The notes beneath the pieces are model-generated. The model was not told the DNA's origin, ran no database searches, and saw only the letters and a list, made by a program, of their open reading frames with translations. The translations under genes and the position numbers were made by a program. Of a stretch of DNA of 64,000 nucleotides, positions 1 through 64,000 are shown in pieces. Numbering within the stretch: the stretch's first letter is position 1; every line of letters starts with the position of its first letter. Source of the DNA: Ostreococcus lucimarinus (Eukaryota); assembly GCA_000092065.1 (NCBI GenBank), contig CP000591.1; one strand, 5' to 3'.

Positions 1-16
1 TTAAATGAATGAGAGA

Positions 17-1531
17 TTACGCGCTCGGGCTCGTCGTCGCGTCGAGGCGTTCGCCGGAAGCGGGCACCAAGCCGATGGCGCCGACGTTTGGTTCGAGAAT
101 CTTACCGCATCCCAGGCACGTGTCGCCGTCGTAAAACACCGCATATTGCCCGGGCGCTAAGCCTTGGTCGTCCTGGCCTATATTCACCTCTCCGCACCGC
201 TCGCCGTCGACGTCTTTGAATTGGAACGAGCACGCGTAAATGTTTTCGCCGTGACGAACCTTGACGCGCAAACCTTCGATGCTCTCCAACGGTGGTTCTT
301 GGCCGGATATCCAGTTGAAACCCGCCACGGTGAAAGTATCGCGCGCTTTGTCGAGCGAATAATAATCACGCGTGACGTACACGATGTTATTAACGCAATC
401 TTTGCCCGCGACGTACCACGGACCGCCGTGCAGAAAGAGTCCGCTCCGCTGACCGATGGTGTGAAACCAATACGCGCGATGCTTGCCGAGCACTTTTCCG
501 GACTCGACTTCTATGATATCACCCGGCATCTCCCCTAAATGCTCTGCGATGAACTCACTAAACTTGACCTTTCCTAAAAAGCAAATCCCTTGCGAATCCT
601 TGCGCCCGGCGTTCGGCAACTCGGCCGACGCAGCCAACGCGCGAATCTCTGCCTTCGGCATACCCCCCACCGGAAAGCACACGCTTCCGAGTTGCTCTTG
701 ACTCAAATCCGCCAAAAAGTACGTTTGATCTTTGAACGTATCGCCTGACATCACCAACCTCGCCAGCTCTCCAACGTCGGCGCGCTCCACCGCCGCGTAG
801 TGCCCGCTCGCCACTCGATCAAACTCGCCGGGATGCGTTCGCGCCAGCCACTCGCGAAACGCCCCAAACTTCACTCTACTATTGCACAACACGTCTGGGT
901 TCGGCGTTCGCCCTTTGCGTATCTCCTCCACGCTATCCTTCACCACCAAGTTCCAATACTCATCCGTCAGCGGCACCGTCTCCAGCGGCACGCCCACGCG
1001 CTCGCACACCGACTCCGCCACGCGCAGATCCTCCTCCCACGGGCACTGATCCCACGTGTTTCGAAAGTCCTCCTGAAACCAAATCTGAAGATAGAACGCG
1101 ACGCATTCGTGGCCGGCGGCGCGCAAGAGCGCCAGCGCGACGGAGCTATCGACGCCGCCGCTCAGCAGCACGGCGACGCGCAGCGGCTTCGCCCCGGGCT
1201 CGGCCAGACGCAGCGCGCGTGGATCCAATGGGGTCCAATCGAACGCGGCGCTCGCGCGCGGGCGCGAGAGGCGCGATGCGCGAGCGGCGCGCGAGCGTTT
1301 CGGTCGCGAATTCGACCGGCGGCGGCTGACGTTCGACGTCGACGCCGACGCGTCGGCGCCCGCGGACGCGACGCGCGCGCTCGAAAACATCGACCGTGCT
1401 CGTACGAACGCGCGCGCGGCGTCCACGGCGTCGCGCGGTGGACTGAGGGACGTACGCTCGCGAGTCGCGCGAGTCGCGCTCTGGCGTCGAGCGGTCGCGG
1501 TCGACGCGTCGACTGAATGCGTCGATAACAA
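17..1531 (-). CDS. TRMU: tRNA-specific 2-thiouridylase (MnmA/TRMU family), organelle-targeted; true start may be the internal Met near 1393
   Basis: PP-loop ATPase motif VAVLLSGGVDSSVALALL, conserved downstream motifs (GHYA, ICFLG, YVTRD); N-terminal Arg/Ser-rich presequence; stop codon at 17-19. Confidence 0.85.
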   Translation of the reverse strand: MLSTHSVDASTATARRQSATRATRERTSLSPPRDAVDAARAFVRARSMFSSARVASAGADASASTSNVSRRRSNSRPKRSRAARASRLSRPRASAAFDWTPLDPRALRLAEPGAKPLRVAVLLSGGVDSSVALALLRAAGHECVAFYLQIWFQEDFRNTWDQCPWEEDLRVAESVCERVGVPLETVPLTDEYWNLVVKDSVEEIRKGRTPNPDVLCNSRVKFGAFREWLARTHPGEFDRVASGHYAAVERADVGELARLVMSGDTFKDQTYFLADLSQEQLGSVCFPVGGMPKAEIRALAASAELPNAGRKDSQGICFLGKVKFSEFIAEHLGEMPGDIIEVESGKVLGKHRAYWFHTIGQRSGLFLHGGPWYVAGKDCVNNIVYVTRDYYSLDKARDTFTVAGFNWISGQEPPLESIEGLRVKVRHGENIYACSFQFKDVDGERCGEVNIGQDDQGLAPGQYAVFYDGDTCLGCGKILEPNVGAIGLVPASGERLDATTSPSA

Positions 1532-1552
1532 CGGGTCTAAGATGACGTGAGA

Positions 1553-3757
1553 TCAAACGGTGTGCGCGATGCGTAAGGACTCGTGGTCCATGAAATCTGC
1601 CAAGCCAGGGATCGGGTTGGGGTGCCGGCGGATGGCTTCGCGTAGCTCCTCCGGCTCGACGACGAAGACGATGTTCTTGTACTCCTTCAAAGCCGCGCCC
1701 CTGACGCCTGAACCGGACTTGTGCGCCGTAGCGATGCCGAGCGTGAGTAAATTTTCAAAAGCTCGAACGAGGACAGAGCGCGAAGAGTCTTTGGCGTGCG
1801 TGAGCTGCTCTCGAGATCCCATCTCTCTGAACTCTTGCGCGAGCGCCTCGAATGTGAAGGAAGGACGCTTTCGCGCAACGTGCATTCTGTACATTGCGAC
1901 GCAGAGTAGCAGCTCCAAAGTCGTAGCGCCGATGAGTGAATCTACGAATGGATTCCTATATAGACTGTCCACGGCCTCGACGATATCATTGCTCGTTATC
2001 TTCCCGAGCTGACGGTTAACGCGCGAGAGAATCGCGCACGCCACTTTACTTACAGACGCCGGCGTGTTCTCCAAACGACCGTAGTGCTCGAGCTTTTCCT
2101 TCACCACAGGACTTTGCATCGCGGCGCGAAGATGCAAGTTCCACTGTTGCACATAGTCCGGATCGCTCGGGCACAAGTATTTGTCCTTGTCGGAAAGCTT
2201 GAGTGCCTTTGTCACGCCCTCCACCATGGACACCGTGTTCCCAGGCGGCGCGACGACGATGCGTCGATTGGAGAAACGAGATGCGACACGCTTTTCGAGC
2301 AGTCTATCGACACTGTGTCTGCACGTCACACCAACGACAGCGGCCTGCACGGTGGATTGCTGGAGTAAATCTGTGATGGCGTACAGAAGCGTTTGCTTCG
2401 AGCGCATCGCAAAGAGCTCAAAATCATCGAGGACGAAGATGACGCCGCGCTGTCCACCCAACAGCTTCAGCATCTCCGTCATGAAAGCAACGTTTTCCGC
2501 AAAACCAGTCTGGCGACCGGTGACATCCTCATTCATATTGGGGCACAACTGCGAGGCAATCTTCTGCATTGCGATGCGTTCGTCAGCGTGAAGCAAACCG
2601 CTAAGATGGACTGTCACAACCTTGCCCGGATGCTTGCTCTCCAAAATCTTCAACGCGGAGTCTAAGACGAGCGATTTCCCACTTCCTCGATTACCCACCA
2701 TGAGGACGGAGTTGTTTTGACCGCCAGACACCGTGTCTTCGAGGATGTTCAACAAGTGGTCTCGATGCGCCTTCAAGTTTGGCGCAAACTCCAAGCCGTC
2801 GGCGTCGATCGGGCGTTCACGATTGACGCCGAACAGGCGACGCCGCAAGAGTCGAATCGCCGCATCACCACCTCGCTCGCACGGTGGCTCGACTTCCTCT
2901 TTACGCGCTGCCAAGACTAAATCGAGCCCAGTCGGGGCGTCGCACAGCGCCGCCGAATCCAGTACTTGCGTGCCTCCGGCGTAATCATCCTCGTAACACT
3001 GCGTTCCACCATCGTCTTCGTCGAATTCCTCCGTCTCCGCCTCGGACTCGCTCTCGCAATCCGAGCCCAATCCCGCCACGACGTCGTCCACGCGACCGAA
3101 AATAGTCGGACTCGCCATCGAACCGCCAATGTTTGGCGAAAACGCCGCGCTCGCGCCGCCGCTCTTCCCCGGCGTCACCCTGAATTCCCGTTTTCTCCCG
3201 CTCGTCGACGGCGGCGACGTCCTTTTCACTCGATCCATCCTCGGCGTTCCATCACCCGCCGCGTCGTCGACATCGAAATCGATATTCTTCACCGGCAGCC
3301 CGCTCGAGCCCTTCTTCCTCGCGCGTTCGCCGTCCTCCGCCGCCGTCGCCGTCTCGCCCCCATCCTCCCCGAGCGACTCTCCCGCCGCCCCTTTCGCGCC
3401 ATTCATTATGTTTTCAACCTCTTTCAGCACCATCCCTCGCCGCTTCGCCGTCGTTCGACCGATCGTCGCCGCGACGGTTTCGCCGCCGCTCGCCGTCCCC
3501 GTCGTCGCCGTCCCCCCCATCCTCTCCCCGCGCTCGCCCGCGTCGCGCCCCGCCGCGGACGCCACGGGTGTCGTCGATCCTCGTCGACGCTTTCCCGCCG
3601 TCGTCGCCGCTCGCGGCGCGTCGTCGTCGTTTAAGACGTCGTCGTCGTCGAACGCGCGGTCGGCGTCGTCATCGTCGCGTCGCGCGCGCGCGCGCGCTCG
3701 ATCGCTGAACACGGTGCGCGCGACGGAACCGAACAAGCCCTGGATCGCGCTCTGCAT
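1553..3757 (-). CDS. ORC4: Origin recognition complex subunit 4 (AAA+), with about 300-aa acidic low-complexity N-terminal extension
   Basis: Walker A GNRGSGKS, block QTLLYAITDLLQ, LEKRVASRFS, collinear with metazoan ORC4 over about 430 aa. Confidence 0.8.
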   Translation of the reverse strand: MQSAIQGLFGSVARTVFSDRARARARRDDDDADRAFDDDDVLNDDDAPRAATTAGKRRRGSTTPVASAAGRDAGERGERMGGTATTGTASGGETVAATIGRTTAKRRGMVLKEVENIMNGAKGAAGESLGEDGGETATAAEDGERARKKGSSGLPVKNIDFDVDDAAGDGTPRMDRVKRTSPPSTSGRKREFRVTPGKSGGASAAFSPNIGGSMASPTIFGRVDDVVAGLGSDCESESEAETEEFDEDDGGTQCYEDDYAGGTQVLDSAALCDAPTGLDLVLAARKEEVEPPCERGGDAAIRLLRRRLFGVNRERPIDADGLEFAPNLKAHRDHLLNILEDTVSGGQNNSVLMVGNRGSGKSLVLDSALKILESKHPGKVVTVHLSGLLHADERIAMQKIASQLCPNMNEDVTGRQTGFAENVAFMTEMLKLLGGQRGVIFVLDDFELFAMRSKQTLLYAITDLLQQSTVQAAVVGVTCRHSVDRLLEKRVASRFSNRRIVVAPPGNTVSMVEGVTKALKLSDKDKYLCPSDPDYVQQWNLHLRAAMQSPVVKEKLEHYGRLENTPASVSKVACAILSRVNRQLGKITSNDIVEAVDSLYRNPFVDSLIGATTLELLLCVAMYRMHVARKRPSFTFEALAQEFREMGSREQLTHAKDSSRSVLVRAFENLLTLGIATAHKSGSGVRGAALKEYKNIVFVVEPEELREAIRRHPNPIPGLADFMDHESLRIAHTV

Positions 3758-4001
3758 CGCCGCGACCGAAGGCGCGGCGGCGCGCGGGCGTGTGACGCGC
3801 GATGGCGATCGACCACGGCTGTCGGAAAATTTGAAATTTCGGCGTCGAGGCGAGACGGACGCCGGCGAGGCGAGACGGACGACGACGCGATCGCGACGCG
3901 GAGACGCGAGGGATAAATAAGAAGAGCAATTAACAATGAATCATCAACGCGCGGGTGCGGGTGGGGCGAAGGAGGCGAAGGCGAAGGCGACGACGGACGC
4001 G

Positions 4002-5114
4002 TCAGTCGTCTTCGCGAGCGGCGGCGACGAGCTTTTCAATCTCTCTCGATACGAGCTCGAACGAGGTGAACGTGATCGCCGCGGCGGGAGTGGTGCGGAT
4101 GAGGTTGGTGGCGCATCCGCGATAGAAGGCGGCGACGCCGCCTTCGAGGTAAATTCGACGTACGAGGGCGCCGATGCCGCTAAACGGACCGAGACCGTGC
4201 ACGTGCATGTGCGAACGGATCACCTCGTGTGGGTACGTCAACGTCGACGCGATCATCTTTGCGATCGCGCTGGCGACCATGAGATCTATGGGCTCGATCT
4301 TATTCACCGCCACCTCGCGCTCTCTCGCGAGCTCAACTTTGATGGATTCGTAGAGCGGAAACTGAATGATGACGTGCGCGATGCCAATCAATGAAGGGCC
4401 AAAGCCGCTGTACAGCCCTTTCAAGCCCTCTTCGCGCATCATTCTCGTCAGAGCGTTTATCGTTGACGTGTACGGCACGCGCTTGGGCATCGCCGACGCC
4501 AACGCGTGCGAGTGCTGCACCTGCAAACGCGTCTTCGCCACCCACAACGGATTGGTCACGAAAATCGTCGCCGCGCCCGCCCCGGCGGCGGCTAAGATGT
4601 GCGCAAAATGATTTGCATCCGCAACTTTCACGACGCGTTCTCCATCGCTCGCGCCTTCACCGTCACGGACAATCGCCGTCTCGCCGACGCCTCGTCTACT
4701 AAAAATCCGCTTCAGCGCGCCGTACGTGCTAAAATACACCCCCCAATTCGGCAGCAGCGCCGCGACCGTCGGTCCCAGTCCCCTATACAGCCCTCTCGCG
4801 CCTTCGTGTCGCACGATTCGCCGCAACGCGCCGTACGTGCTCAGGTACTCTGTCGTCCCCGTGGTCGCCGCGCTCACCTGCAGCCTCGTCTTCAGGACGT
4901 CCAACGGGCACACCACAGTCGCCGCCACCGTCCCCGCGATCGCGCCGGAGAACCCATTCGCGAAGGCTTTATCGCTCAGCAGCGCGAGCGCGCTCGGGGG
5001 CGCGCCTCGCGCGAGGTTTCGATAAAAGTTTGTCGCGTGCTGCGGGTTCGCAAAGGCGTCGACGTCGGGCGACGACGTGGACGCGCGCGCGTTCGCGGCG
5101 TCGCGACGCGTCAT
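4002..5114 (-). CDS. Mitochondrial carrier family (SLC25) protein, NAD/pyrimidine-nucleotide/folate carrier-like subfamily
   Basis: Three carrier repeats with signatures PLDVLKTRLQV, NPLWVAKTRLQVQ, TYPHEVIRSHM; about 370 aa. Confidence 0.85.
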   Translation of the reverse strand: MTRRDAANARASTSSPDVDAFANPQHATNFYRNLARGAPPSALALLSDKAFANGFSGAIAGTVAATVVCPLDVLKTRLQVSAATTGTTEYLSTYGALRRIVRHEGARGLYRGLGPTVAALLPNWGVYFSTYGALKRIFSRRGVGETAIVRDGEGASDGERVVKVADANHFAHILAAAGAGAATIFVTNPLWVAKTRLQVQHSHALASAMPKRVPYTSTINALTRMMREEGLKGLYSGFGPSLIGIAHVIIQFPLYESIKVELAREREVAVNKIEPIDLMVASAIAKMIASTLTYPHEVIRSHMHVHGLGPFSGIGALVRRIYLEGGVAAFYRGCATNLIRTTPAAAITFTSFELVSREIEKLVAAAREDD

Positions 5115-5286
5115 GAATCGCGCGCCGCGACGCGTTCGGCGTTCGAGATCGCTCGGCGGCGATGCGCACCGATCGCCGCGCCGAGGTCTGGAGAATGAGT
5201 CGGCGCGCGCGGGGTCTTTGGGTCGGCGACGCGGCGCGGCGAAAATCGCTTCTGCTATTGCAAATCTACGTTTATGTGCGGTGTGA

Positions 5287-8200
5287 TCAACCGCGAGTCG
5301 TCGCTACGTTGCGGTTGGATTGCACCCAATCCACGGTGTCGCGCAAGATTTTGAAATCGTGCGCGTCGGCGATGTTGGAAAAGACGCGCAAGTCGTCGCC
5401 GAGCGCGCCGGGCTTGGCGGAGCACGCGTACAAACCGCCGCAGGCGCAGCGATTGGCGAGATGTCCCACCTTGATGCGGCCGTCGCGCGCGCATTTGAGG
5501 TCTTGAAGCTGATATTTTCGAACGCGCTCGTTCACCTCGGCGACGAGAGCGCCTTCGATCCATTGCATGTCGTACGGTTGACCGCACGGCGGGCCGTGAT
5601 CGTCGTCGCGCGCCGTGCACGCCCAGTGACCGGCGGCGAGGTCTGGGTCACGGCAGAGATCCAAGTCTCTGCAATCAGAGCAAGCGGAGCAAATAACGTC
5701 TCGGAGCGTAAAAGAGACGCATGGCTCGACGAACTCTGCCTCAGGGGAGAATTCGGCGACTTGAATCATCTTGAGCGCGTTTCGTCGGAGCAACGACACC
5801 GGACCCTCGACGCGAGCGTCGAGCGACAACACGGCAATCACCGTTCTCACAAACGCCAACGCTGGCGTGCCACGAAGCTTCTTGGACAGGTTTGCGCCAG
5901 GTGGCGAAGGGAATTGGTGCTCGGGCGGCGAGCGCGGACCGGCGAGTCCGAGGACTCGTTGGATATCCTGTGCGTAACGCAGCAATTTCGGCCCGAAGTG
6001 CGATTCGAGTTGTTGCTCCAACCAAATCACCTTGTCTTCTTCCAGGCGATCCAAGTCGCGCGCGTTGTGACCAAAGCCCGGGGTCGGTGGTGGTTTCTTC
6101 TCCACCGGAGCTCCGACGTCAGAATCCGAGTTCTCTTCGTCCGAATCGTCGCTGTCGCTCATAGCGCGGTACTTCACGGGCGTGCGCCCGTGCAATGGAC
6201 CGTCGCTTTCCTCCTTGTCGTGCTTCCAAGGCAACAATAAGAACTCGCCGATTATGGCGTGAAAGTGATCTTGAATCGCCTCGGGTAGGAATCGTGCGAT
6301 GTTCCAGTGCATGTCCAGCGCACCTTCACTATTGCGCGTGGCAAGAGGGTCGAGTTGCGAGTCATGCGGCGCGATGGAGTCGTGCCACTGGCTCTCGCCC
6401 GGAAGGTTGACGGCGGAAATCCCGGCGTAATCGAACGGTCCACGAAACAGAAGCGAGTGCCATTGCTTGACTCGATCGAGTTGCAGCCATGAGAAGAGTT
6501 CACGCTGGTGCAGGGCAGTCTTGAGACCTTCCACGCATGCGGAAGCACTCGCGAGATCGTGCTTGCCAGTCGCGATGATGATTCTTCGCATGTCCGCGTA
6601 CACGACTTCGACTTGAAGCTTGCGAAGTTCAGCCAACAGCAAGGTGAAGACTTTCTTCATGCAGAGCTCGACCAAGTTCTTCAACGCCGGATCGCGCAAC
6701 GCCGAAGACGGGCTAAAGAGCCAGCGATGAATCTGCGAAAGCAATTGATCCGCGTATGTATTGTGATGATCAGTTGCGTCGCGGAGCCAATTATCGACGA
6801 GCTTGTTCAGCGTCTTGAACGCGCCCGCAGCTTCGTGTCCGCCCATGCGCGTCGTGCCCTTGGTGCCAGTCTCGAAGCCCAACAGTGCGCCTTGCTCGAG
6901 ATCGTTCAAAATGCTAGACTTGGAAATGGCGCACACAGCCAAGTGATGCACTTGCAATTCCACACAAACGCTGCGATAAGCGCCGGGCGCGGTGACTTCC
7001 ATGCGCGACGCACCGTATGCATCGTCCAATCCGCTCAGAGACACGGCGCTCGCGCCGCCACCCAAATCAGGCTCGCCACCGGGGCCAGTCCACAACACCT
7101 GTTCGGCGTCGTGCAATGTGCGGGCGAAGAACGCGTCCGCGGTGTGCACCCACCAATCCGATTTCAAGTTGCCCACGGGGATGTGCGCATAACTCGCAAT
7201 CTCGACGTGCTCCTTCAACCACTCGGCGCTTTCGACGACGCGCGCCGAAGCAATTTTCGCGGCATCAAGTTGCCATCCCCGGGCTGCATCTGTGCTCAAG
7301 TCACTGTCCGAAAGATTTGGCGGCCTGAAAACGATGGGAAGACGTCCAGAGGCGGGCATCAAGGCGCTCAATCTCCCAGCCAAACCTTCTCGCACGGACG
7401 AAGTGTCTTGAGCCGGATCGACGCCGGCGCCTGGGGGAGCTTGAACGAGAAGCACCGTACCACCGCTAGATGCGGAAATGTAGGCGCCGATAGCGTGGTT
7501 CAAATGCTTGCCAACTTGTTCCATGTTTCTCGCGTACAACACGTTCCATTTCGAGGCGGCTTCTGCTCTCGCTTCGTCGTCAGTTTGCTCGTCTCCGCTC
7601 ATCGAGTGCATAAACGACGACCAAAGCTCGGGGGTGACCTCTCGAACACCTTTACCCGGTTGATGAACGATCACCGTGCCTTTGCTTTCGCGGCTGTTGT
7701 GCAGCACGTAAATTCCACGTCCTTTATCACCAGAAACTCCAGCAAAGTAGAACGTGATGTGGGACAATTTCGGCAAATACGAGCTGACTTCAGCCGTCGC
7801 CTTCATTTGAAACATGTTCATGCCATAGGACTCGTCGCCAATATCGAGCGCTCGCTTTTGTTCCGACTTTTTCACCGCCATGACGCAACCGATGTTGTAA
7901 ATGAATCTATCAATCAAAGGCACGTTCTTTTCGTATACGCCGATGACAGACGGGTCTGCCAAAAGCGCAGCAATTTCCAACCCACTCGCGAAATTTCGCT
8001 CTTGCACGTTAATTTCGTACAAGTGGGGCGCGATGAAACCGCGCGGAAGAGTTGCCGTGATTCGTCGCTTTCCTTCCAAGCCGAGATCGCCTTCGCGATC
8101 CGTTTCGCGCGTGGCGATGACGAGGCGACGGGGCACGTCCACCTTGATGACTTGCATCGTACCGTTCACTAGCACCCAGACGGCAAAAATTCCTGGGACT

Positions 8201-11200
8201 TGCGTTTGTTCCACCTGGATGATGTGCATCGTCGAGTGTGCGATCGTTTCCTCGCGTGATTCCACAAAGGATTCGAGACCGAATGCACCCGATCGTCTCT
8301 TTCTTCGCATGACGCCTCCCTCGCGTTCAATCTGAGCTCGCTCTTTTTCGTCCTCGACGCGTTCGCGCTTGATATTTGCGCGCAGAGTTTTCCATTTGGA
8401 TTTGTAATGCTTCAACCAGCCGTCGTAATCGGTCGCTCTGTCCGGTGCCGCCGCGCTAGCGCTGGCCGAACCTGGAGTCTTCGGCGCTTCTCCAGAAGGC
8501 GTCGCCCGTTGGTCCGGCGTTTGCGGTGCATCACCATCTCTTCGAAACGTTCTAACGCGCGGACGAGTTGGCGTCGACTTGGCGCCGCCGTCCTCGATGT
8601 CGAGAATATTCAAATCTTTACCCGCAAGCGGCGCACCATTCGCGAATTGCGTCTGAAACATCGTCTTCAAGTTGCGCTGAGAAAACTTGTCATTCTTTTC
8701 TCGAATGCGCTTGTGCAACCAATCGGGATGCTTCACGTCTGGGCATGGGTTTTCTACGCCCTGTAAAGCCGCAGGGATGCTGATGATTTTCTGAATGGCC
8801 CCAGCAAGACGCGTCTTGTAGTATTCCCAATCCACCATCTCGCGCATGTTTGGCATTTCGTCGTCGGCGCCTGGAAGCGCGTCCTTGGTCCACTCCTTCA
8901 AGTATGCGCGCGCCACGGCCGTTTCGGCGTTGAAAATACTCACTGGAATAGCCCGTGCCGACGTCGGAGCTCCGAGCGGTTTCTTCGAGATGATGTACTT
9001 ACACACAAGACCCTTGTCCTTAATCAAATCGGCGCCGAGGAATTGGGACAGACGATGCGCTGTGGTGAGAGACGTCGACTTGCGATCGCCGTAATCGATG
9101 GCGGGTTTGCTCATGACGCTCGATTCAGAAATGAACTCTAAGAGCTCTTCGTCGTCAAAGTTCCTGCCTTGCGTTTTGAGCATGTCAAACCAACGATTGC
9201 CGATGTTTCCGACAGCTTTGTACACCTCTTCCAGCGTCTCGCCCTTCAAAAAGTAGTCAAACACCTCCGCTTGGAAGACTTTGATCAACTTGAGCTCGCC
9301 TCGACGCTTGAGTTCGAATCCTTTCAATTCTTCCAACGAGCCGTCCTCGTTGAACACGGCGTATCGTTTTTTAATGAGCACGCCCTCTTCCTTAGAAGCT
9401 GGAAGAATCATCGCCTTATACGGACCGTCGACTTCAAACTCGATGCTCATTTCTGAGGAAACCTCGTACGAGGACTTGCCATCGACCACCTTCAACGTTT
9501 GGTACTGGTCGTTCGTATTCTGCAGCGCAGTCATACGATTGAGAACGACGCACGGGTACGAAATCTTGTATCCTTTGTTCTTATTTGGGAGCGTAAACGT
9601 GAATGTCTCCGGGAAAGCGCGGGGCAAGCAGCACCAAATACCATCCGTATCCAATTCAAGCGGCTTGCCGATGTCATCCACCAGTTGCTTCGCCATTTGA
9701 ATAATCTTTGCACCTGTGTTCGTGACGACCCCAGCCATCTCCATCGAATACCACCGCGCGCCTTTACGCATGACGTAGCCGTAAAAGGAGTTCAAAATAC
9801 ACTTGTGCGCCAGCTGAAGCGAATCATACAACACAACCATATTTGCCGCCTTTTGGATTTCGATGATGTTCCCGCTCTGTTTCGCTTCGTCCAAATTGTT
9901 CTTCCACTTCTTATTCTCCCCTTTGTACACGTAGCGACGATCACGAAACGCCTTCACGGTGTCGATGTAGAATGGGTTTTCTCGCATGCAGATACTCGCC
10001 TTTTTCGTCGCCGTCACCGGTTTCTCCATAACCTTTCTATAAACTTTTTGCGTATACAACTTCAGGCGCTGCTTCTTCTGCTCTTGTTGCTCTTCGTACG
10101 GAAGTTCAGCCCACGTTCGTTGTGGGCCACCGGGATGAGACGGCGCAAACTTATCAACTTGCAATTGCGCCTTGATGGCGGCATACTCGCTCGACGTCGA
10201 GGCAAAGTGCTCGCCGCGCCAAACCCATTCCATCTCACGCAGGCATCCCTTACCCGGTCGGTTGTAATCGCACGCGGCGCATACATCCTCATTGACGATA
10301 GCCGCCGGCTGCAAGCGGTTCGTCAAAATAATGTTCGGGTACATTGCTGCTACGTCCAAGTGATAAATCAGCGGTTCCATGTTCAAATTTGGGTTGTCGC
10401 GAAGGTACTCGAGCTTCTCGGCGATTTGCGCACGAATCTCATCGTAATCTGCGCAGTCATCCTTCCCCAGACCTTTTCCTTCGACCCGAAGGGCGTAGTC
10501 CAAATCGTCGTCGAGATTGTCAAGTAGTCTCTGATACCCTTCTGGATTCAACTTGAAGTCGCACGGGATGTCTGAACGGAACACGCCCGCCTCGAGACAC
10601 TCCACGTGACCGCCGATGTACGTTTCACTATTCAAGAGGTGACCTTCGTAGTATTTTTCACCGGCGCTGACTTGTTTGTTCGGGCAAACGATGTTTCCGT
10701 GGTACGCCTCAACCATGAGCAAAGCCTCGCACAGGGTACCGGAACCTTTGCGAAGGACTTCGTCCGGCGAGAGCGGAATAATCGTCGACAGCGCAAAGAT
10801 GAAAGGGTGCACGTACTTCATGTACAAGTAGTACGTACTCACGGCATCGGAAACGGAATACGACGCCATCATCTGAGGGTGACTTTGCGCGTACGGTAAC
10901 ATGTCTTCCGGGTCCACTTCGACCGGATCGTACTTTAACTTTGCCTTGGTCACCGCCTTCAAGCCGTGCGATCCGGCGGGGAGGTAGGAATCGCGCTTCA
11001 CCCACGCGAAGCAATCCAGGTGCAGCGCAGAATTACTTCGACATTCACCCGACTGTTCGCACTTGAAACCAATCTCACGGTACATATCCATCCCGTTCTT
11101 AGTCGCTCTAGTTTCGATGAATGGGAAATCGAAATAATCACCGTTGTACGTGACGTAAATGCTCGGTTGCGTCTCGCGCATATGATCAAACCACGTGCGG

Positions 11201-12258
11201 ATGAGCGCTTGCTCGTTCGGCACGTTCCAAACGATGAACGGGCCTTTGTACTCGGGCTTTGGCGTGTACTCGAAATCTTCTACGTCCTCGCTCACGATTT
11301 CACGGTTGATTATCAAATACCCTTGGCCGTCCAACATGTACGAAATCATAAACACCTGGTCGTGCTCGGCGTCTGGAAACTTTAACGGAAGCTTGGTGGT
11401 TTCGATATCGAACGCGCACACGCGAACTTCACCGCGATCTAACATTTGCTCTTGCAACGTCAGCGTCACCGCGCCGTGCTCGGCGCGCACGCTGTACCAT
11501 TTCCCGCATCGCACGTCGGTGTCGATCATGTATCTCATGTGATACGGCACGTCGTACTCGCGAATGTCAATCATCGCCTCTTCGTAATCCGTCAACGCCT
11601 TCTTCTTCGGCTTGATCCCCGCGTCCAGGCTTTCCTGGTGCGACAACGCTTCGTACGCCGCCGCCGCGGACGATTTCTTCTTATTCTTGGACACTATGGG
11701 CAAGATTTCTCTGCGCACGTCCATGAGCTCTTGCGTCGTCGCGAACGAAACCTTCAAATACGTCTGCTGCAATCCGCTCAGGTGATTCTTCAAATCCAAA
11801 TCCTCCTTATCCACCATCTCCACGTCCAGCACTTGTTCGCCGTATTTCCTCCTCAACAGCGCCTCCACCTCGTGCTCGCACCCAGTCTTCGTGGCGAGAT
11901 AGAAGTACGGCGCGTACTTGACCTGCGCCTTGAACGTCGACCCGTCCTGCGCCATAAAGTAACAATTCACCGCCGCGTACGCCTTCCCGCTCTCCTTATC
12001 CTCCACTTGCGTGCTGCTCGCATTTATCATCCACCCGATTCGATCCTCCCCGTCCACGTGCGTCCCGAATCCGAGCTCCTTCTGCAGCGCGTCCTCCTCC
12101 GCCGCGACTTGCGCCTTCGTTCGTCCATCCGCGCCCGCGCCGCCGCCGCCGCCGCGTCCACCGCCGCCGCCGCGCCATCGCGCGCCGCGCGCTTCTCCGT
12201 ACAGATTCGCCTTATTCCCCGTCGTTCCACTGAACGCGGGCTTTCGCGCGGGCGCCAT
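5287..12258 (-). CDS. POLE: DNA polymerase epsilon catalytic subunit A
   Basis: 2323-aa uninterrupted ORF; exonuclease motifs (FDIETTKLPLKFPD), family-B polymerase motifs (DTDGIWC region, YGDTDS-like), C-terminal Cys-rich zinc-finger modules (CSACSDCRDLDLC... CGQPYD). Confidence 0.95.
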   Translation of the reverse strand: MAPARKPAFSGTTGNKANLYGEARGARWRGGGGGRGGGGGAGADGRTKAQVAAEEDALQKELGFGTHVDGEDRIGWMINASSTQVEDKESGKAYAAVNCYFMAQDGSTFKAQVKYAPYFYLATKTGCEHEVEALLRRKYGEQVLDVEMVDKEDLDLKNHLSGLQQTYLKVSFATTQELMDVRREILPIVSKNKKKSSAAAAYEALSHQESLDAGIKPKKKALTDYEEAMIDIREYDVPYHMRYMIDTDVRCGKWYSVRAEHGAVTLTLQEQMLDRGEVRVCAFDIETTKLPLKFPDAEHDQVFMISYMLDGQGYLIINREIVSEDVEDFEYTPKPEYKGPFIVWNVPNEQALIRTWFDHMRETQPSIYVTYNGDYFDFPFIETRATKNGMDMYREIGFKCEQSGECRSNSALHLDCFAWVKRDSYLPAGSHGLKAVTKAKLKYDPVEVDPEDMLPYAQSHPQMMASYSVSDAVSTYYLYMKYVHPFIFALSTIIPLSPDEVLRKGSGTLCEALLMVEAYHGNIVCPNKQVSAGEKYYEGHLLNSETYIGGHVECLEAGVFRSDIPCDFKLNPEGYQRLLDNLDDDLDYALRVEGKGLGKDDCADYDEIRAQIAEKLEYLRDNPNLNMEPLIYHLDVAAMYPNIILTNRLQPAAIVNEDVCAACDYNRPGKGCLREMEWVWRGEHFASTSSEYAAIKAQLQVDKFAPSHPGGPQRTWAELPYEEQQEQKKQRLKLYTQKVYRKVMEKPVTATKKASICMRENPFYIDTVKAFRDRRYVYKGENKKWKNNLDEAKQSGNIIEIQKAANMVVLYDSLQLAHKCILNSFYGYVMRKGARWYSMEMAGVVTNTGAKIIQMAKQLVDDIGKPLELDTDGIWCCLPRAFPETFTFTLPNKNKGYKISYPCVVLNRMTALQNTNDQYQTLKVVDGKSSYEVSSEMSIEFEVDGPYKAMILPASKEEGVLIKKRYAVFNEDGSLEELKGFELKRRGELKLIKVFQAEVFDYFLKGETLEEVYKAVGNIGNRWFDMLKTQGRNFDDEELLEFISESSVMSKPAIDYGDRKSTSLTTAHRLSQFLGADLIKDKGLVCKYIISKKPLGAPTSARAIPVSIFNAETAVARAYLKEWTKDALPGADDEMPNMREMVDWEYYKTRLAGAIQKIISIPAALQGVENPCPDVKHPDWLHKRIREKNDKFSQRNLKTMFQTQFANGAPLAGKDLNILDIEDGGAKSTPTRPRVRTFRRDGDAPQTPDQRATPSGEAPKTPGSASASAAAPDRATDYDGWLKHYKSKWKTLRANIKRERVEDEKERAQIEREGGVMRRKRRSGAFGLESFVESREETIAHSTMHIIQVEQTQVPGIFAVWVLVNGTMQVIKVDVPRRLVIATRETDREGDLGLEGKRRITATLPRGFIAPHLYEINVQERNFASGLEIAALLADPSVIGVYEKNVPLIDRFIYNIGCVMAVKKSEQKRALDIGDESYGMNMFQMKATAEVSSYLPKLSHITFYFAGVSGDKGRGIYVLHNSRESKGTVIVHQPGKGVREVTPELWSSFMHSMSGDEQTDDEARAEAASKWNVLYARNMEQVGKHLNHAIGAYISASSGGTVLLVQAPPGAGVDPAQDTSSVREGLAGRLSALMPASGRLPIVFRPPNLSDSDLSTDAARGWQLDAAKIASARVVESAEWLKEHVEIASYAHIPVGNLKSDWWVHTADAFFARTLHDAEQVLWTGPGGEPDLGGGASAVSLSGLDDAYGASRMEVTAPGAYRSVCVELQVHHLAVCAISKSSILNDLEQGALLGFETGTKGTTRMGGHEAAGAFKTLNKLVDNWLRDATDHHNTYADQLLSQIHRWLFSPSSALRDPALKNLVELCMKKVFTLLLAELRKLQVEVVYADMRRIIIATGKHDLASASACVEGLKTALHQRELFSWLQLDRVKQWHSLLFRGPFDYAGISAVNLPGESQWHDSIAPHDSQLDPLATRNSEGALDMHWNIARFLPEAIQDHFHAIIGEFLLLPWKHDKEESDGPLHGRTPVKYRAMSDSDDSDEENSDSDVGAPVEKKPPPTPGFGHNARDLDRLEEDKVIWLEQQLESHFGPKLLRYAQDIQRVLGLAGPRSPPEHQFPSPPGANLSKKLRGTPALAFVRTVIAVLSLDARVEGPVSLLRRNALKMIQVAEFSPEAEFVEPCVSFTLRDVICSACSDCRDLDLCRDPDLAAGHWACTARDDDHGPPCGQPYDMQWIEGALVAEVNERVRKYQLQDLKCARDGRIKVGHLANRCACGGLYACSAKPGALGDDLRVFSNIADAHDFKILRDTVDWVQSNRNVATTRG

Positions 12259-12512
12259 CGCGATCGCGCGTCCGGCTGTCGCGCGCGTCGAATCAGATTC
12301 AAATCCAATCGATTCGAATCGCCCCTCGTTCGCGCGCCCGGCGTCGCGCGTCCGTCTCGCGTCCGTCGATCGACGCGCGCGTCGATCGCGGCGCGCGTCG
12401 CGTCGATTCGAGGCGCGGCGTCGACGCGTCGCGCTGTGCCGCGCGCGCGTCCGCGCGTTTTCGAGGATTTTGAATCCATGAACCCGCGCGACGGTTCAGG
12501 ACTCGTCGATGG

Positions 12513-13106
12513 GTGGGGGTCGACATCGCGTCGGCGCCCGTCGGCGGCACGACGACGCGCGCGATGCGACGCGCGCTCGCGGCGGCGACGCGCGACGCGA
12601 CGCGACGCGGTGCCGACGCGACGCGCGCGCGACGCGCGTCGGCGTCGCGAGCGCGCGACGGTGAAGGATTTTGGCGCCGCGCGGACGACGACGGCGGATT
12701 CCACGACGCGATGCCGCGCGCGCCGACGTGGTCGACGGCCGCGCTCGCGGGCGACGAGCGCGAGCGCGAGGACGACGACGCGCGCGACGACGAACTGGGA
12801 CGCGCGGCGGCGCTGGCGGTGACGGGAATGGGTGAGGGACGCGCGAGGGAGGCGTTCGCGAGGGACGTCGCGGGCGCGCTGCGGTTCGCGCGGGCGCTGG
12901 AGCGCGTGCGCGCGGACGGCGTGGAGAGAATGTGGACGACGGCGCACGGGGATGGGTTGAGGATGCGGTTCGACGGCGTCGCGCGGGTCGACGGGGAGGC
13001 GGGAGAGCGGGAGGCGGCGGCGGCGCCGCGCGAGCGGTTGTTGCGCGAGGCGAAGTACGCGCGAGGCGAATATTACGTCGCGCCGAGGAGTCGCGCGGTG
13101 GAGTAG
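12513..13106 (+). CDS. Hypothetical protein (possible small gene divergent from POLE); could be compositional artefact
   Basis: 197-aa ORF in the 0.9-kb spacer between POLE start and MFS stop; C-terminal part non-repetitive (RMWTTAHGDGLRMRFDG...YYVAPRSRAVE). Confidence 0.25.
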   Translation: MGVDIASAPVGGTTTRAMRRALAAATRDATRRGADATRARRASASRARDGEGFWRRADDDGGFHDAMPRAPTWSTAALAGDEREREDDDARDDELGRAAALAVTGMGEGRAREAFARDVAGALRFARALERVRADGVERMWTTAHGDGLRMRFDGVARVDGEAGEREAAAAPRERLLREAKYARGEYYVAPRSRAVE

Positions 13107-13195
13107 CGGATCGGTTATCGTAGTTCTAGAATGTAATTTATAGTTGATACAACAGCGACGCGACGCGGCTAGGGTGGACTAAAATCTAAAACGCG

Positions 13196-14673
13196 TCAAC
13201 TGATTTTCGCGGCGGCGGTTTGCGCCTTGCGACGAATCTCGCGCGCGGTGAAGTGGAACACGCCGCCGGATATCGTCAACAGCGCCGCGTTCACGCCCAG
13301 GGCGATGGGGATGCCGACTTCGTCCGCGAGCGCGCCGAGCGCGAGCGGGCCGAGGAGCAAACCGACGTCGCCGCACGTACGGTAAATCGCGAGCGCGCTG
13401 CCGCGAATGTTCTTGGGCGAAATATCCGCGGCGTACGCCGCGGGCGCGGTGCCCATCAAGCTTCCCGAGGCGGCCCAGAGAATAGACGCCGCGGTGAACG
13501 CCGTGGGATCGGTGGTGGTGCCCATGAGCGCGACCGACGCGGCCGAGGCGACGACGCACGGCGCGATGACGGCTTTGCGACCGACGGCGTCGGTGAGCGC
13601 GCTCGCCGGGCCGAGACCGAGCAACGACGTGACAGCCATGGCGGAAAACAGCGCGCCGAGCGATTCCGGCGTGAATCCAAAGTTTTGATACGCCAAGATG
13701 GGCAGCAGCGTCCCTCGACCGCCCGCGCCCGAGAAGAAGAGCGCCGCGTTCAAGCCGCACACGGCCCAGAAATCCATCGACTTGACGAGACGACCCATCG
13801 CCGCGTCTTGCGCCGTCGCGGGGTCCACCGCCGTCGTCGTCGCCGCGCCGTCGGGCGATTTCGTCTCCAACAGCTCGTACACCTGCCCGTCCCGATGCAC
13901 CACCGGTTTACCGAACTCATCCAACTCCAGGCACATCTTCGTGTCCTCGATCGGGTGCCCGTCGCAGTACCAGTGCTTGCTCGCCGCGAACTCCCTCTCG
14001 GGCTTTACCGACTCCGGTCGCGTCTCCTCGATCCTCGCGAACGAGTACACCGACGCGAACGAGCTCAGCGCCCCCACCGCGAGAAACGGCGATCGAATGC
14101 TCATCCCATCCGCCCCCGCGATGGCGCCTCCCAGCGCCGGTCCCGCCGCCGCGCCCGCCAGCACCGCCGCCTGATTCGCCCCCAGTATCCGCGCTCGCGT
14201 GTGCCGCGTCGACAGATCCGCCAGCATCGCCGTCGCGCCGCTCATGTACATCGAGCTCCCGATTCCCGCCACCGCCCGCGCGCACAGCAGCTCGCCCAGC
14301 CCCGTCGAGCAGTAGCTCCACGCCATGCCCGCCGTCGTCGCCGCCGGTCCCGCGATCATCAGCGGCCTGCGTCCGACCGCGTCGGCGTACCATCCGCACG
14401 GCAGGTTAAACAGCAACCTCCCCGCCGCGAACGCGGACATCGTCGCGCCGATCTCCGTCGCGTTCGCGCCGAATTCGCGCGCCAGCATCGGCAGCACCGG
14501 GCTCGCGCACGCGTGCCCGGACATGAGCGCCGCGCTCGTCAGGCACACCGACGCCACCGCGGCGTGGTCGCGCGCGAAGGCGTACGCGACGCCCGAGGGC
14601 GCGGACGCGTCGCGCGCGGACGCGGCGCGCGCGTCGGTGGATTCGCGCGAACCGGCGTCGTCCGCGCTCGGTC

Positions 14674-14728
<55 letters not shown>

Positions 14729-14808
14729 CGCGCGCGACGGCGCGGTGCGCGACGCCGCGGCGCGCGCGAGGACGCGCGCGCGACGACGCGCGAGGGCGAG
14801 CGACGCCA
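13196..14808 (-). CDS. Major facilitator superfamily transporter with organellar-type presequence containing poly-Ser tract (ORF-track extension to 15676 rejected)
   Basis: 12-TM-like hydrophobic pattern, MFS motif GWYADAVGRRPLMIAG; start placed at Met of MASLALARRRARVL (minus-strand ATG at 14808). Confidence 0.75.
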
Positions 14809-14914
14809 TGTGCGGCGACGACGAGACGAGACGACGTAACACCTCAAACCGACAGATCGCGACGGCGCGAGACGCGACGGAGGGCGCGCGCGACGCGAAA
14901 ACGGAGCGCGCGCG

Positions 14915-15943
14915 ATGACGGAGACGATGCGCGCGGACGACGCGCGCGACGCGACGCGAACGGCGCGACGAAGCGCGAAAGAGGCGGATGAAGACGGCGC
15001 GGGGGAGAATCAAGAAAATCGAGAGCCGACGCGCGGGACGACGAACGACGCGCGAACGGTGCGGAAAGCGCCGCGATCGATGGTCGTGCGCGAGGACGCG
15101 TCGAGCGAGGAAGACGGCGCGGACGGCGCGGGAGGGATGGGGCGCGAGGAGGGGATGGTGGGGACGACGACGCGCGCGGACGCGAGCGGGACGACGGCGA
15201 GGACGGCGAAGGGCGAACGACGAGGGGTGGCGTTTTTTGATTTGGATCACACGATCATCGACGTGAACTCGTCGTGGTTGTGGGTGAAGAGCGAGATCAA
15301 TTCGGGACGGGTGGGGATGTCGTTGATCGGGACGGCGTTGTATTGGTTTTCGAGGTACGCGTTTGGGTACGGAGACGGCGCGGAGACGGCGGGGAGGGAC
15401 GCGGCGTCGATTTACAGGGGCGAAGACGAGCGGATGTTTCGGGAACGCATCACAGAGTTTTTTCGGATGGAGCTCGCGCATCGCACGCGCCCGGGGTTCA
15501 AAGCCGTGCTGGAGGCGCACAAGGCGAACGGCGAGCGATGCGTCATGTGCACGTCGACGTGGCAACATCCCGCCGCCATCGGGGCGGAGATTTACGGTTT
15601 GGAGACGGGCGAGGCGAACGTGGTGTCGAGCATCATGGGCGTGGACGAGGATGGTTTGATGGACGGCACGATTCAAGTCGTCGCGTACGGCGACGGCAAA
15701 TACGAGACGACGAAGAAGTGGTGCGAACTCAACGGCGTGGATTTGAAGGAGTGTTACTTTTACACCGATTCCATGTCCGACGTGAAGCTTTTAGAAAACG
15801 TGGGGTACCCGGTGTGCGTCAACGCAGACGCGCGCTTGAAGAAGCACGCCGCCGAAAGGGGGTGGCCCACCGTCGACTGGGGGATGTCGGATTCAGGTAT
15901 GAAAAAGCCGAGATACGGCGCGTGTCTCTCTTGTAGCGCGTAA
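14915..15943 (+). CDS. HAD-superfamily hydrolase (phosphoserine-phosphatase-like subfamily); start uncertain (N-terminal 100 aa low complexity)
   Basis: HAD motif I FFDLDHTIID, downstream motifs consistent with HAD-IB; ends at stop at 15941-15943. Confidence 0.7.
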   Translation: MTETMRADDARDATRTARRSAKEADEDGAGENQENREPTRGTTNDARTVRKAPRSMVVREDASSEEDGADGAGGMGREEGMVGTTTRADASGTTARTAKGERRGVAFFDLDHTIIDVNSSWLWVKSEINSGRVGMSLIGTALYWFSRYAFGYGDGAETAGRDAASIYRGEDERMFRERITEFFRMELAHRTRPGFKAVLEAHKANGERCVMCTSTWQHPAAIGAEIYGLETGEANVVSSIMGVDEDGLMDGTIQVVAYGDGKYETTKKWCELNGVDLKECYFYTDSMSDVKLLENVGYPVCVNADARLKKHAAERGWPTVDWGMSDSGMKKPRYGACLSCSA

Positions 15944-16026
15944 TCGTCGTCGACGTCAGACGCATTGCCTTTGCGTTGCTGTGATTTGTTGTAACACAAA
16001 TAATTTACACATAATTTCTTCTTCTA

Positions 16027-16767
16027 TCACCACAGCGCGTGCGAGCGCAAATTCCTCACCGTCGCGTACTTCTGCTCGTCGAGACTCGTCGTCGCGCCCG
16101 CCGCGGGTTGATTTTCGACAAAGGAGCCGTACTCGCTCGCCGGCGGTTCGTACCAATCGCGCATGTGCCTCGGTAATTCACTGCGTCCGTATTCAAAAAA
16201 CTCTCCTTCGTCGTCCTCGTCGTCGTCGAACTCCTCGAAAACCTCGCCCGCCGGCGCCTCCGGCATCGCGTACGCCGCCTCCGGCGACGCGTACGCCGCC
16301 TCCGGCGACGCCTCCCGTCTCGTCCTCCCCCCAGCCAACGACTTCAACCGCGCCACCTCCCGCGCGCTCAGCGCCTCGCCCCTTTGCTCTCTCGCTCTTC
16401 GTTTCAGCTCCATCACGTCGTCGTGCGCCAAATGTTCGCCCACCTCCAGCGCCGTCGCCGCCTCGTTCGCCAGCCGCGACCTCCCTTCGTCCGCCCCTCC
16501 CGCGCCCGCGTGCGCGAGCACGTCGTCCAGGTGCGACTCCAGGTGCGCGCACAGTCGTTTATTTCGCTTCGCCTCCGCGCCGGGCCTCGGCGCGGGCTCG
16601 ACGCCCGCGCGCACGCGCGCCCAGTACTCGAGCACGGCGTCGTCGTCCTCGCGCGCGCGGTCGCGACGCGCGAGCGCGCCGCGCGCGCTCGAGGCGCTGG
16701 CGGTGATGAAAGGCGCGGGATTGCGCATGTCGTCGAACGCGCGCGCCTCGAGGACGACCGCGAACAC
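16027..16767 (-). CDS. Hypothetical acidic protein
   Basis: 246-aa ORF with non-repetitive N-terminal region and acidic tail (EEFDDDEDDEGEFFEY); competing plus-strand ORFs are Pro/Arg-rich low complexity. Confidence 0.35.
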   Translation of the reverse strand: MFAVVLEARAFDDMRNPAPFITASASSARGALARRDRAREDDDAVLEYWARVRAGVEPAPRPGAEAKRNKRLCAHLESHLDDVLAHAGAGGADEGRSRLANEAATALEVGEHLAHDDVMELKRRAREQRGEALSAREVARLKSLAGGRTRREASPEAAYASPEAAYAMPEAPAGEVFEEFDDDEDDEGEFFEYGRSELPRHMRDWYEPPASEYGSFVENQPAAGATTSLDEQKYATVRNLRSHALW

Positions 16768-17631
16768 GAGGCGAAGAGTGCGGACGCGATCGAGACGACG
16801 CGACGTAACGGCTCAAATCCGAGCGCGCGCGGGACGCGAGCGCGCCTCGCGCGCGTCCGCCGCTCGACGCGAGACGCTCAAACGAGAAGGAAAAACTACG
16901 CGACCGCTCGATCACAACTCGCAAAAATAAAAATAAACGCCTCGCTCACGCCGGAGGCGCGTCGACGCCCGCGCGGCGCAGCGCGTCCGCCATCGCGTCG
17001 GCGCGCGCGCGCGCGCGCCGAGCCTCCGCGAGCTCGATCCTCGCCCGCGCCTGCGACCGCGCGAGCGCGCGTCGCGCGCCCTCTAAAGTGGATTCATCGT
17101 CGTCGGCTTCCGAAGCGCTCGCGTCGAGCGCCTCCCGCGACGCGTCCGTCGTCGCGCTCGCGTCGTCCGTCGCCGGCGCGTCCGGCGGCGGCGTCCCGGA
17201 GCGCGCGCACGCCTCCGCCAGCGTCCGAGCGCGCGCGAGTTCCCGCTCGAGACTCGCGCGAATTTCCGCGGCGATCTCTCGCGATCGCGTCAACTTCGCC
17301 CGCGTCTCGTCCGCCTGTCGGTTCGCCGTCGGTTCGCCGCGCCGTCAGTCGCCGACCGTCGCGTCGTCGCGTCGGCGTTCGCGCGCGCGCATCGCGTCGC
17401 GCGCGCGTCGCGAAGCCGTCGCGCGCACCGTCATGGACTCGAACGCGCGCGCGTCGCCCGCGGCCGCCGCTTTCAAGCGCGCGATCGTCGCGCGCGCGTC
17501 GCCCATCGCGCCGCCGTCTGTCGGCGGCGTGGCGCTCGACACCCGGGAGTGAAAATTTGAAATTCGTCGCGAGCTGTCGCGCGGGAACTCGCGACGTCGG
17601 AACGCGACGCGCGCGCGCGAGCGAGCGAGCG

Positions 17632-18138
17632 ATGCGGACGACCGCGCGCGCGATGCGCGTCGCGACGGTGCGCGTCGCGACGACCCGACCGTCGCGCGCG
17701 CGCGCGATCCCGAAGTCGCGAACGCGCGCGCACCGACGAACGACGACGCGCGCGACGGGCGACGAGACGACGTACGACGACGCGCATCGCGTGCGCGTGA
17801 CGGCGTCGCACGACGAGACGGTGTTCGTGTACGAGTTCGACGCCGAACCGACGGCGACGGTGGACGAGGCGACGGCGCGCGACGCGACGGAGGATTGGAC
17901 GACGACGACGCGCGCCGTCGTCGAGGAGACGACGCGCGCGGTCGAGGAGACGGTCGCGGAGACGGTCGAGGAGACGATCGAGGCCGTCGTCGAGGCGGGG
18001 CGCAAGCCGGTGAGTAAGATGAAGAAGGCGGAGCTCGTGGCGTTGGCGGAGTCGCTCGGCGTCGACGCGACGGGCACCGTCGCCGCGCTTCGAGGTCGGC
18101 TCGGACCAGCCGTTCGCGGTCGCGCCGTCGCGAAGTGA
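17632..18138 (+). CDS. Small SAP-domain protein with organellar-like presequence (C-terminal part of 584-aa ORF-track entry)
   Basis: C-terminal SAP motif KMKKAELVALAESLGVDATGTVAALRGRL; start placed at Met of MRTTARAMRV in frame at 17632; upstream part of ORF is Arg/Pro-rich artefact. Confidence 0.5.
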   Translation: MRTTARAMRVATVRVATTRPSRARAIPKSRTRAHRRTTTRATGDETTYDDAHRVRVTASHDETVFVYEFDAEPTATVDEATARDATEDWTTTTRAVVEETTRAVEETVAETVEETIEAVVEAGRKPVSKMKKAELVALAESLGVDATGTVAALRGRLGPAVRGRAVAK

Positions 18139-18860
18139 TTCGCGATCGTTTTGTTTTCAAGCCTTAATTTTCACGCGCGATTAGCGACGATGTAACGCGC
18201 GCTCGATCGACGCCGCTCGCCTCTCGTCGTCGCGCGTTCGATTTCGCCAGCTGACAAACGCAAGATCAGCGCGCGCGCCGCACATCAGCGCGCGCGCGCC
18301 GCGCGCCATGCGCGCGACGACGACGCTGCGAGCGCGAGCGATCGATGCGCGCGCGAACCGCCGCTCGAGCGCGTCCACGAGGGCGAAACCGCGCGACATT
18401 CGTCGACATTCGTCGTCGGCGTCCGATGCGTCGAGCTCGACGTCGAAAGATCGCGCTCGAAAAGCGCCCGCGACGAACGGAGGCGGCGCGCGGTCGTTCG
18501 TGGGGGCGAGCTTTTACGCGGATCCCTACGACACGAAGGGCGCCGCCGCGCGCGGGATGCCGAGCGCGCGGGAGTTGAGCCAGAATGTTCGAAATTTGAG
18601 TGGGCCCATGAGCGGCGCGGCGAGGCGAGCGAAGGGGGCGATGCGACCGGGAAACGGCGGACGAGGCGCGAGGAACAGAGCCGATGACGTCATCGAACGA
18701 CGAAGGAAGATAGAGCGAGAGATGAAGAGTCAGATGGTGGAGAAAGAGGTGGAGTCGCTGGTGAAGAAACGGGTGCGCGCGCGAAGCGACGAAGGCGAAG
18801 CGACGGACGAGCGCTTTAAATCGTACGCGAGCGAAGACGAAGGACTGACGATGCGATGCG

Positions 18861-19334
18861 ATGAACGGTCGCGATGCGCAGGCTCGCCGAGCGTTAGACG
18901 TTGAGCGCATAGATTTGCGCGATGGAAGCATTCTGTTTAAATTTAAGGTGCAGAACGAACCCGCGGTGAGCGCGGAGGAGGAGCGTCTGTTGGCGATGGA
19001 GGTGGAAAAGCGTCTTTGGGGCGACACCAAAACGAATGATAACGTCATCGCTCGTTGGTTCATGACTGTGAAATACCTCGCGTCGACTCTGAGCTTCGAG
19101 AACGCCCTCGTATACGTCGCGACGACCCCATTCAGGATGGTTTTTTGGAGTCTGGCGTACGTCTTGCGCGCCGTCTTTTGGATCGTCACCGGTCGCTCGG
19201 GCGTCTCCGTTCGCGCCTCGGGACGCGCCAAGCGACAGTTACGGCAAATCAACACCGTCGTCACCACCGGTCCCGAGCGCGGGTTCAACCCTTTCGGGAG
19301 CGTGAAAAGCCGTCCGAACTGGCGCGCCGAATAA
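18861..19334 (+). CDS. Hypothetical small membrane protein
   Basis: 157-aa ORF in a locally lower-GC segment; non-repetitive sequence with predicted TM helices (FRMVFWSLAYVLRAVFWIVTG); no family recognised. Confidence 0.35.
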   Translation: MNGRDAQARRALDVERIDLRDGSILFKFKVQNEPAVSAEEERLLAMEVEKRLWGDTKTNDNVIARWFMTVKYLASTLSFENALVYVATTPFRMVFWSLAYVLRAVFWIVTGRSGVSVRASGRAKRQLRQINTVVTTGPERGFNPFGSVKSRPNWRAE

Positions 19335-19439
19335 GTTCGTTCGCGCGTCGCCCAGCCTCTCCATCCTTCGCCCTCGCGTTGTCTGTTGCGATACGTCTGA
19401 TTCCAACTCAACTCAAAACCTGCCTCACTCCGCGACGCC

Positions 19440-22400
19440 ATGGCGCGGCGTCGCCCGCGACTTCCCGCGCGCGCCCCGCCTAAATCACCATCGTCGCGAA
19501 CCATCGAAGTCCTGAACGTGCGCGTGCGCGTGGAGAAACGCGACGACGAAGACGCGGACGAAGACGACCCACTCGATTGGGTCCATCGGCGAAAAGCGAG
19601 CGACAGCGCGCGCGCGACGACGAGCGAGGCGTCGTACGGCGTCGATGGGTTGGGCATCGTCCCCGGTCTCGCGCGCGCGAAGACGCGCGCGAAGACGGAC
19701 GCACAAGAGGAGGAGATTCTACACATGACGGAGGACGCGGCGGACGCCGTGGCGGCGCTGCTTCGAAGACGCGCGGAGGAGGACGAAGGCGACGACGACG
19801 GCGAGGATCGCGGCGAAGGGGAGAAAACGGCGTTGGAGATGGCGCGCGAACGGTTGATGGCGGCGAATTTGGCGGTGCCGGTGGTTCGCGGTGAAGCGTC
19901 GGGATTGCGAGCGACGACGGCGGCGCGGCGAATGACGGCGCCGGTGACGAGCGTGATGGACGAAGTGAGCGCGCAGGAAAGGCATAGTTCGCAAATCGCG
20001 GCGAAAGCGTTGAAATCGCTCACGGAAAGGGACGAAGCTGAAAGAATCGCGCGAGGGAAGCGGTTGAGGGAGGATAGATTGCGAAGACGAGTGCTCGAGA
20101 AGGGATTCGACGAGGCATGGACAGAGAAGGCGATCAAGGCGAATCCCGAACAAGGCGAAACGAAGAAAGATGCGCTCGAGCGTTTGGGGTCGGTGCTCGA
20201 TTGGTTGTGTCTCCGAGTACCTAAGGATGATATGCCCGAAACGTTCGTAAGATTGAGCGAAGCGTCGAAGAATCTTGCACCGTCGAAGACGTCTCTCGTC
20301 GTCGACGGTACGAAACTCGTCAACTCAGCCGCCGTGAGCGACGCGCCGGTGGAAGATCCGTACGTCTTGTTGTTGCAGCGCGCGATGCTCGGGCGCCTAT
20401 TAGCGATGGGATTTTCAAAGGCGGAAGCTCGAGAAGCGCTGGAATCTGCAGGTTGGGTTGAAGAAGACGCGACGTACGCGTTGTTGAGATCTCTGCAACC
20501 CATCGGCGCGACGACGCCGAGCGGCGACAACGCCAAGGAAATGCTTGCCGAACGCGGCGAAGAGGCGATGGCGCTCGAGGCGATTCTAGGGGACGATTTC
20601 AAGGTTGATGATGATGCCAAGTGTTGGAATATCCGAATCCCCTTGGACGAGGATGCCAACGGCGTGCAATGGGAACCATGCGTTTTGGAGATTCATTTTC
20701 CGCCCGACTCTCTTTACCCAGCTGAATCTGCACTCTTCGTCGTCCGCCACGACAAGCTTCCTTCGCAAGTTCGTCGTTCGGTGAACGCTATGATTGCTGC
20801 GCAAGCGCATGTGTACCTCGGGGAGCCCGCGATTTATGCCATGGTCGTTTGGTTACAAGAAAACATGCCCGCAATTCTCGCCGAACGCGGCATCGTTGAC
20901 GACGTGTCAGAATTTGTGGAGGAAATAGACAACAGCGAGAAGGATGATTTCGTGCTCACGGGACGTGGTGCTCACATTAAGAGAACGTATGCACGGTTGG
21001 AGGGTGAAGAAGCGAAGATGCATGCCGAAGAAGAAGAGCGCCGTAAGCGCATTGAATATTTCCGTGCGATGATGGCGGAAGAAAACGCTCGCGAGGCGCA
21101 TGAAGTCGAGGAAGAACACGTTCGAGCTATGACACCATCGCAGTCGATTGCGCTCACGACGGAGGAAGACGTGGATGATACTTCTCTTGATGCAAAGCTG
21201 TCTCGCTGGGAACGTGAGCACGCCAAGCGTCTAGAAGCTGCGAGAACGACGAAAGTAAAGAAGAAGATTGTTCCCAACTTGAGCAAATCGAAACCAAAGC
21301 TGGACGAAGTGAGCGATGGCGATGCAAAGCCAAAGATGAAGGGAGGATGGTTGGCGAATCAGGTGAAGAAGGCGGGGTTAGACAAGCAGGCCGATGTCGA
21401 ACTCGAAGAAGACGCGCTCGCGACTGCGACTGCGAATGTTTTAGCCGGCGTTTCTGGCGTGAGACCGGAAAAGTACACTGTAGAACGTCGAGCGGAGATT
21501 AGTCGCAAACTGCTGGAGTTGGAACTCGCGAAGGAAAGCACGAAAGAGTGGCTTGGTATGCAAGAAATTCGGCGCAAACTTCCAGCTCACAATTTGAAGA
21601 GTGTCGTGCTTGAAGCGATTGAGAGCTCCAATGCGGCTGTAGTGAGCGGCGCAACCGGTTGCGGGAAGACAACACAAGTTCCACAGTTTATATTCGAAGA
21701 AGCCATTAGGGCGGGCAAGGCTGGAGATACGAGCATCATCATCACGCAACCGAGGCGTCTTTCGGCCATCGCGGTCGCCGAGCGCGTCGCGAATGAGCGT
21801 TGTGAACGCATCGGTGACACCGTCGGCTACAGCATTCGGTTGGAAAGCAAGCAAAGCGAGAAAACGCGAATGCTGTTCTGTACGACTGGTATCCTCCTCC
21901 GACGTTTACAGACTGATCCGAATTTAACTGGCGTATCGCACGTTGTCGTTGATGAGGTCCATGAGCGTGATTTACTGAGTGATTTCTTGCTAGTCATTCT
22001 CCGATCACTCGCAGCGAGGAGGAGTGATTTTCATCTCGTGGCCATGTCCGCTACGGTGAACGCCGACTTGTTTAAAAACTATTTCGAGTCGCACCTGAAA
22101 ACAACGTGTCCAGTCGTGGAGATACCCGGTAGGACGTTTCCCGTGGCGGAATATAGATTAGAGGACGCTATCGAAGCCACGGGCTACGTGTGCGAGCCCG
22201 ATGGCGAGTTCGCGCTCGGCGTCGAGCAGAGCCGCGGCGGGAGGATTTTTAAGATGGCCGGAGGTGGCGGCGCTCGCGGGGCGGCGCTTCGCGAAGCCGT
22301 TGAGGAGTCGTTCGAACGTTCTGCGATGAGCGAGGTTCGACAAGAGACGCGTGATATGTATCCCGAGTACAGCGAGACCACTTGGAAGAGCTTGCAAGTC

Positions 22401-24164
22401 ATCGATGAAGAGAAGATCAATTACGAATTGATGGAGCTGCTCGTAGCGCTCATCGCGGACGAGTACGAGGAAGGAGCGATATTGATCTTCTTGCCAGGGA
22501 TGGCGGAAATTCGAACGCTTCATGATCGACTTCGTGCGAATTTAAAAGATTCAGAGTCGCGATTTTTGCTCATCCCTTTGCACTCGACACTGAGTTCTGA
22601 AGAGCAGCGCTTAACGTTCAATAAAGCTCCACCGGGAAAGCGGAAAGTCGTCATGGCGACGAACATTGCGGAGACGTCGATCACGATTGACGACGTTGTC
22701 TTCGTTATAGACAGCGGTCGCGTGCGCGAAACACAATACGATCCGGTATCGAGAATGTCGGCTCTCGTCACCGCTTGGTGCAGCAAGGCGAGTAGTCGAC
22801 AGCGTCGTGGTCGGGCCGGTCGCGTACGCGAAGGCTATTGCTTTCACCTGTACAGCACAAAGACTGAAGCGACCGTGCTGGCGGACTTTACGACGCCAGA
22901 GATTTTGCGCACGCCGCTCGACGCGCTGTGTTTACAGATCAAGATTCTAGGTCTTGGAGACATTCGCAAGTTTTTGTCCATGGCCATCGAGCCACCGCCT
23001 GAAGGCGCCATCGCGTCGGCGCTGAAATCTTTACACGAACTCGACGCAGTGGACTCAAAGGATGAACTCACCGCGCTCGGGCATCATCTCGCTGAACTCC
23101 CAGTCGACGCTCGGCTTGGAAAAATGATGCTATATGGTGCGATGTTTTCGTGCTTGGATCCTATTCTCACCATTGCCGCCGGTGTTGGGTTTCGCTCCCC
23201 CTTTTTAGCGCCGATGGACAAGCGCGACGAGGCCGACGCGGCGAAGCGCAAAATCGCCGCACAAGCAAGTGACCATCTCACGCTGGTGCGAGCATACGCT
23301 GGTTGGATCCACGCGAGGGCCAAGGGTCGTGGTTTCGAACGGGACTACTTGTCCAAGCTGTTTCTCTCCGGACAGACGTTGAAACAAATTTCAGAGATGC
23401 GACAGCAGTATACCGATTTGTTGGACCAAATTGGATTTTTGCGATCCGGTGCGGGCGCTCTCGGGGCCGTTTCTGCGTCACCCGCACCGCTCGCTACGAA
23501 CAAACTGAAAAACGGGCGGCGGAACAAACTCGAGAGTGCACTCGCAGAAGCGAGTGTGAACGCGGGGAACGAGTCACTCGTGCGTGCTGTCATTTGCGCT
23601 GGTCTTTATCCAAACGTCGCGTTGGCGAGCGCGCCTGCGAAGACAGACGACGGTCGCGCGCGGTCGCGCTACCCCACTAGCTCCGTCGCCGTGCGCACCA
23701 AGCACGATACGGACGTGCACATGCATCCAACATCAGTGTGTTACGGCATGTCGCCAAGTGTCGACAGCCGGTTTCTGCTCTATCACGAAAAAGTTCGTAC
23801 GACCAAGGTGTACATTCGCGACGCCACCGCCGTCGGGTCGTACCCGCTGTTACTCTTCGGCGGTAAAATCAAAATCAATCACGAAAGATCGAGCGCGACG
23901 TGCGATAATTGGATAAATTTTCGCGCAGCACCTAGAGTTGCGGTCCTCTTCAAGCATTTACGCGCCGAACTAGACGCGTTGCTCATGGAGAAGATTGCTT
24001 CACCCGACATGGACATTTCGCACAGACGCGACGTCGTGAAATCCATAGTCGAAGTCCTCGAAAGCGAATCCGCCGCCGCGGCTGAAAAGTTAGCATTAGC
24101 AGAGTCTTCATCGGCGCCGGCATCGAGCGATGCCAAGGGACCGAGCGAAGACTCGAACGATTAG
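19440..24164 (+). CDS. DEAH-box ATP-dependent RNA helicase with N-terminal UBA and RWD domains (DHX57-like architecture); start may lie at a downstream Met
   Basis: UBA-like (LLQRAMLGRLLAMGFSKAEAREALESAGW), RWD-like (EAMALEAILGDDF...), helicase motifs GCGKTTQVPQF, DEVHER, SAT, QRRGRAGR, HA2/OB C-terminal region. Confidence 0.9.
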   Translation: MARRRPRLPARAPPKSPSSRTIEVLNVRVRVEKRDDEDADEDDPLDWVHRRKASDSARATTSEASYGVDGLGIVPGLARAKTRAKTDAQEEEILHMTEDAADAVAALLRRRAEEDEGDDDGEDRGEGEKTALEMARERLMAANLAVPVVRGEASGLRATTAARRMTAPVTSVMDEVSAQERHSSQIAAKALKSLTERDEAERIARGKRLREDRLRRRVLEKGFDEAWTEKAIKANPEQGETKKDALERLGSVLDWLCLRVPKDDMPETFVRLSEASKNLAPSKTSLVVDGTKLVNSAAVSDAPVEDPYVLLLQRAMLGRLLAMGFSKAEAREALESAGWVEEDATYALLRSLQPIGATTPSGDNAKEMLAERGEEAMALEAILGDDFKVDDDAKCWNIRIPLDEDANGVQWEPCVLEIHFPPDSLYPAESALFVVRHDKLPSQVRRSVNAMIAAQAHVYLGEPAIYAMVVWLQENMPAILAERGIVDDVSEFVEEIDNSEKDDFVLTGRGAHIKRTYARLEGEEAKMHAEEEERRKRIEYFRAMMAEENAREAHEVEEEHVRAMTPSQSIALTTEEDVDDTSLDAKLSRWEREHAKRLEAARTTKVKKKIVPNLSKSKPKLDEVSDGDAKPKMKGGWLANQVKKAGLDKQADVELEEDALATATANVLAGVSGVRPEKYTVERRAEISRKLLELELAKESTKEWLGMQEIRRKLPAHNLKSVVLEAIESSNAAVVSGATGCGKTTQVPQFIFEEAIRAGKAGDTSIIITQPRRLSAIAVAERVANERCERIGDTVGYSIRLESKQSEKTRMLFCTTGILLRRLQTDPNLTGVSHVVVDEVHERDLLSDFLLVILRSLAARRSDFHLVAMSATVNADLFKNYFESHLKTTCPVVEIPGRTFPVAEYRLEDAIEATGYVCEPDGEFALGVEQSRGGRIFKMAGGGGARGAALREAVEESFERSAMSEVRQETRDMYPEYSETTWKSLQVIDEEKINYELMELLVALIADEYEEGAILIFLPGMAEIRTLHDRLRANLKDSESRFLLIPLHSTLSSEEQRLTFNKAPPGKRKVVMATNIAETSITIDDVVFVIDSGRVRETQYDPVSRMSALVTAWCSKASSRQRRGRAGRVREGYCFHLYSTKTEATVLADFTTPEILRTPLDALCLQIKILGLGDIRKFLSMAIEPPPEGAIASALKSLHELDAVDSKDELTALGHHLAELPVDARLGKMMLYGAMFSCLDPILTIAAGVGFRSPFLAPMDKRDEADAAKRKIAAQASDHLTLVRAYAGWIHARAKGRGFERDYLSKLFLSGQTLKQISEMRQQYTDLLDQIGFLRSGAGALGAVSASPAPLATNKLKNGRRNKLESALAEASVNAGNESLVRAVICAGLYPNVALASAPAKTDDGRARSRYPTSSVAVRTKHDTDVHMHPTSVCYGMSPSVDSRFLLYHEKVRTTKVYIRDATAVGSYPLLLFGGKIKINHERSSATCDNWINFRAAPRVAVLFKHLRAELDALLMEKIASPDMDISHRRDVVKSIVEVLESESAAAAEKLALAESSSAPASSDAKGPSEDSND

Positions 24165-24247
24165 TTGTAGCACTAGTTTCCGCGCGCCGGAGAAACAGTT
24201 AAGTAATCGGCGCGCCGCGACGCCGACCCTCACAGTGTGCCGCGCCG

Positions 24248-24760
24248 ATGCTCCGCCGCGCCCTCCTGCGCTCGCGATCATCGATCGCGCTCAACGCATC
24301 CCGCGCGCTCGCACCGTCGTTCAAAGCGCGCGCGCTGTCCACCGACGACGACGCTAAAGCCAAAACTCGCGCGCAGGCCGAGGCCGAAGCCGCGAAGAAA
24401 ATCAACGCCGGCGCCTCCCCGCTCTTCTCCTGGACCGAAGTCGACGTCTCCAACGCAGACCGAACCATCCCACGCTGGCAAAACGCCGCGTTCGTCGTCG
24501 TGGTCGGCGCGTTCTTCGCGTACTTTGGGAACAAGTTGGTGACGAGCGAGCTGTCCCGGCGCGAACGCGCGAGAGACGCGCGAGAGGCGTTGGAAACGCG
24601 CGCTCGCGACGTCGTACGGGCGACGATGGGCGATAGAAATGAGTTTGATTTAGACGCGGTCGTGGATGAGGACGCGTTGGAGGGGCTGACGCCGGAGGAA
24701 ATCGCGGCGCTCGTGGAGCGCGAGCGGGACGCCCGAGGCGGCGAGCGCGACGCGTCATAA
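24248..24760 (+). CDS. Hypothetical small membrane protein with mitochondrial-type presequence
   Basis: Arg/Ser-rich N-terminus, single TM (AAFVVVVGAFFAYFGNKLV), acidic C-terminus. Confidence 0.45.
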   Translation: MLRRALLRSRSSIALNASRALAPSFKARALSTDDDAKAKTRAQAEAEAAKKINAGASPLFSWTEVDVSNADRTIPRWQNAAFVVVVGAFFAYFGNKLVTSELSRRERARDAREALETRARDVVRATMGDRNEFDLDAVVDEDALEGLTPEEIAALVERERDARGGERDAS

Positions 24761-24769
24761 TCGCGCGCG

Positions 24770-25477
24770 ATGGCGTGCGTAACGTTCCGAGCCGTGAGCG
24801 CGACGCGCGCGTTAGCGCCGCGTTCGAAGACCTCCCGCGCCGGTCGTCGCGCGGCGCGCGGCATTCGCGCGGCGGCGACGGACCCGGCGACGAAGATATC
24901 CTTTCCGGACACCAACTCCGCGGGTTTAACCGTGCTCGGCGCCGGATGCCGCGTCAAACGCGTGGCGATCATCGATGTTAAGATTTACGCGTTGGCCATG
25001 TACGTCGACGCCGACGCGGCGCGCGCGCAAAAGGGAAAAGGGTTGCTGAACGGCGATTATGACAAGGAGCTCGCCATCGAACTCGCGCGCGACGTCGACG
25101 GTAAAACGTTCATGGAAGCGATGGATGAAAGCCTGGGACCGAGAATCCGAGAGATCGCGACGAACATGGCGACCGCAGAGGATGAGGATGGGAACTTCAT
25201 GGCCAGTGTGGCTGAGGCAGCGGAAAAGGCGGAGGAAGCGGCGGTGGACTCACTTGACGCCATGCGCGACGGGTTCTCTTCGCTGAAACTGAAGCAAGGG
25301 ACGAAGATGACGATCACCTGGACGTCAAACGGGTGCGCCATCGCGGTCGCGGGCGCGGCGAAGATGGAATTTGAGTCGGCGGAATTCGCAAAGGCGCTGT
25401 TGGACGTGTATGTGGGCGAAGGCCCGGTGGCGCCGGCTGCGGCGCAGACGTTCGAAAAAGGATTGGCGGCGTTGTAG
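24770..25477 (+). CDS. Chalcone-isomerase-like fold protein (CHI-like / fatty-acid-binding protein family), plastid-targeted
   Basis: Transit-peptide-like N-terminus; CHI-like core LTVLGAGCRVKRVAIIDVKIYALAMYVD; 235 aa. Confidence 0.6.
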   Translation: MACVTFRAVSATRALAPRSKTSRAGRRAARGIRAAATDPATKISFPDTNSAGLTVLGAGCRVKRVAIIDVKIYALAMYVDADAARAQKGKGLLNGDYDKELAIELARDVDGKTFMEAMDESLGPRIREIATNMATAEDEDGNFMASVAEAAEKAEEAAVDSLDAMRDGFSSLKLKQGTKMTITWTSNGCAIAVAGAAKMEFESAEFAKALLDVYVGEGPVAPAAAQTFEKGLAAL

Positions 25478-25536
25478 TGATATTTGCCTTGACTATTTGC
25501 TACTACTCGTGCTACGTTAGTTCCGCGTGGAGCTTT

Positions 25537-27150
25537 CTAAGAAAGGCTCGCGATGACGTCGGCGAGCATCTTGCTCGCGTCTTTGGGATTCGCTCGACCG
25601 TTTGTGCGCTTCATCACCTCTCCCACGAGCGCGCCCATGAGCTTGGATTTTCCACCACGAAACAACTCGACCTCTTTCGGCATCTCGTCGACGACAGCGC
25701 GACAGATATCTTGCAATTGATCGTCGCTCGACATTTGACCGCCGCCGCACACGTCCTCGACAATTTCAGCCAACGCGCGTTCATCGCTATTCATGAGCGC
25801 CTCTAAGACTTGTTTCGCCATGCGTCCGCTCAGATCGCCGTTCGCGACTTTACCCAACAATTCGCCCACGCGTCGCGCCGACGCCGCGCGCGGTAGAGAT
25901 GATAGCGGTTCTTTGTGCGACGCTCCGGCATCTTTGCGCGCGGCGCCGATGATTTCATTCGCAATAAAATTGGCCACATCGCTCGCCTTAGCGGCGCCGC
26001 AACTGTCAACCGCGGTGTCGTAATACTTTAACGTCGATGGAAAAGCGATGATGGTACTCGCCGCGGACTCCGATGCGCCGCTCTCCATCAAGCGCTCGAA
26101 CGCCGCGTTCGGGAGTTCCGGCATCCTATTTGCAATAGCCTCCACATCCGCCGGATTCAACACCAACGGCGGTAAGTCCGGCTCAGGCGTGAATCGGTAA
26201 TCGAGCAAGTTTTCTTTGGTTCGAAGCACCGTGGTTTTTCCGGTGTTCGTGTCGAACGCGCGCGTCTCGCGCTCGATGCGCCCGCCGGCGGTCAACACGT
26301 CGACGTGTCTCTTCGCTTCGTACTTCACCGCCCGCACGATGCTTCGAAGACTATTCAAATTTTTAATCTCCACGCGTTCGCCAAAAACGCCTCGCTCGCG
26401 CTCCTCCGCCGTGCGCACGCTCACGTTTACGTCGCATCGCAACGACCCCTCCTCCATGTTCGCGTCGCTGACGTGTAAATACCGCAACATCCTCTGCAAC
26501 GCCTCCACGCACGCCGCCGCGTCCTCCCCGCTTCGCATATCCGGTTCGCTCACGATTTCTACCAGCGCCTGTCCCGCGCGATTCAAATCGACCAGCGTCC
26601 CTTGCGCCGCCTCGGCCTCCGCGCCGACGGTTTGGCTCTTGCCCGTATCCGTCTCCATCTGCACGCGCTCGATGCCAACCGTCAACCACCCACGCCGCGT
26701 TCGACCGCCGTCCCGGTCGCCTTCCCGAGCGTTTTCTACACCGACGCATCGCACGATCCCTCCCCGGACGATCGGTTCGCGCTGTTGCGTGATCTGATAC
26801 CCGTGCGGCAAGTCGGCGTAGTAGTAGTGCTTTCTGTCAAAGCTCGACTTCAGCTGCACCGTCCCCTCGAGCGCGATCCCGAGCTTGATCGCGCGCGCCA
26901 CCGCGCCGGCGTTGAGCACGGGCAGCGTTCCGGGCAGCGCCGCGTCGAACGGCGCGACGCGGGCGTTCGCGTCGCCGCCGTACGCGGACGCGGCGCCGCT
27001 AAACAGTTTCGACCGCGTCGCGAGTCGCGCGTGAATCTCAACGCCCACGACGGTTTCGTGCGTCGGCGACGCGGTGGTTGATAGCGCGCGGTGCGCGCGC
27101 GCGAACGCGCGACGCGCGCGCGAGACGAGCGCGCGCGCGGGCGCGGGCAT
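25537..27150 (-). CDS. GATB: Glutamyl-tRNA(Gln)/Aspartyl-tRNA(Asn) amidotransferase subunit B, organellar
   Basis: GatB N-terminal signature VVGVEIHARLATRSKLFSGA, HYYYADLPHGYQITQ, C-terminal GatB/YqeY domain; presequence. Confidence 0.9.
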   Translation of the reverse strand: MPAPARALVSRARRAFARAHRALSTTASPTHETVVGVEIHARLATRSKLFSGAASAYGGDANARVAPFDAALPGTLPVLNAGAVARAIKLGIALEGTVQLKSSFDRKHYYYADLPHGYQITQQREPIVRGGIVRCVGVENAREGDRDGGRTRRGWLTVGIERVQMETDTGKSQTVGAEAEAAQGTLVDLNRAGQALVEIVSEPDMRSGEDAAACVEALQRMLRYLHVSDANMEEGSLRCDVNVSVRTAEERERGVFGERVEIKNLNSLRSIVRAVKYEAKRHVDVLTAGGRIERETRAFDTNTGKTTVLRTKENLLDYRFTPEPDLPPLVLNPADVEAIANRMPELPNAAFERLMESGASESAASTIIAFPSTLKYYDTAVDSCGAAKASDVANFIANEIIGAARKDAGASHKEPLSSLPRAASARRVGELLGKVANGDLSGRMAKQVLEALMNSDERALAEIVEDVCGGGQMSSDDQLQDICRAVVDEMPKEVELFRGGKSKLMGALVGEVMKRTNGRANPKDASKMLADVIASLS

Positions 27151-27347
27151 GTCGCGCCGCGCCGCGCGTCCCGCTGTGCGGCTTCGGGACGCGTCGACGA
27201 AACCGAAAAAGACGACGCGCGGTACAGATTGATCGTGTGCGGATTACATACTGTTTGACGTATCGTCGTGCTTGTTTTCGCGCGCCCCCGTCGCGCGCGT
27301 TCGCGCGCGCCCCCCTCGCGCGTCTCGTTTCGCTTCGCCTCGCGCGT

Positions 27348-27800
27348 TCACGCGTCGATCTTAATCGCCCCCGATTCATCCACGCTCACCGCGTACGACG
27401 CGATCGCCGTCGGTTCGCCGCAATACTTCTTCCCGACCACCGGCAGCGCCGGCAATTTCGGGCACCACTCCCCCCTCGCCTCGCCCGTCTTCAGGTCGAA
27501 CGCGCTCCCGTGCGCCGGGCACGCGATCGCCCCGTCGCTCACCGTCGCCGACAGCAGCGGCGTCTTTCCCTGCAGCGACAGCCCCAAGTGCGGGCACTTA
27601 TTCGACACCGCGTACACGTCGTTCGCGAACTCTTGCAGCAGCACCTTCCCCACGCCGTCGACGTCGACGACGACGCGCTGTTTCTCCGCCGCGCGCAATC
27701 CGTCCCGCGTGACGCCCGTGTCGCGAAGCGCGTTCGTCCGCGTCGCGCGCGCGCGTCGTCCGAGCGTCGGCGTCGCACGCGCGCGCGTCGAGATCGACAT
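27348..27800 (-). CDS. Rieske [2Fe-2S] domain protein (small Rieske ferredoxin-like), organelle-targeted
   Basis: Rieske boxes CPHLGLSL ... CPAHGSAFD; 150 aa. Confidence 0.8.
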   Translation of the reverse strand: MSISTRARATPTLGRRARATRTNALRDTGVTRDGLRAAEKQRVVVDVDGVGKVLLQEFANDVYAVSNKCPHLGLSLQGKTPLLSATVSDGAIACPAHGSAFDLKTGEARGEWCPKLPALPVVGKKYCGEPTAIASYAVSVDESGAIKIDA

Positions 27801-27838
27801 CGCGCGCGTCGTCCGCGTCGGCGTCGTGTGCCGACGCG

Positions 27839-27876
27839 ATCGATCGATCGATCGATCGATCGATCGATCGATCGAT
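27839..27876. repeat. (GATC)n microsatellite in spacer between Rieske gene and downstream coiled-coil gene
   Basis: cgatcgatcgatcg... about 9.5 units, seen directly. Confidence 0.9.
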
Positions 27877-28185
27877 CGCCGCGCGTCCGTTCGATCGGTC
27901 GGTCATCGGTCGACGCGACCCGTCGTATGCATACGTATGGGCATTCAGTGCGACGTCGTCGACGACGCGACGCACGCGCCGCATCGATCCGGCGACCGAC
28001 GGATCGACGCGTCGCCGCACGTCGACGCGCGACGCGTTCGAGTTCGGAAAACCGCGCGTGTCGCGTGTCGAGCGCTCGCGCGCGCCGGACGCGACGCGGC
28101 GCGCGCGCGAGGGAAAAAGACGCGCGAACGACGACGCGGCGAATTCAAAAATTCGAATTCGAATCGCGACGACGCCGAGCGAAGG

Positions 28186-29829
28186 ATGGCGACGGCGCGA
28201 ACGGCGACGGCGCGAACGGCGACGGTGACGACGCGAAGACGCGCGCGCGCGAGGTCAGGGCGACGCGCGGGCGCGCGGGCGCGCCGAGCGCGGGCGCGAG
28301 GGGAAGATGAGGCGGCGGCGAGGGACGCGGGCGAGACGGCGACGCTCGCGGCGCTCGCGCTGGCGCCGAAGGAGGTGGTGGACGCGATCTCGGTGCCGGC
28401 GGAGCTGGTGGAGGTGCGGGCGTACGTGCGGTGGGAAGAGGCGGGGATGCCGAGCGATACCACGGACGCGTGGCGACAGCGGGAGTACGATGAGGCGCTG
28501 TTGGATTTGAAGATTGAACTCTTGCGAGGGACGACGATGAACGAGATTCGAGCGCGGTATAAGATGGCGCCCGTGGAGGGCGGCGACGCGAAGATGTTCA
28601 ATGAAGACGCGGATTTGGCGCGAAGGGTGAAGGCGGCGGCGGTGATGAAGGTGCGCGCGAGCGTGGATGAGGTGCAGGGGGCGCACGAGGAAACGGAGAC
28701 GATTGAATTCATCGAGAGCGTCGTCGTCGAGGACGCCGTCGTCGAGGATGGAGAACCGGAAGCCGCCGCGGCGGATGACGACGCCGAAGAGGCTGAAACC
28801 GTCGCGAGTGAGGTGGAAGATGCGATCGCGGCGGCGATGGAGAACGCTGTGGCGGAAGACACGGACGCCATCGTCGACGTCTTCGCCGCGCTCACCGAAG
28901 AAGAAATCGCCGACATGGAGGCGTCTTTTAGCGCGCAGGCGACGTGGTCCACGCGCGAAGAACTCGTGGCGGCGATCACGGCGACGCCGAGCGCTGAAGA
29001 CGATAACGAAGTCGATCTGCTCAAAGATCTCGAAGAGACAAAGCTCGCGCTTTCGGCAAGCGAGGAGGCGCTGCAAAAGACGAAGACAGAGCTCGAGGAC
29101 ATTGAAGCCGAAATCGTCGTCTTGCAGGCGACTTCCGACAAGGCGCTCGCGGAGATGAAAGAAGGGTGGGCCGCCGAAGTCAGTCACCTCGAAGCGCAGC
29201 TCAAGCAAGCGGTCGCGCGTGTGGGGATGGATGAAGGTGAAATTGCCGCGCAAATCGCCAAGTTTGAGCGAGACGCCGAGGAAGCGAGGAGAAGGGTCGA
29301 GGCGCTCGAGGCTGAAAAAGCCGTCGTCGCCAAGCAGCTCGAAGATACAAAGGTTGCGCAAATCAAGGCTGAGGCCGTACGTGACGCCAACTCGGAGGTG
29401 ATTTTGATGCTTAAAAAGGAGTTGGAATCCACCAAGGACGAGCTGCGCGAGATGAAGTCGAACTCGGTGTCGGAGAAGGAGTTCACGGCGATGCAGAGCG
29501 AACTCGACCGCGCCTGGGAAGCCGCGGCGGAGCTCCAAACGATGTGGGATAACGACCGTAAGGTTATTGAGTTCTTAACTAAATCCATCGACGACGAAAA
29601 GGTGAAGAAGGAGGCTCGACAAGGACTCAATATTCCCGTCGCCGCAAAAGGACTTTTGAGCTGGGCGCGCACCACCATCAGCAAGCGCGCGAACGACGTC
29701 TCCGTCGTCTCGCAGCAAACGCTCGAGACTGTCTCTCAAGCGTATCAAGAACTCGAAGCGTCGACTGGTGAATTCAGCGACGACGTCATTTCGGACGATT
29801 CCGAGTCGGATTTCATGCGCGACATGTAA
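28186..29829 (+). CDS. Coiled-coil protein with N-terminal motif reminiscent of the conserved N-terminal block of alpha-glucan water dikinase/starch-related proteins (ORF-track N-terminal extension rejected)
   Basis: Start at MATARTATAR (28186, in frame); N-terminal block VRAYVRWEEAGMPSDT...EYDEALLDLKIELLRGTTMNEIRARY; rest is long Glu/Ala/Lys-rich heptad coiled coil. Confidence 0.6.
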   Translation: MATARTATARTATVTTRRRARARSGRRAGARARRARARGEDEAAARDAGETATLAALALAPKEVVDAISVPAELVEVRAYVRWEEAGMPSDTTDAWRQREYDEALLDLKIELLRGTTMNEIRARYKMAPVEGGDAKMFNEDADLARRVKAAAVMKVRASVDEVQGAHEETETIEFIESVVVEDAVVEDGEPEAAAADDDAEEAETVASEVEDAIAAAMENAVAEDTDAIVDVFAALTEEEIADMEASFSAQATWSTREELVAAITATPSAEDDNEVDLLKDLEETKLALSASEEALQKTKTELEDIEAEIVVLQATSDKALAEMKEGWAAEVSHLEAQLKQAVARVGMDEGEIAAQIAKFERDAEEARRRVEALEAEKAVVAKQLEDTKVAQIKAEAVRDANSEVILMLKKELESTKDELREMKSNSVSEKEFTAMQSELDRAWEAAAELQTMWDNDRKVIEFLTKSIDDEKVKKEARQGLNIPVAAKGLLSWARTTISKRANDVSVVSQQTLETVSQAYQELEASTGEFSDDVISDDSESDFMRDM

Positions 29830-30015
29830 TCTCCCCCGACCGCGCTCGAGAGAGCGCCGTCTTGTGTTATGTTTGCAATTTCATCGAGCGATGATCAAAA
29901 TACGTACGTTCGAGCTAATGTTCTTACAGGCTACACGTTCGTCCCCGTTCGGCGACCTAAGCGCGTCTCGATTCGCGCGATACCTAATCTCCACTCCTCC
30001 CTCGCGTCCCGCGTT

Positions 30016-30570
30016 CTACGCCCAAATCGTCGCGAACGCCTCTCGCAGACACCGCGCCTTCGCCACCGCTCGCCCGTCGAACCCGCACGCCCTCGCGATC
30101 GCCGCCGCCCGCGCCTTCCTTCCCTCCTCTGTGTTTTCATCGTAATCCAAGCTCGTTTTCTCCAACCCTCGTCGCACCGCGCTCGTCGGCACCGGCTGCG
30201 CGACGACGTCTCCGTTCGCCGTCTCCGGCGCGTACCCCTCCCCCGCGTCCATCGCCTCCGCCGTCTCCCCCATCGCCGCGCGTCCCTCGTCTCGCGCGCG
30301 CGCCGCGTACCGCGCGATCTCGCTCGCGTTCCGTCGCTTGTGCTCCGCGATCGCGCTCTCCGTCGCGCTCGCGTCGACGCCCTCCGTGAGGTTGAAGATC
30401 AATTCCTCCACCCGCTCGAGGTGATCGTTCCACGCGCGCAGGCTCTCGAAGTCCGACTGCCGCGCGTTGAACACCGCGAGGACGCGCTGTCGCGCGCGCG
30501 TCGCCCGCGCGAGGAGATCCATCGCGCGTCGCGCGTCGCGCGTCGCGCACTGCGGACGCGACCGGGACAC
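30016..30570 (-). CDS. Hypothetical protein
   Basis: 184-aa ORF, non-repetitive N-terminal half; no family recognised. Confidence 0.35.
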   Translation of the reverse strand: MSRSRPQCATRDARRAMDLLARATRARQRVLAVFNARQSDFESLRAWNDHLERVEELIFNLTEGVDASATESAIAEHKRRNASEIARYAARARDEGRAAMGETAEAMDAGEGYAPETANGDVVAQPVPTSAVRRGLEKTSLDYDENTEEGRKARAAAIARACGFDGRAVAKARCLREAFATIWA

Positions 30571-30578
30571 CGCGTCAC

Positions 30579-31127
30579 ATGTCGACGCCGGACGACGCCA
30601 TCGGCGAGCGCGCCGCGCGCGCGCTTCGCGCGCTCGTCGAGACGTACGCGTTCGACGTCGCGGACGCCCTGAGCGTCGTCCGCGCGCTGCCGACGAGCGA
30701 GGACGGGGACGATTTAGAAGATTTGAAGCGATGCGTCGACCGGCTGCTCGACGAGCGCGGGTGCGTCGATAACGGCGGGCCGGCGCTCGGGATGACGCGG
30801 ACGTGCGCGCACGGGGCGCGCGTCGACGCGAGGCGCGCGCGGGAGGCGTGCGAGGCGTGCGAGGCGTGCGGGACGAGGCGGGAGCTGTGGCGGTGCCTGA
30901 CGTGCGGCGACGCGTCGTGCGGGAGGTACGCGAACGGACACTCGAGGGCGCACGCGCGAGCGTCGGAGGGGGGGTGCGTCGTGATGCTGAGTTGGGACGA
31001 TCTGTCGGTGTGGTGCCACGAGTGCGAGAGCTACGTGGACCCGGAGAGCTCGGCGGCTTTGCGGGCGTGCGTCGCGGCGGCGGCGCTAGCCAAATTTGGC
31101 GACCGGGACGGCGGGGGGGCGGTTTAG
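30579..31127 (+). CDS. Stand-alone zinc-finger UBP-type (BUZ/ZnF-UBP) protein
   Basis: Cys/His pattern C..C..C..H...C..C..C..H...W.C..C (CEACEACGTRRELWRCLTCGDASCGRYANGHSRAH...WCHECESY). Confidence 0.65.
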   Translation: MSTPDDAIGERAARALRALVETYAFDVADALSVVRALPTSEDGDDLEDLKRCVDRLLDERGCVDNGGPALGMTRTCAHGARVDARRAREACEACEACGTRRELWRCLTCGDASCGRYANGHSRAHARASEGGCVVMLSWDDLSVWCHECESYVDPESSAALRACVAAAALAKFGDRDGGGAV

Positions 31128-31227
31128 GTTAGACGACGGGAGGGGACGCGCGGCGCGGTGGACGGTGAAAATGCGCTAGTTTAGTGCTGTAATTTCAATG
31201 TATCTTCGCTAGTGAGTGTCGTGGGTT

Positions 31228-34200
31228 CTAGTTTTCGGGGTCTTCGCGGGTCTCCCCCATTTTCGCCATTCGGTCGATGCGGCGTCCCATGTTGTACAAG
31301 GCATCCTGCGTGTAACGCGGCATGTCGGCCCAGAAGTGGTACTCAGACTTGGCCAAGTCTGGATCGTCAAACATCACGCTGTAGCTGAGATCATGCGGGG
31401 TCGGTTTCCAACCTTCACCCGACCATTTCTCGGCGTAGCGCGCGATCTCGGCTTCGCACGCTTCGACGCGACGCTTGTCGAATTCGCTCAACTCTTCTCC
31501 GGCATCGCGTTTCGCCTCGATTGAACTCAGGATGCCGCGTAACTCGATGGTTCTATCGTCATCGGCTTCTCTGCAAACGCGAATGACCTCTTTGACGCGC
31601 CACTCCGGATCCTCCTTGTCAGTTTCTTGAATCGCCAGGTGATTCCACGTGTGACTCGGCGAAACCTCGTATTGCCACTTTTGGATCGATTGTTCACTGA
31701 ATGGACGCAAGTATTCGCCGAGGCCGGTAGCCTGCTTGAAAGTCTCAGCATTTCTAAATTTGGGCTCATCTTTTGTGATGTCGACGTTGTAGTATTTGGC
31801 CGCGGCTTTGATTTTCTCCTTCGGATCTGCAATCGAACGCATTCCGATGAGGTCCTCCGTCGCCTCCGTGGGAAGGACTTTCGCGGGCGTATCCGGTCCA
31901 ATCGTCGAGAACTCACCCTTGGGTGGATGAGCCGCGAGGATTTCTTCGAACTCGGCCAAAGAAAGCGTCTCGTTTTCAATCAAGCGATCCACCATCGCGT
32001 TGACTGCGTCCTCGTGCGCGGCGATGATCGCCAAACAGTTTGCCTCCGCTTCTTGAAGAATCTGAACCATCTTGCGCTCGGCGTATTGATAGTGATCGGG
32101 GACTACCTCTCTGATCGGACCTGCAATCGTCAACAGTTCGTCCAAGGGCATCAACTCTCCAGATTTAGACACCGCACCTTGCAAGCGCGCCACTCGTCTC
32201 TCCGACTTGTTCAAATGCTTCGGGTCGTATGTGTACGTCGTCATCATGCCGGGCTGCCCCAAGCCAAAGTTTACGATCATATTTCGAAGCAAATCATTCG
32301 CTTCGCAAACATCTTCCGAACCGCGAGTGCTCGCCTCTCCAAACAACACTTTTTCGCAGGAGCGGCCCGCGAGCAAAACTTGCACGCGCTCGCACATTCG
32401 CGCGCGCGTAGGATATCGGTAATCCTCGTCACGCTTTCTCTGGATCAGCGTAATCGCTGGCTCGAAACCTCGCGGAATGATGGAAATCATCTCGATGTCT
32501 TCGATGAGACCGTTGCTCTTATGGAGCAAGTTCTGGACCAGGGCGTGGCCGACTTCGTGCGCCGCGAGTTTGCGCGTCGTCACGCTTTCCTTGGGGTGTG
32601 CTGTAAGACGAATGCCGCTCACGACGCGCTCAACGGCATCCAAGACGTCGTGCTCTTCGATCTGTTCACCCTGGCGTCGCACGCAGTGCACCGCGGCTTC
32701 GTTGCAAATGTTTGCAATCTCGGCGCCCGACAAACCGGGAAGGTTCTGCGCCAATCGCTTGGTGTCAATTTCTGGGTTGCAGTTTCGCTTGGACAAGTGA
32801 ATCTGCAAAATCTTAGCCCGTGCCTCGACGTTTGGAAGGCCGACGCGAACTTTACGATCGAATCGACCTGGCCGCAACAGCGCGGGATCGAGTAAATCGG
32901 CTCGGTTTGTCGCGCCGATGAAGACGACGCCAGTGTCTGGCGTGAAACCATCCATCTCCGTGAGAAGCTGATTCAGCGTTTGTTCGTGCTCTTCCGTGCC
33001 ACGCGTGCCAGCAGCGGCGCGTTTCGTGCCTAACGCATCGATTTCGTCGACGAATATCAAGCACGGCGCGTTGATGCGCGCGCGTTTAAATAAATCTCTC
33101 ACTCGAGCCGCGCCGACGCCGACGATGATTTCAACAAACTCAGAGCCAGACATGGAGTAGAACGGCACTTTGGCTTCACCCGCGATCGCCTTCGCGATCA
33201 GCGTCTTACCAACGCCCGGGCCTCCTTCCATGAGCAAACCCTTGGGGGGCCTAGCGCCAACCTTGGCGAAACGCTCGGGTTCCTTTAAAAAGGCGACGAC
33301 TTCCTCCAAATCTTCTATGATGTTCTCCAACCCACCAACGTCTTCCAAAGTCACGTCCACCGTGCCGTCTCGCCTCGCACCCGCGCGGGACTGCGCAAAC
33401 TGCATCGCCTGGAACTGATCTTGCGGCACCGACGTCCTACGGACGATGCCCAAGTAAATCGAACCGATCATAAACGCCAAGCCGCCGACGGAGTACGCCA
33501 AAAACTCCATCCCACTGTACGACGACGGTCGCCATTTCTGATGATACGTGTACCACGTCCCGAGTCTATCGCATTTGTCCAACAGCGCGGCGTCCATCGT
33601 GTTGGTCAGCGTGTTGAGGTAGTACTGCTTCCCCTTCGACCCCTTCATGGTGACCAAGTAATACCTCGATCGCGGAATCTTTCGCAACCTCTCCGGTGGG
33701 AACCACCCAAACTGCGGCGCGTCCCACACCTGAAACGACTTCACCAGTCCTTTATCCACCGCCCGCACGAATTCTTGCATCGTCATCTCATCGTACGACT
33801 TCCAATTCGGCTCCTCGTCGATCGGCGCTCCCAAGCTCTGCGTGCTCACGTAGTCGCTCGTCCCCTTCACGTCCCCCTCCATCGGCCCTTTCTTCGCCAT
33901 TCTCCGCTTCGCCTTCTCACTGAACAGCTTATACTGCTCATCCTGCTCGCGCTGCATCTGCTGAAACTCCTCGTCCGTCATCCCTCGCGGTTTCACCAAC
34001 CCTCTCGCGCGCGTCCTCTCGCCTCGCCGTCCGCTCGCCTCCGCGTCCCGTCCTCGCCCTCTCGCGCGCACCACTCGCCTCGTCACCGTTCCCGCGCCCA
34101 CCGCGCGCGCGAACGCCCGTCCATCGTCGTCTTCACCGCGCGCGTCCCCGCCGCCGTCCCGCGTCGTCGCCATCGCGCCCACCGTCCGTCGCCGCCCTTC

Positions 34201-34299
34201 GCGCCCTGACCTACGTCCCGCGCCTTCGTTCGCGCGTCGCGCTCGATCGCATCGCGTCGCCGCCGCGCGCGGTCGCGCAGTCGCGCGCGCGCTCGACAT
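31228..34299 (-). CDS. FtsH-like AAA+ zinc metalloprotease (M41) with long N- and C-terminal extensions, single TM
   Basis: Walker A GGPGVGKTL, Walker B IFVDEIDALG, SRH, HEXXH zinc site HEVGHALV, TM FLAYSVGGLAFMIGSIYLGIV; 1023 aa. Confidence 0.9.
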   Translation of the reverse strand: MSSARATARPRAAATRCDRARRANEGAGRRSGREGRRRTVGAMATTRDGGGDARGEDDDGRAFARAVGAGTVTRRVVRARGRGRDAEASGRRGERTRARGLVKPRGMTDEEFQQMQREQDEQYKLFSEKAKRRMAKKGPMEGDVKGTSDYVSTQSLGAPIDEEPNWKSYDEMTMQEFVRAVDKGLVKSFQVWDAPQFGWFPPERLRKIPRSRYYLVTMKGSKGKQYYLNTLTNTMDAALLDKCDRLGTWYTYHQKWRPSSYSGMEFLAYSVGGLAFMIGSIYLGIVRRTSVPQDQFQAMQFAQSRAGARRDGTVDVTLEDVGGLENIIEDLEEVVAFLKEPERFAKVGARPPKGLLMEGGPGVGKTLIAKAIAGEAKVPFYSMSGSEFVEIIVGVGAARVRDLFKRARINAPCLIFVDEIDALGTKRAAAGTRGTEEHEQTLNQLLTEMDGFTPDTGVVFIGATNRADLLDPALLRPGRFDRKVRVGLPNVEARAKILQIHLSKRNCNPEIDTKRLAQNLPGLSGAEIANICNEAAVHCVRRQGEQIEEHDVLDAVERVVSGIRLTAHPKESVTTRKLAAHEVGHALVQNLLHKSNGLIEDIEMISIIPRGFEPAITLIQRKRDEDYRYPTRARMCERVQVLLAGRSCEKVLFGEASTRGSEDVCEANDLLRNMIVNFGLGQPGMMTTYTYDPKHLNKSERRVARLQGAVSKSGELMPLDELLTIAGPIREVVPDHYQYAERKMVQILQEAEANCLAIIAAHEDAVNAMVDRLIENETLSLAEFEEILAAHPPKGEFSTIGPDTPAKVLPTEATEDLIGMRSIADPKEKIKAAAKYYNVDITKDEPKFRNAETFKQATGLGEYLRPFSEQSIQKWQYEVSPSHTWNHLAIQETDKEDPEWRVKEVIRVCREADDDRTIELRGILSSIEAKRDAGEELSEFDKRRVEACEAEIARYAEKWSGEGWKPTPHDLSYSVMFDDPDLAKSEYHFWADMPRYTQDALYNMGRRIDRMAKMGETREDPEN

Positions 34300-34394
34300 C
34301 GCGCGCGTCGGATCGCTCGGCGCCGCGCGTCGCGCGTCGCGCCGCGGTGCGCGCGCGTCGATCGAATCCGCGCGAGGTTTTCGACGGCGCGATG

Positions 34395-34460
34395 TGGTCC
34401 GTGTGTTTCATTAATGAGTCTCGCCGTGCTGGTCCGTGTGTTTCATTAATGAGTCTCGCC
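34395..34460. promoter_or_regulatory. Tandem duplicated 31-bp motif (tggtccgtgtgtttcattaatgagtctcgcc x2, 4-bp spacer) in FtsH/USP bidirectional promoter
   Basis: Exact direct repeat seen in sequence at 34395-34425 and 34430-34460, AT-richer than surroundings. Confidence 0.6.
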
Positions 34461-34639
34461 GCGCGCGTCGTCGCGCGGCGTCGCCGACGCGCGCGGCGGA
34501 CGGCGGCGCGTCGAGACGACGGGCGCGATCGCGCGCGTGCGAACGTCGAGCGCGCGACGCGCGCGACGGCGCGGACGAACGATCGGATCGGAAAGGATTC
34601 GAATAGGACGTCGCGGACTTTGATTCGACGTGATTTGAT

Positions 34640-36412
34640 TTGATTTCGAAACGGGACGGCGAGACAGACGACGCGCGCGACGAGGGCGCGGCGAGGATGG
34701 ATTCGGTGACGTCGGTGTTTGGAAATTGGTTCTCGAGCGCGCGGGACGACGGGAGCGAGAGCGACGACGGGAGCGATGCGGCGGCGCGGGAGGCGGGATC
34801 AGAGAAGAGCGACGACGCGCGGGACGAGGACGGGGCGACGAGGGCGGACGAGGACGCGGAGGCGAGGGCGTTGCTGCCGCCGGCGACGACGCTGCATCCG
34901 TACGAGGACGTCAGACGATCGGTGGAGGGATTAGGGACGAGGAGACACGATCACGATTATCCGTCGGGGCTGACGAACGGGGGGAACACGTGCTTCGCGG
35001 CGTCGGCGTTGCAGTGCTTGCGACGGGCGACGCCGCTCACGGCGTGGTTCGACGGCGTGGAAAAGTTTCACGACGTCGCGCGGTGCGCGGAGACGAGGAA
35101 GTTTTGCGTGGTGTGCGAGTATTCGCAACATTTGGAACGCGCGATGGCGTCGAGGGACGCGCACAGCATAGGGAGGTTGACGAAGGACATTAGCAAGGTG
35201 GCGAGACAGTTTAGACGCGGGCGGCAGGAGGATTCGCACGAGTTCATCAACGCGCTGTTGGACGCGATGCACGTGATTTTTTTGAAGGATCTCGGAGGAG
35301 AGAAGAAGTACGATTTGCGCACGCGAGAGACGACGGTCATTTATCACGTCTTCGGTGGGTATACCCTGGGCACGGTGAAGTGCTTGGAGTGCGGGTACGT
35401 GAGCAAGAATTTTCAAAGCACGCTCGACATTCCGCTCGAGGTGACGGGAAAGATTGGCTCCGTCGAGGAGGCGCTTCGAGAAAACTTTTGCACGGAGGAA
35501 GTCCTCAGTGGTTCGAACAAGTACAAGTGCTCGAAGTGCAAGGCGTTGGTACGGGCGAAGAAGGGATCGAAAATCCACGTGTCGCCGAATATTTTAACCA
35601 TTCCTCTAAAACGGTACTCCACTGGACGGTTCAGCAAGATTACAAAGTACATCAAGTATCCGTCCAACTTTTCGCTGGCTGAGTTCATGAGCGATGATGC
35701 CCCGTATGAAGTCACGGCTCCAGAGTATGAGCTTTTCGGTGTATTGGTTCATCAAGACTTTTACGCCAGCGCGCACTCTGGACATTACGTGGCGTACGTA
35801 AAGTTGCGAGACGATTCCTGGGTGCTGTGCAACGATAGTCGCGTGTCGCCGTCTTCCGAAAAGGATGCGATGAAGCAAAAGGCGTACATATTGTTCTACG
35901 AGCGCGTGCACGCGAGAGGTGCACCACCATTGCGCCCGGCGGGATACTTGGACGAGCTCCGAGCGGCGCGCGACGCCGAACGTGCGGCGACGGCGATGAA
36001 GTGCGAAGACGCGGGGGAGGAACAGTTGACTTCTCGGTTCGATTCGATGAGTGTGAGCGCCACCGCGGTAGATACGGTGAGCGCTTCGTCGACGCGTCCT
36101 ACGAGATCTCCCGTCGTTGTCGCCGAGGAGGTCTCCGAGGAACCGTCAGTGCACATGGAAACGGTGAACGTCGAAAACGGTCGAGAGTTGCGCGTATCGG
36201 TCACTTTGCCTGGTTGTCGCAGCGCTCGCGATATCGAAGTCGAGCTCAGCATGGGGCAGCACGATGTGCCGTCATCGCTTATTATCAAGGCCCCAATGTT
36301 GTACGCGACGCCGGTGAAGGTTCACCTGCCGCCGAACGTGGAAGATCCCGTGAAGAGCTCGTTCGTGCGCAAGACGTCAGAGTATCGCGTGCGGTTTCCG
36401 GTTCGCGAGTGA
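34640..36412 (+). CDS. Ubiquitin carboxyl-terminal hydrolase (USP, peptidase C19)
   Basis: Cys box GLTNGGNTCFAASALQCL, His box HSGHYVAYVKL ... WVLCNDSRV; acidic N-terminus. Confidence 0.9.
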   Translation: MISKRDGETDDARDEGAARMDSVTSVFGNWFSSARDDGSESDDGSDAAAREAGSEKSDDARDEDGATRADEDAEARALLPPATTLHPYEDVRRSVEGLGTRRHDHDYPSGLTNGGNTCFAASALQCLRRATPLTAWFDGVEKFHDVARCAETRKFCVVCEYSQHLERAMASRDAHSIGRLTKDISKVARQFRRGRQEDSHEFINALLDAMHVIFLKDLGGEKKYDLRTRETTVIYHVFGGYTLGTVKCLECGYVSKNFQSTLDIPLEVTGKIGSVEEALRENFCTEEVLSGSNKYKCSKCKALVRAKKGSKIHVSPNILTIPLKRYSTGRFSKITKYIKYPSNFSLAEFMSDDAPYEVTAPEYELFGVLVHQDFYASAHSGHYVAYVKLRDDSWVLCNDSRVSPSSEKDAMKQKAYILFYERVHARGAPPLRPAGYLDELRAARDAERAATAMKCEDAGEEQLTSRFDSMSVSATAVDTVSASSTRPTRSPVVVAEEVSEEPSVHMETVNVENGRELRVSVTLPGCRSARDIEVELSMGQHDVPSSLIIKAPMLYATPVKVHLPPNVEDPVKSSFVRKTSEYRVRFPVRE

Positions 36413-36506
36413 CGCTGAGTAAAATATTTAGACTGTAACAACAAAGTACTGTATTGCAGTAACATTAAATGCAGCAAAACGTGGATAAAACGTGGATAAG
36501 ATGAAC

Positions 36507-37334
36507 CTACTTTTTCAAGAGCGCCAAAAACGCGTCGACGCACGCCTTGGACGATGCGGGATTTTGACCGGTGACGAGCTTGCCGTCGGTGACGGCGTTG
36601 GGCGTCCAGTCGGCGGCGCCGTTGAATTGCGCGCCCAATTTCTTGAACTCGGTCTCGAGCAAGACGGGCACCTTCTCCGCCAACCCAACCGCGGTTTCCT
36701 CGGCGTCCGTGAAGCACGTCGCGTTCGTCCCCTTCAGAATCGAGTCGCCGTTGGGCTTTTTACACGCCAACAGCGCCACCGGGCCGTGGCAATCCGCCGC
36801 CACCGGCTTATCCGCGGCCAGCGTCTCTTCGATCACGCGCGTCAACGTCGCGTTATTCAAGAAATCGACGCACGTCCCGTGACCACCGGCGAGATAAATC
36901 CCAGCGTAATGCCCGGATTTCACGCCCTTCAAAGCCTTGGCGTTCGCCAACGCCTTCTTCGCGTCCTCGTCGTCGTAAAACTTTTGACAATCCGCGGTAA
37001 AGAAATCCCCCGACTCGCTCGCGGAATCGATCGGCACCTTCCCGCCCTTCACGGACACGACGTCCACCGCGAATCCGGCGTCGAGCAGCGCGTAATACGG
37101 CGTCGCGATCTCCTCGAGCCACGCCCCCGTCGCGTGTCCATCCACTGTTCGATTCGCGCGCGCCGTCAGTCGTCGTCGTCGTCGCGTCGCGTCGCGTCGC
37201 ACGCACTGGAATCCGCGGACGTGCACACGATGGCGATCGTCCGCTCGCGTCGTTTCGATTGCTTCCCGCCCATGGCGCGCGCGACGAGTTTTGCGGGCGT
37301 CGGCATTCGCATCGCGATCGATCGCGAATCGCAT
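36507..37334 (-). CDS. DJ-1/PfpI family protein, Hsp31/glyoxalase-III-like (class I glutamine amidotransferase-like fold)
   Basis: Motifs AGIYLAGGHG and AADCHGPVALL (nucleophile-elbow Cys), about 275 aa with presequence. Confidence 0.8.
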   Translation of the reverse strand: MRFAIDRDANADARKTRRARHGREAIETTRADDRHRVHVRGFQCVRRDATRRRRRLTARANRTVDGHATGAWLEEIATPYYALLDAGFAVDVVSVKGGKVPIDSASESGDFFTADCQKFYDDEDAKKALANAKALKGVKSGHYAGIYLAGGHGTCVDFLNNATLTRVIEETLAADKPVAADCHGPVALLACKKPNGDSILKGTNATCFTDAEETAVGLAEKVPVLLETEFKKLGAQFNGAADWTPNAVTDGKLVTGQNPASSKACVDAFLALLKK

Positions 37335-37494
37335 CGAATTCCGACGTCGACGAGGTCGCGACGCGCGCGCCCGTCGGTCGCGCGACGTCGCGCGCGGGCG
37401 CGCGGGCGGGCGATTTTTTTAGGTTGAAACCTAACGCAAACTAGGTTTTCCACTCGTAGGATATTTTTCTCGGCGCGTCGTTCGAGGCGACGCG

Positions 37495-38091
37495 GTGTCG
37501 ACGGGACGCGAAACGACACAACGACCGCCCGTCACCTCGCGACGCGCGAAACGCTCGCGCGCGATGACGCTCGCGGACGCGCGCGACGGGGACGCGGCGT
37601 TCGAAGCGAACAGAGTCGCCGGGAACGCGGCGTACGACCGCGAGGCGTTCGTCGAGGCGACGGCGCGCTACACGGAGTGCGTCGAAGCGCTGGAGAAACG
37701 CCTCGGTTCGGCGGAGGGCGAAGGCACGGCGCGGCGCGCGTGCGCGATTCGCGCGAACCGCGCGGCGTGTTTCGTGAAGCGCGGTAAGCACGCGCTCGCG
37801 ATGGAGGACGCGTCGTGGGTGATCGCGCGACCGCTCGAGGCGGGGGCGGGGATTCTCGCCAAGGCGCTGTACAGGCGCGCGCGCGCGCGCGAAGGCGTCG
37901 GCGACGTCGAGGCGGCGTTGGCCGATTTGCGGGCGGCGGAAAAGATCGATCCACACGATGCGTTGATTCAAAGCGCATTGAATAATTTCACGTCGGTGTT
38001 CCACATCGCCGTCGTTCTCGATAGAGCGTCGCCGGAGGTGCTCGCGAGACAGCCCGCGTGGCGAAATTTCAAGCCAGAGACGAGGCCGTAG
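37495..38091 (+). CDS. TPR-repeat protein (TTC1/Sti1-like small co-chaperone-type)
   Basis: Three TPR-like helices (NRVAGNAAYDREAFVEATARY, ANRAACFVKRGKHALAMEDA, AKALYRRARAREGVGDVEAALADL). Confidence 0.6.
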   Translation: MSTGRETTQRPPVTSRRAKRSRAMTLADARDGDAAFEANRVAGNAAYDREAFVEATARYTECVEALEKRLGSAEGEGTARRACAIRANRAACFVKRGKHALAMEDASWVIARPLEAGAGILAKALYRRARAREGVGDVEAALADLRAAEKIDPHDALIQSALNNFTSVFHIAVVLDRASPEVLARQPAWRNFKPETRP

Positions 38092-38124
38092 ATGAGCCGC
38101 GCTCGCAACTGCAGTTCGCTTAAA

Positions 38125-40581
38125 TTACAATCCCTCGCGATTCTTCGCTTGGTCATCCTCTTCTAGCGCCACGAGCGTGGCGTCCACGAGTCTCTCGAGG
38201 ACTTGGGATAGACGCGCGATGCGCCCGCCTTGCTCCGCGTTCTCCTTGACGGCGCTCGGCAACGTCTCCACCGTTTCCGCGATTTTCGTCGCCAGCGAGC
38301 TGATTTTCGATTCTATGATGGTTCGAATCGCTTTGCGTTCGCGCTCGAACGACGCGCACTTGGCCTCGAGCTGTTCGCATCTCGCGCTGGCGTCGTTTCG
38401 GCGTTGGGCGGTGAGCGCTTCCAATCGCAAGCGCACGTTATCGGCTTCAATCTCTTGTAAGGAATCTCGCTGCTCGTTGTTTTGCGTCTCAAGATACGCG
38501 ACTTTCGCACGCAGAAGTTTCAACTCCGACATCGCGTCGTCGCTTTTCCCGTTACCCGATTCCGATTCGCTTTCGCTCCCGACCCATCCGCCGAGCGCGG
38601 CGCGAAGACCGCCGCTCAACTGCGCGTGGAGTTGCGTCTCCTTCACCGCCGCGCGCTTGATACCGAATAGCTCCGCCGTTTTCGCATCTAGAGCATCCTC
38701 GAGTAGAGCTTTCTGCTCTTCGCACGCGCGAACTTGATCTTGCAATGCGTCGATGCGTTCGTCGCGTTCGCGCAGTCGAGCCGTGAGGCCGAGCATGATG
38801 TCGCGCTGCTTCAACAACACTCCCTTGTACCGTTCGACCTCGCGCGTGGAGTCACCAGCCTCGGCGCGCTCGGCTTCGATGCTTTTAAGCTTTCGCTCGT
38901 ATTCCGCGCGTATCGCAGCCACGCTCGAGGGGTCGTCGCCGCCGAGCAATTGACTCTGCATCTCGGAGATGCGCTTTTCTAAATTTCTCTTCTCTTGCTT
39001 TTCGATGAGAAATTCTTGCGATCGCATTTCGAGTTCGGTGATCGCGCGCAGCTTATCCGCCTCTGCGCGGCGTCGTTGCTCGTCCACCTCGAGTAATCGA
39101 CGTTTATCCACTAAATCTTTCGTACGTGTGTCCAACTCGGTGCGCAACTGCCTGAGCTCGCGCTCGTACTTGCGCAACAGCGACTTTTGATCTAAATCCT
39201 CATTCAGCGTCGCCGTATTCTTAATCTCCTTCGCACGACTGGCGAATTTCAACGTCGACAGCGACTCCGCGAAAGCTTCGAGCGCGGGCGAAACCATGGC
39301 GATGACGGTGGTTATGCAGTTACCGCCGAGTGAATCTTCCAAAATGCGCGTCAATTTGGAATCACGATACGGAATGTGCGATCGACCTTTGCTATCCGTC
39401 AAGGCGCTGATGACGTTGCCGAGCGCGCTCAGGCTTTGATTAATCTTTTTACTCTCGTCCAGCCGTTTTCCCGTGGCCCCGGTTAACGACACGCGCTCAG
39501 ATCCCGCCAAATCAACCAAGTTAAGTTTACCGACGGTGATGCTCTGTCGCTGCGCCGGAGCGCCCTCACCCACGTCCACACCGTCCACAGGTTCGTCATC
39601 CTCGGTCGTGCTGTGTTCTATGATGATGGTGAATACGGCGTGCGATCGCGACGAGAGCTCGTTCATCTTCGTCGACCCCGTCGCTCGAAGTTGCGCCCCG
39701 CGCTCGAGCAAACCGTAAATTTCACTCGGCGTCCGCACGACCCATTCCGATTGACCTTCCACGAACACGCCGCGCTTCTTGTCCTCGCGAATGTTCAAAT
39801 TCGTTCTCTCGGGTTTCAACAAATCGCTCACCGTCTCGTTGTAAATCTGCAAGTAACTCACGCGCACGAGATACTTTGACCGCGCGTGCGAGTCCTTGGC
39901 GATGTAATCGAAGATGTCCTCAATCGCGCGCGGAATGATCCCCCTTTCGCGCCCATCCGTCACCGGCGCGTTCCCCGGCAACCCAAACCGCTGTTGTCCA
40001 TACGCCAACATCGTTCCTCGATCACCCTCCATCGTGTACGTCTTCCCCGTCCCCGTCTGTCCGTACGCCAACACCGTGGCGTTGTATCCTCGCAGCGCGT
40101 TCAGCGTCGCCGGCTTCGCGCTTCTCGCGTACACCTCCTCCTGCGTCGCCCTCTCGTCGTACACCGCGTCGAATCCAAACTCATACGTCCTCTGTCGTTC
40201 GTGCGCGCCGTCATCCGCGAACGTCCCTCCCTCCCCGTTCCCCGCGAGCGCTCGCTCGCCGCCCGCGCTCGCCGCGCACGCCTTCCCGCCGCGCGTCGCC
40301 GCCACCGCGCGTTGATACGCCCCTCGCCCCTCGCGCGTCTCTCGCCGCAGCGCGGGTCGCACGCGTATCATCACCTCCACGTTCGACGTCGACGTCGACG
40401 TCCCTCGCGCCGCGTCGTCGTCCCCCGTCGCGCGTCGGTTCGAACGCGCGGCGTCGGCATCCGCATCCGCATCCGCATCCGCATCCGCATCGTCGTCGTC
40501 GTCGTCGTCGCGCGCGTCGTCGTCGCGATTCCGATCTCGCGCGTCGTCGAGCGCGCGACGCTCGACGTCGAGGGCGTCCAT
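38125..40581 (-). CDS. Kinesin-like motor protein (N-terminal motor, C-terminal coiled coil); ORF-track N-terminal extension through tandem repeat rejected
   Basis: Start MDALDVERRAL (minus-strand ATG at 40581); P-loop GQTGTGKTYTM, switch I SSRSH, switch II DLAGSE; neck then coiled coil; Asp/Ala tract encoded by (GCATCC)n. Confidence 0.9.
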   Translation of the reverse strand: MDALDVERRALDDARDRNRDDDARDDDDDDDADADADADADADAARSNRRATGDDDAARGTSTSTSNVEVMIRVRPALRRETREGRGAYQRAVAATRGGKACAASAGGERALAGNGEGGTFADDGAHERQRTYEFGFDAVYDERATQEEVYARSAKPATLNALRGYNATVLAYGQTGTGKTYTMEGDRGTMLAYGQQRFGLPGNAPVTDGRERGIIPRAIEDIFDYIAKDSHARSKYLVRVSYLQIYNETVSDLLKPERTNLNIREDKKRGVFVEGQSEWVVRTPSEIYGLLERGAQLRATGSTKMNELSSRSHAVFTIIIEHSTTEDDEPVDGVDVGEGAPAQRQSITVGKLNLVDLAGSERVSLTGATGKRLDESKKINQSLSALGNVISALTDSKGRSHIPYRDSKLTRILEDSLGGNCITTVIAMVSPALEAFAESLSTLKFASRAKEIKNTATLNEDLDQKSLLRKYERELRQLRTELDTRTKDLVDKRRLLEVDEQRRRAEADKLRAITELEMRSQEFLIEKQEKRNLEKRISEMQSQLLGGDDPSSVAAIRAEYERKLKSIEAERAEAGDSTREVERYKGVLLKQRDIMLGLTARLRERDERIDALQDQVRACEEQKALLEDALDAKTAELFGIKRAAVKETQLHAQLSGGLRAALGGWVGSESESESGNGKSDDAMSELKLLRAKVAYLETQNNEQRDSLQEIEADNVRLRLEALTAQRRNDASARCEQLEAKCASFERERKAIRTIIESKISSLATKIAETVETLPSAVKENAEQGGRIARLSQVLERLVDATLVALEEDDQAKNREGL

Positions 40582-40627
40582 CGCGCGCGCGCCGCGCGGC
40601 GCCGTGCCGCTGTGCCGCGCGCGACGG

Positions 40628-40905
40628 CCGACCGACCGACCGACCGACCGACCGACTGGTGTACAAACAGTGACACGCGAAATAACCATCGCCGCGACGC
40701 CACTGATGGGAATCTTCACGTATCGAAGAGCCGACCGACCGACTGGTGTACAAACAGTGACACGCGAAATACCCATCGCCGCGACGCCACTGATGGGAAT
40801 CTTCACGTATCGAAGAGCCGACCGACCGACTGGTGTACAAACAGTGACACGCGAAATAACCATCGCCGCGACGCCACTGATGGGAATCTTCACGTAATGA
40901 AGAGC
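40628..40905. repeat. 87-bp tandem repeat, about 2.8 copies, in kinesin/AsnRS divergent promoter
   Basis: Units start at 40657, 40744, 40831 (period 87), 1-2 mismatches per unit; each unit ends in (ccga)n. Confidence 0.9.
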
Positions 40906-40945
40906 CGCCGCCGGCACACCCCGACGCCGCGCGCGCGCGAGCGCC

Positions 40946-42637
40946 ATGGCGGACGCCCTTGCCTCGACGCTCGACGGCCTGACGCTCGACGGCGCGAGGC
41001 ACAGGTACTCGAAGATCTACGACCGCGTCCCGATCGAAAGCGTGCTCGCGACGGCGGAAAAAGACGCGATCGGACGGACGATCGTCGTCGGTGGCTGGGT
41101 GAAGACGGGACGCGAGGCGGAGCGAGGCGCGCTGCTGTTTCTCGCGGTGAACGACGGGAGCGGACCGGGAAACCTGCAGGTGGTGGTGAAATCCGAGACG
41201 TACGCCGAGCTGGGGGAGCTGAAGACGACGGGGACGAGCGTGGTGATCGAGGGCGAGCTGCGGGCGCCGCCGGAGAGCGCGAAGGGGCAGGCGATCGAGA
41301 TGCACGCGACGAGGGTGCTGATGGTCGGAAAGTGCGACGGCGCGACGTATCCGATCGCGAAGAAGAAGCAGACGCTGGAGTTCCTGCGGGAGAAGATTCA
41401 TCTGCGACCGAGGACGAACACGATCGCGAGCGTGGCGCGGGTGCGGAGCGCGCTCGCGTACGCGACGCATACGTTTTTTAACCAAAATGGGTTCTTGTAC
41501 GTGCACACGCCGTGCGTGACGCAGAGCGATTGCGAGGGAGCGGGAGAGATGTTTCAAGTGACGACGTTGCTGAGCGAGGCGGAGAAGCCGGAGGCGTTAG
41601 AGGCGACGGTGAAGCCGGAGGAGATTGAGGCAAAGCGCGCCGAGGTTTCCGCGTGCGGCGGAGAGATCAAGTCGATGAAGGAGAGTGGGGCGGATTCCAA
41701 GGAGGTGAAGAAGGCGGTGAAGACGTTAGATAAACTCAAGCAAGAGCTGTCGCAGATGGAATCGGCGGCGCGCAAGATTGGCGGGATTCAACGCGCCGAA
41801 GACGGTTCCATCGATTACTCCCGCGATTTCTTTGGCGGCAAGTCGTACTTGACCGTTTCCGGGCAGTTACAGGTGGAAACGTACGCGTGTGCGCTCTCTA
41901 ACGTGTACACTTTCGGTCCGACGTTCCGTGCGGAGAACTCGAACACCACCAGACACTTGGCTGAGTTCTGGATGATTGAACCCGAGCTCGCGTTTGCCGA
42001 CTTGAACGACGACATGCAGTGCGCGGAGGATTACGTCAGGTTCTGCTGCAACTACCTCCTCGAGAACTGCTACGGCGACTTGGAATTCTTTGCCAAGATG
42101 TACGACAGCACGTGCATCGATCGCGTGAAGGAAATTGCGACAACGCCGTTTGGTCGCGTCTCGTACACCGAAGCCATCGATCTCTTGGAAAAAGCCGTCG
42201 CCGACGGCAAGGAGTTCGTCTACCCAGTCTCTTGGGGTATCGACTTGGCCACCGAACACGAGCGCTGGCTCGCCGAGGAACACTTCAAGAAACCCGTGAT
42301 CGTTTACAACTACCCGAAGGACATCAAGGCTTTCTACATGCGCTTGAACGACGACAACAAAACCGTCGCCGCGATGGACGTCTTGGTGCCAAAGGTTGGC
42401 GAACTCATCGGCGGTAGTCAACGCGAGGAGCGATTGGACGTGTTGGAACGCCGAATGGTGGAATGTGACCTCGTGCCGGAAGAATATTCTTGGTACTTGG
42501 ACCTGCGTCGTTACGGCACCGTCACCCACGCCGGTTTCGGCCTCGGCTTTGAACGCCTGATTCTTTTGTGCACCGGGATGGAGAATATTCGCGACGTCAT
42601 TCCGTACCCGCGCTGGCCGAACAACTGCATTAGTTGA
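40946..42637 (+). CDS. Asparaginyl-tRNA synthetase (class IIb), with a Lys/Glu-rich helical insertion
   Basis: OB anticodon-binding N-domain, class II motifs (FRAENSNTTRHLAEFWMIEPE, GGSQREERLD, GFGLGFERL). Confidence 0.9.
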   Translation: MADALASTLDGLTLDGARHRYSKIYDRVPIESVLATAEKDAIGRTIVVGGWVKTGREAERGALLFLAVNDGSGPGNLQVVVKSETYAELGELKTTGTSVVIEGELRAPPESAKGQAIEMHATRVLMVGKCDGATYPIAKKKQTLEFLREKIHLRPRTNTIASVARVRSALAYATHTFFNQNGFLYVHTPCVTQSDCEGAGEMFQVTTLLSEAEKPEALEATVKPEEIEAKRAEVSACGGEIKSMKESGADSKEVKKAVKTLDKLKQELSQMESAARKIGGIQRAEDGSIDYSRDFFGGKSYLTVSGQLQVETYACALSNVYTFGPTFRAENSNTTRHLAEFWMIEPELAFADLNDDMQCAEDYVRFCCNYLLENCYGDLEFFAKMYDSTCIDRVKEIATTPFGRVSYTEAIDLLEKAVADGKEFVYPVSWGIDLATEHERWLAEEHFKKPVIVYNYPKDIKAFYMRLNDDNKTVAAMDVLVPKVGELIGGSQREERLDVLERRMVECDLVPEEYSWYLDLRRYGTVTHAGFGLGFERLILLCTGMENIRDVIPYPRWPNNCIS

Positions 42638-42730
42638 TTCGCCCAGTCCGCAATTTTCGCCGCTACGATCAAACAAGCGCAACATATTAATACTACATAC
42701 GACACCAACATCACACCTCGCTACTTACTG

Positions 42731-43450
42731 CTACCCGCGTCGTCGAAACGCCGCGATGTTGGATTTCAGCGGCGGAAACTGAAAAATCACCACACCAGCG
42801 CGCTCATCGTAAAACAACACCGGAAACGTCGCGATTGCATCGACGAAGCCAAGCTTCCCCACCGCGTTGATCGCCTTATCCACCACACCAGAGCCGGGAC
42901 CCGCTCTCGGCTCATCCGCCGACGCTCCGGCGCCGACCCAAAATGTGTCGAACCCGATGCGACACGCCGGTCGAACCATCCCCTCGCAAACTCGCGACTC
43001 CGCCGCCTGTACCGTTCCGCTCGCGCTCAACCACCCATCCGGGACGAACCGCCCTCGATGTCGCACGTCCGAAGAAATCGTCCCGTCGCGTATCACGTAT
43101 CGCAGCGGGTGAAACAGAACCCCCAGCGGCGTCGCCAATCGAACGATGTGCGGCGCGGCAAACACCCTCCAGTCCCCATCCCCTCGCACCGCGTTATCGA
43201 TCCCACCGTCCACGCGCGCGCTCGCGATCAGAGCGTCGATATCGCGCTGGATTTCGCTCGGGACGCCGCGATGAAGTTCCCAACTCGACTCGTCTTCGGC
43301 GTACTCAACGACGCGTTGGAGCGGCGCGGCGACGTCAGGGCGCGGGGTCGATCGACAGCGACTTTTACGAGCGCGACGGGGCGCCGCGACGACGCGCGAG
43401 GGCGCGAGGGCGCGCATGACGCGACGAGTAATGATGGCTGGCACTCGCAA
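42731..43450 (-). CDS. Hypothetical protein
   Basis: 239-aa ORF with non-repetitive sequence; no family recognised. Confidence 0.4.
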   Translation of the reverse strand: MRVPAIITRRVMRALAPSRVVAAPRRARKSRCRSTPRPDVAAPLQRVVEYAEDESSWELHRGVPSEIQRDIDALIASARVDGGIDNAVRGDGDWRVFAAPHIVRLATPLGVLFHPLRYVIRDGTISSDVRHRGRFVPDGWLSASGTVQAAESRVCEGMVRPACRIGFDTFWVGAGASADEPRAGPGSGVVDKAINAVGKLGFVDAIATFPVLFYDERAGVVIFQFPPLKSNIAAFRRRG

Positions 43451-43460
43451 AGGCTAACTA

Positions 43461-46400
43461 TTATTGCAGTCTGAGGTCGGTGAAATCATCGGCGACGACG
43501 TCGACGGATGGAGCGGCGGAAGCGCTCGTGTGATGAATCACTGGGAGTGGTGCTGACGTCGCGAACGACGGGGCGAGGAGGGCGGGGTCGATGGTGGGCG
43601 GGCGAGGGATTGCGCCGGCGGGCGGCGGATGCGACGATTCGGATGCCGAGGCTTCGTAACCGTAAAATCCATCTTGCGAGGCGGTTCGTTCGTGTGCGGC
43701 GTACGACGCCGACGATTGACTCTCGCTGGATTCATTCCGGGAGTGCGCGGAATGGGCCGGCGCGACGGCGGACGGCATGAAGAATTGCGCAGGAGCTTGC
43801 GCGCACGCGCCGGCGTTAGGCGCGACGGGGACGAAGCCTTGAGGGGCGACAGTCGGCGTCGAAGTCGTGCTGAACGTCGACACATAACGCGTGTGTACGC
43901 CACCTTGCTGTTTTGCGTGCGTGCTTGGCGCCATGACTGGAGGCGGACCTGCAATTTCACTCGCCGCGCTTTGTTCTGATCGAAGCGGCGGAGCACCCAC
44001 GGGTGGGGCCTCTTTCGGTGGTGCTCGTCCTCTCTCGAGCCACATCTTGCGCTCGTCGTCGTAATAGAAGACATTCTCTTGGCTCATTGTCGGCTCGTTC
44101 GCGGGCTGAGGCTTTGGCGCAACGCCGCCGAAGAGGGACGACATCGATCGTAACAAGTTGCCCGAGGGCGTGCGCTCGTGGCGCGCCACGTGCGCCGGCG
44201 GCGGTTGCACGACCGGTGCAGCTTGTGAGTGCGCCGACGAAAGTGTGTGGTGCATTTGCACGGGCTGCTGCTGATACGCATCCGGTGGCGTGTGCGGTCG
44301 CGGCTCGTGCGGTGGACCCAGCGGCGAGGCTTGAAATTCACCGCCGTCGCCGAATAGGGAGCTGACGCTTCGATCGAGCAAGCCTTTGACGCCGCTCACC
44401 AACACCTTGGCAGCGCCAGCTGCGGCGTCAGCTAATCTGCCAGTTTTTCCGCGTAAACTATTGTGTAACCGATCTTCCATCTGCGCCGCCAACATTCCCA
44501 CGAGGGCGCCGTTCACTTCGGGAGAATTTCTATCCAGAGAACGAACGCTCTTCAACACAGACTCTACGTACGCCAGCGCTGGTTTCAATTTACCAACCTC
44601 AGCTAAAGCTCCGGCGTATAAGAGCTTGTAAGGCAACAGAGATGGAAGTTGCGCTTGTGGATTCGAACCTAACACCGCGAGTTCGAAAATCTCGGTGAGG
44701 TGCACGGCACGAGGCGTGACGTACGTCCTCGGGAACTTGCGATGATCCGCGCCGATGAGACACAACCGCGAATTGAATGAATACGGCGTCGGACGTTGCT
44801 TTGACAGTGCGTAGGCAACATGCGCGGCCGTGATGTCATTCTGACACCAGAGCTCGTCGCCGAGCGCTTTGAGCACGAAATCACTCCCTTTTGCTGGGTT
44901 TGAACAAAGAATAGCGATGTGCTCGCGCCATCTCGGGAGAAGTTCTCGAATTTGGGAAACTTCCGGCACTTGCATCCCGTGCACGTTCGGTGCAGCCTCG
45001 ACACCGCTTGTCGTGAGCTCTTGGGGTATCCCAGCCATGACTACTTCGAGCGTGTGGAGCGGCGAACCGACTCGGCACACGCTCTTTGCCATGATGGAGA
45101 CCGTTTCGTGATAGTGACGACCGCCCATGTGGCTGGCGAGAAGAAGCGCGTGTGGCCATAATTTCGCCGCTACAGCGGCCTGCAGCGCCTCACCGCGCCG
45201 ACCGGCGATGAGGAGATTCTCTATTTGCACGATTTGTTGCGCGTCGCCTTCGCCCGACGGATTCAGCGGCGACGCCGCGACGTTTGCCGACACCCAACCA
45301 CCGTCCGAGGCTGCCTGAGCGTCACCGGCGAGCACGGATGCAAGCTCGGCGACAGCGCCTTTTCTATTTTCGCCTAACAAATCACCAGGGGTTGAAATCT
45401 CACCCTTATGTCGTAACATCGTCTGTAACACGCGATATAATGTCACTTCGCTCTGTTGCCGTTCTCCCCCGGACGAGAGCGCCGAGTCCATCATCTTTGT
45501 CACGTCGGCTTGTCGTCGATTTCCCAACGGCCCGTCGAACGCCTCCATCGATCGTACGTAAGACATACCGAGTGTGTTACCATCCTTTAACATGGATCCA
45601 ACCGAATGCACGCGCAAGCTACAAGGTGGTATGCTCGTTCCGTGACTGATTCTACCGCCAGGATACCCAGGCCCGCTCAGTATGAGCGAGCCGCCAAAAC
45701 CGAAACTCATCGCCACGTGCTGCGGGCGGCCGTGCGGAGAACGATCAGTGTCGTCATAATTTGCGGGTTTGAGCGTCTCTGTTTCACTATATGCTGCATA
45801 CTCGAGCTGTTGCGTGGAGTGCGCCTCGTAAGACGGCGCATAGCCGCCATGATTCGCGCTCGGCGCAGGCACAGGCGGATACTCTGGCTGTGCCACGCGA
45901 GCGGGCTCGTACGTGTCGTAGCCCGCGCTCGCGCGAGGTGGTGGCGTAAATGGTACGGGCGACGCTGAAGCCAATGCATGCGGCACGGCATGCACGTACG
46001 CCATCGGGGAGTCTTCAATCGGCGTCGGCACCATGAACGTCGGCTTCGGCGGCGTCTGCGGCGGCGCCTGCATATCGGAGACGGAATTCGACGAGGACAC
46101 ACGGCTGTGCAAATTCTCGGAAGAATACGCCGGCACTATCGGTGGTGCGCTCAGGTCCGCGGTGACGTCGTTTTCTCGATAGTCTGCGTACGCTGATCTA
46201 GGCGGCTCTCGCAGTTCAAGCGCGCGATTCGGCTGGTCTTCGTGCGAAGCGCTCGCGAGCGGTTGGGAAAATCCCTGTCGCGCGTACTGTTCCGGAGCAT
46301 GTTGCTCGTACGCAGTGGCGTGAGCGTGTGACGTCATCCCCATCCCGAAGTCATCGCTCGTTTCGCGCTCGCCGACGAACTCTGCTTGCGGATACTCAGC

Positions 46401-47201
46401 CGCCGGCGCGTGCGTTTCCTCGTAAAACGCACGATCCGGCGCCGAATCCGTCGGCGCGAAGCTCGTCGCCTCGATAACTGGCGCGCGCGCCTCGGCCGCG
46501 ACGCTCGCGATCTCGTTCGCCTCCGCCACGTTCTCGCTCGCCGCGTACGTTTCGCGCGCCGGCGCCTCCGCCGCCCCGCTCGCCCGCGCCTCGAACGGAA
46601 TCACCGCCGGCGCGCTCACCGTCTCCTCCGCCGCGTCTAAATCGTCAAAGAATCCCATCCCATCGTCCCGCGACGCCGCGGGCGACGCGAACGGCGCGTT
46701 CGTCGCGTACGTCGCCGCCGCCGTCGCCGTCGCCGCCGCGCGAACCGCCCCCGCCGACGCCTCCGCCCCCGCCGACGCCGACGCCGACGCGCCGACCTCC
46801 CCCCCCCCCCCCGTCGGCGTCAACCAATCGTCGTCGCCCTCGCACCCCCCGAACAGCGCCCCCAAGTCGCCGTTCGCGACTTCCACGAACCCCGTCGGCG
46901 CGTCCTCGCGCGCGCGCGGCGTCGTCGGCGTCGTCGCGAACGCCGCCTCCTCCCGTCGCGTCGGCGTCGTCGCGCGCTCGCCCATCGTCGGCGTCGCGAC
47001 GCCGAACGGTCCGCGCGTCGTCGTCGTCGTCGCGTCGTCGCGCGCCGCGCCGTCGTCGCGCCGCGCGTCGTCGCCGCACGTCGTCGTCGCGACCGCGCGC
47101 TCGCCCGTCGTCGTCGCCTCGCGCGACGCCTCCGCGTCCGCGCGGCGCGGCGCCGGCGCGACGTCGTCGAGCCACGCGTCGTCGCTGTCCGACGACGCCA
47201 T
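43461..47201 (-). CDS. SEC16: COPII assembly scaffold Sec16 homolog; N-terminal Ser/Arg-rich extension in ORF track (to 47795) rejected
   Basis: Central conserved domain WPHALLLASHMGGRHYHETVSIMAKSV...; long Pro/Ser/Ala-rich disordered flanks; start placed at MASSDSDDAW (47201). Confidence 0.8.
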   Translation of the reverse strand: MASSDSDDAWLDDVAPAPRRADAEASREATTTGERAVATTTCGDDARRDDGAARDDATTTTTRGPFGVATPTMGERATTPTRREEAAFATTPTTPRAREDAPTGFVEVANGDLGALFGGCEGDDDWLTPTGGGGEVGASASASAGAEASAGAVRAAATATAAATYATNAPFASPAASRDDGMGFFDDLDAAEETVSAPAVIPFEARASGAAEAPARETYAASENVAEANEIASVAAEARAPVIEATSFAPTDSAPDRAFYEETHAPAAEYPQAEFVGERETSDDFGMGMTSHAHATAYEQHAPEQYARQGFSQPLASASHEDQPNRALELREPPRSAYADYRENDVTADLSAPPIVPAYSSENLHSRVSSSNSVSDMQAPPQTPPKPTFMVPTPIEDSPMAYVHAVPHALASASPVPFTPPPRASAGYDTYEPARVAQPEYPPVPAPSANHGGYAPSYEAHSTQQLEYAAYSETETLKPANYDDTDRSPHGRPQHVAMSFGFGGSLILSGPGYPGGRISHGTSIPPCSLRVHSVGSMLKDGNTLGMSYVRSMEAFDGPLGNRRQADVTKMMDSALSSGGERQQSEVTLYRVLQTMLRHKGEISTPGDLLGENRKGAVAELASVLAGDAQAASDGGWVSANVAASPLNPSGEGDAQQIVQIENLLIAGRRGEALQAAVAAKLWPHALLLASHMGGRHYHETVSIMAKSVCRVGSPLHTLEVVMAGIPQELTTSGVEAAPNVHGMQVPEVSQIRELLPRWREHIAILCSNPAKGSDFVLKALGDELWCQNDITAAHVAYALSKQRPTPYSFNSRLCLIGADHRKFPRTYVTPRAVHLTEIFELAVLGSNPQAQLPSLLPYKLLYAGALAEVGKLKPALAYVESVLKSVRSLDRNSPEVNGALVGMLAAQMEDRLHNSLRGKTGRLADAAAGAAKVLVSGVKGLLDRSVSSLFGDGGEFQASPLGPPHEPRPHTPPDAYQQQPVQMHHTLSSAHSQAAPVVQPPPAHVARHERTPSGNLLRSMSSLFGGVAPKPQPANEPTMSQENVFYYDDERKMWLERGRAPPKEAPPVGAPPLRSEQSAASEIAGPPPVMAPSTHAKQQGGVHTRYVSTFSTTSTPTVAPQGFVPVAPNAGACAQAPAQFFMPSAVAPAHSAHSRNESSESQSSASYAAHERTASQDGFYGYEASASESSHPPPAGAIPRPPTIDPALLAPSFATSAPLPVIHHTSASAAPSVDVVADDFTDLRLQ

Positions 47202-48612
47202 GACGACGCGCGACGACGCGCGCGTCGCCGTCTGCCGCGTCGATCGTCGTCGAGCGATCACACCGACGCGCGCGATGTCGCGCGAGCGCTCGAGCGCGCG
47301 CGCGCGCGAGCGACGGTCGAGATCGCGATCGCGATCGCCCGCGCGACGGTGCGCGCGACGCGACGACGCGCGGTGGCGACGCGACGACGATCGGGACGCC
47401 GGGCGATCGCGAGGCGACGACGCGCGACGACGGTTCGACGACGACCGCGAGCGACGAGAGCGACGGGACGGGAGCGAACGGGAGTGGACGCGCGATCGCG
47501 GCGACGCGCGGTGGGACGCGCGGCGACGCGAGGACGGGCGAGGGTGGACGGGACGGGACGAGGACGCGCGCGCGAGCGCGGGACCGGGCGCGGGACCGGG
47601 ACCGAGGCGAGACGGATGGGGAAGGGATGGATGGGAACGCGAGCGAGGAAGGTTCGGAAACGATGGCGCGAGGCGGGAGGATCGAGGCGGGGAGCGGTTC
47701 GGGGGACACGCGCGAAGACCGGATCCGAGGGAAACGGCGACGCGGGAGGCGCTCGCGTCGCGGTGGTTGGAGAAGAACGCGAACGGGACGGCCAAGGTGA
47801 GCGATTATAACGCGGAGAAGTTGAGGCGGGAGATATACGTGGGGAATTTGGTGTCGGGACAGATCGGGGCGACGATGCTGTGCGAATTGTTGAACGATGT
47901 GTTGAAGAAGATCGTGCCCGAGGCGTGTCACGCGGTGGGGAAGTTGCCGCCGGTGCTGAGCATCGTGATGGATAGCGCGCAAAAGTACGCGTCTTTGGAG
48001 ATGCGAAGCTCGGCGTTGGCGACGGCGGCGCTTGGTTTGGATCAGATGCACGTGCTAGGGCGACCGCTGCACATCACTCGGCCGGCGGGATACTTTGACG
48101 ACCCGGACGCGAAGAGACAAGTTTTAAACGTCGAGCACGTGCTTCCCGCGCCGGAGAAACTGCAGCAAGTGTACGATTATTTGGACGCCCGCAAGATCGA
48201 AGAATCGAAATCGAAGGATGAAGCGATCGAACGCGCGAAGAAGATGGCGGTGAGTGTGTCTGAGAGTGTGGCTCACGCCGCCGCGCCGACGACGGCAGAG
48301 GCCACGGAGTATTTGTGCCTCGAAAACATGGTCGACGTCAAGACGTTGCTCAGCGCTCGCGAGCGCAAGGAATTGCGATACGATATCGAGGATGAGTGCG
48401 GAAAGTGTGGTAAAGTGGTTCGTGTGGTCGTTCCAACGCCGAGCGACGAAGAGGTCGAACGCAAGGCGGCGAGTCGTGCGTACGTTTACTTTGCGCGCGT
48501 CGGCAGCGCTGAGAGCGCGCACAAGGTGATGCACGGTCGAAAATTCGGTGGTCGCATAGTCCAGGCGCGATACATAGAGGCTAGTGAGTTCGAAGCCTTC
48601 GATAAGAAGTAG
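47200..48612 (+). CDS. U2AF65-like splicing factor: RS/RD-rich N-terminus, RRM1 and C-terminal UHM, apparently lacking RRM2; start uncertain
   Basis: RDRERSRSRSRSP tract; RRM1 EIYVGNLVSGQ...VLSIVMDSAQKYASLEM; UHM with KCGKVVRVVVP and RYIEASEF. Confidence 0.75.
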   Translation: MTTRDDARVAVCRVDRRRAITPTRAMSRERSSARARERRSRSRSRSPARRCARRDDARWRRDDDRDAGRSRGDDARRRFDDDRERRERRDGSEREWTRDRGDARWDARRREDGRGWTGRDEDARASAGPGAGPGPRRDGWGRDGWERERGRFGNDGARREDRGGERFGGHARRPDPRETATREALASRWLEKNANGTAKVSDYNAEKLRREIYVGNLVSGQIGATMLCELLNDVLKKIVPEACHAVGKLPPVLSIVMDSAQKYASLEMRSSALATAALGLDQMHVLGRPLHITRPAGYFDDPDAKRQVLNVEHVLPAPEKLQQVYDYLDARKIEESKSKDEAIERAKKMAVSVSESVAHAAAPTTAEATEYLCLENMVDVKTLLSARERKELRYDIEDECGKCGKVVRVVVPTPSDEEVERKAASRAYVYFARVGSAESAHKVMHGRKFGGRIVQARYIEASEFEAFDKK

Positions 48613-48699
48613 TATAGTGCAATGAAATCGTGAGCCAGTGGAGTCTACAGAACAAATTTGTTTATCAGTTTACAAAGAGCTTTATCGGCGCGCAAATGA

Positions 48700-49719
48700 T
48701 CACTTTGACCAGTGCTTCTTATCGATCTCATCGCGCGTGTTGTCGCGGAGTAAAAATAATCTCGCAGCCCGCTCGCGCAATGTGCCTCCGCACTTTAATT
48801 TTTGCGCGGTGAGTTCAGCTTTCAGGCGCTCTAAACCGACCGCCTCGAGCGCCTCCGCGCTATCAAATCGCGTCAAATCTAATGGCCCTTCTTCCTTCTG
48901 CTCCATCACAGGCGGCGCCATCGTCGGCGCCAACGTCGGTGACTGCGAAGTGGACGCCTCCGGCTCGTTCGCGCGCGCGAGCGCGGGCGCGGGCGCCGCC
49001 GGAACGACTCTCGCCTTCTTCGCCGCCGGAAACAACAACGCAGAATCATCGAAATCTTCGTCACTCTCACTCTCACTCTCACTCTCGTCATCGTTCCCCA
49101 CCACCGCTTTTCCCTTTTTCGCCTTCTTGCGTTTCGCCGCTTCGATGGCCGCCGCATTCTTAAACCCACTCGCCACCGCGTCGTTCACGCTCTCGCTCAC
49201 CTTTGCGCTCTCCGCGTGATACGCCTCTCGCTCCTTCTCCTCTAACTCCCTCAGTCTCGCCGCTCCGCTTCCTCCGGCTTGCGATTTCAAGTATTTCTCC
49301 GCCTTCGCCTCGGCATCTCGCTCCGCTTTCTCCGCCTCCCACGCCGCGATCTTCTTCTCTCCGTTCACCGCCCGCAAGCGCCGACCGCTCAGGTCGCGAC
49401 AGGCGTCGAAATTCGTCGTCTGCGTCCCTCGTCGCGCCGACGCGCGCAGCTGCGTGCCGAAGCCGCCCTTGCCGCCGAGTAAGCCACACGTGACGTGCGC
49501 GATCAAGGCATCGCTCGCGCGAACCGTCGCGTCGCCGCGCGCGCGCGCGGAACGCGAAAATGCGACGCGCGCGCCGTAGGGCACGAGCGCGGCGTCGCGC
49601 GCGCGCAGGGCGTCGACGACGCGCGCGAGGTCGCGCGAGCGGTCGCGATCGTCGAGATCGCACTCGACGCATCGCGTGCGGCCGTCCAGGGCGCGCACGA
49701 GAACGTTGACGCGAGGCAT
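48700..49719 (-). CDS. SDE2: SDE2-like replication-stress/telomere maintenance protein (UBL with GG|KGG processing motif, C-terminal SAP)
   Basis: [14 protein letters not shown]...[23 protein letters not shown] match to SDE2 core; C-terminal SAP-like [40 protein letters not shown]. Confidence 0.75.
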
Positions 49720-49867
49720 GACGACGCGCGCGTCGGATTCTGAGGCGCGCGCGCGCGCGGCGCGGACGCGACGCGCGAGATGGCGCCCGTGACGGTCGCG
49801 CGCTACGTTCTAACGATTTGAATGACTAATGCTACGATGTGCGCCTGCGAGCGACCCGAGTTCGGGA

Positions 49868-50908
49868 TCAGAGCGAGTACTCGCCGCGTCTTCCCGCGCG
49901 CACGCGATGGAAAAACGCTCGGATGTGGAGCGAACTCTCGGCCAAGACGCTGAGGAGGAAGAAGAACAAACCGTAGACGAAAAATCCAGCGAAAGGCTTG
50001 TCTTTGGGGAATAGGATGAAGGATGAGATCACCGTCAGGGCTTTGCGGACGGTGGTGACGGCGGTGGCGGAGGTGGCGCCGAAGTGCCTGGTGAGCGTCG
50101 AGAAGAAGTAGGCGCCGAAATAAAACGTCACCGAGCGAGCGAAGAGCAGGACGAACGCGCCCTTGACCGTGCGAAGGTACGTGATCGACCCCGAGCCTTC
50201 GAATATGACGACAAATAAGAACGCGAACACGGTACCGATGGCGTTCGTGTACAGGATATTTTCTCGCACGCCCGCTCCGTAGTTCCGCATCGCGTGCTCG
50301 GACACGTTCGTCTGCAGCGATCCCAAAAAGATCGCCACCACGGACAACCCGAATCCCAGAGCCAACTTCACGTCTTCCGACAACCCCAAAACCGCTTCCC
50401 CGTCGTTCGTCGTCGCCGTCGCCGGCGTGGGCATCGTCGCCTCGTTCGATCCCAACTCGCGCTCGGCGATTCCGAAGAACGCCACGGCGACGACGAGCAG
50501 CGACGCCGCCACCACCTGATGCGGCTTGTACGTCCGCCGCAACCAAACCGCGCTGATCGCCATCGTAAACACTAATTTAGACGATCGCAACACCGTCCCC
50601 GTGGCGTAATTAATCCATTTATAACACAGCTTCCCCACCGCGCTGTACGCCGCCAACAGCAACGCCTGCAGCGCGTACAGCTCTAAAGGCGCCTTCCGCT
50701 TCGCAAACAGCGTCCCGTCCGCGATCGAACTCGCGGACGATATCAGCGCGAACACCATCAACTCCGCCAGCGCCACCGTCCAGTAATAGTCAAAATTCGG
50801 CAGCGACTTGTACACGTATTCCTCAAAGTAGCACGACGCGCCGATGAAGACAATCGCGCACGTCCCCGCCACCGCGAACGCCGCGTTTTCCGACATCTCC
50901 GCCCCCAT
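49868..50908 (-). CDS. Nucleotide-sugar/PAPS transporter-like (SLC35/UAA family); Arg-rich ORF-track extension to 51778 rejected
   Basis: Start MGAEMSENAAF (50908); about 10 TM helices, UAA-type topology. Confidence 0.75.
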   Translation of the reverse strand: MGAEMSENAAFAVAGTCAIVFIGASCYFEEYVYKSLPNFDYYWTVALAELMVFALISSASSIADGTLFAKRKAPLELYALQALLLAAYSAVGKLCYKWINYATGTVLRSSKLVFTMAISAVWLRRTYKPHQVVAASLLVVAVAFFGIAERELGSNEATMPTPATATTNDGEAVLGLSEDVKLALGFGLSVVAIFLGSLQTNVSEHAMRNYGAGVRENILYTNAIGTVFAFLFVVIFEGSGSITYLRTVKGAFVLLFARSVTFYFGAYFFSTLTRHFGATSATAVTTVRKALTVISSFILFPKDKPFAGFFVYGLFFFLLSVLAESSLHIRAFFHRVRAGRRGEYSL

Positions 50909-51247
50909 GAGCGCGCCTCCGTACGCGCGTCCGCCGTCCGCGGCGCGCTCGACGCCCGGCGCGTCCCAGTCCGCCGTCGCCGTCGCGGGCGCGTCCCTCC
51001 GAACACCATCGTGGCCCGTCTGCGATCGCGCGAAACCGCGGCGCGCGTCAGTCGGCGAACGCGCTCGCGGTTCGCGCGATCGGCGCGTTTTCGCGCGTTT
51101 TCGCGCGCGTCCTCGCGCGCGCGCACCCCGAGCAGCAGCGTCTCGCGCTCGCTGCGGTCGCTCGACGACATCGCGCGACGCGCGCGACACAGAGTGACGC
51201 CGCGCGCGCGGCGTCGAGATCCGCTCGGCGCGGCGACGACGGCGTCG

Positions 51248-51491
51248 ATGACGTCCGCGTCGATGGTATCGACGCTCGCGGCGCGCGCGAGAGCGAACGT
51301 CGCGCTCGCGGTCGTCGCGATCGCGATCGCACTCGCGTTGTTCCCGCTGCTCGCGCCGCTCGCGCTGGGCGGTTTCGTCGTCGCGCGCGCGGTGCGCAGG
51401 GACGCGCGCGAGGAAGAGGACGTTTCGGTGAAGCCCGTCGCGGGGACGGGCGGGGACGTCGCGGTGCGAGAGAGGGCGCGGGTGGAGGTTG

Positions 51492-51551
<60 letters not shown>

Positions 51552-54133
51552 CGGTGGCGCTCACGGGCTCGGCGGCGATGCTGGCGAAGATGCGGAAGAG
51601 CAGCGCGTTGACTGGAGAAAAACGCGCGACCGCGGCGCAGGGTGCGAGCACGAGCGCGAAGGATGGTGTGGATGAGACGGCGACGAACGCGAAAGCGACC
51701 CGAACGTTTATATTGCACGGCGGCGAAGCGGCGTCGCAAATCGCGAAGGATTTGGCCGCGCAGGCGGAGAAAGAGCACGGAATTGCGTTGAATGTGATGA
51801 CAATGGATGATTTCAGAGACGTAGAGTTCGATAAAGAACCCTGCGCGGTGGTTTTCGTGGTCGAGACGGTAGAGAACGCGCAGCCGGCGGAAGCTGCGGG
51901 ATCTTGCGTGCGCTTCTTCAATCGGAAACGTAAGGAAGGGACGAATCAGGCTATGCTGGCGGGGAAGATGTCATACGCGGTTTTAGGACTCGGTGATACA
52001 AACTTGTTACTCGATCGCCAGACGACGACGGCGAAAGATTGTAACCAGGCTGCGCAGACGTTGGATTCGGCGCTCGCCGCTCTCGGCGGCGCTCGAATCG
52101 TCCCCCGCGGCGAGGCAAACGACGCCGTGGGTTTGGACGAAGACGTTGTACCGTGGGCCAAGTTGCTTTTCCCAAAATTGTCTGAAGTTCACAAAGGGAT
52201 TGAGGCGAAAAAAAACGCAAAGCTATGCTTCTTGTACGGCTCGCAGACCGGTAACGCGACGGAAATTTGCAAAAATCTCGCCGCCGAGGCGAGCGAGAAG
52301 GGGTACCCCGTGGAGGTGTGCGCGATGAATGAGGTCGAGCCAGAAGATGTCATCAAACCTGGCGCTGTGATTACGTTCGTCGTATCCAGCACCGGCGACG
52401 GTGACGCTCCGGATAACTGCGACACATTCTTCACTCGCCTCAAGCGCAAGGCAAAGAAGGAAAAAGGCGAGGGCGCCATCGGCGTCCAGTACGCCGTCCT
52501 AGGACTGGGTGATCAAAACTACAGCGCGTTCATGGCTGTGCCGCGTCAGTTCTCGCAAACGATGGAGAACTTGGGCGCGAAGTGTTTCGCTAAGCGCGGT
52601 GAATGCGACGACACACTTGGTTTGTACGAACAAGTTGACGCATGGACGAGCACGTTTTGGTCTCATCTCGAAGTCGCTCGAGGAAACTCACACAAGTTGC
52701 GCGAGGGTGAGACAATCGTGGAAGACGCTAATGCCGCCACTGAAGCTCCAAAAGGCGATTCGAAGCCACCGCAAGCGGCTGCGCCGGCGAAGAAAGTCGA
52801 AGGCGTGCCACCACTACCAATCTGCCGATCTGAAGTGCAGTGGCTGCCGAAAACGACAGAAGTGGTTGCTAATCGCGTCGCGCCCGGTCCAGATTCCGAA
52901 GGTGCATACACCGTCTCCTCGCCGTACATGGCGACTATTCACAAGCGTGAGGTACTCACAAACTTGAAATCCGATCGGCGAGTGTTGCACATGGAGTTTG
53001 ATCTCGGATCAAGTGGGATCTCTTACAAGCCGGGAGATTCCATTGGCATCGTACCGCAGAACGACGCCGAGCTGGTTCGAGCCATCGTCGATCGGCTGGG
53101 TCTCGATCAAGCCGCCATTTTCACGCTGAATTGGAAGAAAGGTGACACGAATGAACACGCGACTCATCCGTTGCCGCATATTCACACCCCGTGCACGGTA
53201 AAGAGTGTGTTCACGAATTATATCGACATCACGGGATGTCCGCGTAAGTCGCTCCTTCGCGTTCTCGCCGAACACTGCGGCAACGCGGAGGAAAAAGACG
53301 CCCTCTTGCACCTTTCATCGCGTGGTGGTCGAGCAGAATACGAAACACAGATTCGCGCGCAGTCACCGACGCTATTGACGCTCTTGAACAATTATCCGAG
53401 TTGTTGTCCTCCGTTAGCCGAGCTTTTAGATGCCCTCTCTCCGCTCGCGCCGAGACTGTATTCGATCACATGCGCGCCCGAGGTGGCACCAACAACGCCG
53501 TCGGTTGCCTTCAGTGTCGTGCGGTTCCAGGTACCCAGCGGTGAACATCGCCTCGGCGTCGCCACGAACTGGCTCGACGAGATATCGGTCGACGACAAGT
53601 GCGAGCACAAAGTCCCGGTGTACATCAAGCCAAGCTTGAAGTTCGGCCTGCCCGAAGACTCGAGCGCGCCGCTAGTGATGATTGGTCCGGGTACCGGCGT
53701 CGCACCATTCCGCGGTTTCCTCCAGTCCAGACGCGCTAAAGCACAAAAAGGCGGTCGATTATCTGAAGCTATGTTGTTCTTCGGCTGTCGCAAGGCAGAT
53801 GAGGACTTCCTGTACGAAGCCGACTGGAAGAGTTTCACCGCCGATGGCTCGCTGACAAAGCTCGTCTGCGCCTTTAGCCGCGAGACCGCAGAAAAGGTAT
53901 ACGTGCAGCACAAAATTGAAGAGCACGCCACCGAAGTCGCGCGCTTAATCTCTGAGGGCGCTTACGTCATGGTATGCGGCGACGGCGCGCACATGGCCAA
54001 GGATGTCCACGCCGCCCTCGTCCGCGTCGTCGCTCAAGCCGGCGTCTGCGGCGTCTCTGACGTCAAAGCCGCCGAGGCTCTCCTCGCCGACTTCACTAAA
54101 TCCGGTCGTTACGTCCGTGATATTTGGAGCTAA
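51248..54133 (+). CDS. NADPH-dependent diflavin oxidoreductase (CPR/MTRR/NDOR1 family) with N-terminal membrane anchor, poly-Thr linker and two tandem flavodoxin-like domains
   Basis: TM anchor NVALAVVAIAIALALFPLLAPLALGGFVV; degenerate flavodoxin-like domain 1; canonical FMN motifs CFLYGSQTGNAT, VVSSTGDGDAPDN, YAVLGLGDQNY; FAD RLYSITCAP; NADPH GPGTGVAPFRGF, YVMVCGDGAHMAKDV; C-terminal W. Confidence 0.85.
51502..51550. repeat. (ACG)n coding microsatellite giving 16-residue poly-Thr linker
   Basis: Seen directly; in frame within diflavin reductase. Confidence 0.9.
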
Positions 54134-54354
54134 CGCACGCGCGTTCGTATTGTTTAGATTTTAATTTCTCATTTCATTTCATTTCATTCCACTCCACTCT
54201 CGTTCCGTTTCACCAAACTCCTGCGGGCGAGTTGGGTGTTACGCGTACACGCGCGCCCCTCAGACCCGCGCGCGCTTCGCCGCGGGCTAAAATGCGCCGT
54301 CGTGATCGAGGAAACGACCCTCCGATGGTGTCGTCGACGTTCGTCGTCGTCCTC
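52619..54354. repeat. Segmental direct repeat, copy 1 (1736 bp; 3' 1.5 kb of diflavin reductase + 3' spacer + first 28 codons of GH1 signal peptide)
   Basis: Matches 59064-60799 at constant offset 6445 except 2 substitutions (52717 c/t; 53709 t/g); divergence begins exactly at 54355 vs 60800. Confidence 0.95.
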
Positions 54355-54522
54355 GTAGCAAGCAAGTTTAGAGCTTGCTAACTTTTGACTGTAGAGGAAC
54401 ACGCCAAGTTCGTCGATGGACTTACGAAGCTGGGCAAAGGCAACTGGCGTGGGATCATTCAACACTTCGTTCAGTCTCGAACGCCGACGCAGGTCTAATC
54501 ACACGCGATAGATCGGTCGAAC

Positions 54523-55386
54523 TTAAGTCTGGGGCATTTCAATCTCTCGGTCCAAAGCTTCCGCGCCCAACGCCGAATATCTACATCGTGAGCGTCGTGC
54601 ACGTGTTGAAACTGCCCACACTGACACCATGGTAGTCGCCAACAAGCCCAGCGTTACGTAGACAAGTGTCAAACAACTGAAGTAACTGTTTTGAGGCGAA
54701 CGCTCTGAGGCGAAACATAGAGCGCCGTGCAAATCTTCATCAGGTTCGAGCGTGATGTTACGTTGAAGAACGAATACGTATCGCTTGAAGGGCATTGATG
54801 CGCCACCTGAAGCTGTGATATGAAATTCCACCGTCTCAATCGAAGCAGATTTCTCAGGTGCGCACCAAATTAAGTTGTGGACGGTGGCTTTGCGCGTCGT
54901 GTACATGCGTCGACCAGAGCAGGCGGTGGCCGGCCTGTTCACGTTCCCATTCAAAAGCACGCCTTGATCGTGAAAGGATCCCGCAGAAGCGGTGATCAGC
55001 ATCATCGAATTCGGGTCTTCGTGCGATGCCGCGAGACCCAAGCGGCAGCCATCGCAATATTCTCGTTTACCGGGAGGGAACGTCCACGCAGCGGGGATCT
55101 GCCTCGTGGGTTCATTTTCGTCGTACTGCGCATCCTCAACATCAGTGTGGTTTGCCCAACTCAGCAGCACACTCGTGTTTGTGGCATCTATCGGTGCTCC
55201 GTGACCAGCAGCACGACGTGTGGGGTGTACGCGAGCCATCCCACCTTCGCAACGCGCGTCGAGGCGCAGTTCGGTCGGATACGACTCCACCAAAACCAGT
55301 CGCCAATCGAAGATTGCCACGGCGACGGCGGCGCATAGGCGCGCCGGATGCCGCAGACACATGTCGCCGCGTCGACATCGGTTCAT
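54523..55386 (-). CDS. Lineage-specific type-I membrane glycoprotein (signal peptide, about 210-aa ectodomain with 3 N-glycosylation sequons, C-terminal TM, short basic tail)
   Basis: Signal peptide MCLRHPARLCAAVAVAIF, sequons NTS/NHT/NIT, TM CLTLVYVTLGLLATTMVSVWAV; lower-GC codon usage. Confidence 0.5.
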   Translation of the reverse strand: MNRCRRGDMCLRHPARLCAAVAVAIFDWRLVLVESYPTELRLDARCEGGMARVHPTRRAAGHGAPIDATNTSVLLSWANHTDVEDAQYDENEPTRQIPAAWTFPPGKREYCDGCRLGLAASHEDPNSMMLITASAGSFHDQGVLLNGNVNRPATACSGRRMYTTRKATVHNLIWCAPEKSASIETVEFHITASGGASMPFKRYVFVLQRNITLEPDEDLHGALCFASERSPQNSYFSCLTLVYVTLGLLATTMVSVWAVSTRARRSRCRYSALGAEALDREIEMPQT

Positions 55387-55455
55387 AGGGTTGTAGCGCC
55401 CGTCCTGGTCCTAGCCCGTCATGTAGCGTTGACGCGCGTGTTCTGCCCCACCCAA

Positions 55456-55490
55456 GTCGTCTGTCGTCTGTCGTCTGTCGTCTGTTGTCG
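55456..55490. repeat. (GTCGTCT)n microsatellite in shared promoter of the island gene pair
   Basis: gtcgtctgtcgtctgtcgtctgtcgtctgttgtcg seen directly. Confidence 0.85.
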
Positions 55491-55938
55491 GGGGGTGTCC
55501 GTTCGCGACGGACAACATACCAGCAAAGCTATGACTCAAAGGCTTTGTTCGGTCACGCGCGCGCACGCTCGCACGACTGAGCGCCGTCGACTCCTGATTC
55601 CACACGTTCAGCGTCGTCGGAATCATACGGGAAACCCGGCAGAGAAGCGCGGGGAAGTACGCATCGCGTTCGCGCGACACTGTCCGACGTAAAACGCGTA
55701 TAATGAGACATTTTCCAATCAAGTTTTGTAAGAAGGTTGAAATATACTTAGTAAATAATTATGCGAGGCCCAATAGTTCTTTTAAATTATCTAATACGAC
55801 GTGCGACCGACCAAATCCGACTAATGCACGCGGCAAGTATGGAGGAGATATTTACATGGAGGATTATCCACTAGATATTTTTTGGATATTTACTCCGCAT
55901 CGAACGAGTTACGACTCAACAATAGAGGGACCGTTGCG

Positions 55939-55973
55939 CGTGGCCGGCACGTGCCGGCCACGCGCCGCCACGT
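55939..55973. promoter_or_regulatory. Perfect 22-bp palindrome gtggccggcac|gtgccggccac centred on CACGTG, plus second CACGTG 15 bp downstream; about 80 bp upstream of island gene B start
   Basis: Reverse complement identity verified by eye; CACGTG at 55947-55952 and 55968-55973. Confidence 0.55.
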
Positions 55974-56042
55974 GCGCGAGGTCCCTACGCCCGTCTCTCC
56001 GCAAGCATCACACGACGACGCGAGGAATTCTACGCGAAGAAG

Positions 56043-57713
56043 ATGCAAATCGAACGAAGGAAACGAAATGCGCGAGCGCTCTGCGCACTTGTTGTTTCTG
56101 CGACGCTTGCGAACACCGCGAGCGCGCAATTAACATACATCGCAGGATACGAGCCACGCTCCAACGTCGTCCAACATTCCCAAGTCGACTTGGACATAAG
56201 GGATATCATTAGTTCTTTCCCGAAGTGGAAGGGTGGAGACAGCATTTACAATGGCGGACTTCTGAACGACTGCACCACAGTGGCAGGCGCGTGCAACTGG
56301 AATGGGACCAGTAGTCTATACCCAACATTGTGGGACGGCACTTGTACGCACACCTGCCCTGCTGCTGACTCGGCAAATCCGGGCCAAAAGTGCACTTTAA
56401 GCGCGGCGGATGCATGTTTGTCCACTTACGGTATTTATAAGTATGGTAAGGGATCGTTCAAGGGGAACAACAAGGATGACGCGGCGTCGATGCGGACGCT
56501 TCGCGGGTTTGCAACGAAACTTGGTGATAAGGGTGCCTCAGCGCGTGTTGCCGCGAAAAACAACCCGTTTATCAACAAAATGAATAAATACTGGGCGAAA
56601 CAGGGGCTGAATGAATTGACTTGGGGTCAAGATATCATCGAAGCTGCTTTCAAAGGTACTTGTGTCAAGAACGGTAACTCGTGTGTAAAATCAGGGGGAG
56701 TAAATCTTCTCGATTTTGGCACGGTCGGAAACGACTTCAGGGTGGAAGTGATAAAGAAAGGTATTATTTACTTGAACATCTTTCCTTACGTCATTTGGGA
56801 ATTTCAAGACGCTATCAACGACTGCCATGGTGGTGACTTGGGCGCGAACGATGAAATTCCCGGAGGAGGTTCAGTACACGCTTGGGATGAAGCCGTAGCC
56901 TTTTACACTGGTTCGCTCGAGGGCATCTTAAAAGGCGGTAACAATGGCCTCGCCTCATGCGATGACGGTAATTGTGAGTTGCAATTTCAACTGTCAGATT
57001 ATCGCTGCACGAACTTCGGTACCTGCACCGCCGATGCTGATGGTGACCCGTGGAGTGGATACTCAAAAAATAATGAAGAGATCTTCAAACTCTTTCAACA
57101 AGGTGAAGGTGAAATTACTGAAGCCGCTGCAAGCTCCAATACTGCGGCGACGAAATGTGACTTGCCGGATCGCACCCACGAAAAGGCTGTTACGAAAATG
57201 CTTGTTCCTTTCGTGCAAGGATGCATGAGGTACTTGTGGAAGACAAAAGATTCGCAGAAAGCTAAGGAAGCAGGCGAGCTCTTTGCGTTTGCATCCGCTG
57301 CACTTCCTTTTATCGATGCGGTAGACCCTGTCGCCGCTACTAAGTTGTTCACACGTGCGTGGAAACTAGATTTCACTACTTACACGTATGAAGAAACTAA
57401 GCAGGGCATCGAAGGCACCCTTTCGAGACTCGGTGCTGGTGAGGGCATTGGTACAATATCTTGCGCTGACATTGGCGACCTCGTTGACAGCAGTGATCAA
57501 CTGCTCGCTGCTGGCTGCACGGATCCCTCATCTCCCTCATCTTCCAATAATGACACCACTCTCGGGCTGGGTATTGGGATTCCACTGGGTGCCATCGCAA
57601 TCACCGCGTTGGTATTTGTCGTGCTTTTGTGGCGAAAGAGCTCAGCAAACAGCAAGCGAGTCGAAGAGTTAACCATGCAGCTGAGAGGTCCTGGTAAGGA
57701 CTTCTATCCGTGA
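56043..57713 (+). CDS. Lineage-specific Cys/Gly-rich type-I membrane glycoprotein (signal peptide, about 500-aa ectodomain, Ser/Pro stalk, TM, short tail)
   Basis: Signal peptide ...CALVVSATLANTASAQ, more than 25 Cys in ectodomain, stalk PSSPSSSNNDTT, TM IPLGAIAITALVFVVLLW; lower-GC codon usage; 27-bp duplication at 3' end. Confidence 0.6.
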   Translation: MQIERRKRNARALCALVVSATLANTASAQLTYIAGYEPRSNVVQHSQVDLDIRDIISSFPKWKGGDSIYNGGLLNDCTTVAGACNWNGTSSLYPTLWDGTCTHTCPAADSANPGQKCTLSAADACLSTYGIYKYGKGSFKGNNKDDAASMRTLRGFATKLGDKGASARVAAKNNPFINKMNKYWAKQGLNELTWGQDIIEAAFKGTCVKNGNSCVKSGGVNLLDFGTVGNDFRVEVIKKGIIYLNIFPYVIWEFQDAINDCHGGDLGANDEIPGGGSVHAWDEAVAFYTGSLEGILKGGNNGLASCDDGNCELQFQLSDYRCTNFGTCTADADGDPWSGYSKNNEEIFKLFQQGEGEITEAAASSNTAATKCDLPDRTHEKAVTKMLVPFVQGCMRYLWKTKDSQKAKEAGELFAFASAALPFIDAVDPVAATKLFTRAWKLDFTTYTYEETKQGIEGTLSRLGAGEGIGTISCADIGDLVDSSDQLLAAGCTDPSSPSSSNNDTTLGLGIGIPLGAIAITALVFVVLLWRKSSANSKRVEELTMQLRGPGKDFYP

Positions 57714-58890
57714 GAGGTCCTGGTAAGGACTTGAGTCTTCTCTATGAGGTGCTGCTCCGATAGGCTACTACATTGAGCCCAGCACATTGAGCCCAAGAGC
57801 GAAGAGCTCGTTTAATTTAATGCACATACTACTTGAAATACCGTCTCACCATTTGCCGCCGTTTGCCGCCGCCGCGTTGATCGAGCATGACTTGGACGTG
57901 TTACCGAACGAAACGTAACGAGCCAGGTGGCGTTCGTAGGGTATTGAAATGCAGAAATTTGTATCCGTGAGTCGCAGCTAACTTTGAGCGCGACACGACG
58001 CGAGGTGCGCGCGAAGGCAAAAAGTTACATATTTTACCGTTTTTTTTCGAAATCACGTGTAGTGCATTATGGTACCACCTAAAACATGGTGGCTAATACA
58101 CACAGCACCACACTATAGATAAACACGACATATAATATGTACAGAACTACATTGAGCGGCTTGCCAAGCGTGGCCCACAGAAAGTTCTGGTTCGAGTCGC
58201 GCGTTTGTTGCGCGCAGCAGCTTTCCTTGCACTGCGAGCTCGAGTTTTCGCACGCTGGCTCAGTACTCTCTGTTCGTAAGGCGCGCGTGAAGGCTCTAAT
58301 CGAACGGAACTCCAGACGCGCGGCGTGTGGCATCGTTCGTCGCGCGCCGTAGGGCCACACACGTGCACTCCTCGCAGCAGAGACTACGCGTCTCCGCTCA
58401 CGTTCAGAGAACGAAGGGCGTGCGACGCAGTCTCGTCGGCACTGGAGCATTCTGAGGGCGCGCGCGAGGGTGACACTTGCTTACGCTGATGTTCTCGGCG
58501 GAGGTCCCGCGTACAGAGCGTCGCCGCGACGGCAAGTGACATGCAGCCACTCGAAGTCGTGCGACGAGCGGCGACGACGCGGTTGTAACGCACACGCGCC
58601 GGCCCCGGGCACGAGACGAAACCGAAAAGACGGTTCGTAGAAAAACGCGCGTGTTTGGCACGCGCCCGGTGAAACGTGAGCGAAAAACCGAAAAGTATAC
58701 CTATAGGGTGTAGCGCTTCGATGTATGATGCAAATGGAATTACGGTACTTTATACGAATGCCCCTAACGACGAGACGATACCGATTGGGTAAAGTTCTGG
58801 CGACCCGCCGCTACGCCCAACACAAATTGGTCCCACAGATGCATTCCCCAAAGTGAGGGACTGGAATCAAAGGCGGGCAAGAAAACCGCC

Positions 58891-59063
58891 GCATGGCTCG
58901 CACCCCGTGCACTGCCAGCGTCGCCCGAGGCCACGCTCCGCGTGAAAGTCGGCGCATCGCGTGCGAGCGCTGCCGCATAACTCACACCCCGTGTGCCGCC
59001 ATTATCGTCGCCTGAGGCCACGCCCCGCGAGAAAGTCGGCGGATCGCGTGCGAGTGCCGTCGC
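58891..59063. repeat. Two tandem degenerate about 85-bp repeats abutting the island/copy-2 junction
   Basis: caccccgtgcactgccagcgtcgcccgaggccacgctccgcgtgaaagtcggcgcatcgcgtgcgagcgctgccgc vs caccccgtgtgccgccattatcgtcgcctgaggccacgccccgcgagaaagtcggcggatcgcgtgcgagtgccgtcgc; second ends exactly at 59063. Confidence 0.7.
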
Positions 59064-60799
59064 GGTTTGTACGAACAAGTTGACGCATGGACGAGCACGT
59101 TTTGGTCTCATCTCGAAGTCGCTCGAGGAAACTCACACAAGTTGCGCGAGGGTGAGACAATTGTGGAAGACGCTAATGCCGCCACTGAAGCTCCAAAAGG
59201 CGATTCGAAGCCACCGCAAGCGGCTGCGCCGGCGAAGAAAGTCGAAGGCGTGCCACCACTACCAATCTGCCGATCTGAAGTGCAGTGGCTGCCGAAAACG
59301 ACAGAAGTGGTTGCTAATCGCGTCGCGCCCGGTCCAGATTCCGAAGGTGCATACACCGTCTCCTCGCCGTACATGGCGACTATTCACAAGCGTGAGGTAC
59401 TCACAAACTTGAAATCCGATCGGCGAGTGTTGCACATGGAGTTTGATCTCGGATCAAGTGGGATCTCTTACAAGCCGGGAGATTCCATTGGCATCGTACC
59501 GCAGAACGACGCCGAGCTGGTTCGAGCCATCGTCGATCGGCTGGGTCTCGATCAAGCCGCCATTTTCACGCTGAATTGGAAGAAAGGTGACACGAATGAA
59601 CACGCGACTCATCCGTTGCCGCATATTCACACCCCGTGCACGGTAAAGAGTGTGTTCACGAATTATATCGACATCACGGGATGTCCGCGTAAGTCGCTCC
59701 TTCGCGTTCTCGCCGAACACTGCGGCAACGCGGAGGAAAAAGACGCCCTCTTGCACCTTTCATCGCGTGGTGGTCGAGCAGAATACGAAACACAGATTCG
59801 CGCGCAGTCACCGACGCTATTGACGCTCTTGAACAATTATCCGAGTTGTTGTCCTCCGTTAGCCGAGCTTTTAGATGCCCTCTCTCCGCTCGCGCCGAGA
59901 CTGTATTCGATCACATGCGCGCCCGAGGTGGCACCAACAACGCCGTCGGTTGCCTTCAGTGTCGTGCGGTTCCAGGTACCCAGCGGTGAACATCGCCTCG
60001 GCGTCGCCACGAACTGGCTCGACGAGATATCGGTCGACGACAAGTGCGAGCACAAAGTCCCGGTGTACATCAAGCCAAGCTTGAAGTTCGGCCTGCCCGA
60101 AGACTCGAGCGCGCCGCTAGTGATGATTGGTCCGGGTACCGGCGTCGCACCATGCCGCGGTTTCCTCCAGTCCAGACGCGCTAAAGCACAAAAAGGCGGT
60201 CGATTATCTGAAGCTATGTTGTTCTTCGGCTGTCGCAAGGCAGATGAGGACTTCCTGTACGAAGCCGACTGGAAGAGTTTCACCGCCGATGGCTCGCTGA
60301 CAAAGCTCGTCTGCGCCTTTAGCCGCGAGACCGCAGAAAAGGTATACGTGCAGCACAAAATTGAAGAGCACGCCACCGAAGTCGCGCGCTTAATCTCTGA
60401 GGGCGCTTACGTCATGGTATGCGGCGACGGCGCGCACATGGCCAAGGATGTCCACGCCGCCCTCGTCCGCGTCGTCGCTCAAGCCGGCGTCTGCGGCGTC
60501 TCTGACGTCAAAGCCGCCGAGGCTCTCCTCGCCGACTTCACTAAATCCGGTCGTTACGTCCGTGATATTTGGAGCTAACGCACGCGCGTTCGTATTGTTT
60601 AGATTTTAATTTCTCATTTCATTTCATTTCATTCCACTCCACTCTCGTTCCGTTTCACCAAACTCCTGCGGGCGAGTTGGGTGTTACGCGTACACGCGCG
60701 CCCCTCAGACCCGCGCGCGCTTCGCCGCGGGCTAAAATGCGCCGTCGTGATCGAGGAAACGACCCTCCGATGGTGTCGTCGACGTTCGTCGTCGTCCTC
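59064..60799. repeat. Segmental direct repeat, copy 2 (identical to 52619-54354 apart from 2 substitutions)
   Basis: See copy 1. Confidence 0.95.
59067..60578 (+). pseudogene. 5'-truncated duplicate of diflavin reductase (FAD/NADPH ferredoxin-reductase-like module only); no in-frame ATG at 5' end, upstream in-frame stop at 59013-59015, F->C change in conserved APFRGF motif
   Basis: ORF-track start is non-ATG (ttg); lacks both flavodoxin domains; substitution at 60154 alters GPGTGVAPFRGF to GPGTGVAPCRGF. Confidence 0.6.
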
Positions 60800-62515
60800 G
60801 TCGGCGTCGTCGCCCGCGCGAGCGCGCAGACCCACGCGCACCAACACCATCGAGGCGAAACGAGCCACGGCGACGGAAACTTTGTCACCTTCCCACCGTC
60901 GTTCGCGTTCGGCGTCGGAACGTCGGCGTGGCAGATCGAAGGAAACGGTGGTGATCGCCCGCGATCGGTGTGGGACGCGTTCGTGAGCGAACTAGGAGAG
61001 GAGAAGAGAGTGGAGGCGGAGCGCGGGATCGGCTTTCACGAGCGATACGCGGCGGATGCGCAAATGATGGCGGATGCGGGAGTGAAACATTTCAAAATGT
61101 CCCTGAGCTGGCCGAGGTTGATGCGCGCCGACGGGAGCGCGATCGATGAAGGGTTCGAGTATTATCAGAACGTTTTCGGGGCGCTACGCGAGCGAGGCGT
61201 GGAACCGCACGTGACGCTGTTTCACTGGGACACGCCGATGTGGTGCTGCGCCAACGAAACGATCGCGAGCGGGCGTGGGAGCGTGTGCGAAGGAGCTTGG
61301 GTGAAGGATGAAATCTTGAAAGATTTTGAGAAGTACGCGGATGCGGTGTTTAGTAGACTCGGGAAGGGGATAAAATATTGGACCACAATTAGTGAGCCAA
61401 AAACCGTCGCAGAGATGGGCTACGGTGCGGGCCTTCACGCGCCTGGGCGTCGGAGCGTGGAAGAACAACTTAAAGTGGGGCATAATATGTTGCGTGCACA
61501 CGCTTTGGCGGTGGCGCTCTATAGGGAGAAATATTCCCAGTTTGGAGGGAAACTTTCAATCAATTTGAATAGCGCTTGGGTCGAGCCGGCGTCGGATTCG
61601 CCGGACGACGTGCGTGCGGCGGCAAACGCGATGGATGAAGAGCTTGGATGGTTTGCCGATCCTATTTATAAAGGTGACTATCCGGCGAGCATGCGGGCGA
61701 GATTGGGGAGCTTTCTTCCGGAGTTCACCGAGGAGGAGCGCGTGCTCGTGAAAGGGAGCGTCGATTACTTTGCGCTCAATCACTACACGTCCTACTTCGC
61801 CAAGCATGTGACCGACGCGCAAGCTTCGTCGCAGCTTGGTTTGAGCGGCAGACCTCAGCCGTGGGAGATCACACTAGAGTCAGAAAAGAGCAAGAAACCA
61901 ATCGGCAAGGAGGCGCAAAGCGACTGGTTGCACATCGTGCCGTGGGGATTAGAAAAGGTTTTGCTGCACATCAAGGACAGATACGACGATCCAGCGATCA
62001 TGATCTCGGAGAATGGCGTCGATATCGCCGAGAGGGGCGATATCGCGGAAACTCTGGACGACACAACGAGAGTCAAGTTTATCGATGCCTATCTCGGAGC
62101 CGCTCGCGAGGCGATGCGTAAAGGCGCAAACGTTGTGGGGTACTTTTATTGGTCGATGTTCGACAACGTCGAGTGGGTGGATGGGCGATCGAAACGATTT
62201 GGTTTGGTTTATGTCGATTACGACGGCAAGTACGGCGAAAAGATGAAGCGCTATCCAAAGAAATCTCTCGAGCACTTCTCCTCCTACATGCGAGGAGAGC
62301 ACGCCGAAGAACCAACCCTCGGTGCCGCGCGCGTGCGACACTCGCTCGAAGACTCTTTCGTTCAAGTCGATCCGAGGCGTCAGGGCGAAATCTTCGCATT
62401 GCAAGGCATGGCGTTGACCATCGCCTGCGTCTACGCCGCGGCAGCGGCGTTCGCCGGCGGCGTCAAAATCGTCGAGCAAGACGTCGAGCAAGACGAACGC
62501 TCGTCCCTCGTCTGA
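60737..62515 (+). CDS. Glycoside hydrolase family 1 beta-glucosidase, secreted (signal peptide); alternative start at 60770
   Basis: Signal peptide MVSSTFVVVLVGVVARASAQ; GH1 motifs FGVGTSAWQIEG, HWDTP, acid/base TISEP, nucleophile ISENG, YFYWSMFDNVEW. Confidence 0.85.
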   Translation: MRRRDRGNDPPMVSSTFVVVLVGVVARASAQTHAHQHHRGETSHGDGNFVTFPPSFAFGVGTSAWQIEGNGGDRPRSVWDAFVSELGEEKRVEAERGIGFHERYAADAQMMADAGVKHFKMSLSWPRLMRADGSAIDEGFEYYQNVFGALRERGVEPHVTLFHWDTPMWCCANETIASGRGSVCEGAWVKDEILKDFEKYADAVFSRLGKGIKYWTTISEPKTVAEMGYGAGLHAPGRRSVEEQLKVGHNMLRAHALAVALYREKYSQFGGKLSINLNSAWVEPASDSPDDVRAAANAMDEELGWFADPIYKGDYPASMRARLGSFLPEFTEEERVLVKGSVDYFALNHYTSYFAKHVTDAQASSQLGLSGRPQPWEITLESEKSKKPIGKEAQSDWLHIVPWGLEKVLLHIKDRYDDPAIMISENGVDIAERGDIAETLDDTTRVKFIDAYLGAAREAMRKGANVVGYFYWSMFDNVEWVDGRSKRFGLVYVDYDGKYGEKMKRYPKKSLEHFSSYMRGEHAEEPTLGAARVRHSLEDSFVQVDPRRQGEIFALQGMALTIACVYAAAAAFAGGVKIVEQDVEQDERSSLV

Positions 62516-63607
62516 CGCCATCGCCCACGATCGACACATAGCAAACAAATTCGCTTAAACGAGTAAACAGTTGAGACTTAGCGCGCGTTGAAACAATCAC
62601 ATGCACGGTATTGAACCATGGCGTGTACACGAGTCTCCGAAGACTCGCGTGCTTCGGGCGCTCCGCGCCATCGCGTCCACGTCGACGCGATGTGACCTTC
62701 GCCACGATCTCGCCCTCCTCGAGCGAGGTTTCGCGAACGCGCTTGCTCGCGACGAGCTCCGGCGCCGCGCAAAGCTTCGCGAGACGACTCGCAGCCGCGC
62801 GCGCACATATCGCTCGGTCGCCCGCGTCTTGACCGGGCGCGAGCGCGATTTGCGCGAGCCGCGCGAAATTTCGGTCCCCCGCGACGCGCGCGTTCTCCGC
62901 CACGCGTCGGTGGCGTCGCAGAAACTTTTTCACGTGCGTCTTCTTCGTCATGCCTCCATGTGACGTTTCGTCTCGGCGTCTCGACCTTGTGACGCGGCCT
63001 CGGACGCGCGCGAGGGCACCTCGGCACTCTGCGACGCGCGCGCGACTCGGCGCGGTCGTCGCGGACGCGTCGCGAAAGAAGAAAAAAAGTCGAGCATCGA
63101 ACCGCGCGTCGTTCGAGCGCCGCGCCGCGGCGCGCGCGACGCGCGGACGCGCGAGATGGGGCGCGTTGAAGCGGCGTTTCTCGGCGCCGGATCCCGCCTC
63201 GGGCGGCGCCTCGGGCGTCGCGCGCGCGACTAGCAAGACACGAAAACGAAGGAAAGAAAGCGCGTACGAATTCTTTTGAATCGATGTGCGCGGCGATGGA
63301 CGCGCGCGCGCGCGTTCGCGCGCCGACTCGCGCGATCGTCGTCTCCGAGACGGGCCGCGCAGACTGACCCTCGCGCAGAGGCCGACGCCAGAAGACACGC
63401 GAAACAAGGCGGCGATAGCGTCCAAACTATCGCTCGCCTGCGGCAGGTTAACCCAGGGTTGACCCAAGGTTGACCCAGCCGCAGTACTACACCCTCGCGG
63501 CGCGAGGACGCGAAGGAGGGACAGCTCGCTCGCGCGATCTCGTCGAACGACCTAGAGCCCTCGAAAGTAGCGATTGTAGTACGTCGCGTCACTCGCAGCC
63601 TCGCGCG

Positions 63608-64000
63608 ATGCTTCGAGTCGCCGCCGCGCGCGCGGTCGCGCGCACCCTCGCCCCCGCGAGCGTCCGCGCCGCCCGCCCGCGCGCGCGCGACGCGCGCCGG
63701 GCGCCGTCTCGTCGCGCGGCCGCCTCGTTCGCCGCGAACGACGACGTGCGCGCGATAAAACTCGCGCCGTACTGCGAACTCCTCACGCGGTCGAACGACG
63801 CCGAACGACCGCTCGCGATATGCGTCGGATGGTTTGGAGCGTCGTTGAAACACGTGAAGAAGTATGCGGCGATGTACGTCGACGCGAATTGCGACGCGGT
63901 GGCGATCGCGCCGCCGAGCGCGGCGATGCTCGTGCCGGCGGCGGTCGATGCGTACGCCGACGTAATCCTGCGAGCGCTCGCGCGGCACGTTCGCGGAAAG
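63608..64000 (+). CDS. Partial (3'-truncated by window end) TMEM53/DUF829-like protein with presequence
   Basis: ATG at 63608, open to window end; motif ICVGWFGASLKHVKKYAAMY resembles DUF829 N-terminal block; not in ORF track because no stop within window. Confidence 0.4.
   Translation, partial: MLRVAAARAVARTLAPASVRAARPRARDARRAPSRRAAASFAANDDVRAIKLAPYCELLTRSNDAERPLAICVGWFGASLKHVKKYAAMYVDANCDAVAIAPPSAAMLVPAAVDAYADVILRALARHVRGK

What the first reader, a model, noticed from the sequence alone, without database searches (positions are those of the whole stretch)
51248..54133. Diflavin reductase with membrane anchor, poly-Thr linker and a duplicated, degenerate flavodoxin-like domain
The diflavin reductase has a membrane anchor, a poly-Thr linker and a duplicated, degenerate flavodoxin-like domain. 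Canonical CPR/MTRR/NDOR1 proteins have one FMN domain. Here a first flavodoxin-like domain with degraded FMN-binding loops (HGGEAA instead of YGSQTG; no S/T-x-G-x-G-D) precedes a canonical one. It lies after a predicted TM anchor and a 16-Thr linker (likely O-glycosylated or flexible). This is an unusual architecture for the family.
Basis: partly seen in the sequence, partly recalled or inferred. Interest (0 to 1): 0.5.

Follow-up and report, generated by a model that had tools for sequence, protein, structure and literature searches.

The report
Anchored algal reductase with extra flavodoxin-like domain
An Ostreococcus-type green alga encodes a membrane-anchored NADPH reductase, related to the enzyme that keeps vitamin-B12-dependent methionine synthase active, and its extra flavodoxin-like domain has lost the flavin-binding motifs yet is strictly conserved and also occurs fused to another methionine-cycle enzyme, so it looks like an undescribed functional module rather than a decaying duplicate.

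Summary
Window 51248-54133 (+) is one intron-free 961-aa ORF. It encodes an N-terminal hydrophobic anchor, a disordered linker with 16 Thr from a perfect (ACG)16, a short conserved basic helix, a first flavodoxin-fold domain (D1), a canonical FMN domain (D2), a long hinge and a FAD/NADPH module.

D1 lacks the FMN motifs but is not degenerate. It is as conserved as D2 across orthologs (0.61 pairwise identity; dN/dS 0.09). It is also not a recent copy of D2. All domains with the GD(T/S)NLLLDRQTTxAKDCNQ signature form a 100%-bootstrap clade. That clade includes N-terminal copies (Mamiellophyceae, Pyramimonas, Cymbomonas, Pavlova), internal copies in other reductases, C-terminal fusions to MTHFR, and tail-anchored proteins without a reductase module.

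The FAD/NADPH module groups with true methionine synthase reductases (76% bootstrap) and outside CPR. The hinge is MSR-like. The anchor is CPR-like.

Best reading: an anchored MTRR-clade reductase in which D2 carries electrons and D1 is a flavin-less docking or regulatory module tied to the methionine synthase cycle.

O-glycosylation of the Thr run is unsupported.

New variant of a known kind; interest 0.55.

The parts
51248..54133 (+). Complete intron-free ORF (961 codons plus stop) of the anchored MTRR-clade diflavin reductase
   Evidence: Collinear with O. tauri XP_022839960.1 and more than 50 homologs.
51287..51391 (+). N-terminal hydrophobic membrane anchor (aa ~14-48), with a central P-x3-P (FPLLAP)
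   Evidence: Kyte-Doolittle maximum 2.86. AF2 predicts a helix at aa 18-50. An uncharged segment of 28-43 aa lies at the same place in 18 of the 22 non-volvocine green-algal and Pavlova homologs listed (shorter, 18-20 aa, in two; absent in two), and 15 of the 22 have P-x(2-4)-P.
51392..51553 (+). Disordered, non-conserved linker A (aa 49-102)
   Evidence: pLDDT 26-47. Mean pairwise identity 0.12.
51503..51550 (+). Perfect (ACG)16 microsatellite encoding the Thr16 run (aa 86-101)
   Evidence: The longest Thr run in orthologs ranges from 1 to 11.
51554..51613 (+). Conserved basic helix motif, VALTGSAAMLAKMRKSSALT (aa 103-122)
   Evidence: Mean pairwise identity 0.67 and LTGSA invariant. Net charge +2 to +4. 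Also present in Bryopsis, Chlamydomonas and Volvox homologs that lack D1, and present twice in Pyramimonas and Cymbomonas.
51698..52183 (+). D1: flavodoxin-fold domain without FMN-binding motifs (aa 151-312)
51992..52045 (+). D1 signature loop GDTNLLLDRQTTTAKDCN (aa 249-266), which replaces the FMN-stacking 90s loop
   Evidence: 15 of the 18 positions are at least 90% conserved both in 51 prasinophyte-type and in 30 other-context D1 domains. The local pLDDT is lower, about 60-80.
52220..52669 (+). D2: canonical FMN-binding domain (aa 325-474) with YGSQTGN, SSTGDGDAPDN and LGLGDQNY
   Evidence: Pfam 96.3 bits. S332, G335, S381-G385, G421, D422, N424 and Y425 are invariant in 48 sequences.
52670..52906 (+). 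Long hinge between the FMN and connecting/FAD domains (aa 475-553), including the conserved GVPPLPICR
   Evidence: Identity 0.24. pLDDT falls to 43-61 over about aa 491-520, with aa 501-514 below 50. Its length is MSR-like: about 80 aa in MSR against 10-15 aa in other diflavin reductases.
52907..53572 (+). FAD-binding and connecting domain (aa 554-775)
   Evidence: PF00667, 170 bits. R736-x-Y738-S739 invariant.
53573..54130 (+). NADPH-binding domain and C-terminal RDIWS (aa 776-961)
   Evidence: PF00175, 55 bits. GPGTGVAPFRGF, C910-G-D, W960 and S961 invariant.
59064..60801 (+). Second, truncated copy of the 3' 1515 nt of the gene plus 223 nt of downstream flank. It is a duplicate of 52619-54356 and is not part of the functional gene.
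   Evidence: 99.885% identity over 1738 nt with 2 mismatches. One mismatch changes F to C in GVAPFRGF. The copy lacks the anchor, D1 and D2.

Best explanation

Shown by sequence: a complete NADPH-to-FAD-to-FMN electron path. The NADPH and FAD motifs, the catalytic Ser, Cys, Asp and Trp, and the canonical FMN domain D2 are all intact.

Inferred: the physiological acceptor is the cobalamin of B12-dependent methionine synthase, which the enzyme reactivates reductively.

Inferred: the N-terminal hydrophobic segment tethers the enzyme to a membrane with its domains in the cytosol. The Thr-rich, microsatellite-encoded stretch is a length-variable flexible spacer.

Shown: the extra domain D1 has a true flavodoxin fold.

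Inferred from the lost phosphate loop and the lost stacking Tyr: D1 no longer binds FMN.

Shown: the loops that once formed the flavin site have been rebuilt into a different, almost invariant surface (T-x-E...E...R and GDxNLLLDRQTTxAxDCN).

Shown: the same module occurs in three other contexts. These are an internal position in other MTRR-like reductases, a C-terminal fusion to MTHFR, and tail-anchored proteins with no reductase part.

Inferred: MTRR and MTHFR both serve methionine synthase, so D1 most likely docks or regulates. It may bind methionine synthase, a shared ligand, or a partner at the membrane, rather than carry electrons.
For: Domains and motifs are intact.

Clade. In an NJ tree of the FAD/NADPH module, the window protein, algal and protist homologs, and human, Daphnia, Plectus and Olpidium MTRR form one clade (76% bootstrap). 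The CPR clade (94%) lies outside it. The controls P0074 (MTRR) and P0076 (CPR) were verified against PDB.

MSR-like features. The hinge is about 80 aa long. The D2 50s loop is SSTGDGD, without the CPR-type Tyr.

Database naming. UniRef names the O. tauri, O. mediterraneus, Cymbomonas and Volvox homologs 'methionine synthase reductase'. These are automatic names.

D1 constraint. Identity is 0.61 and equals that of D2. dN/dS is 0.09.

D1 surface. 23 positions are at least 90% conserved in both context groups, and all lie in the beta3-, beta4- and beta5-loop region. The phosphate-loop equivalent varies (GGE, SGG, SNK, SAK, GGR and others).

D1 clade: 100% bootstrap.

Other contexts. MTHFR fusions are P0206, P0221, P0312 and P0313. 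Tail-anchored D1 proteins are P0195, P0199 and P0315.

Anchor. It is conserved in position across green-algal homologs, with or without D1.
Against: By raw score, the FAD/NADPH module matches CPR structures better than human MTRR (290 against 229 bits).

Support for the MTRR clade is only moderate (76%, NJ, Kimura distances). NDOR1/Tah18 could not be included in the tree.

Canonical MSR is soluble and has a single FMN domain. An anchor is the hallmark of CPR.

I did not show that this genome has a separate CPR or a METH gene; neither lies in the window.

Loss of FMN binding by D1 is inferred from motifs, not measured.

The docking role rests on domain-fusion logic. No METH-D1 fusion and no interaction data exist.

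AF2 inter-domain geometry could not be inspected.
Confidence: 0.6

Rival explanations
1. The protein is the alga's microsomal cytochrome P450 / cytochrome b5 reductase (CPR), or it serves both as CPR and as MTRR. The anchor places it on the ER, as in CPR, and D1 is an accessory domain.
For: An N-terminal anchor is described as unique to CPR among diflavin reductases. The best PDB scores are to plant and animal CPRs (330 bits). JGI names homologs 'NADPH-ferrihemoprotein reductase'.
Against: The CPR clade (94%) excludes the protein, which groups with MTRRs. The hinge is about 80 aa, whereas CPR hinges are 10-15 aa. The FMN domain lacks the CPR-type T-Y-G-E-G-D Tyr. The D1 module is fused to MTHFR elsewhere, which points to one-carbon and methionine metabolism.
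Confidence: 0.15
2. D1 is a ligand- or cofactor-binding sensor or catalytic domain rather than a protein-docking module. It would bind a small molecule common to MTHFR and MTRR biology (S-adenosylmethionine/SAH, a cobalamin form, a folate or a nucleotide) or a non-canonical flavin. The invariant polar cluster D256-R-Q-T-T...D264-C-N would form the site, and D1 would gate electron transfer or MTHFR activity.
For: The invariant residues are polar or charged and include one invariant Cys. They sit in loops at the former cofactor pocket. These loops have reduced pLDDT despite extreme conservation, as expected for a site that orders on binding. In the MTHFR fusions the D1 module lies C-terminal to the catalytic domain; by my own recollection, not tested here, that is where canonical eukaryotic MTHFR carries its SAM-binding regulatory domain.
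Against: No ligand-binding motif was recognised. Pfam finds only Flavodoxin_1. The phosphate-loop equivalent is not conserved. No structural or biochemical data exist.
Confidence: 0.2
3. D1 is a decaying relic of a tandem duplication of the FMN domain and has no function of its own.
For: The FMN motifs are lost. The Pfam score is lower than for D2 (48.5 against 96.3 bits).
Against: D1 is as conserved as D2 from Ostreococcus to Pavlova. dN/dS is 0.09. It has its own invariant motifs. D1-type domains form a monophyletic clade across unrelated gene contexts, and D1 is no closer to its neighbouring D2 than to FMN domains of other species.
Confidence: 0.03
4. The architecture is a gene-model or assembly artefact: two adjacent genes read as one ORF, or a mis-assembly.
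For: A 1.7-kb near-identical duplicate of the gene's 3' part lies 6.4 kb downstream. This shows the locus has been rearranged or is hard to assemble.
Against: The ORF is continuous. The duplicated block starts at aa 458, downstream of D1 and most of D2. The same order of anchor, helix, D1, D2, FAD and NADPH is seen in genomes, metagenomes and transcriptomes of many species.
Confidence: 0.02

Closest known systems
Methionine synthase reductase (MTRR/MSR, EC 1.16.1.8; human structure 2qtl)
   Same: It has an FMN domain, a connecting/FAD domain and an NADPH domain. The hinge is long, about 80 residues. The C-terminus is RDIWS, and the FPSC-PP and LxxLSSRGG motifs are shared. The FAD/NADPH module groups with animal and fungal MTRRs. 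Automatic UniRef naming agrees.
   Different: The window protein has an N-terminal membrane anchor, a Thr-rich spacer, a conserved basic helix motif and an additional flavodoxin-fold domain without FMN motifs. Human MSR is soluble and has one FMN domain. Identity to animal MTRRs is only about 32-33%.
NADPH-cytochrome P450 reductase (CPR; e.g. Arabidopsis ATR2 5gxu, human 9ef0)
   Same: Both have an N-terminal hydrophobic anchor followed by cytosolic flavin domains. CPRs give the highest raw similarity among solved structures. The catalytic residues are the same.
   Different: The window protein lies outside the CPR clade. Its hinge is long where CPR has 10-15 residues. Its FMN 50s loop lacks the CPR Tyr. 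The hydrophobic anchor segment is 28-43 residues long with central prolines. It carries the extra D1 domain.
Multi-flavodoxin MTRR-like proteins of other protists (Cyanophora P0064 with 2, Mesostigma P0069 with at least 2, Mucochytrium P0181 with 3, Paulinella P0226 with 3, Leptomonas P0242 with 4 matched flavodoxin-like stretches, metagenomic P0174 with at least 6)
   Same: They belong to the same FAD/NADPH clade, and all have more than one flavodoxin-fold domain N-terminal to it.
   Different: In most of these proteins the extra copies keep canonical FMN motifs and are each other's closest relatives, which indicates lineage-specific amplification. The window's D1 belongs to a separate, old, FMN-motif-less clade.
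D1-type module in other contexts: MTHFR-D1 fusions (P0206, P0221, P0312, P0313), FMN-D1-FAD/NADPH reductases (P0071, P0179), tail-anchored proteins (P0195, P0199, P0315)
   Same: They share the same signature (GDSNLLLDRQTT.AKDCNQ, T.E..., GE.D), form a 100% clade, and are 43-50% identical to the window's D1.
   Different: The partner domains and the position in the protein differ. None of these proteins is characterised or assigned to a named organism, except P0195, which is an MMETSP transcript.

Membership tests
Diflavin reductase superfamily (CPR / MSR / SiR-FP / NOS reductase) | Flavodoxin-like FMN domain with the phosphate loop (S/T-x-T-G-x-T/A), the 50s loop and a stacking Tyr | tested here: met
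   D2: Pfam 96.3 bits. YGSQTGN, SSTGDGDAPDN and GDQNY are invariant in 48 homologs.
Diflavin reductase superfamily (CPR / MSR / SiR-FP / NOS reductase) | FAD-binding/connecting domain and NADPH-binding domain with R-x-Y-S, GxGxxP, C-G-D and a C-terminal aromatic residue | tested here: met
   PF00667 170 bits and PF00175 55 bits. R736, Y738, S739, G813-P-G815, C910-G-D912 and W960 are invariant.
Diflavin reductase superfamily (CPR / MSR / SiR-FP / NOS reductase) | NADPH-dependent electron transfer through FAD and FMN | not testable with these tools
   Needs purified protein.
Methionine synthase reductase (MTRR/MSR) | Phylogenetic grouping with experimentally defined MTRRs to the exclusion of CPR and SiR | tested here: met
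   NJ tree of 387 columns: clade with human (2qtl), Daphnia, Plectus and Olpidium MTRR at 76% bootstrap; CPR clade at 94% lies outside. Support is moderate, and NDOR1 is absent from the tree.
Methionine synthase reductase (MTRR/MSR) | Extended linker of about 80 residues between the FMN and connecting domains | tested here: met
   aa 475-553 are poorly conserved, and pLDDT falls to 43-61 over about aa 491-520, with aa 501-514 below 50. The criterion is taken from PMC3509625.
Methionine synthase reductase (MTRR/MSR) | Soluble, with a single FMN domain and no anchor | tested here: not met
   A hydrophobic anchor lies at aa 14-48. An additional flavodoxin-fold domain, D1, is present.
Methionine synthase reductase (MTRR/MSR) | Reductive reactivation of cobalamin-dependent methionine synthase, with METH present in the genome | not tested
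   No METH gene lies in the 64-kb window. B12 dependence of prasinophytes is known from the literature (general statement in PMC11439496) but was not checked for this genome.
NADPH-cytochrome P450 reductase (CPR) | N-terminal membrane anchor | tested here: met
   This is analogy only; the anchor sequences are unrelated.
NADPH-cytochrome P450 reductase (CPR) | Placement in the CPR clade, a short hinge, and a CPR-type FMN 50s loop (T-Y-G-E-G-D) | tested here: not met
   The CPR motif is seen in the control P0076 and in human CPR.
FMN-binding flavodoxin-like domain (membership of D1) | Flavodoxin alpha/beta fold | tested here: met
FMN-binding flavodoxin-like domain (membership of D1) | Phosphate-binding loop and an aromatic residue stacking on the isoalloxazine ring | tested here: not met
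   GGEAAS replaces GSQTGN, and this position varies across D1-type domains. Leu253 replaces the invariant Tyr.
FMN-binding flavodoxin-like domain (membership of D1) | Actual FMN binding | not testable with these tools
   Requires flavin analysis of recombinant D1.

The most novel reading that the evidence does not exclude
The D1-type domain (GDxNLLLDRQTTxAKDCNQ) is a previously undescribed, ancient flavodoxin-derived module. Many marine protists would use it to assemble the enzymes that serve B12-dependent methionine synthase into a membrane-tethered complex. The components would be MTRR, MTHFR and tail-anchored adaptor proteins. In this reading, the anchored, D1-bearing MTRR of prasinophytes couples cobalamin loading or reactivation of METH to a membrane site, for example where imported B12 is delivered.
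Probability: 0.3. Interest if true: 0.75.

Novelty: new variant of a known kind. Interest (0 to 1): 0.55.

Why it matters
Prasinophytes such as Ostreococcus, Micromonas and Bathycoccus are abundant marine primary producers. Their growth depends on externally supplied vitamin B12 through methionine synthase (my own knowledge; not checked for this genome).

The enzyme that keeps methionine synthase active has so far been treated in algae as a plain three-domain MTRR (PMC11439496). Here it is membrane-anchored and carries a strictly conserved extra module that has lost its flavin motifs. The same module is fused to MTHFR in other protists.

That gives a concrete, testable handle on how the methyl cycle and B12 use are organised in phytoplankton. 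It also adds a case of a cofactor domain rebuilt into a different functional surface.

More broadly, MTRR-like proteins with two to six flavodoxin domains occur across eukaryotic supergroups. The textbook single-FMN architecture may therefore be an opisthokont and plant special case.

Tried and rejected
- Exact look-up of the window protein in the public gene index found nothing. The closest relative is a 95% identical metagenomic protein, P0001.
- P0001 seemed to lack the anchor. A DNA alignment shows that the anchor sequence is present in L003 but shifted by a 1-nt indel, so this is a contig or gene-call problem and not a real absence.
- Literature searches for a described dual-flavodoxin MTRR, an MTHFR-flavodoxin fusion, or diflavin reductases of Ostreococcus/Micromonas found no description. 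The supplements of PMC11439496 are not held.
- Foldseek against AFDB50 was unavailable.
- The first tree script timed out. It was redone with numpy distances.
- TRF did not report the roughly 85-nt imperfect direct repeat seen by eye upstream of the duplicate junction.
- Raw PDB bit scores favoured CPR. I rejected this as a classifier because human MTRR is a long branch. The tree and the hinge length were used instead.
- I could not test whether the genome has a separate CPR or a METH gene. No eukaryotic genome collection can be searched by taxon.
Full report
**1. What is there**

Window 51248-54133 (+) runs from the first ATG of an ORF that is open from 51011 to its stop codon. The product is 961 aa.

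Pfam finds Flavodoxin_1 in two stretches, FAD_binding_1 (aa 557-775, 170 bits) and NAD_binding_1 (aa 811-921, 55 bits). Scanned separately, the upstream flavodoxin-like segment (D1, aa ~151-312) scores 48.5 bits against a cut-off of 25. The downstream one (D2, aa 325-474) scores 96.3 bits. The two align at 32% identity, E = 9e-17.

D1 reads LHGGEAAS, VETVENAQPAE and GDTNLLLDRQ. At the same places D2 has the canonical YGSQTGN, SSTGDGDAPDN and GDQNY.

The Thr run is exactly 16 residues and is encoded by a perfect (ACG)16 at 51503-51550.

A single strongly hydrophobic segment lies at aa ~14-48.

**2. Organism and orthologs**

The closest protein is a 95% identical metagenomic sequence. O. tauri XP_022839960.1 sits in a cluster at 76% identity, O. 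mediterraneus at 66%, and Bathycoccus prasinos at 47%. The window therefore comes from an Ostreococcus-type Mamiellophyceae genome.

The whole architecture is collinear in Mamiellophyceae, Pyramimonas parkeae, Cymbomonas tetramitiformis and the haptophyte Pavlova lutheri. That architecture is anchor, variable linker, short basic helix motif, D1, D2, hinge, then FAD/NADPH.

Bryopsis, Chlamydomonas eustigma and Volvox homologs lack D1 but keep the helix motif.

**3. D1 is not degenerate**

- Conservation across orthologs. Over 14 orthologs from Ostreococcus to Pavlova, mean pairwise identity is 0.61 for D1 and 0.61 for D2. The FAD domain scores 0.49, the NADPH domain 0.54 and the linkers 0.12-0.24. 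Invariant columns are 28% in D1 and 27% in D2.
- Recent selection. Between the window and its closest relative L003, dN/dS is 0.09 for D1 and 0.06 for D2, against 0.25-0.33 for the linkers.

What changed is the cofactor site. The phosphate-loop equivalent varies across D1-type domains (GGE, SGG, SNK, SAK, GGR and others), and the stacking Tyr is Leu. In contrast, 23 positions are at least 90% conserved both in 51 prasinophyte-type D1 domains and in 30 D1 domains from other contexts. Those positions are T207, E209, E215, R222, G249, D250, N252-T260, A262, D264, C265, N266, L279, G280, G295 and W303. All lie in the loops after beta3, beta4 and beta5, which form the former isoalloxazine face.

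That face is rebuilt, not eroded. Loss of FMN binding is an inference from the motifs.

**4. D1 is not a local copy of D2**

In an NJ tree of 55 flavodoxin-fold domains, every domain with the NLLLDRQ signature falls in one clade with 100% bootstrap, whatever its position in the protein. The D2 domains group with the single FMN domains of other green algae (86-90%). The window's D1 is 27% identical to its own D2 but 36% identical to a Cyanophora FMN domain.

An exhaustive profile search with D1 found 1468 proteins at E < 1e-3. Of the 138 best representatives newly retrieved by that search, 77 carry the signature.

The contexts are:
- N-terminal in the prasinophyte and Pavlova reductases.
- Between a canonical FMN domain and the FAD module (P0071, P0179).
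- C-terminal to an MTHFR catalytic domain (P0206, P0221, P0312, P0313; Pfam MTHFR 74-84 bits for the first two).
- In proteins with another degenerate flavodoxin-like domain and a C-terminal tail anchor but no reductase module (P0195, P0199, P0315; P0195 is a complete MMETSP ORF).

**5. Which reductase is it?**

Raw PDB scores favour CPR (290 bits for the FAD/NADPH part, against 229 for human MTRR).

A tree of the FAD/NADPH module gives a different answer. It used 387 columns and 200 bootstraps, with controls verified. The window protein, all algal and protist homologs, and human, Daphnia, Plectus and Olpidium MTRR form one clade at 76%. A CPR clade (94%) lies outside it, with SiR as outgroup.

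Two other features are MSR-like. The hinge between D2 and the connecting domain is about 80 residues, with a low-confidence stretch in its middle. [quoted passage not shown] The D2 50s loop also lacks the CPR-type Tyr.

Against simple membership, the same review states that CPR is the only anchored diflavin reductase and that MSR is soluble. Here the anchor is conserved in position in most green-algal homologs, with or without D1. It is a 28-43 residue uncharged segment, usually with a central P-x(2-4)-P.

NDOR1 could not be placed in the tree. No METH or CPR gene lies in the window.

I therefore file the protein as an anchored member of the MTRR clade with moderate confidence. The MTHFR-D1 fusions support a link to the methionine synthase node independently.

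**6. How it most likely works**

Shown: the NADPH, FAD and FMN (D2) sites are intact.

Inferred: electrons go to the cobalamin of methionine synthase.

Inferred: the anchor holds the enzyme at a membrane, and the disordered Thr/Ala/Pro-rich stretch is a spacer (pLDDT 26-47). The spacer's length drifts by microsatellite slippage; the longest Thr run is 16 here, 11 in one relative and 2 in O. tauri.

In the full-length model (pLDDT 81.7), D1's last helix (aa 296-323) runs into the first strand of D2. This suggests a fairly rigid D1-D2 unit. I could not inspect the PAE.

D1 is net acidic, like D2, and the preceding helix motif is basic.

The signature loop is extremely conserved yet has reduced pLDDT. 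The module also recurs with MTRR, with MTHFR and on tail-anchored proteins. Together these fit a partner- or ligand-binding surface. Docking to methionine synthase or to a membrane partner is my preferred reading. A small-molecule sensor (SAM, cobalamin or similar) is the main rival.

**7. Comparison and novelty**

Multiple flavodoxin domains turn out to be common in non-opisthokont MTRR-like proteins. Cyanophora has 2, Mesostigma at least 2, Mucochytrium 3, Paulinella 3, Leptomonas 4 matched flavodoxin-like stretches, and one metagenomic protein at least 6. Those copies mostly keep the FMN motifs and look like lineage-specific amplifications.

The D1-type module is distinct. I found no description of it, of an anchored MTRR, or of an MTHFR-flavodoxin fusion in the searchable literature. 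The orthologs are in databases under automatic names only.

Verdict: a real feature and a new variant of a known kind.

**8. Other observations at the locus**

The 3' 1515 nt of the gene plus 223 nt of flank (52619-54356) recur at 59064-60801 with 2 mismatches. This yields a truncated copy with only the FAD/NADPH part, carrying an F-to-C change in GVAPFRGF.

In the relative L003, a GH1 gene follows the reductase directly. The 4.7-kb block between the copies is therefore specific to this genome. It holds an unknown 287-aa ORF and a Fea1-like gene.

The GH1 gene here begins inside the second copy. This does not affect D1 or the gene's integrity.

Noticed in passing
window 52619-54356 and 59064-60801: A 1738-bp direct duplication, 99.885% identical (mismatches at 52717 C/T and 53709 T/G), covers codons 458-961 of the reductase plus 223 nt downstream. 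The second copy is a truncated ORF with only the FAD/NADPH part (59067-60578) and carries F-to-C in the conserved GVAPFRGF. In the close relative L003, a GH1 gene follows the reductase directly, so the 4.7-kb block between the copies is an insertion or rearrangement specific to this genome. The GH1 start codon region lies inside the duplicated block.
   Followed up: partly
window 54357-59063: The inserted block has lower G+C (0.50-0.57). It holds an unannotatable 287-aa ORF on the minus strand (54523-55386, no Pfam hit) and a 556-aa secreted/anchored protein with a Fea1 domain (low-iron-inducible periplasmic protein; 56043-57713).
   Followed up: partly
window 58896-59063: Two imperfect direct repeats of about 85 nt (ggctcgcaccccgtgcactgcc... 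/ aactcacaccccgtgtgccgcc...) abut the start of the second duplicate copy. They were seen by eye in the sequence, and TRF did not report them.
   Followed up: no
window 51554-51613 (aa 103-122): A short basic helix motif, LTGSAA(M/L/I)(L/M)A(K/R)M(R/K), is conserved from Ostreococcus to Pavlova. It is also present in Bryopsis, Chlamydomonas and Volvox homologs that lack D1, and it is duplicated in Pyramimonas and Cymbomonas. Similar peptides (GSGMSMLDKLRKRK, SNPLAKILAQRGL) precede flavodoxin domains in other protist MTRR-like proteins. Function unknown.
   Followed up: partly
window 51248-54130 versus L003 10001-12691: Synonymous divergence from the closest relative falls steeply along the gene: dS is 0.19 in D1, 0.13 in D2, 0.044 in the FAD domain and 0.008 in the NADPH domain. 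The low-divergence part coincides with the duplicated block. Possible gene conversion or recent exchange.
   Followed up: no
proteins P0206, P0221, P0312 (locus L001 7481-9190), P0313: MTHFR catalytic domain fused C-terminally to a D1-type flavodoxin-fold domain, found in unidentified GC-rich marine eukaryotes. By my own recollection, not tested here, canonical eukaryotic MTHFR carries a SAM-binding regulatory domain at this position.
   Followed up: partly
proteins P0195, P0199, P0315, P0192, P0256: Proteins with a degenerate flavodoxin-like domain, a D1-type domain and a C-terminal tail-anchor helix, but no FAD/NADPH module. P0195 is a complete MMETSP transcript ORF.
   Followed up: no
proteins P0174, P0181-P0183, P0190, P0214, P0220, P0226, P0242, P0064, P0069: MTRR-like reductases with 2 to at least 6 tandem flavodoxin domains occur in Cyanophora, Mesostigma, Mucochytrium, Paulinella, Leptomonas and metagenomes. 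In P0174 six nearly identical canonical FMN domains are separated by Ala/Pro-rich linkers.
   Followed up: partly
L003 9820-10004: In the 95% identical relative, the anchor-coding DNA is conserved but shifted by a 1-nt insertion, so the deposited protein (P0001) starts at an internal GTG and lacks the anchor. This is probably a contig error.
   Followed up: partly
window 51248-51697 versus the rest of the ORF; window 14674-14727: The first 150 codons have GC3 of 0.89, against 0.65 for the rest of the gene. A second (ACG)n/(CGT)n microsatellite lies at 14674-14727.
   Followed up: no
window 49868-50962 (-), 48700-49719 (-), 43461-46700 (-), 40946-42637 (+), 38125-40947 (-): Neighbouring genes: UAA-family nucleotide-sugar transporter, SDE2, Sec16, class II aminoacyl-tRNA synthetase (D/K/N type) and kinesin. 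The tRNA synthetase, Sec16, RRM, UAA and SDE2 genes are in the same order in L003; kinesin was not seen there. None is related to B12 or methionine metabolism.
   Followed up: partly

What the first reader, a model, noticed from the sequence alone, without database searches (positions are those of the whole stretch)
52619..60799. Near-identical 1.7-kb direct repeats flank a 4.7-kb low-GC island (U-X-Y-X-D structure)
Positions 52619-54354 and 59064-60799 match over 1736 bp with only 2 substitutions. The repeat comprises the last about 1.5 kb of the diflavin reductase gene, its 3' spacer and the first 28 codons of the GH1 signal peptide. Copy 1 completes the full reductase but ends in a truncated GH1 start (MVSSTFVVVLVASKFRAC-stop). 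Copy 2 is a headless reductase fragment but restores the intact GH1 gene. Between them lie 4709 bp whose GC content is about 15-20 points lower than everything else in the window. This X-Y-X geometry, with both copies in native context, is what single-crossover (Campbell-type) integration of a circular molecule carrying homology X plus cargo Y would produce. Alternatives are a tandem duplication followed by replacement of the middle, or an assembly collapse/misjoin. The very high identity implies recency or gene conversion. In Mamiellophyceae, low-GC hypervariable regions (outlier chromosomes) carry surface-glycan and virus-resistance-associated genes, so a small low-GC cargo island inside a normal-GC gene array is unusual.
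Basis: seen in the sequence. Interest (0 to 1): 0.85.

Follow-up and report, generated by a model that had tools for sequence, protein, structure and literature searches.

The report
Relocated iron-uptake genes flanked by duplicated target
In the marine green alga Ostreococcus lucimarinus, a 4.7-kb piece of chromosome carrying two probable iron-uptake surface-protein genes was inserted between two unrelated genes, copying 1.7 kb of the landing site so both neighbours survived; this is a real, ocean-wide natural rearrangement of a known kind, not an artefact or foreign DNA.

Summary
The repeat is real: 52619-54356 and 59064-60801 (1738 bp) differ at 2 bases. The stated GC contrast is overstated. 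Y is 53.5% GC against 60.8% for the window, and other parts of the window are as low.

The window is Ostreococcus lucimarinus CCE9901. Independent assemblies, including 550-620 kb contigs and many ocean metagenomes, carry the same U-X-Y-X-D structure with identical junctions. Relatives have reductase directly followed by GH1, so the insertion is derived.

Y is not viral or foreign. Other Ostreococcus lineages hold the same segment at a different native locus, and homology stops exactly at Y's ends. Both junctions have at most 1 bp of microhomology. There are no terminal repeats and no transposase.

Best explanation: one illegitimate end-joining or template-switch insertion with a long target duplication. 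O. tauri transformants show the same geometry with a 518-bp duplication. A Campbell-type crossover remains possible but is less parsimonious.

The cargo is a divergent gene pair: Fea1 (iron-uptake family) and a Reeler-like membrane protein whose distant homologues are fused to cytochrome b561.

In wild genomes the two X copies are identical. One HiFi-style contig shows at least 2.4 tandem X-Y units. Fea1 is hypervariable. This is a new member of a known kind, of moderate interest.

The parts
51248..54133 (+). Complete diflavin reductase (methionine-synthase-reductase-like) CDS, formed by U plus X1
   Evidence: Pfam Flavodoxin_1, FAD_binding_1 and NAD_binding_1. Homologues are named methionine synthase reductase.
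52619..54356 (+). X1, left copy of the 1738-bp direct repeat: reductase 3' 1515 bp, spacer and GH1 start
   Evidence: Identical to X2 in all wild contigs.
54292..54381 (+). Truncated GH1 start fused to Y (MRRRDRGNDPPMVSSTFVVVLVASKFRAC-stop)
54357..59063 (.). Y, the inserted 4707-bp segment, 53.5% GC. It is a copy of a chromosomal segment whose native locus lies elsewhere in sister lineages.
   Evidence: Homology to native-context contigs L012, L016, L024, L035 and L036 starts at 54367 and ends at 59064.
54394..54498 (+). Relic Myb-like exon
   Evidence: Pfam PF00249, E 9.6e-7, 29.3 bits. It is also a relic in the native locus.
54523..55386 (-). ORF287: single-pass membrane protein with a Reeler-like ectodomain
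   Evidence: The ORF is kept open in all relatives, with dN/dS about 0.5. AF2 model pLDDT 71. Top Foldseek hits are the F-spondin reeler domain. Distant homologues are fused to cytochrome b561.
55387..56042 (.). Shared intergenic region of the divergent ORF287/Fea1 pair (presumed bidirectional promoter)
   Evidence: Read from the sequence. Promoter function is inferred.
56043..57713 (+). [quoted passage not shown]
   Evidence: Pfam PF07692, 42.1 bits against a cut-off of 25. 100% identical to an O. lucimarinus CCE9901 predicted protein.
56100..56900 (+). Hypervariable tract of the Fea1 ectodomain in wild alleles
58897..59063 (.). Two units of a degenerate ~84-bp repeat at the right end of Y. 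The array continues in the native locus.
59064..60801 (+). X2, right copy of the direct repeat
59067..60578 (+). Headless reductase fragment (FAD and NADPH domains only). It carries the F-to-C change that is private to CCE9901.
   Evidence: Called as 471-478 aa with FAD_binding_1 and NAD_binding_1 in wild contigs.
60770..62515 (+). Intact GH1 gene, formed by X2 plus D (alternative ATG at 60737)
   Evidence: Pfam Glyco_hydro_1, 1.5e-114. A 581-aa gene is called in wild contigs.

Best explanation
A single ancestral illegitimate-recombination event occurred in the O. lucimarinus lineage. It was either end joining of a captured DNA fragment or a replicative template switch. It placed a 4.7-kb chromosomal segment between the reductase gene and the GH1 gene. 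The segment carries a divergently arranged pair of cell-surface genes: a Fea1-family protein, which is a probable iron-uptake component, and a Reeler-domain membrane protein.

The two joins to the target lay 1738 bp apart, one inside the reductase CDS and one inside the GH1 signal peptide. That stretch was therefore duplicated. U+X1 still encodes the whole reductase with its 3' end. X2+D still encodes GH1 with about 1.7 kb of native upstream sequence. A hit that would have killed either gene was thus neutral.

Since then the two 1.7-kb direct repeats have stayed identical, through recency and/or gene conversion. They also act as substrates for homologous recombination that changes copy number, giving tandem X-Y arrays and possibly pop-out.

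Shown: the structure, its single origin, the ancestral empty state, the endogenous origin of Y, the junction sequences and the cargo families. Inferred: the repair pathway, whether the event was a copy or a move, and the iron-uptake function.
For: 1. Real and widespread. The ORF that spans the right junction is indexed in 269 blocks of the collection. Four 550-620 kb contigs and several metagenome scaffolds are collinear with 48.7-64.0 kb of the window at about 99% identity. The bases immediately flanking X are the same in every contig, so both junctions are identical and the origin is single.

2. The empty site is ancestral. L007 and L008-L011 (20 contigs, up to 126 kb) have UAA/SDE2 - reductase - GH1 - DUF829 with one X and no Y.

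3. Y is endogenous.
- Native-context contigs L012, L016, L024, L035, L036 and L037-L046 carry relic Myb - ORF287 - Fea1 - right part. They sit between abhydrolase and GH130-like genes on one side and an adaptin gene on the other.
- Homology to the window begins at 54367 and ends at 59064.
- Substitution distance to the island is about 1% in the right part of Y and 4-9% in the left part.
- No IMG/VR relatives were found for either cargo protein.

4. Junctions.
- Left: X ...CCTCGT | AGCAAG..., against native ...AAACCCT | AGCAAA.
- Right: ...GCCGTCGC | GGTTTG, against native ...GCCGTCGC | GTAGCT.
- Each has at most 1 bp of microhomology.
- There are no inverted terminal repeats, no tRNA or Rfam match, and no transposase or integrase domain in the ORFs of Y that were scanned.

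5. Precedent. In O. tauri line T3, an NHEJ-like vector insertion was flanked by a 518-bp direct duplication of the target gene (PMC8002553).

6. Repeat dynamics. X1 equals X2 in all wild contigs, and both window differences are private to CCE9901. L029 is Y'-X-Y-X-Y-X' with near-identical units, and two more similar places were not shown.
Against: - The final structure is formally identical under Campbell integration of an X+Y circle, NHEJ capture between unequally broken sister chromatids, MMBIR/FoSTeS, and fill-in of widely staggered nicks. Sequence alone does not separate these.
- The actual donor allele of CCE9901 was not available, so the microhomology was judged against 1-9% diverged native loci.
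- A 1.7-kb target duplication is more than three times the experimental precedent.
- The one close-relative empty-site contig, L007, is a mosaic. It is 4-5% divergent left of about 53.1 kb and at most 0.4% divergent to the right. It could be a recombinant, a revertant or a strain-mixed consensus.
- The iron-uptake role of the cargo rests on family membership and domain fusion only.
Confidence: 0.62

Rival explanations
1. Campbell-type origin. A circular molecule made of X plus Y recombined by a single homologous crossover with the chromosomal X, giving U-X-Y-X-D.
For: - The geometry is exactly that of a single-crossover integrant, with both copies in native context.
- Gene targeting by homologous recombination has been applied in O. 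tauri (PMC4855317 reports knockout attempts). The primary paper on HR targeting and HR removal of foreign DNA is recalled from my own knowledge and was not read here.
- Contig L029 consists only of tandem X-Y units. Its name ends in '_c', which I recall from memory as an assembler's circular flag. Circles or arrays of X-Y therefore exist in nature.
Against: - The circle itself needs two illegitimate joins, X-end to Y-start and Y-end to X-start, each with at most 1 bp of microhomology. The model therefore adds a step rather than removing one.
- Y carries no replication, maintenance or integration genes.
- L029 is equally explained by unequal crossing-over after the island already existed. Its length, 2.39 units with a 2.5-kb terminal overlap, does not prove a circle.
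Confidence: 0.15
2. Two-step origin. First a tandem duplication of X gave U-X-X-D. Later Y inserted exactly at the X|X novel junction, or replaced material there.
For: Tandem duplications are common, and the X|X junction would be a non-essential landing site.
Against: - No contig with U-X-X-D was seen among the loci fetched.
- Both Y junctions coincide to the base with the ends of X. This would require an insertion precisely at the duplication joint with no loss or gain of bases.
Confidence: 0.1
3. Y is foreign or mobile DNA (prasinovirus-derived, horizontally transferred, or a transposon or integrative element), and the repeats are its footprint.
For: Y has lower GC and GC3 than its neighbours. 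It is present in one lineage and absent from others.
Against: - The same segment sits in a conserved native chromosomal context in sister Ostreococcus lineages, at 1-9% divergence.
- No relatives were found in IMG/VR for either protein. The method is pattern-based, so sensitivity is limited.
- There are no terminal inverted repeats, no short target-site duplication, no transposase or integrase, and it is single-copy in the window.
Confidence: 0.03
4. Assembly artefact: a collapsed or misjoined repeat in the reference.
For: Near-identical 1.7-kb repeats are a classic source of misassembly.
Against: Both junctions and the complete arrangement recur in independent assemblies from different samples and technologies.
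Confidence: 0.01

Closest known systems
NHEJ-like insertion of transforming DNA in Ostreococcus tauri with direct duplication of the target (line T3, PMC8002553)
   Same: An unrelated DNA fragment is inserted in the same genus. The insert is flanked by a direct duplication of target gene sequence. The joins have little or no homology, and small irregularities occur at the junctions.
   Different: Here the event is natural and is fixed or widespread in ocean populations. The insert is the alga's own chromosomal segment rather than a plasmid. The duplication is 1738 bp instead of 518 bp, and it spans parts of two genes so that both stay intact.
Campbell-type single-crossover integrants and pop-in/pop-out gene targeting
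   Same: The same U-X-Y-X-D geometry. Direct repeats allow excision and amplification by homologous recombination.
   Different: No episome or vector functions are present in Y. The X/Y joins are illegitimate. A circular precursor has not been demonstrated.
Replication-based complex rearrangements (FoSTeS/MMBIR 'duplication with inserted sequence at the junction'), from my own knowledge of the human CNV literature
   Same: A tandem duplication whose joint contains a templated segment copied from elsewhere, with breakpoints showing 0 to a few bp of microhomology.
   Different: These are not documented in Mamiellophyceae as far as the held library shows. Whether the donor copy is retained, as MMBIR predicts, could not be tested.
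Ot-Fea1 of O. tauri, and Fea1/ISIP2a phytotransferrin-type iron-uptake proteins (PMC4855317)
   Same: The cargo protein matches the Pfam Fea1 family. [quoted passage not shown]
   Different: It has a single-unit 556-aa architecture, whereas the roughly 950-aa two-unit relatives are only 47-50% identical to it. Iron regulation and iron binding have not been tested for this protein. It is hypervariable in the wild.

Membership tests
Campbell-type single-crossover integrant | Insert flanked by two direct copies of the homology region, each in native context | tested here: met
   X1 and X2 are 1738 bp with 2 differences. U+X1 gives the whole reductase and X2+D gives the whole GH1.
Campbell-type single-crossover integrant | A circular donor molecule carrying X plus Y exists or existed | tested here: inconclusive
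   L029 holds at least 2.4 tandem X-Y units and its name carries a circular flag. A chromosomal array explains it equally well.
Campbell-type single-crossover integrant | Donor has episome or vector functions (replication, selection, integration) | tested here: not met
   The scanned ORFs of Y match only Fea1 and a relic Myb exon. ORF287 and the other scanned ORFs have no Pfam hit, and there is no RNA gene.
End-joining or template-switch insertion with target-site duplication | Junctions with zero to a few bp of microhomology and no long homology | tested here: met
   At most 1 bp at each junction, judged against native-locus contigs and the empty site. The caveat is that those native contigs are 1-9% diverged from the true donor.
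End-joining or template-switch insertion with target-site duplication | Insert ends fall at arbitrary positions of the source DNA | tested here: met
   The left end lies about 37 bp upstream of a relic Myb exon. The right end lies inside a degenerate 84-bp repeat array that continues in the native locus.
End-joining or template-switch insertion with target-site duplication | Direct duplication of target sequence flanking the insert | tested here: met
   1738 bp here. The precedent in O. tauri is 518 bp.
DNA transposon, Helitron or integrative element | Terminal inverted repeats or other element-specific termini, a short target-site duplication, and a transposase or integrase gene | tested here: not met
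   No inverted repeats in 50-64 kb. No such Pfam domains.
Fea1 / ISIP2a (low-iron-inducible periplasmic protein, PF07692) | Significant match to the family profile above the curated cut-off | tested here: met
   42.1 bits against a cut-off of 25, E 7.6e-11.
Fea1 / ISIP2a (low-iron-inducible periplasmic protein, PF07692) | Induction by iron starvation and iron binding or uptake | not testable with these tools
   Known only for Ot-Fea1 of O. tauri (PMC4855317).
Reeler domain proteins (as in F-spondin and ferric-chelate reductase 1) | Sequence-profile match to Pfam Reeler | tested here: not met
   No Pfam hit for ORF287 at E <= 0.01, or for the ten distant homologues scanned at E <= 0.1.
Reeler domain proteins (as in F-spondin and ferric-chelate reductase 1) | Reeler fold | tested here: met
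   Top Foldseek PDB hits are 2zot and 3coo, the reeler domain of F-spondin: E 1e-4, probability 1.0, TM (target) 0.5-0.6. The model has pLDDT 71. Confidence is moderate.
Mamiellophyceae low-GC outlier chromosome regions | The segment derives from a large low-GC outlier region | tested here: inconclusive
   In L035 the native locus is a low-GC islet (46-56% GC) of about 6 kb, flanked by 57-65% GC on both sides. The chromosome assignment could not be tested.

The most novel reading that the evidence does not exclude
The X-Y unit is a recombination-driven, amplifiable and excisable gene cassette. The 1.7-kb repeats let cells pop out X-Y circles and reinsert them by homologous recombination into empty-site genomes, or expand tandem arrays. 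This would tune the dosage of a hypervariable surface iron-uptake module and spread it through the population. The Fea1 ectodomain would be under diversifying selection, for example from iron regime or as a target of viruses.
Probability: 0.12. Interest if true: 0.75.

Novelty: new member of a known kind. Interest (0 to 1): 0.45.

Why it matters
- It is a clean natural example, with the ancestral empty site, native donor-type locus and both junctions in hand, of how a very compact haploid genome can accept a gene-sized insertion inside coding sequence. A long target duplication rebuilds both neighbouring genes, so nothing is lost.
- It links a laboratory observation, vector insertions with target duplication in O. 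tauri, to real genome evolution in the ocean.
- The repeats create a built-in substrate for copy-number change.
- The cargo is relevant to iron limitation of marine phytoplankton. One of its two genes is among the most variable sequences at this locus in wild populations.
- No paper in the held library describes this locus.

Tried and rejected
- **Lab construct or vector insertion.** Rejected. Y has no vector-like genes and the structure is present in Tara and JGI ocean metagenomes.
- **Prasinovirus origin.** Two IMG/VR scans, with ORF287 and Fea1, gave no relatives.
- **tRNA or ncRNA landmarks.** None found.
- **Functional Myb gene cut at the left end.** I first read the left end of Y as a 40-nt intron of a functional Myb gene. 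Comparison with the native locus shows the GT is supplied by X and the Myb exon is a relic with no upstream exon.
- **Exact-product look-ups of GH1** from two candidate start codons found nothing.
- **Look-up of the native-type Fea1 representative P0018** gave only a 2.4-kb contig.
- **Does CCE9901 keep a native copy?** I could not determine this.
  - No contig with an island-type Y (Fea1 at least 87% identical) was seen in native context.
  - The Logan unitig runs unbranched through the last 31 bp of Y, which are identical in the native loci.
  - Together these weakly suggest a move or loss of the donor.

Full report
**Observation**

The two stretches 52619-54354 and 59064-60799 are identical except at 52717 (C/T) and 53709 (T/G). 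The match runs two bases further, so X is 1738 bp (52619-54356 and 59064-60801) and Y is 54357-59063.

- X holds the last 1515 bp of a diflavin reductase. Pfam finds Flavodoxin_1, FAD_binding_1 and NAD_binding_1. Its homologues are named methionine synthase reductase.
- X also holds the spacer and the first 11 codons of a GH1 gene counted from MVSS, or 22 counted from MRRRD.
- Copy 1 ends in MRRRDRGNDPPMVSSTFVVVLVASKFRAC-stop. Copy 2 leads into an intact GH1.
- The GC statement is exaggerated. Y is 53.5% GC, X is 56.9% and the window is 60.8%. Several other 2-kb bins of the window are equally low.

**Organism and reality of the structure**

- The Fea1 protein encoded in Y is 100% identical to a predicted protein of Ostreococcus lucimarinus CCE9901, on a 593,542-bp record.
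- A Logan contig from an independent read set equals window 54327-59093. That is Y plus exactly 30 bp of X on each side, as expected for a k=31 unitig that breaks at a two-copy repeat.
- Metagenome contigs L003, L004 and L013 cross the left junction.
- The 115-aa ORF that spans the right junction is indexed in 269 blocks of the collection. Four contigs of 550-620 kb (L025-L028) carry the whole arrangement, and scaffolds L030/L031 carry it through GH1. All are collinear with the window at about 99%. L032 and L033 cover Y through X2 into D only.
- In every contig the bases flanking X are the same. The structure is therefore not an artefact, and it arose once.

**Ancestral state**

- A close relative, L007, has UAA/SDE2 - reductase - GH1 - DUF829 with a single X and no Y.
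- A more distant Ostreococcus lineage, with a reductase 73% identical at the protein level, shows the same order in 20 contigs of up to 126 kb.
- Caveat: L007 is a mosaic. It is 4-5% divergent from the window left of about 53.1 kb, at most 0.4% divergent to the right, and 99.8% identical in GH1. It could be a recombinant whose crossover lay inside X, a pop-out revertant, or a strain-mixed consensus.
- The deeper relatives carry the conclusion that the empty state is ancestral.

**Origin of Y**

- A metagenome scan with Fea1 returned contigs in which a Y-like segment lies in a different, conserved context. One side has abhydrolase and GH130-like genes and the other an adaptin gene. Between them lie the relic Myb exon, ORF287, Fea1 and the right part of Y.
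- Homology to the window begins at 54367 and ends at 59064, which are the ends of Y.
- Substitution distance between the island and these native loci is about 1% in the right part of Y and 4-9% in the left part.
- In L035 the native locus is itself a low-GC islet (46-56% GC) of about 6 kb inside 57-65% GC DNA. The low GC of Y was therefore inherited and does not indicate foreign origin.
- No IMG/VR relatives were found for either cargo protein.
- All contigs with an island-type Y that include flanks are in island context. The Logan unitig does not branch at the last 31 bp of Y, which are identical in the native loci. This weakly suggests that the island lineage has no second copy, through either a move or loss of the donor.

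**Junctions and mechanism**

- Left junction: ...GTCGTCCTCGT | AGCAAGCAAGTTTAGAGC. The native locus reads ...AAACCCT | AGCAAAAATCGAGTTTTAGAGC and the empty target reads ...CCTCGT | CGGCGTC.
- Right junction...GAGTGCCGTCGC | GGTTTGTACG. The native locus reads ...GTCGC | GTAGCTCGCC and the target reads ...CACACTT | GGTTTG.
- Each join has at most one shared base.
- There are no terminal inverted repeats, no short target duplication, no transposase or integrase, and no tRNA or Rfam match.
- The left end has a 7-bp inverted repeat, AGCAAGC/GCTTGCT. The right end lies in a degenerate 84-bp repeat.
- These features fit illegitimate end joining or a microhomology-poor template switch. The two joins to the target lie 1738 bp apart, which duplicates the interval.
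- The same outcome, with a 518-bp direct duplication of the target gene around the insert, was documented for NHEJ-like vector insertion in O. tauri (PMC8002553).
- A Campbell crossover of an X+Y circle gives the same product, but it needs the same two illegitimate joins first. I rank it second.

**Consequences**

- Both breakpoints lie in coding sequence. The duplication is what keeps the reductase (U+X1) and GH1 (X2+D, with its native upstream 1.7 kb) intact.
- By-products are an orphan GH1 promoter and start pointing into Y, and a headless FAD/NADPH-domain fragment.
- In all wild contigs X1 and X2 are identical. The two differences in the window are private to CCE9901: one is synonymous in X1, and the other changes F to C in the GTGVAPFRGF motif of the headless copy.
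- Flank divergence among these genomes is only 0.15-0.2%. Identity of the copies therefore fits either a recent origin or gene conversion.
- Contig L029 is Y'-X-Y-X-Y-X' with near-identical units, and two more similar places were not shown. Arrays of at least three units, or circles, therefore occur in nature.

**Cargo**

[quoted passage not shown] In O. tauri, the related Ot-Fea1 is strongly induced by iron starvation and is found loaded with iron (PMC4855317).
- ORF287 is kept open in all relatives, with dN/dS about 0.5.
- Its AlphaFold model (pLDDT 71) best matches the reeler domain of F-spondin.
- A full HMMER scan found about 20 homologue clusters. Four of the ten distant ones scanned (P0250, P0251, P0252, P0258) fuse this domain to cytochrome b561 above the Pfam cut-off. 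From my own knowledge, that architecture recalls ferric-chelate reductase 1.
- The pair is therefore plausibly an iron-acquisition module. This is inference, not a demonstrated function.

**Population variation**

- Within otherwise 99.8%-identical islands, the Fea1 CDS differs by 2.6-4.7%.
- The differences cluster at 56100-56900 in mosaic tracts. dN/dS is 0.85-1.5 at dS 0.03-0.05.
- One island, L026, carries two tandem copies of a Fea1 only 48.5% identical to the window's. The swap boundaries are near 55513 and 57546, so the transmembrane helix, tail and 3'UTR are conserved.

**Verdict**

- It is a natural duplication-insertion of a known kind in a new and well-documented case. The added interest comes from the cargo and from the copy-number and allele dynamics.
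- No paper in the held library describes this locus.

Noticed in passing
window 56043-57713, especially 56100-56900; L025-L032: Fea1 is hypervariable among wild islands. It is 2.6-4.7% divergent at the nucleotide level against 0.15-0.2% in the flanks. The differences fall in mosaic tracts, with dN/dS 0.85-1.5. Across contigs that share near-identical TM, tail and 3'UTR sequence, allele types are as little as 48-56% identical at the protein level.
   Followed up: partly
L026 (reverse-complemented) 3808-8798, replacing window 55513-57546: One wild island carries two tandem copies (period about 3040 bp) of a 504-aa Fea1 type. That type is identical to the one in L018 and L019. L028 instead has a 361-bp deletion (57185-57546) inside Fea1.
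   Followed up: partly
L029 (ENA ERZ25073868, ctg73727_2x_c, 15,424 bp): The contig consists only of X-Y units (period 6460 bp, at least 2.4 units, units about 99.97% identical). Its name carries what I recall as a circular flag. It is either a tandem amplification or an extrachromosomal circle. Two further similar places were not shown.
   Followed up: partly
L007 versus window 41436-64000: The empty-site contig is a mosaic. It is 4-5% divergent left of about 53.1 kb (inside X) and at most 0.4% divergent to the right, with GH1 99.8% identical. This is compatible with a crossover inside X between a diverged empty-site lineage and the island lineage.
   Followed up: partly
window 62617-63580: A 965-bp segment between GH1 and the DUF829 gene is absent from L007. 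Island-lineage contigs are collinear across it and have an ORF of 254-320 aa called in this interval. This is a second indel polymorphism next to the island.
   Followed up: no
window 54523-55386 (-): ORF287 belongs to a small family of about 20 clusters among 1.84 billion representatives. It has a conserved C...HP...HGxP ectodomain with a Reeler-like fold. Four of the ten distant members scanned carry a C-terminal cytochrome b561 domain above the Pfam cut-off.
   Followed up: yes
window 54357-54379: A 7-bp inverted repeat, AGCAAGC ... GCTTGCT, lies right at the left junction. The native loci have only AGCAA...TTGCT. It could be a templated snap-back filler or simple divergence.
   Followed up: no
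window 40644-40907: Three tandem copies of an 87-bp unit at 98-100% identity, unrelated to the finding.
   Followed up: no
window 51486-51560 and 14660-14745: Long GAC/CGA triplet runs. The one at 51.5 kb encodes a poly-threonine tract in the N-terminal region of the reductase ORF.
   Followed up: no
L005 and L006 (Logan SRR1179203 and SRR1179204) = window 54327-55965 and 54327-55955: Two contigs 100% identical to the window start at the X boundary and stop about 80 bp upstream of the Fea1 ATG. If these runs are RNA-seq, this would mean transcription across the X1/Y junction. The run type could not be checked.
   Followed up: no
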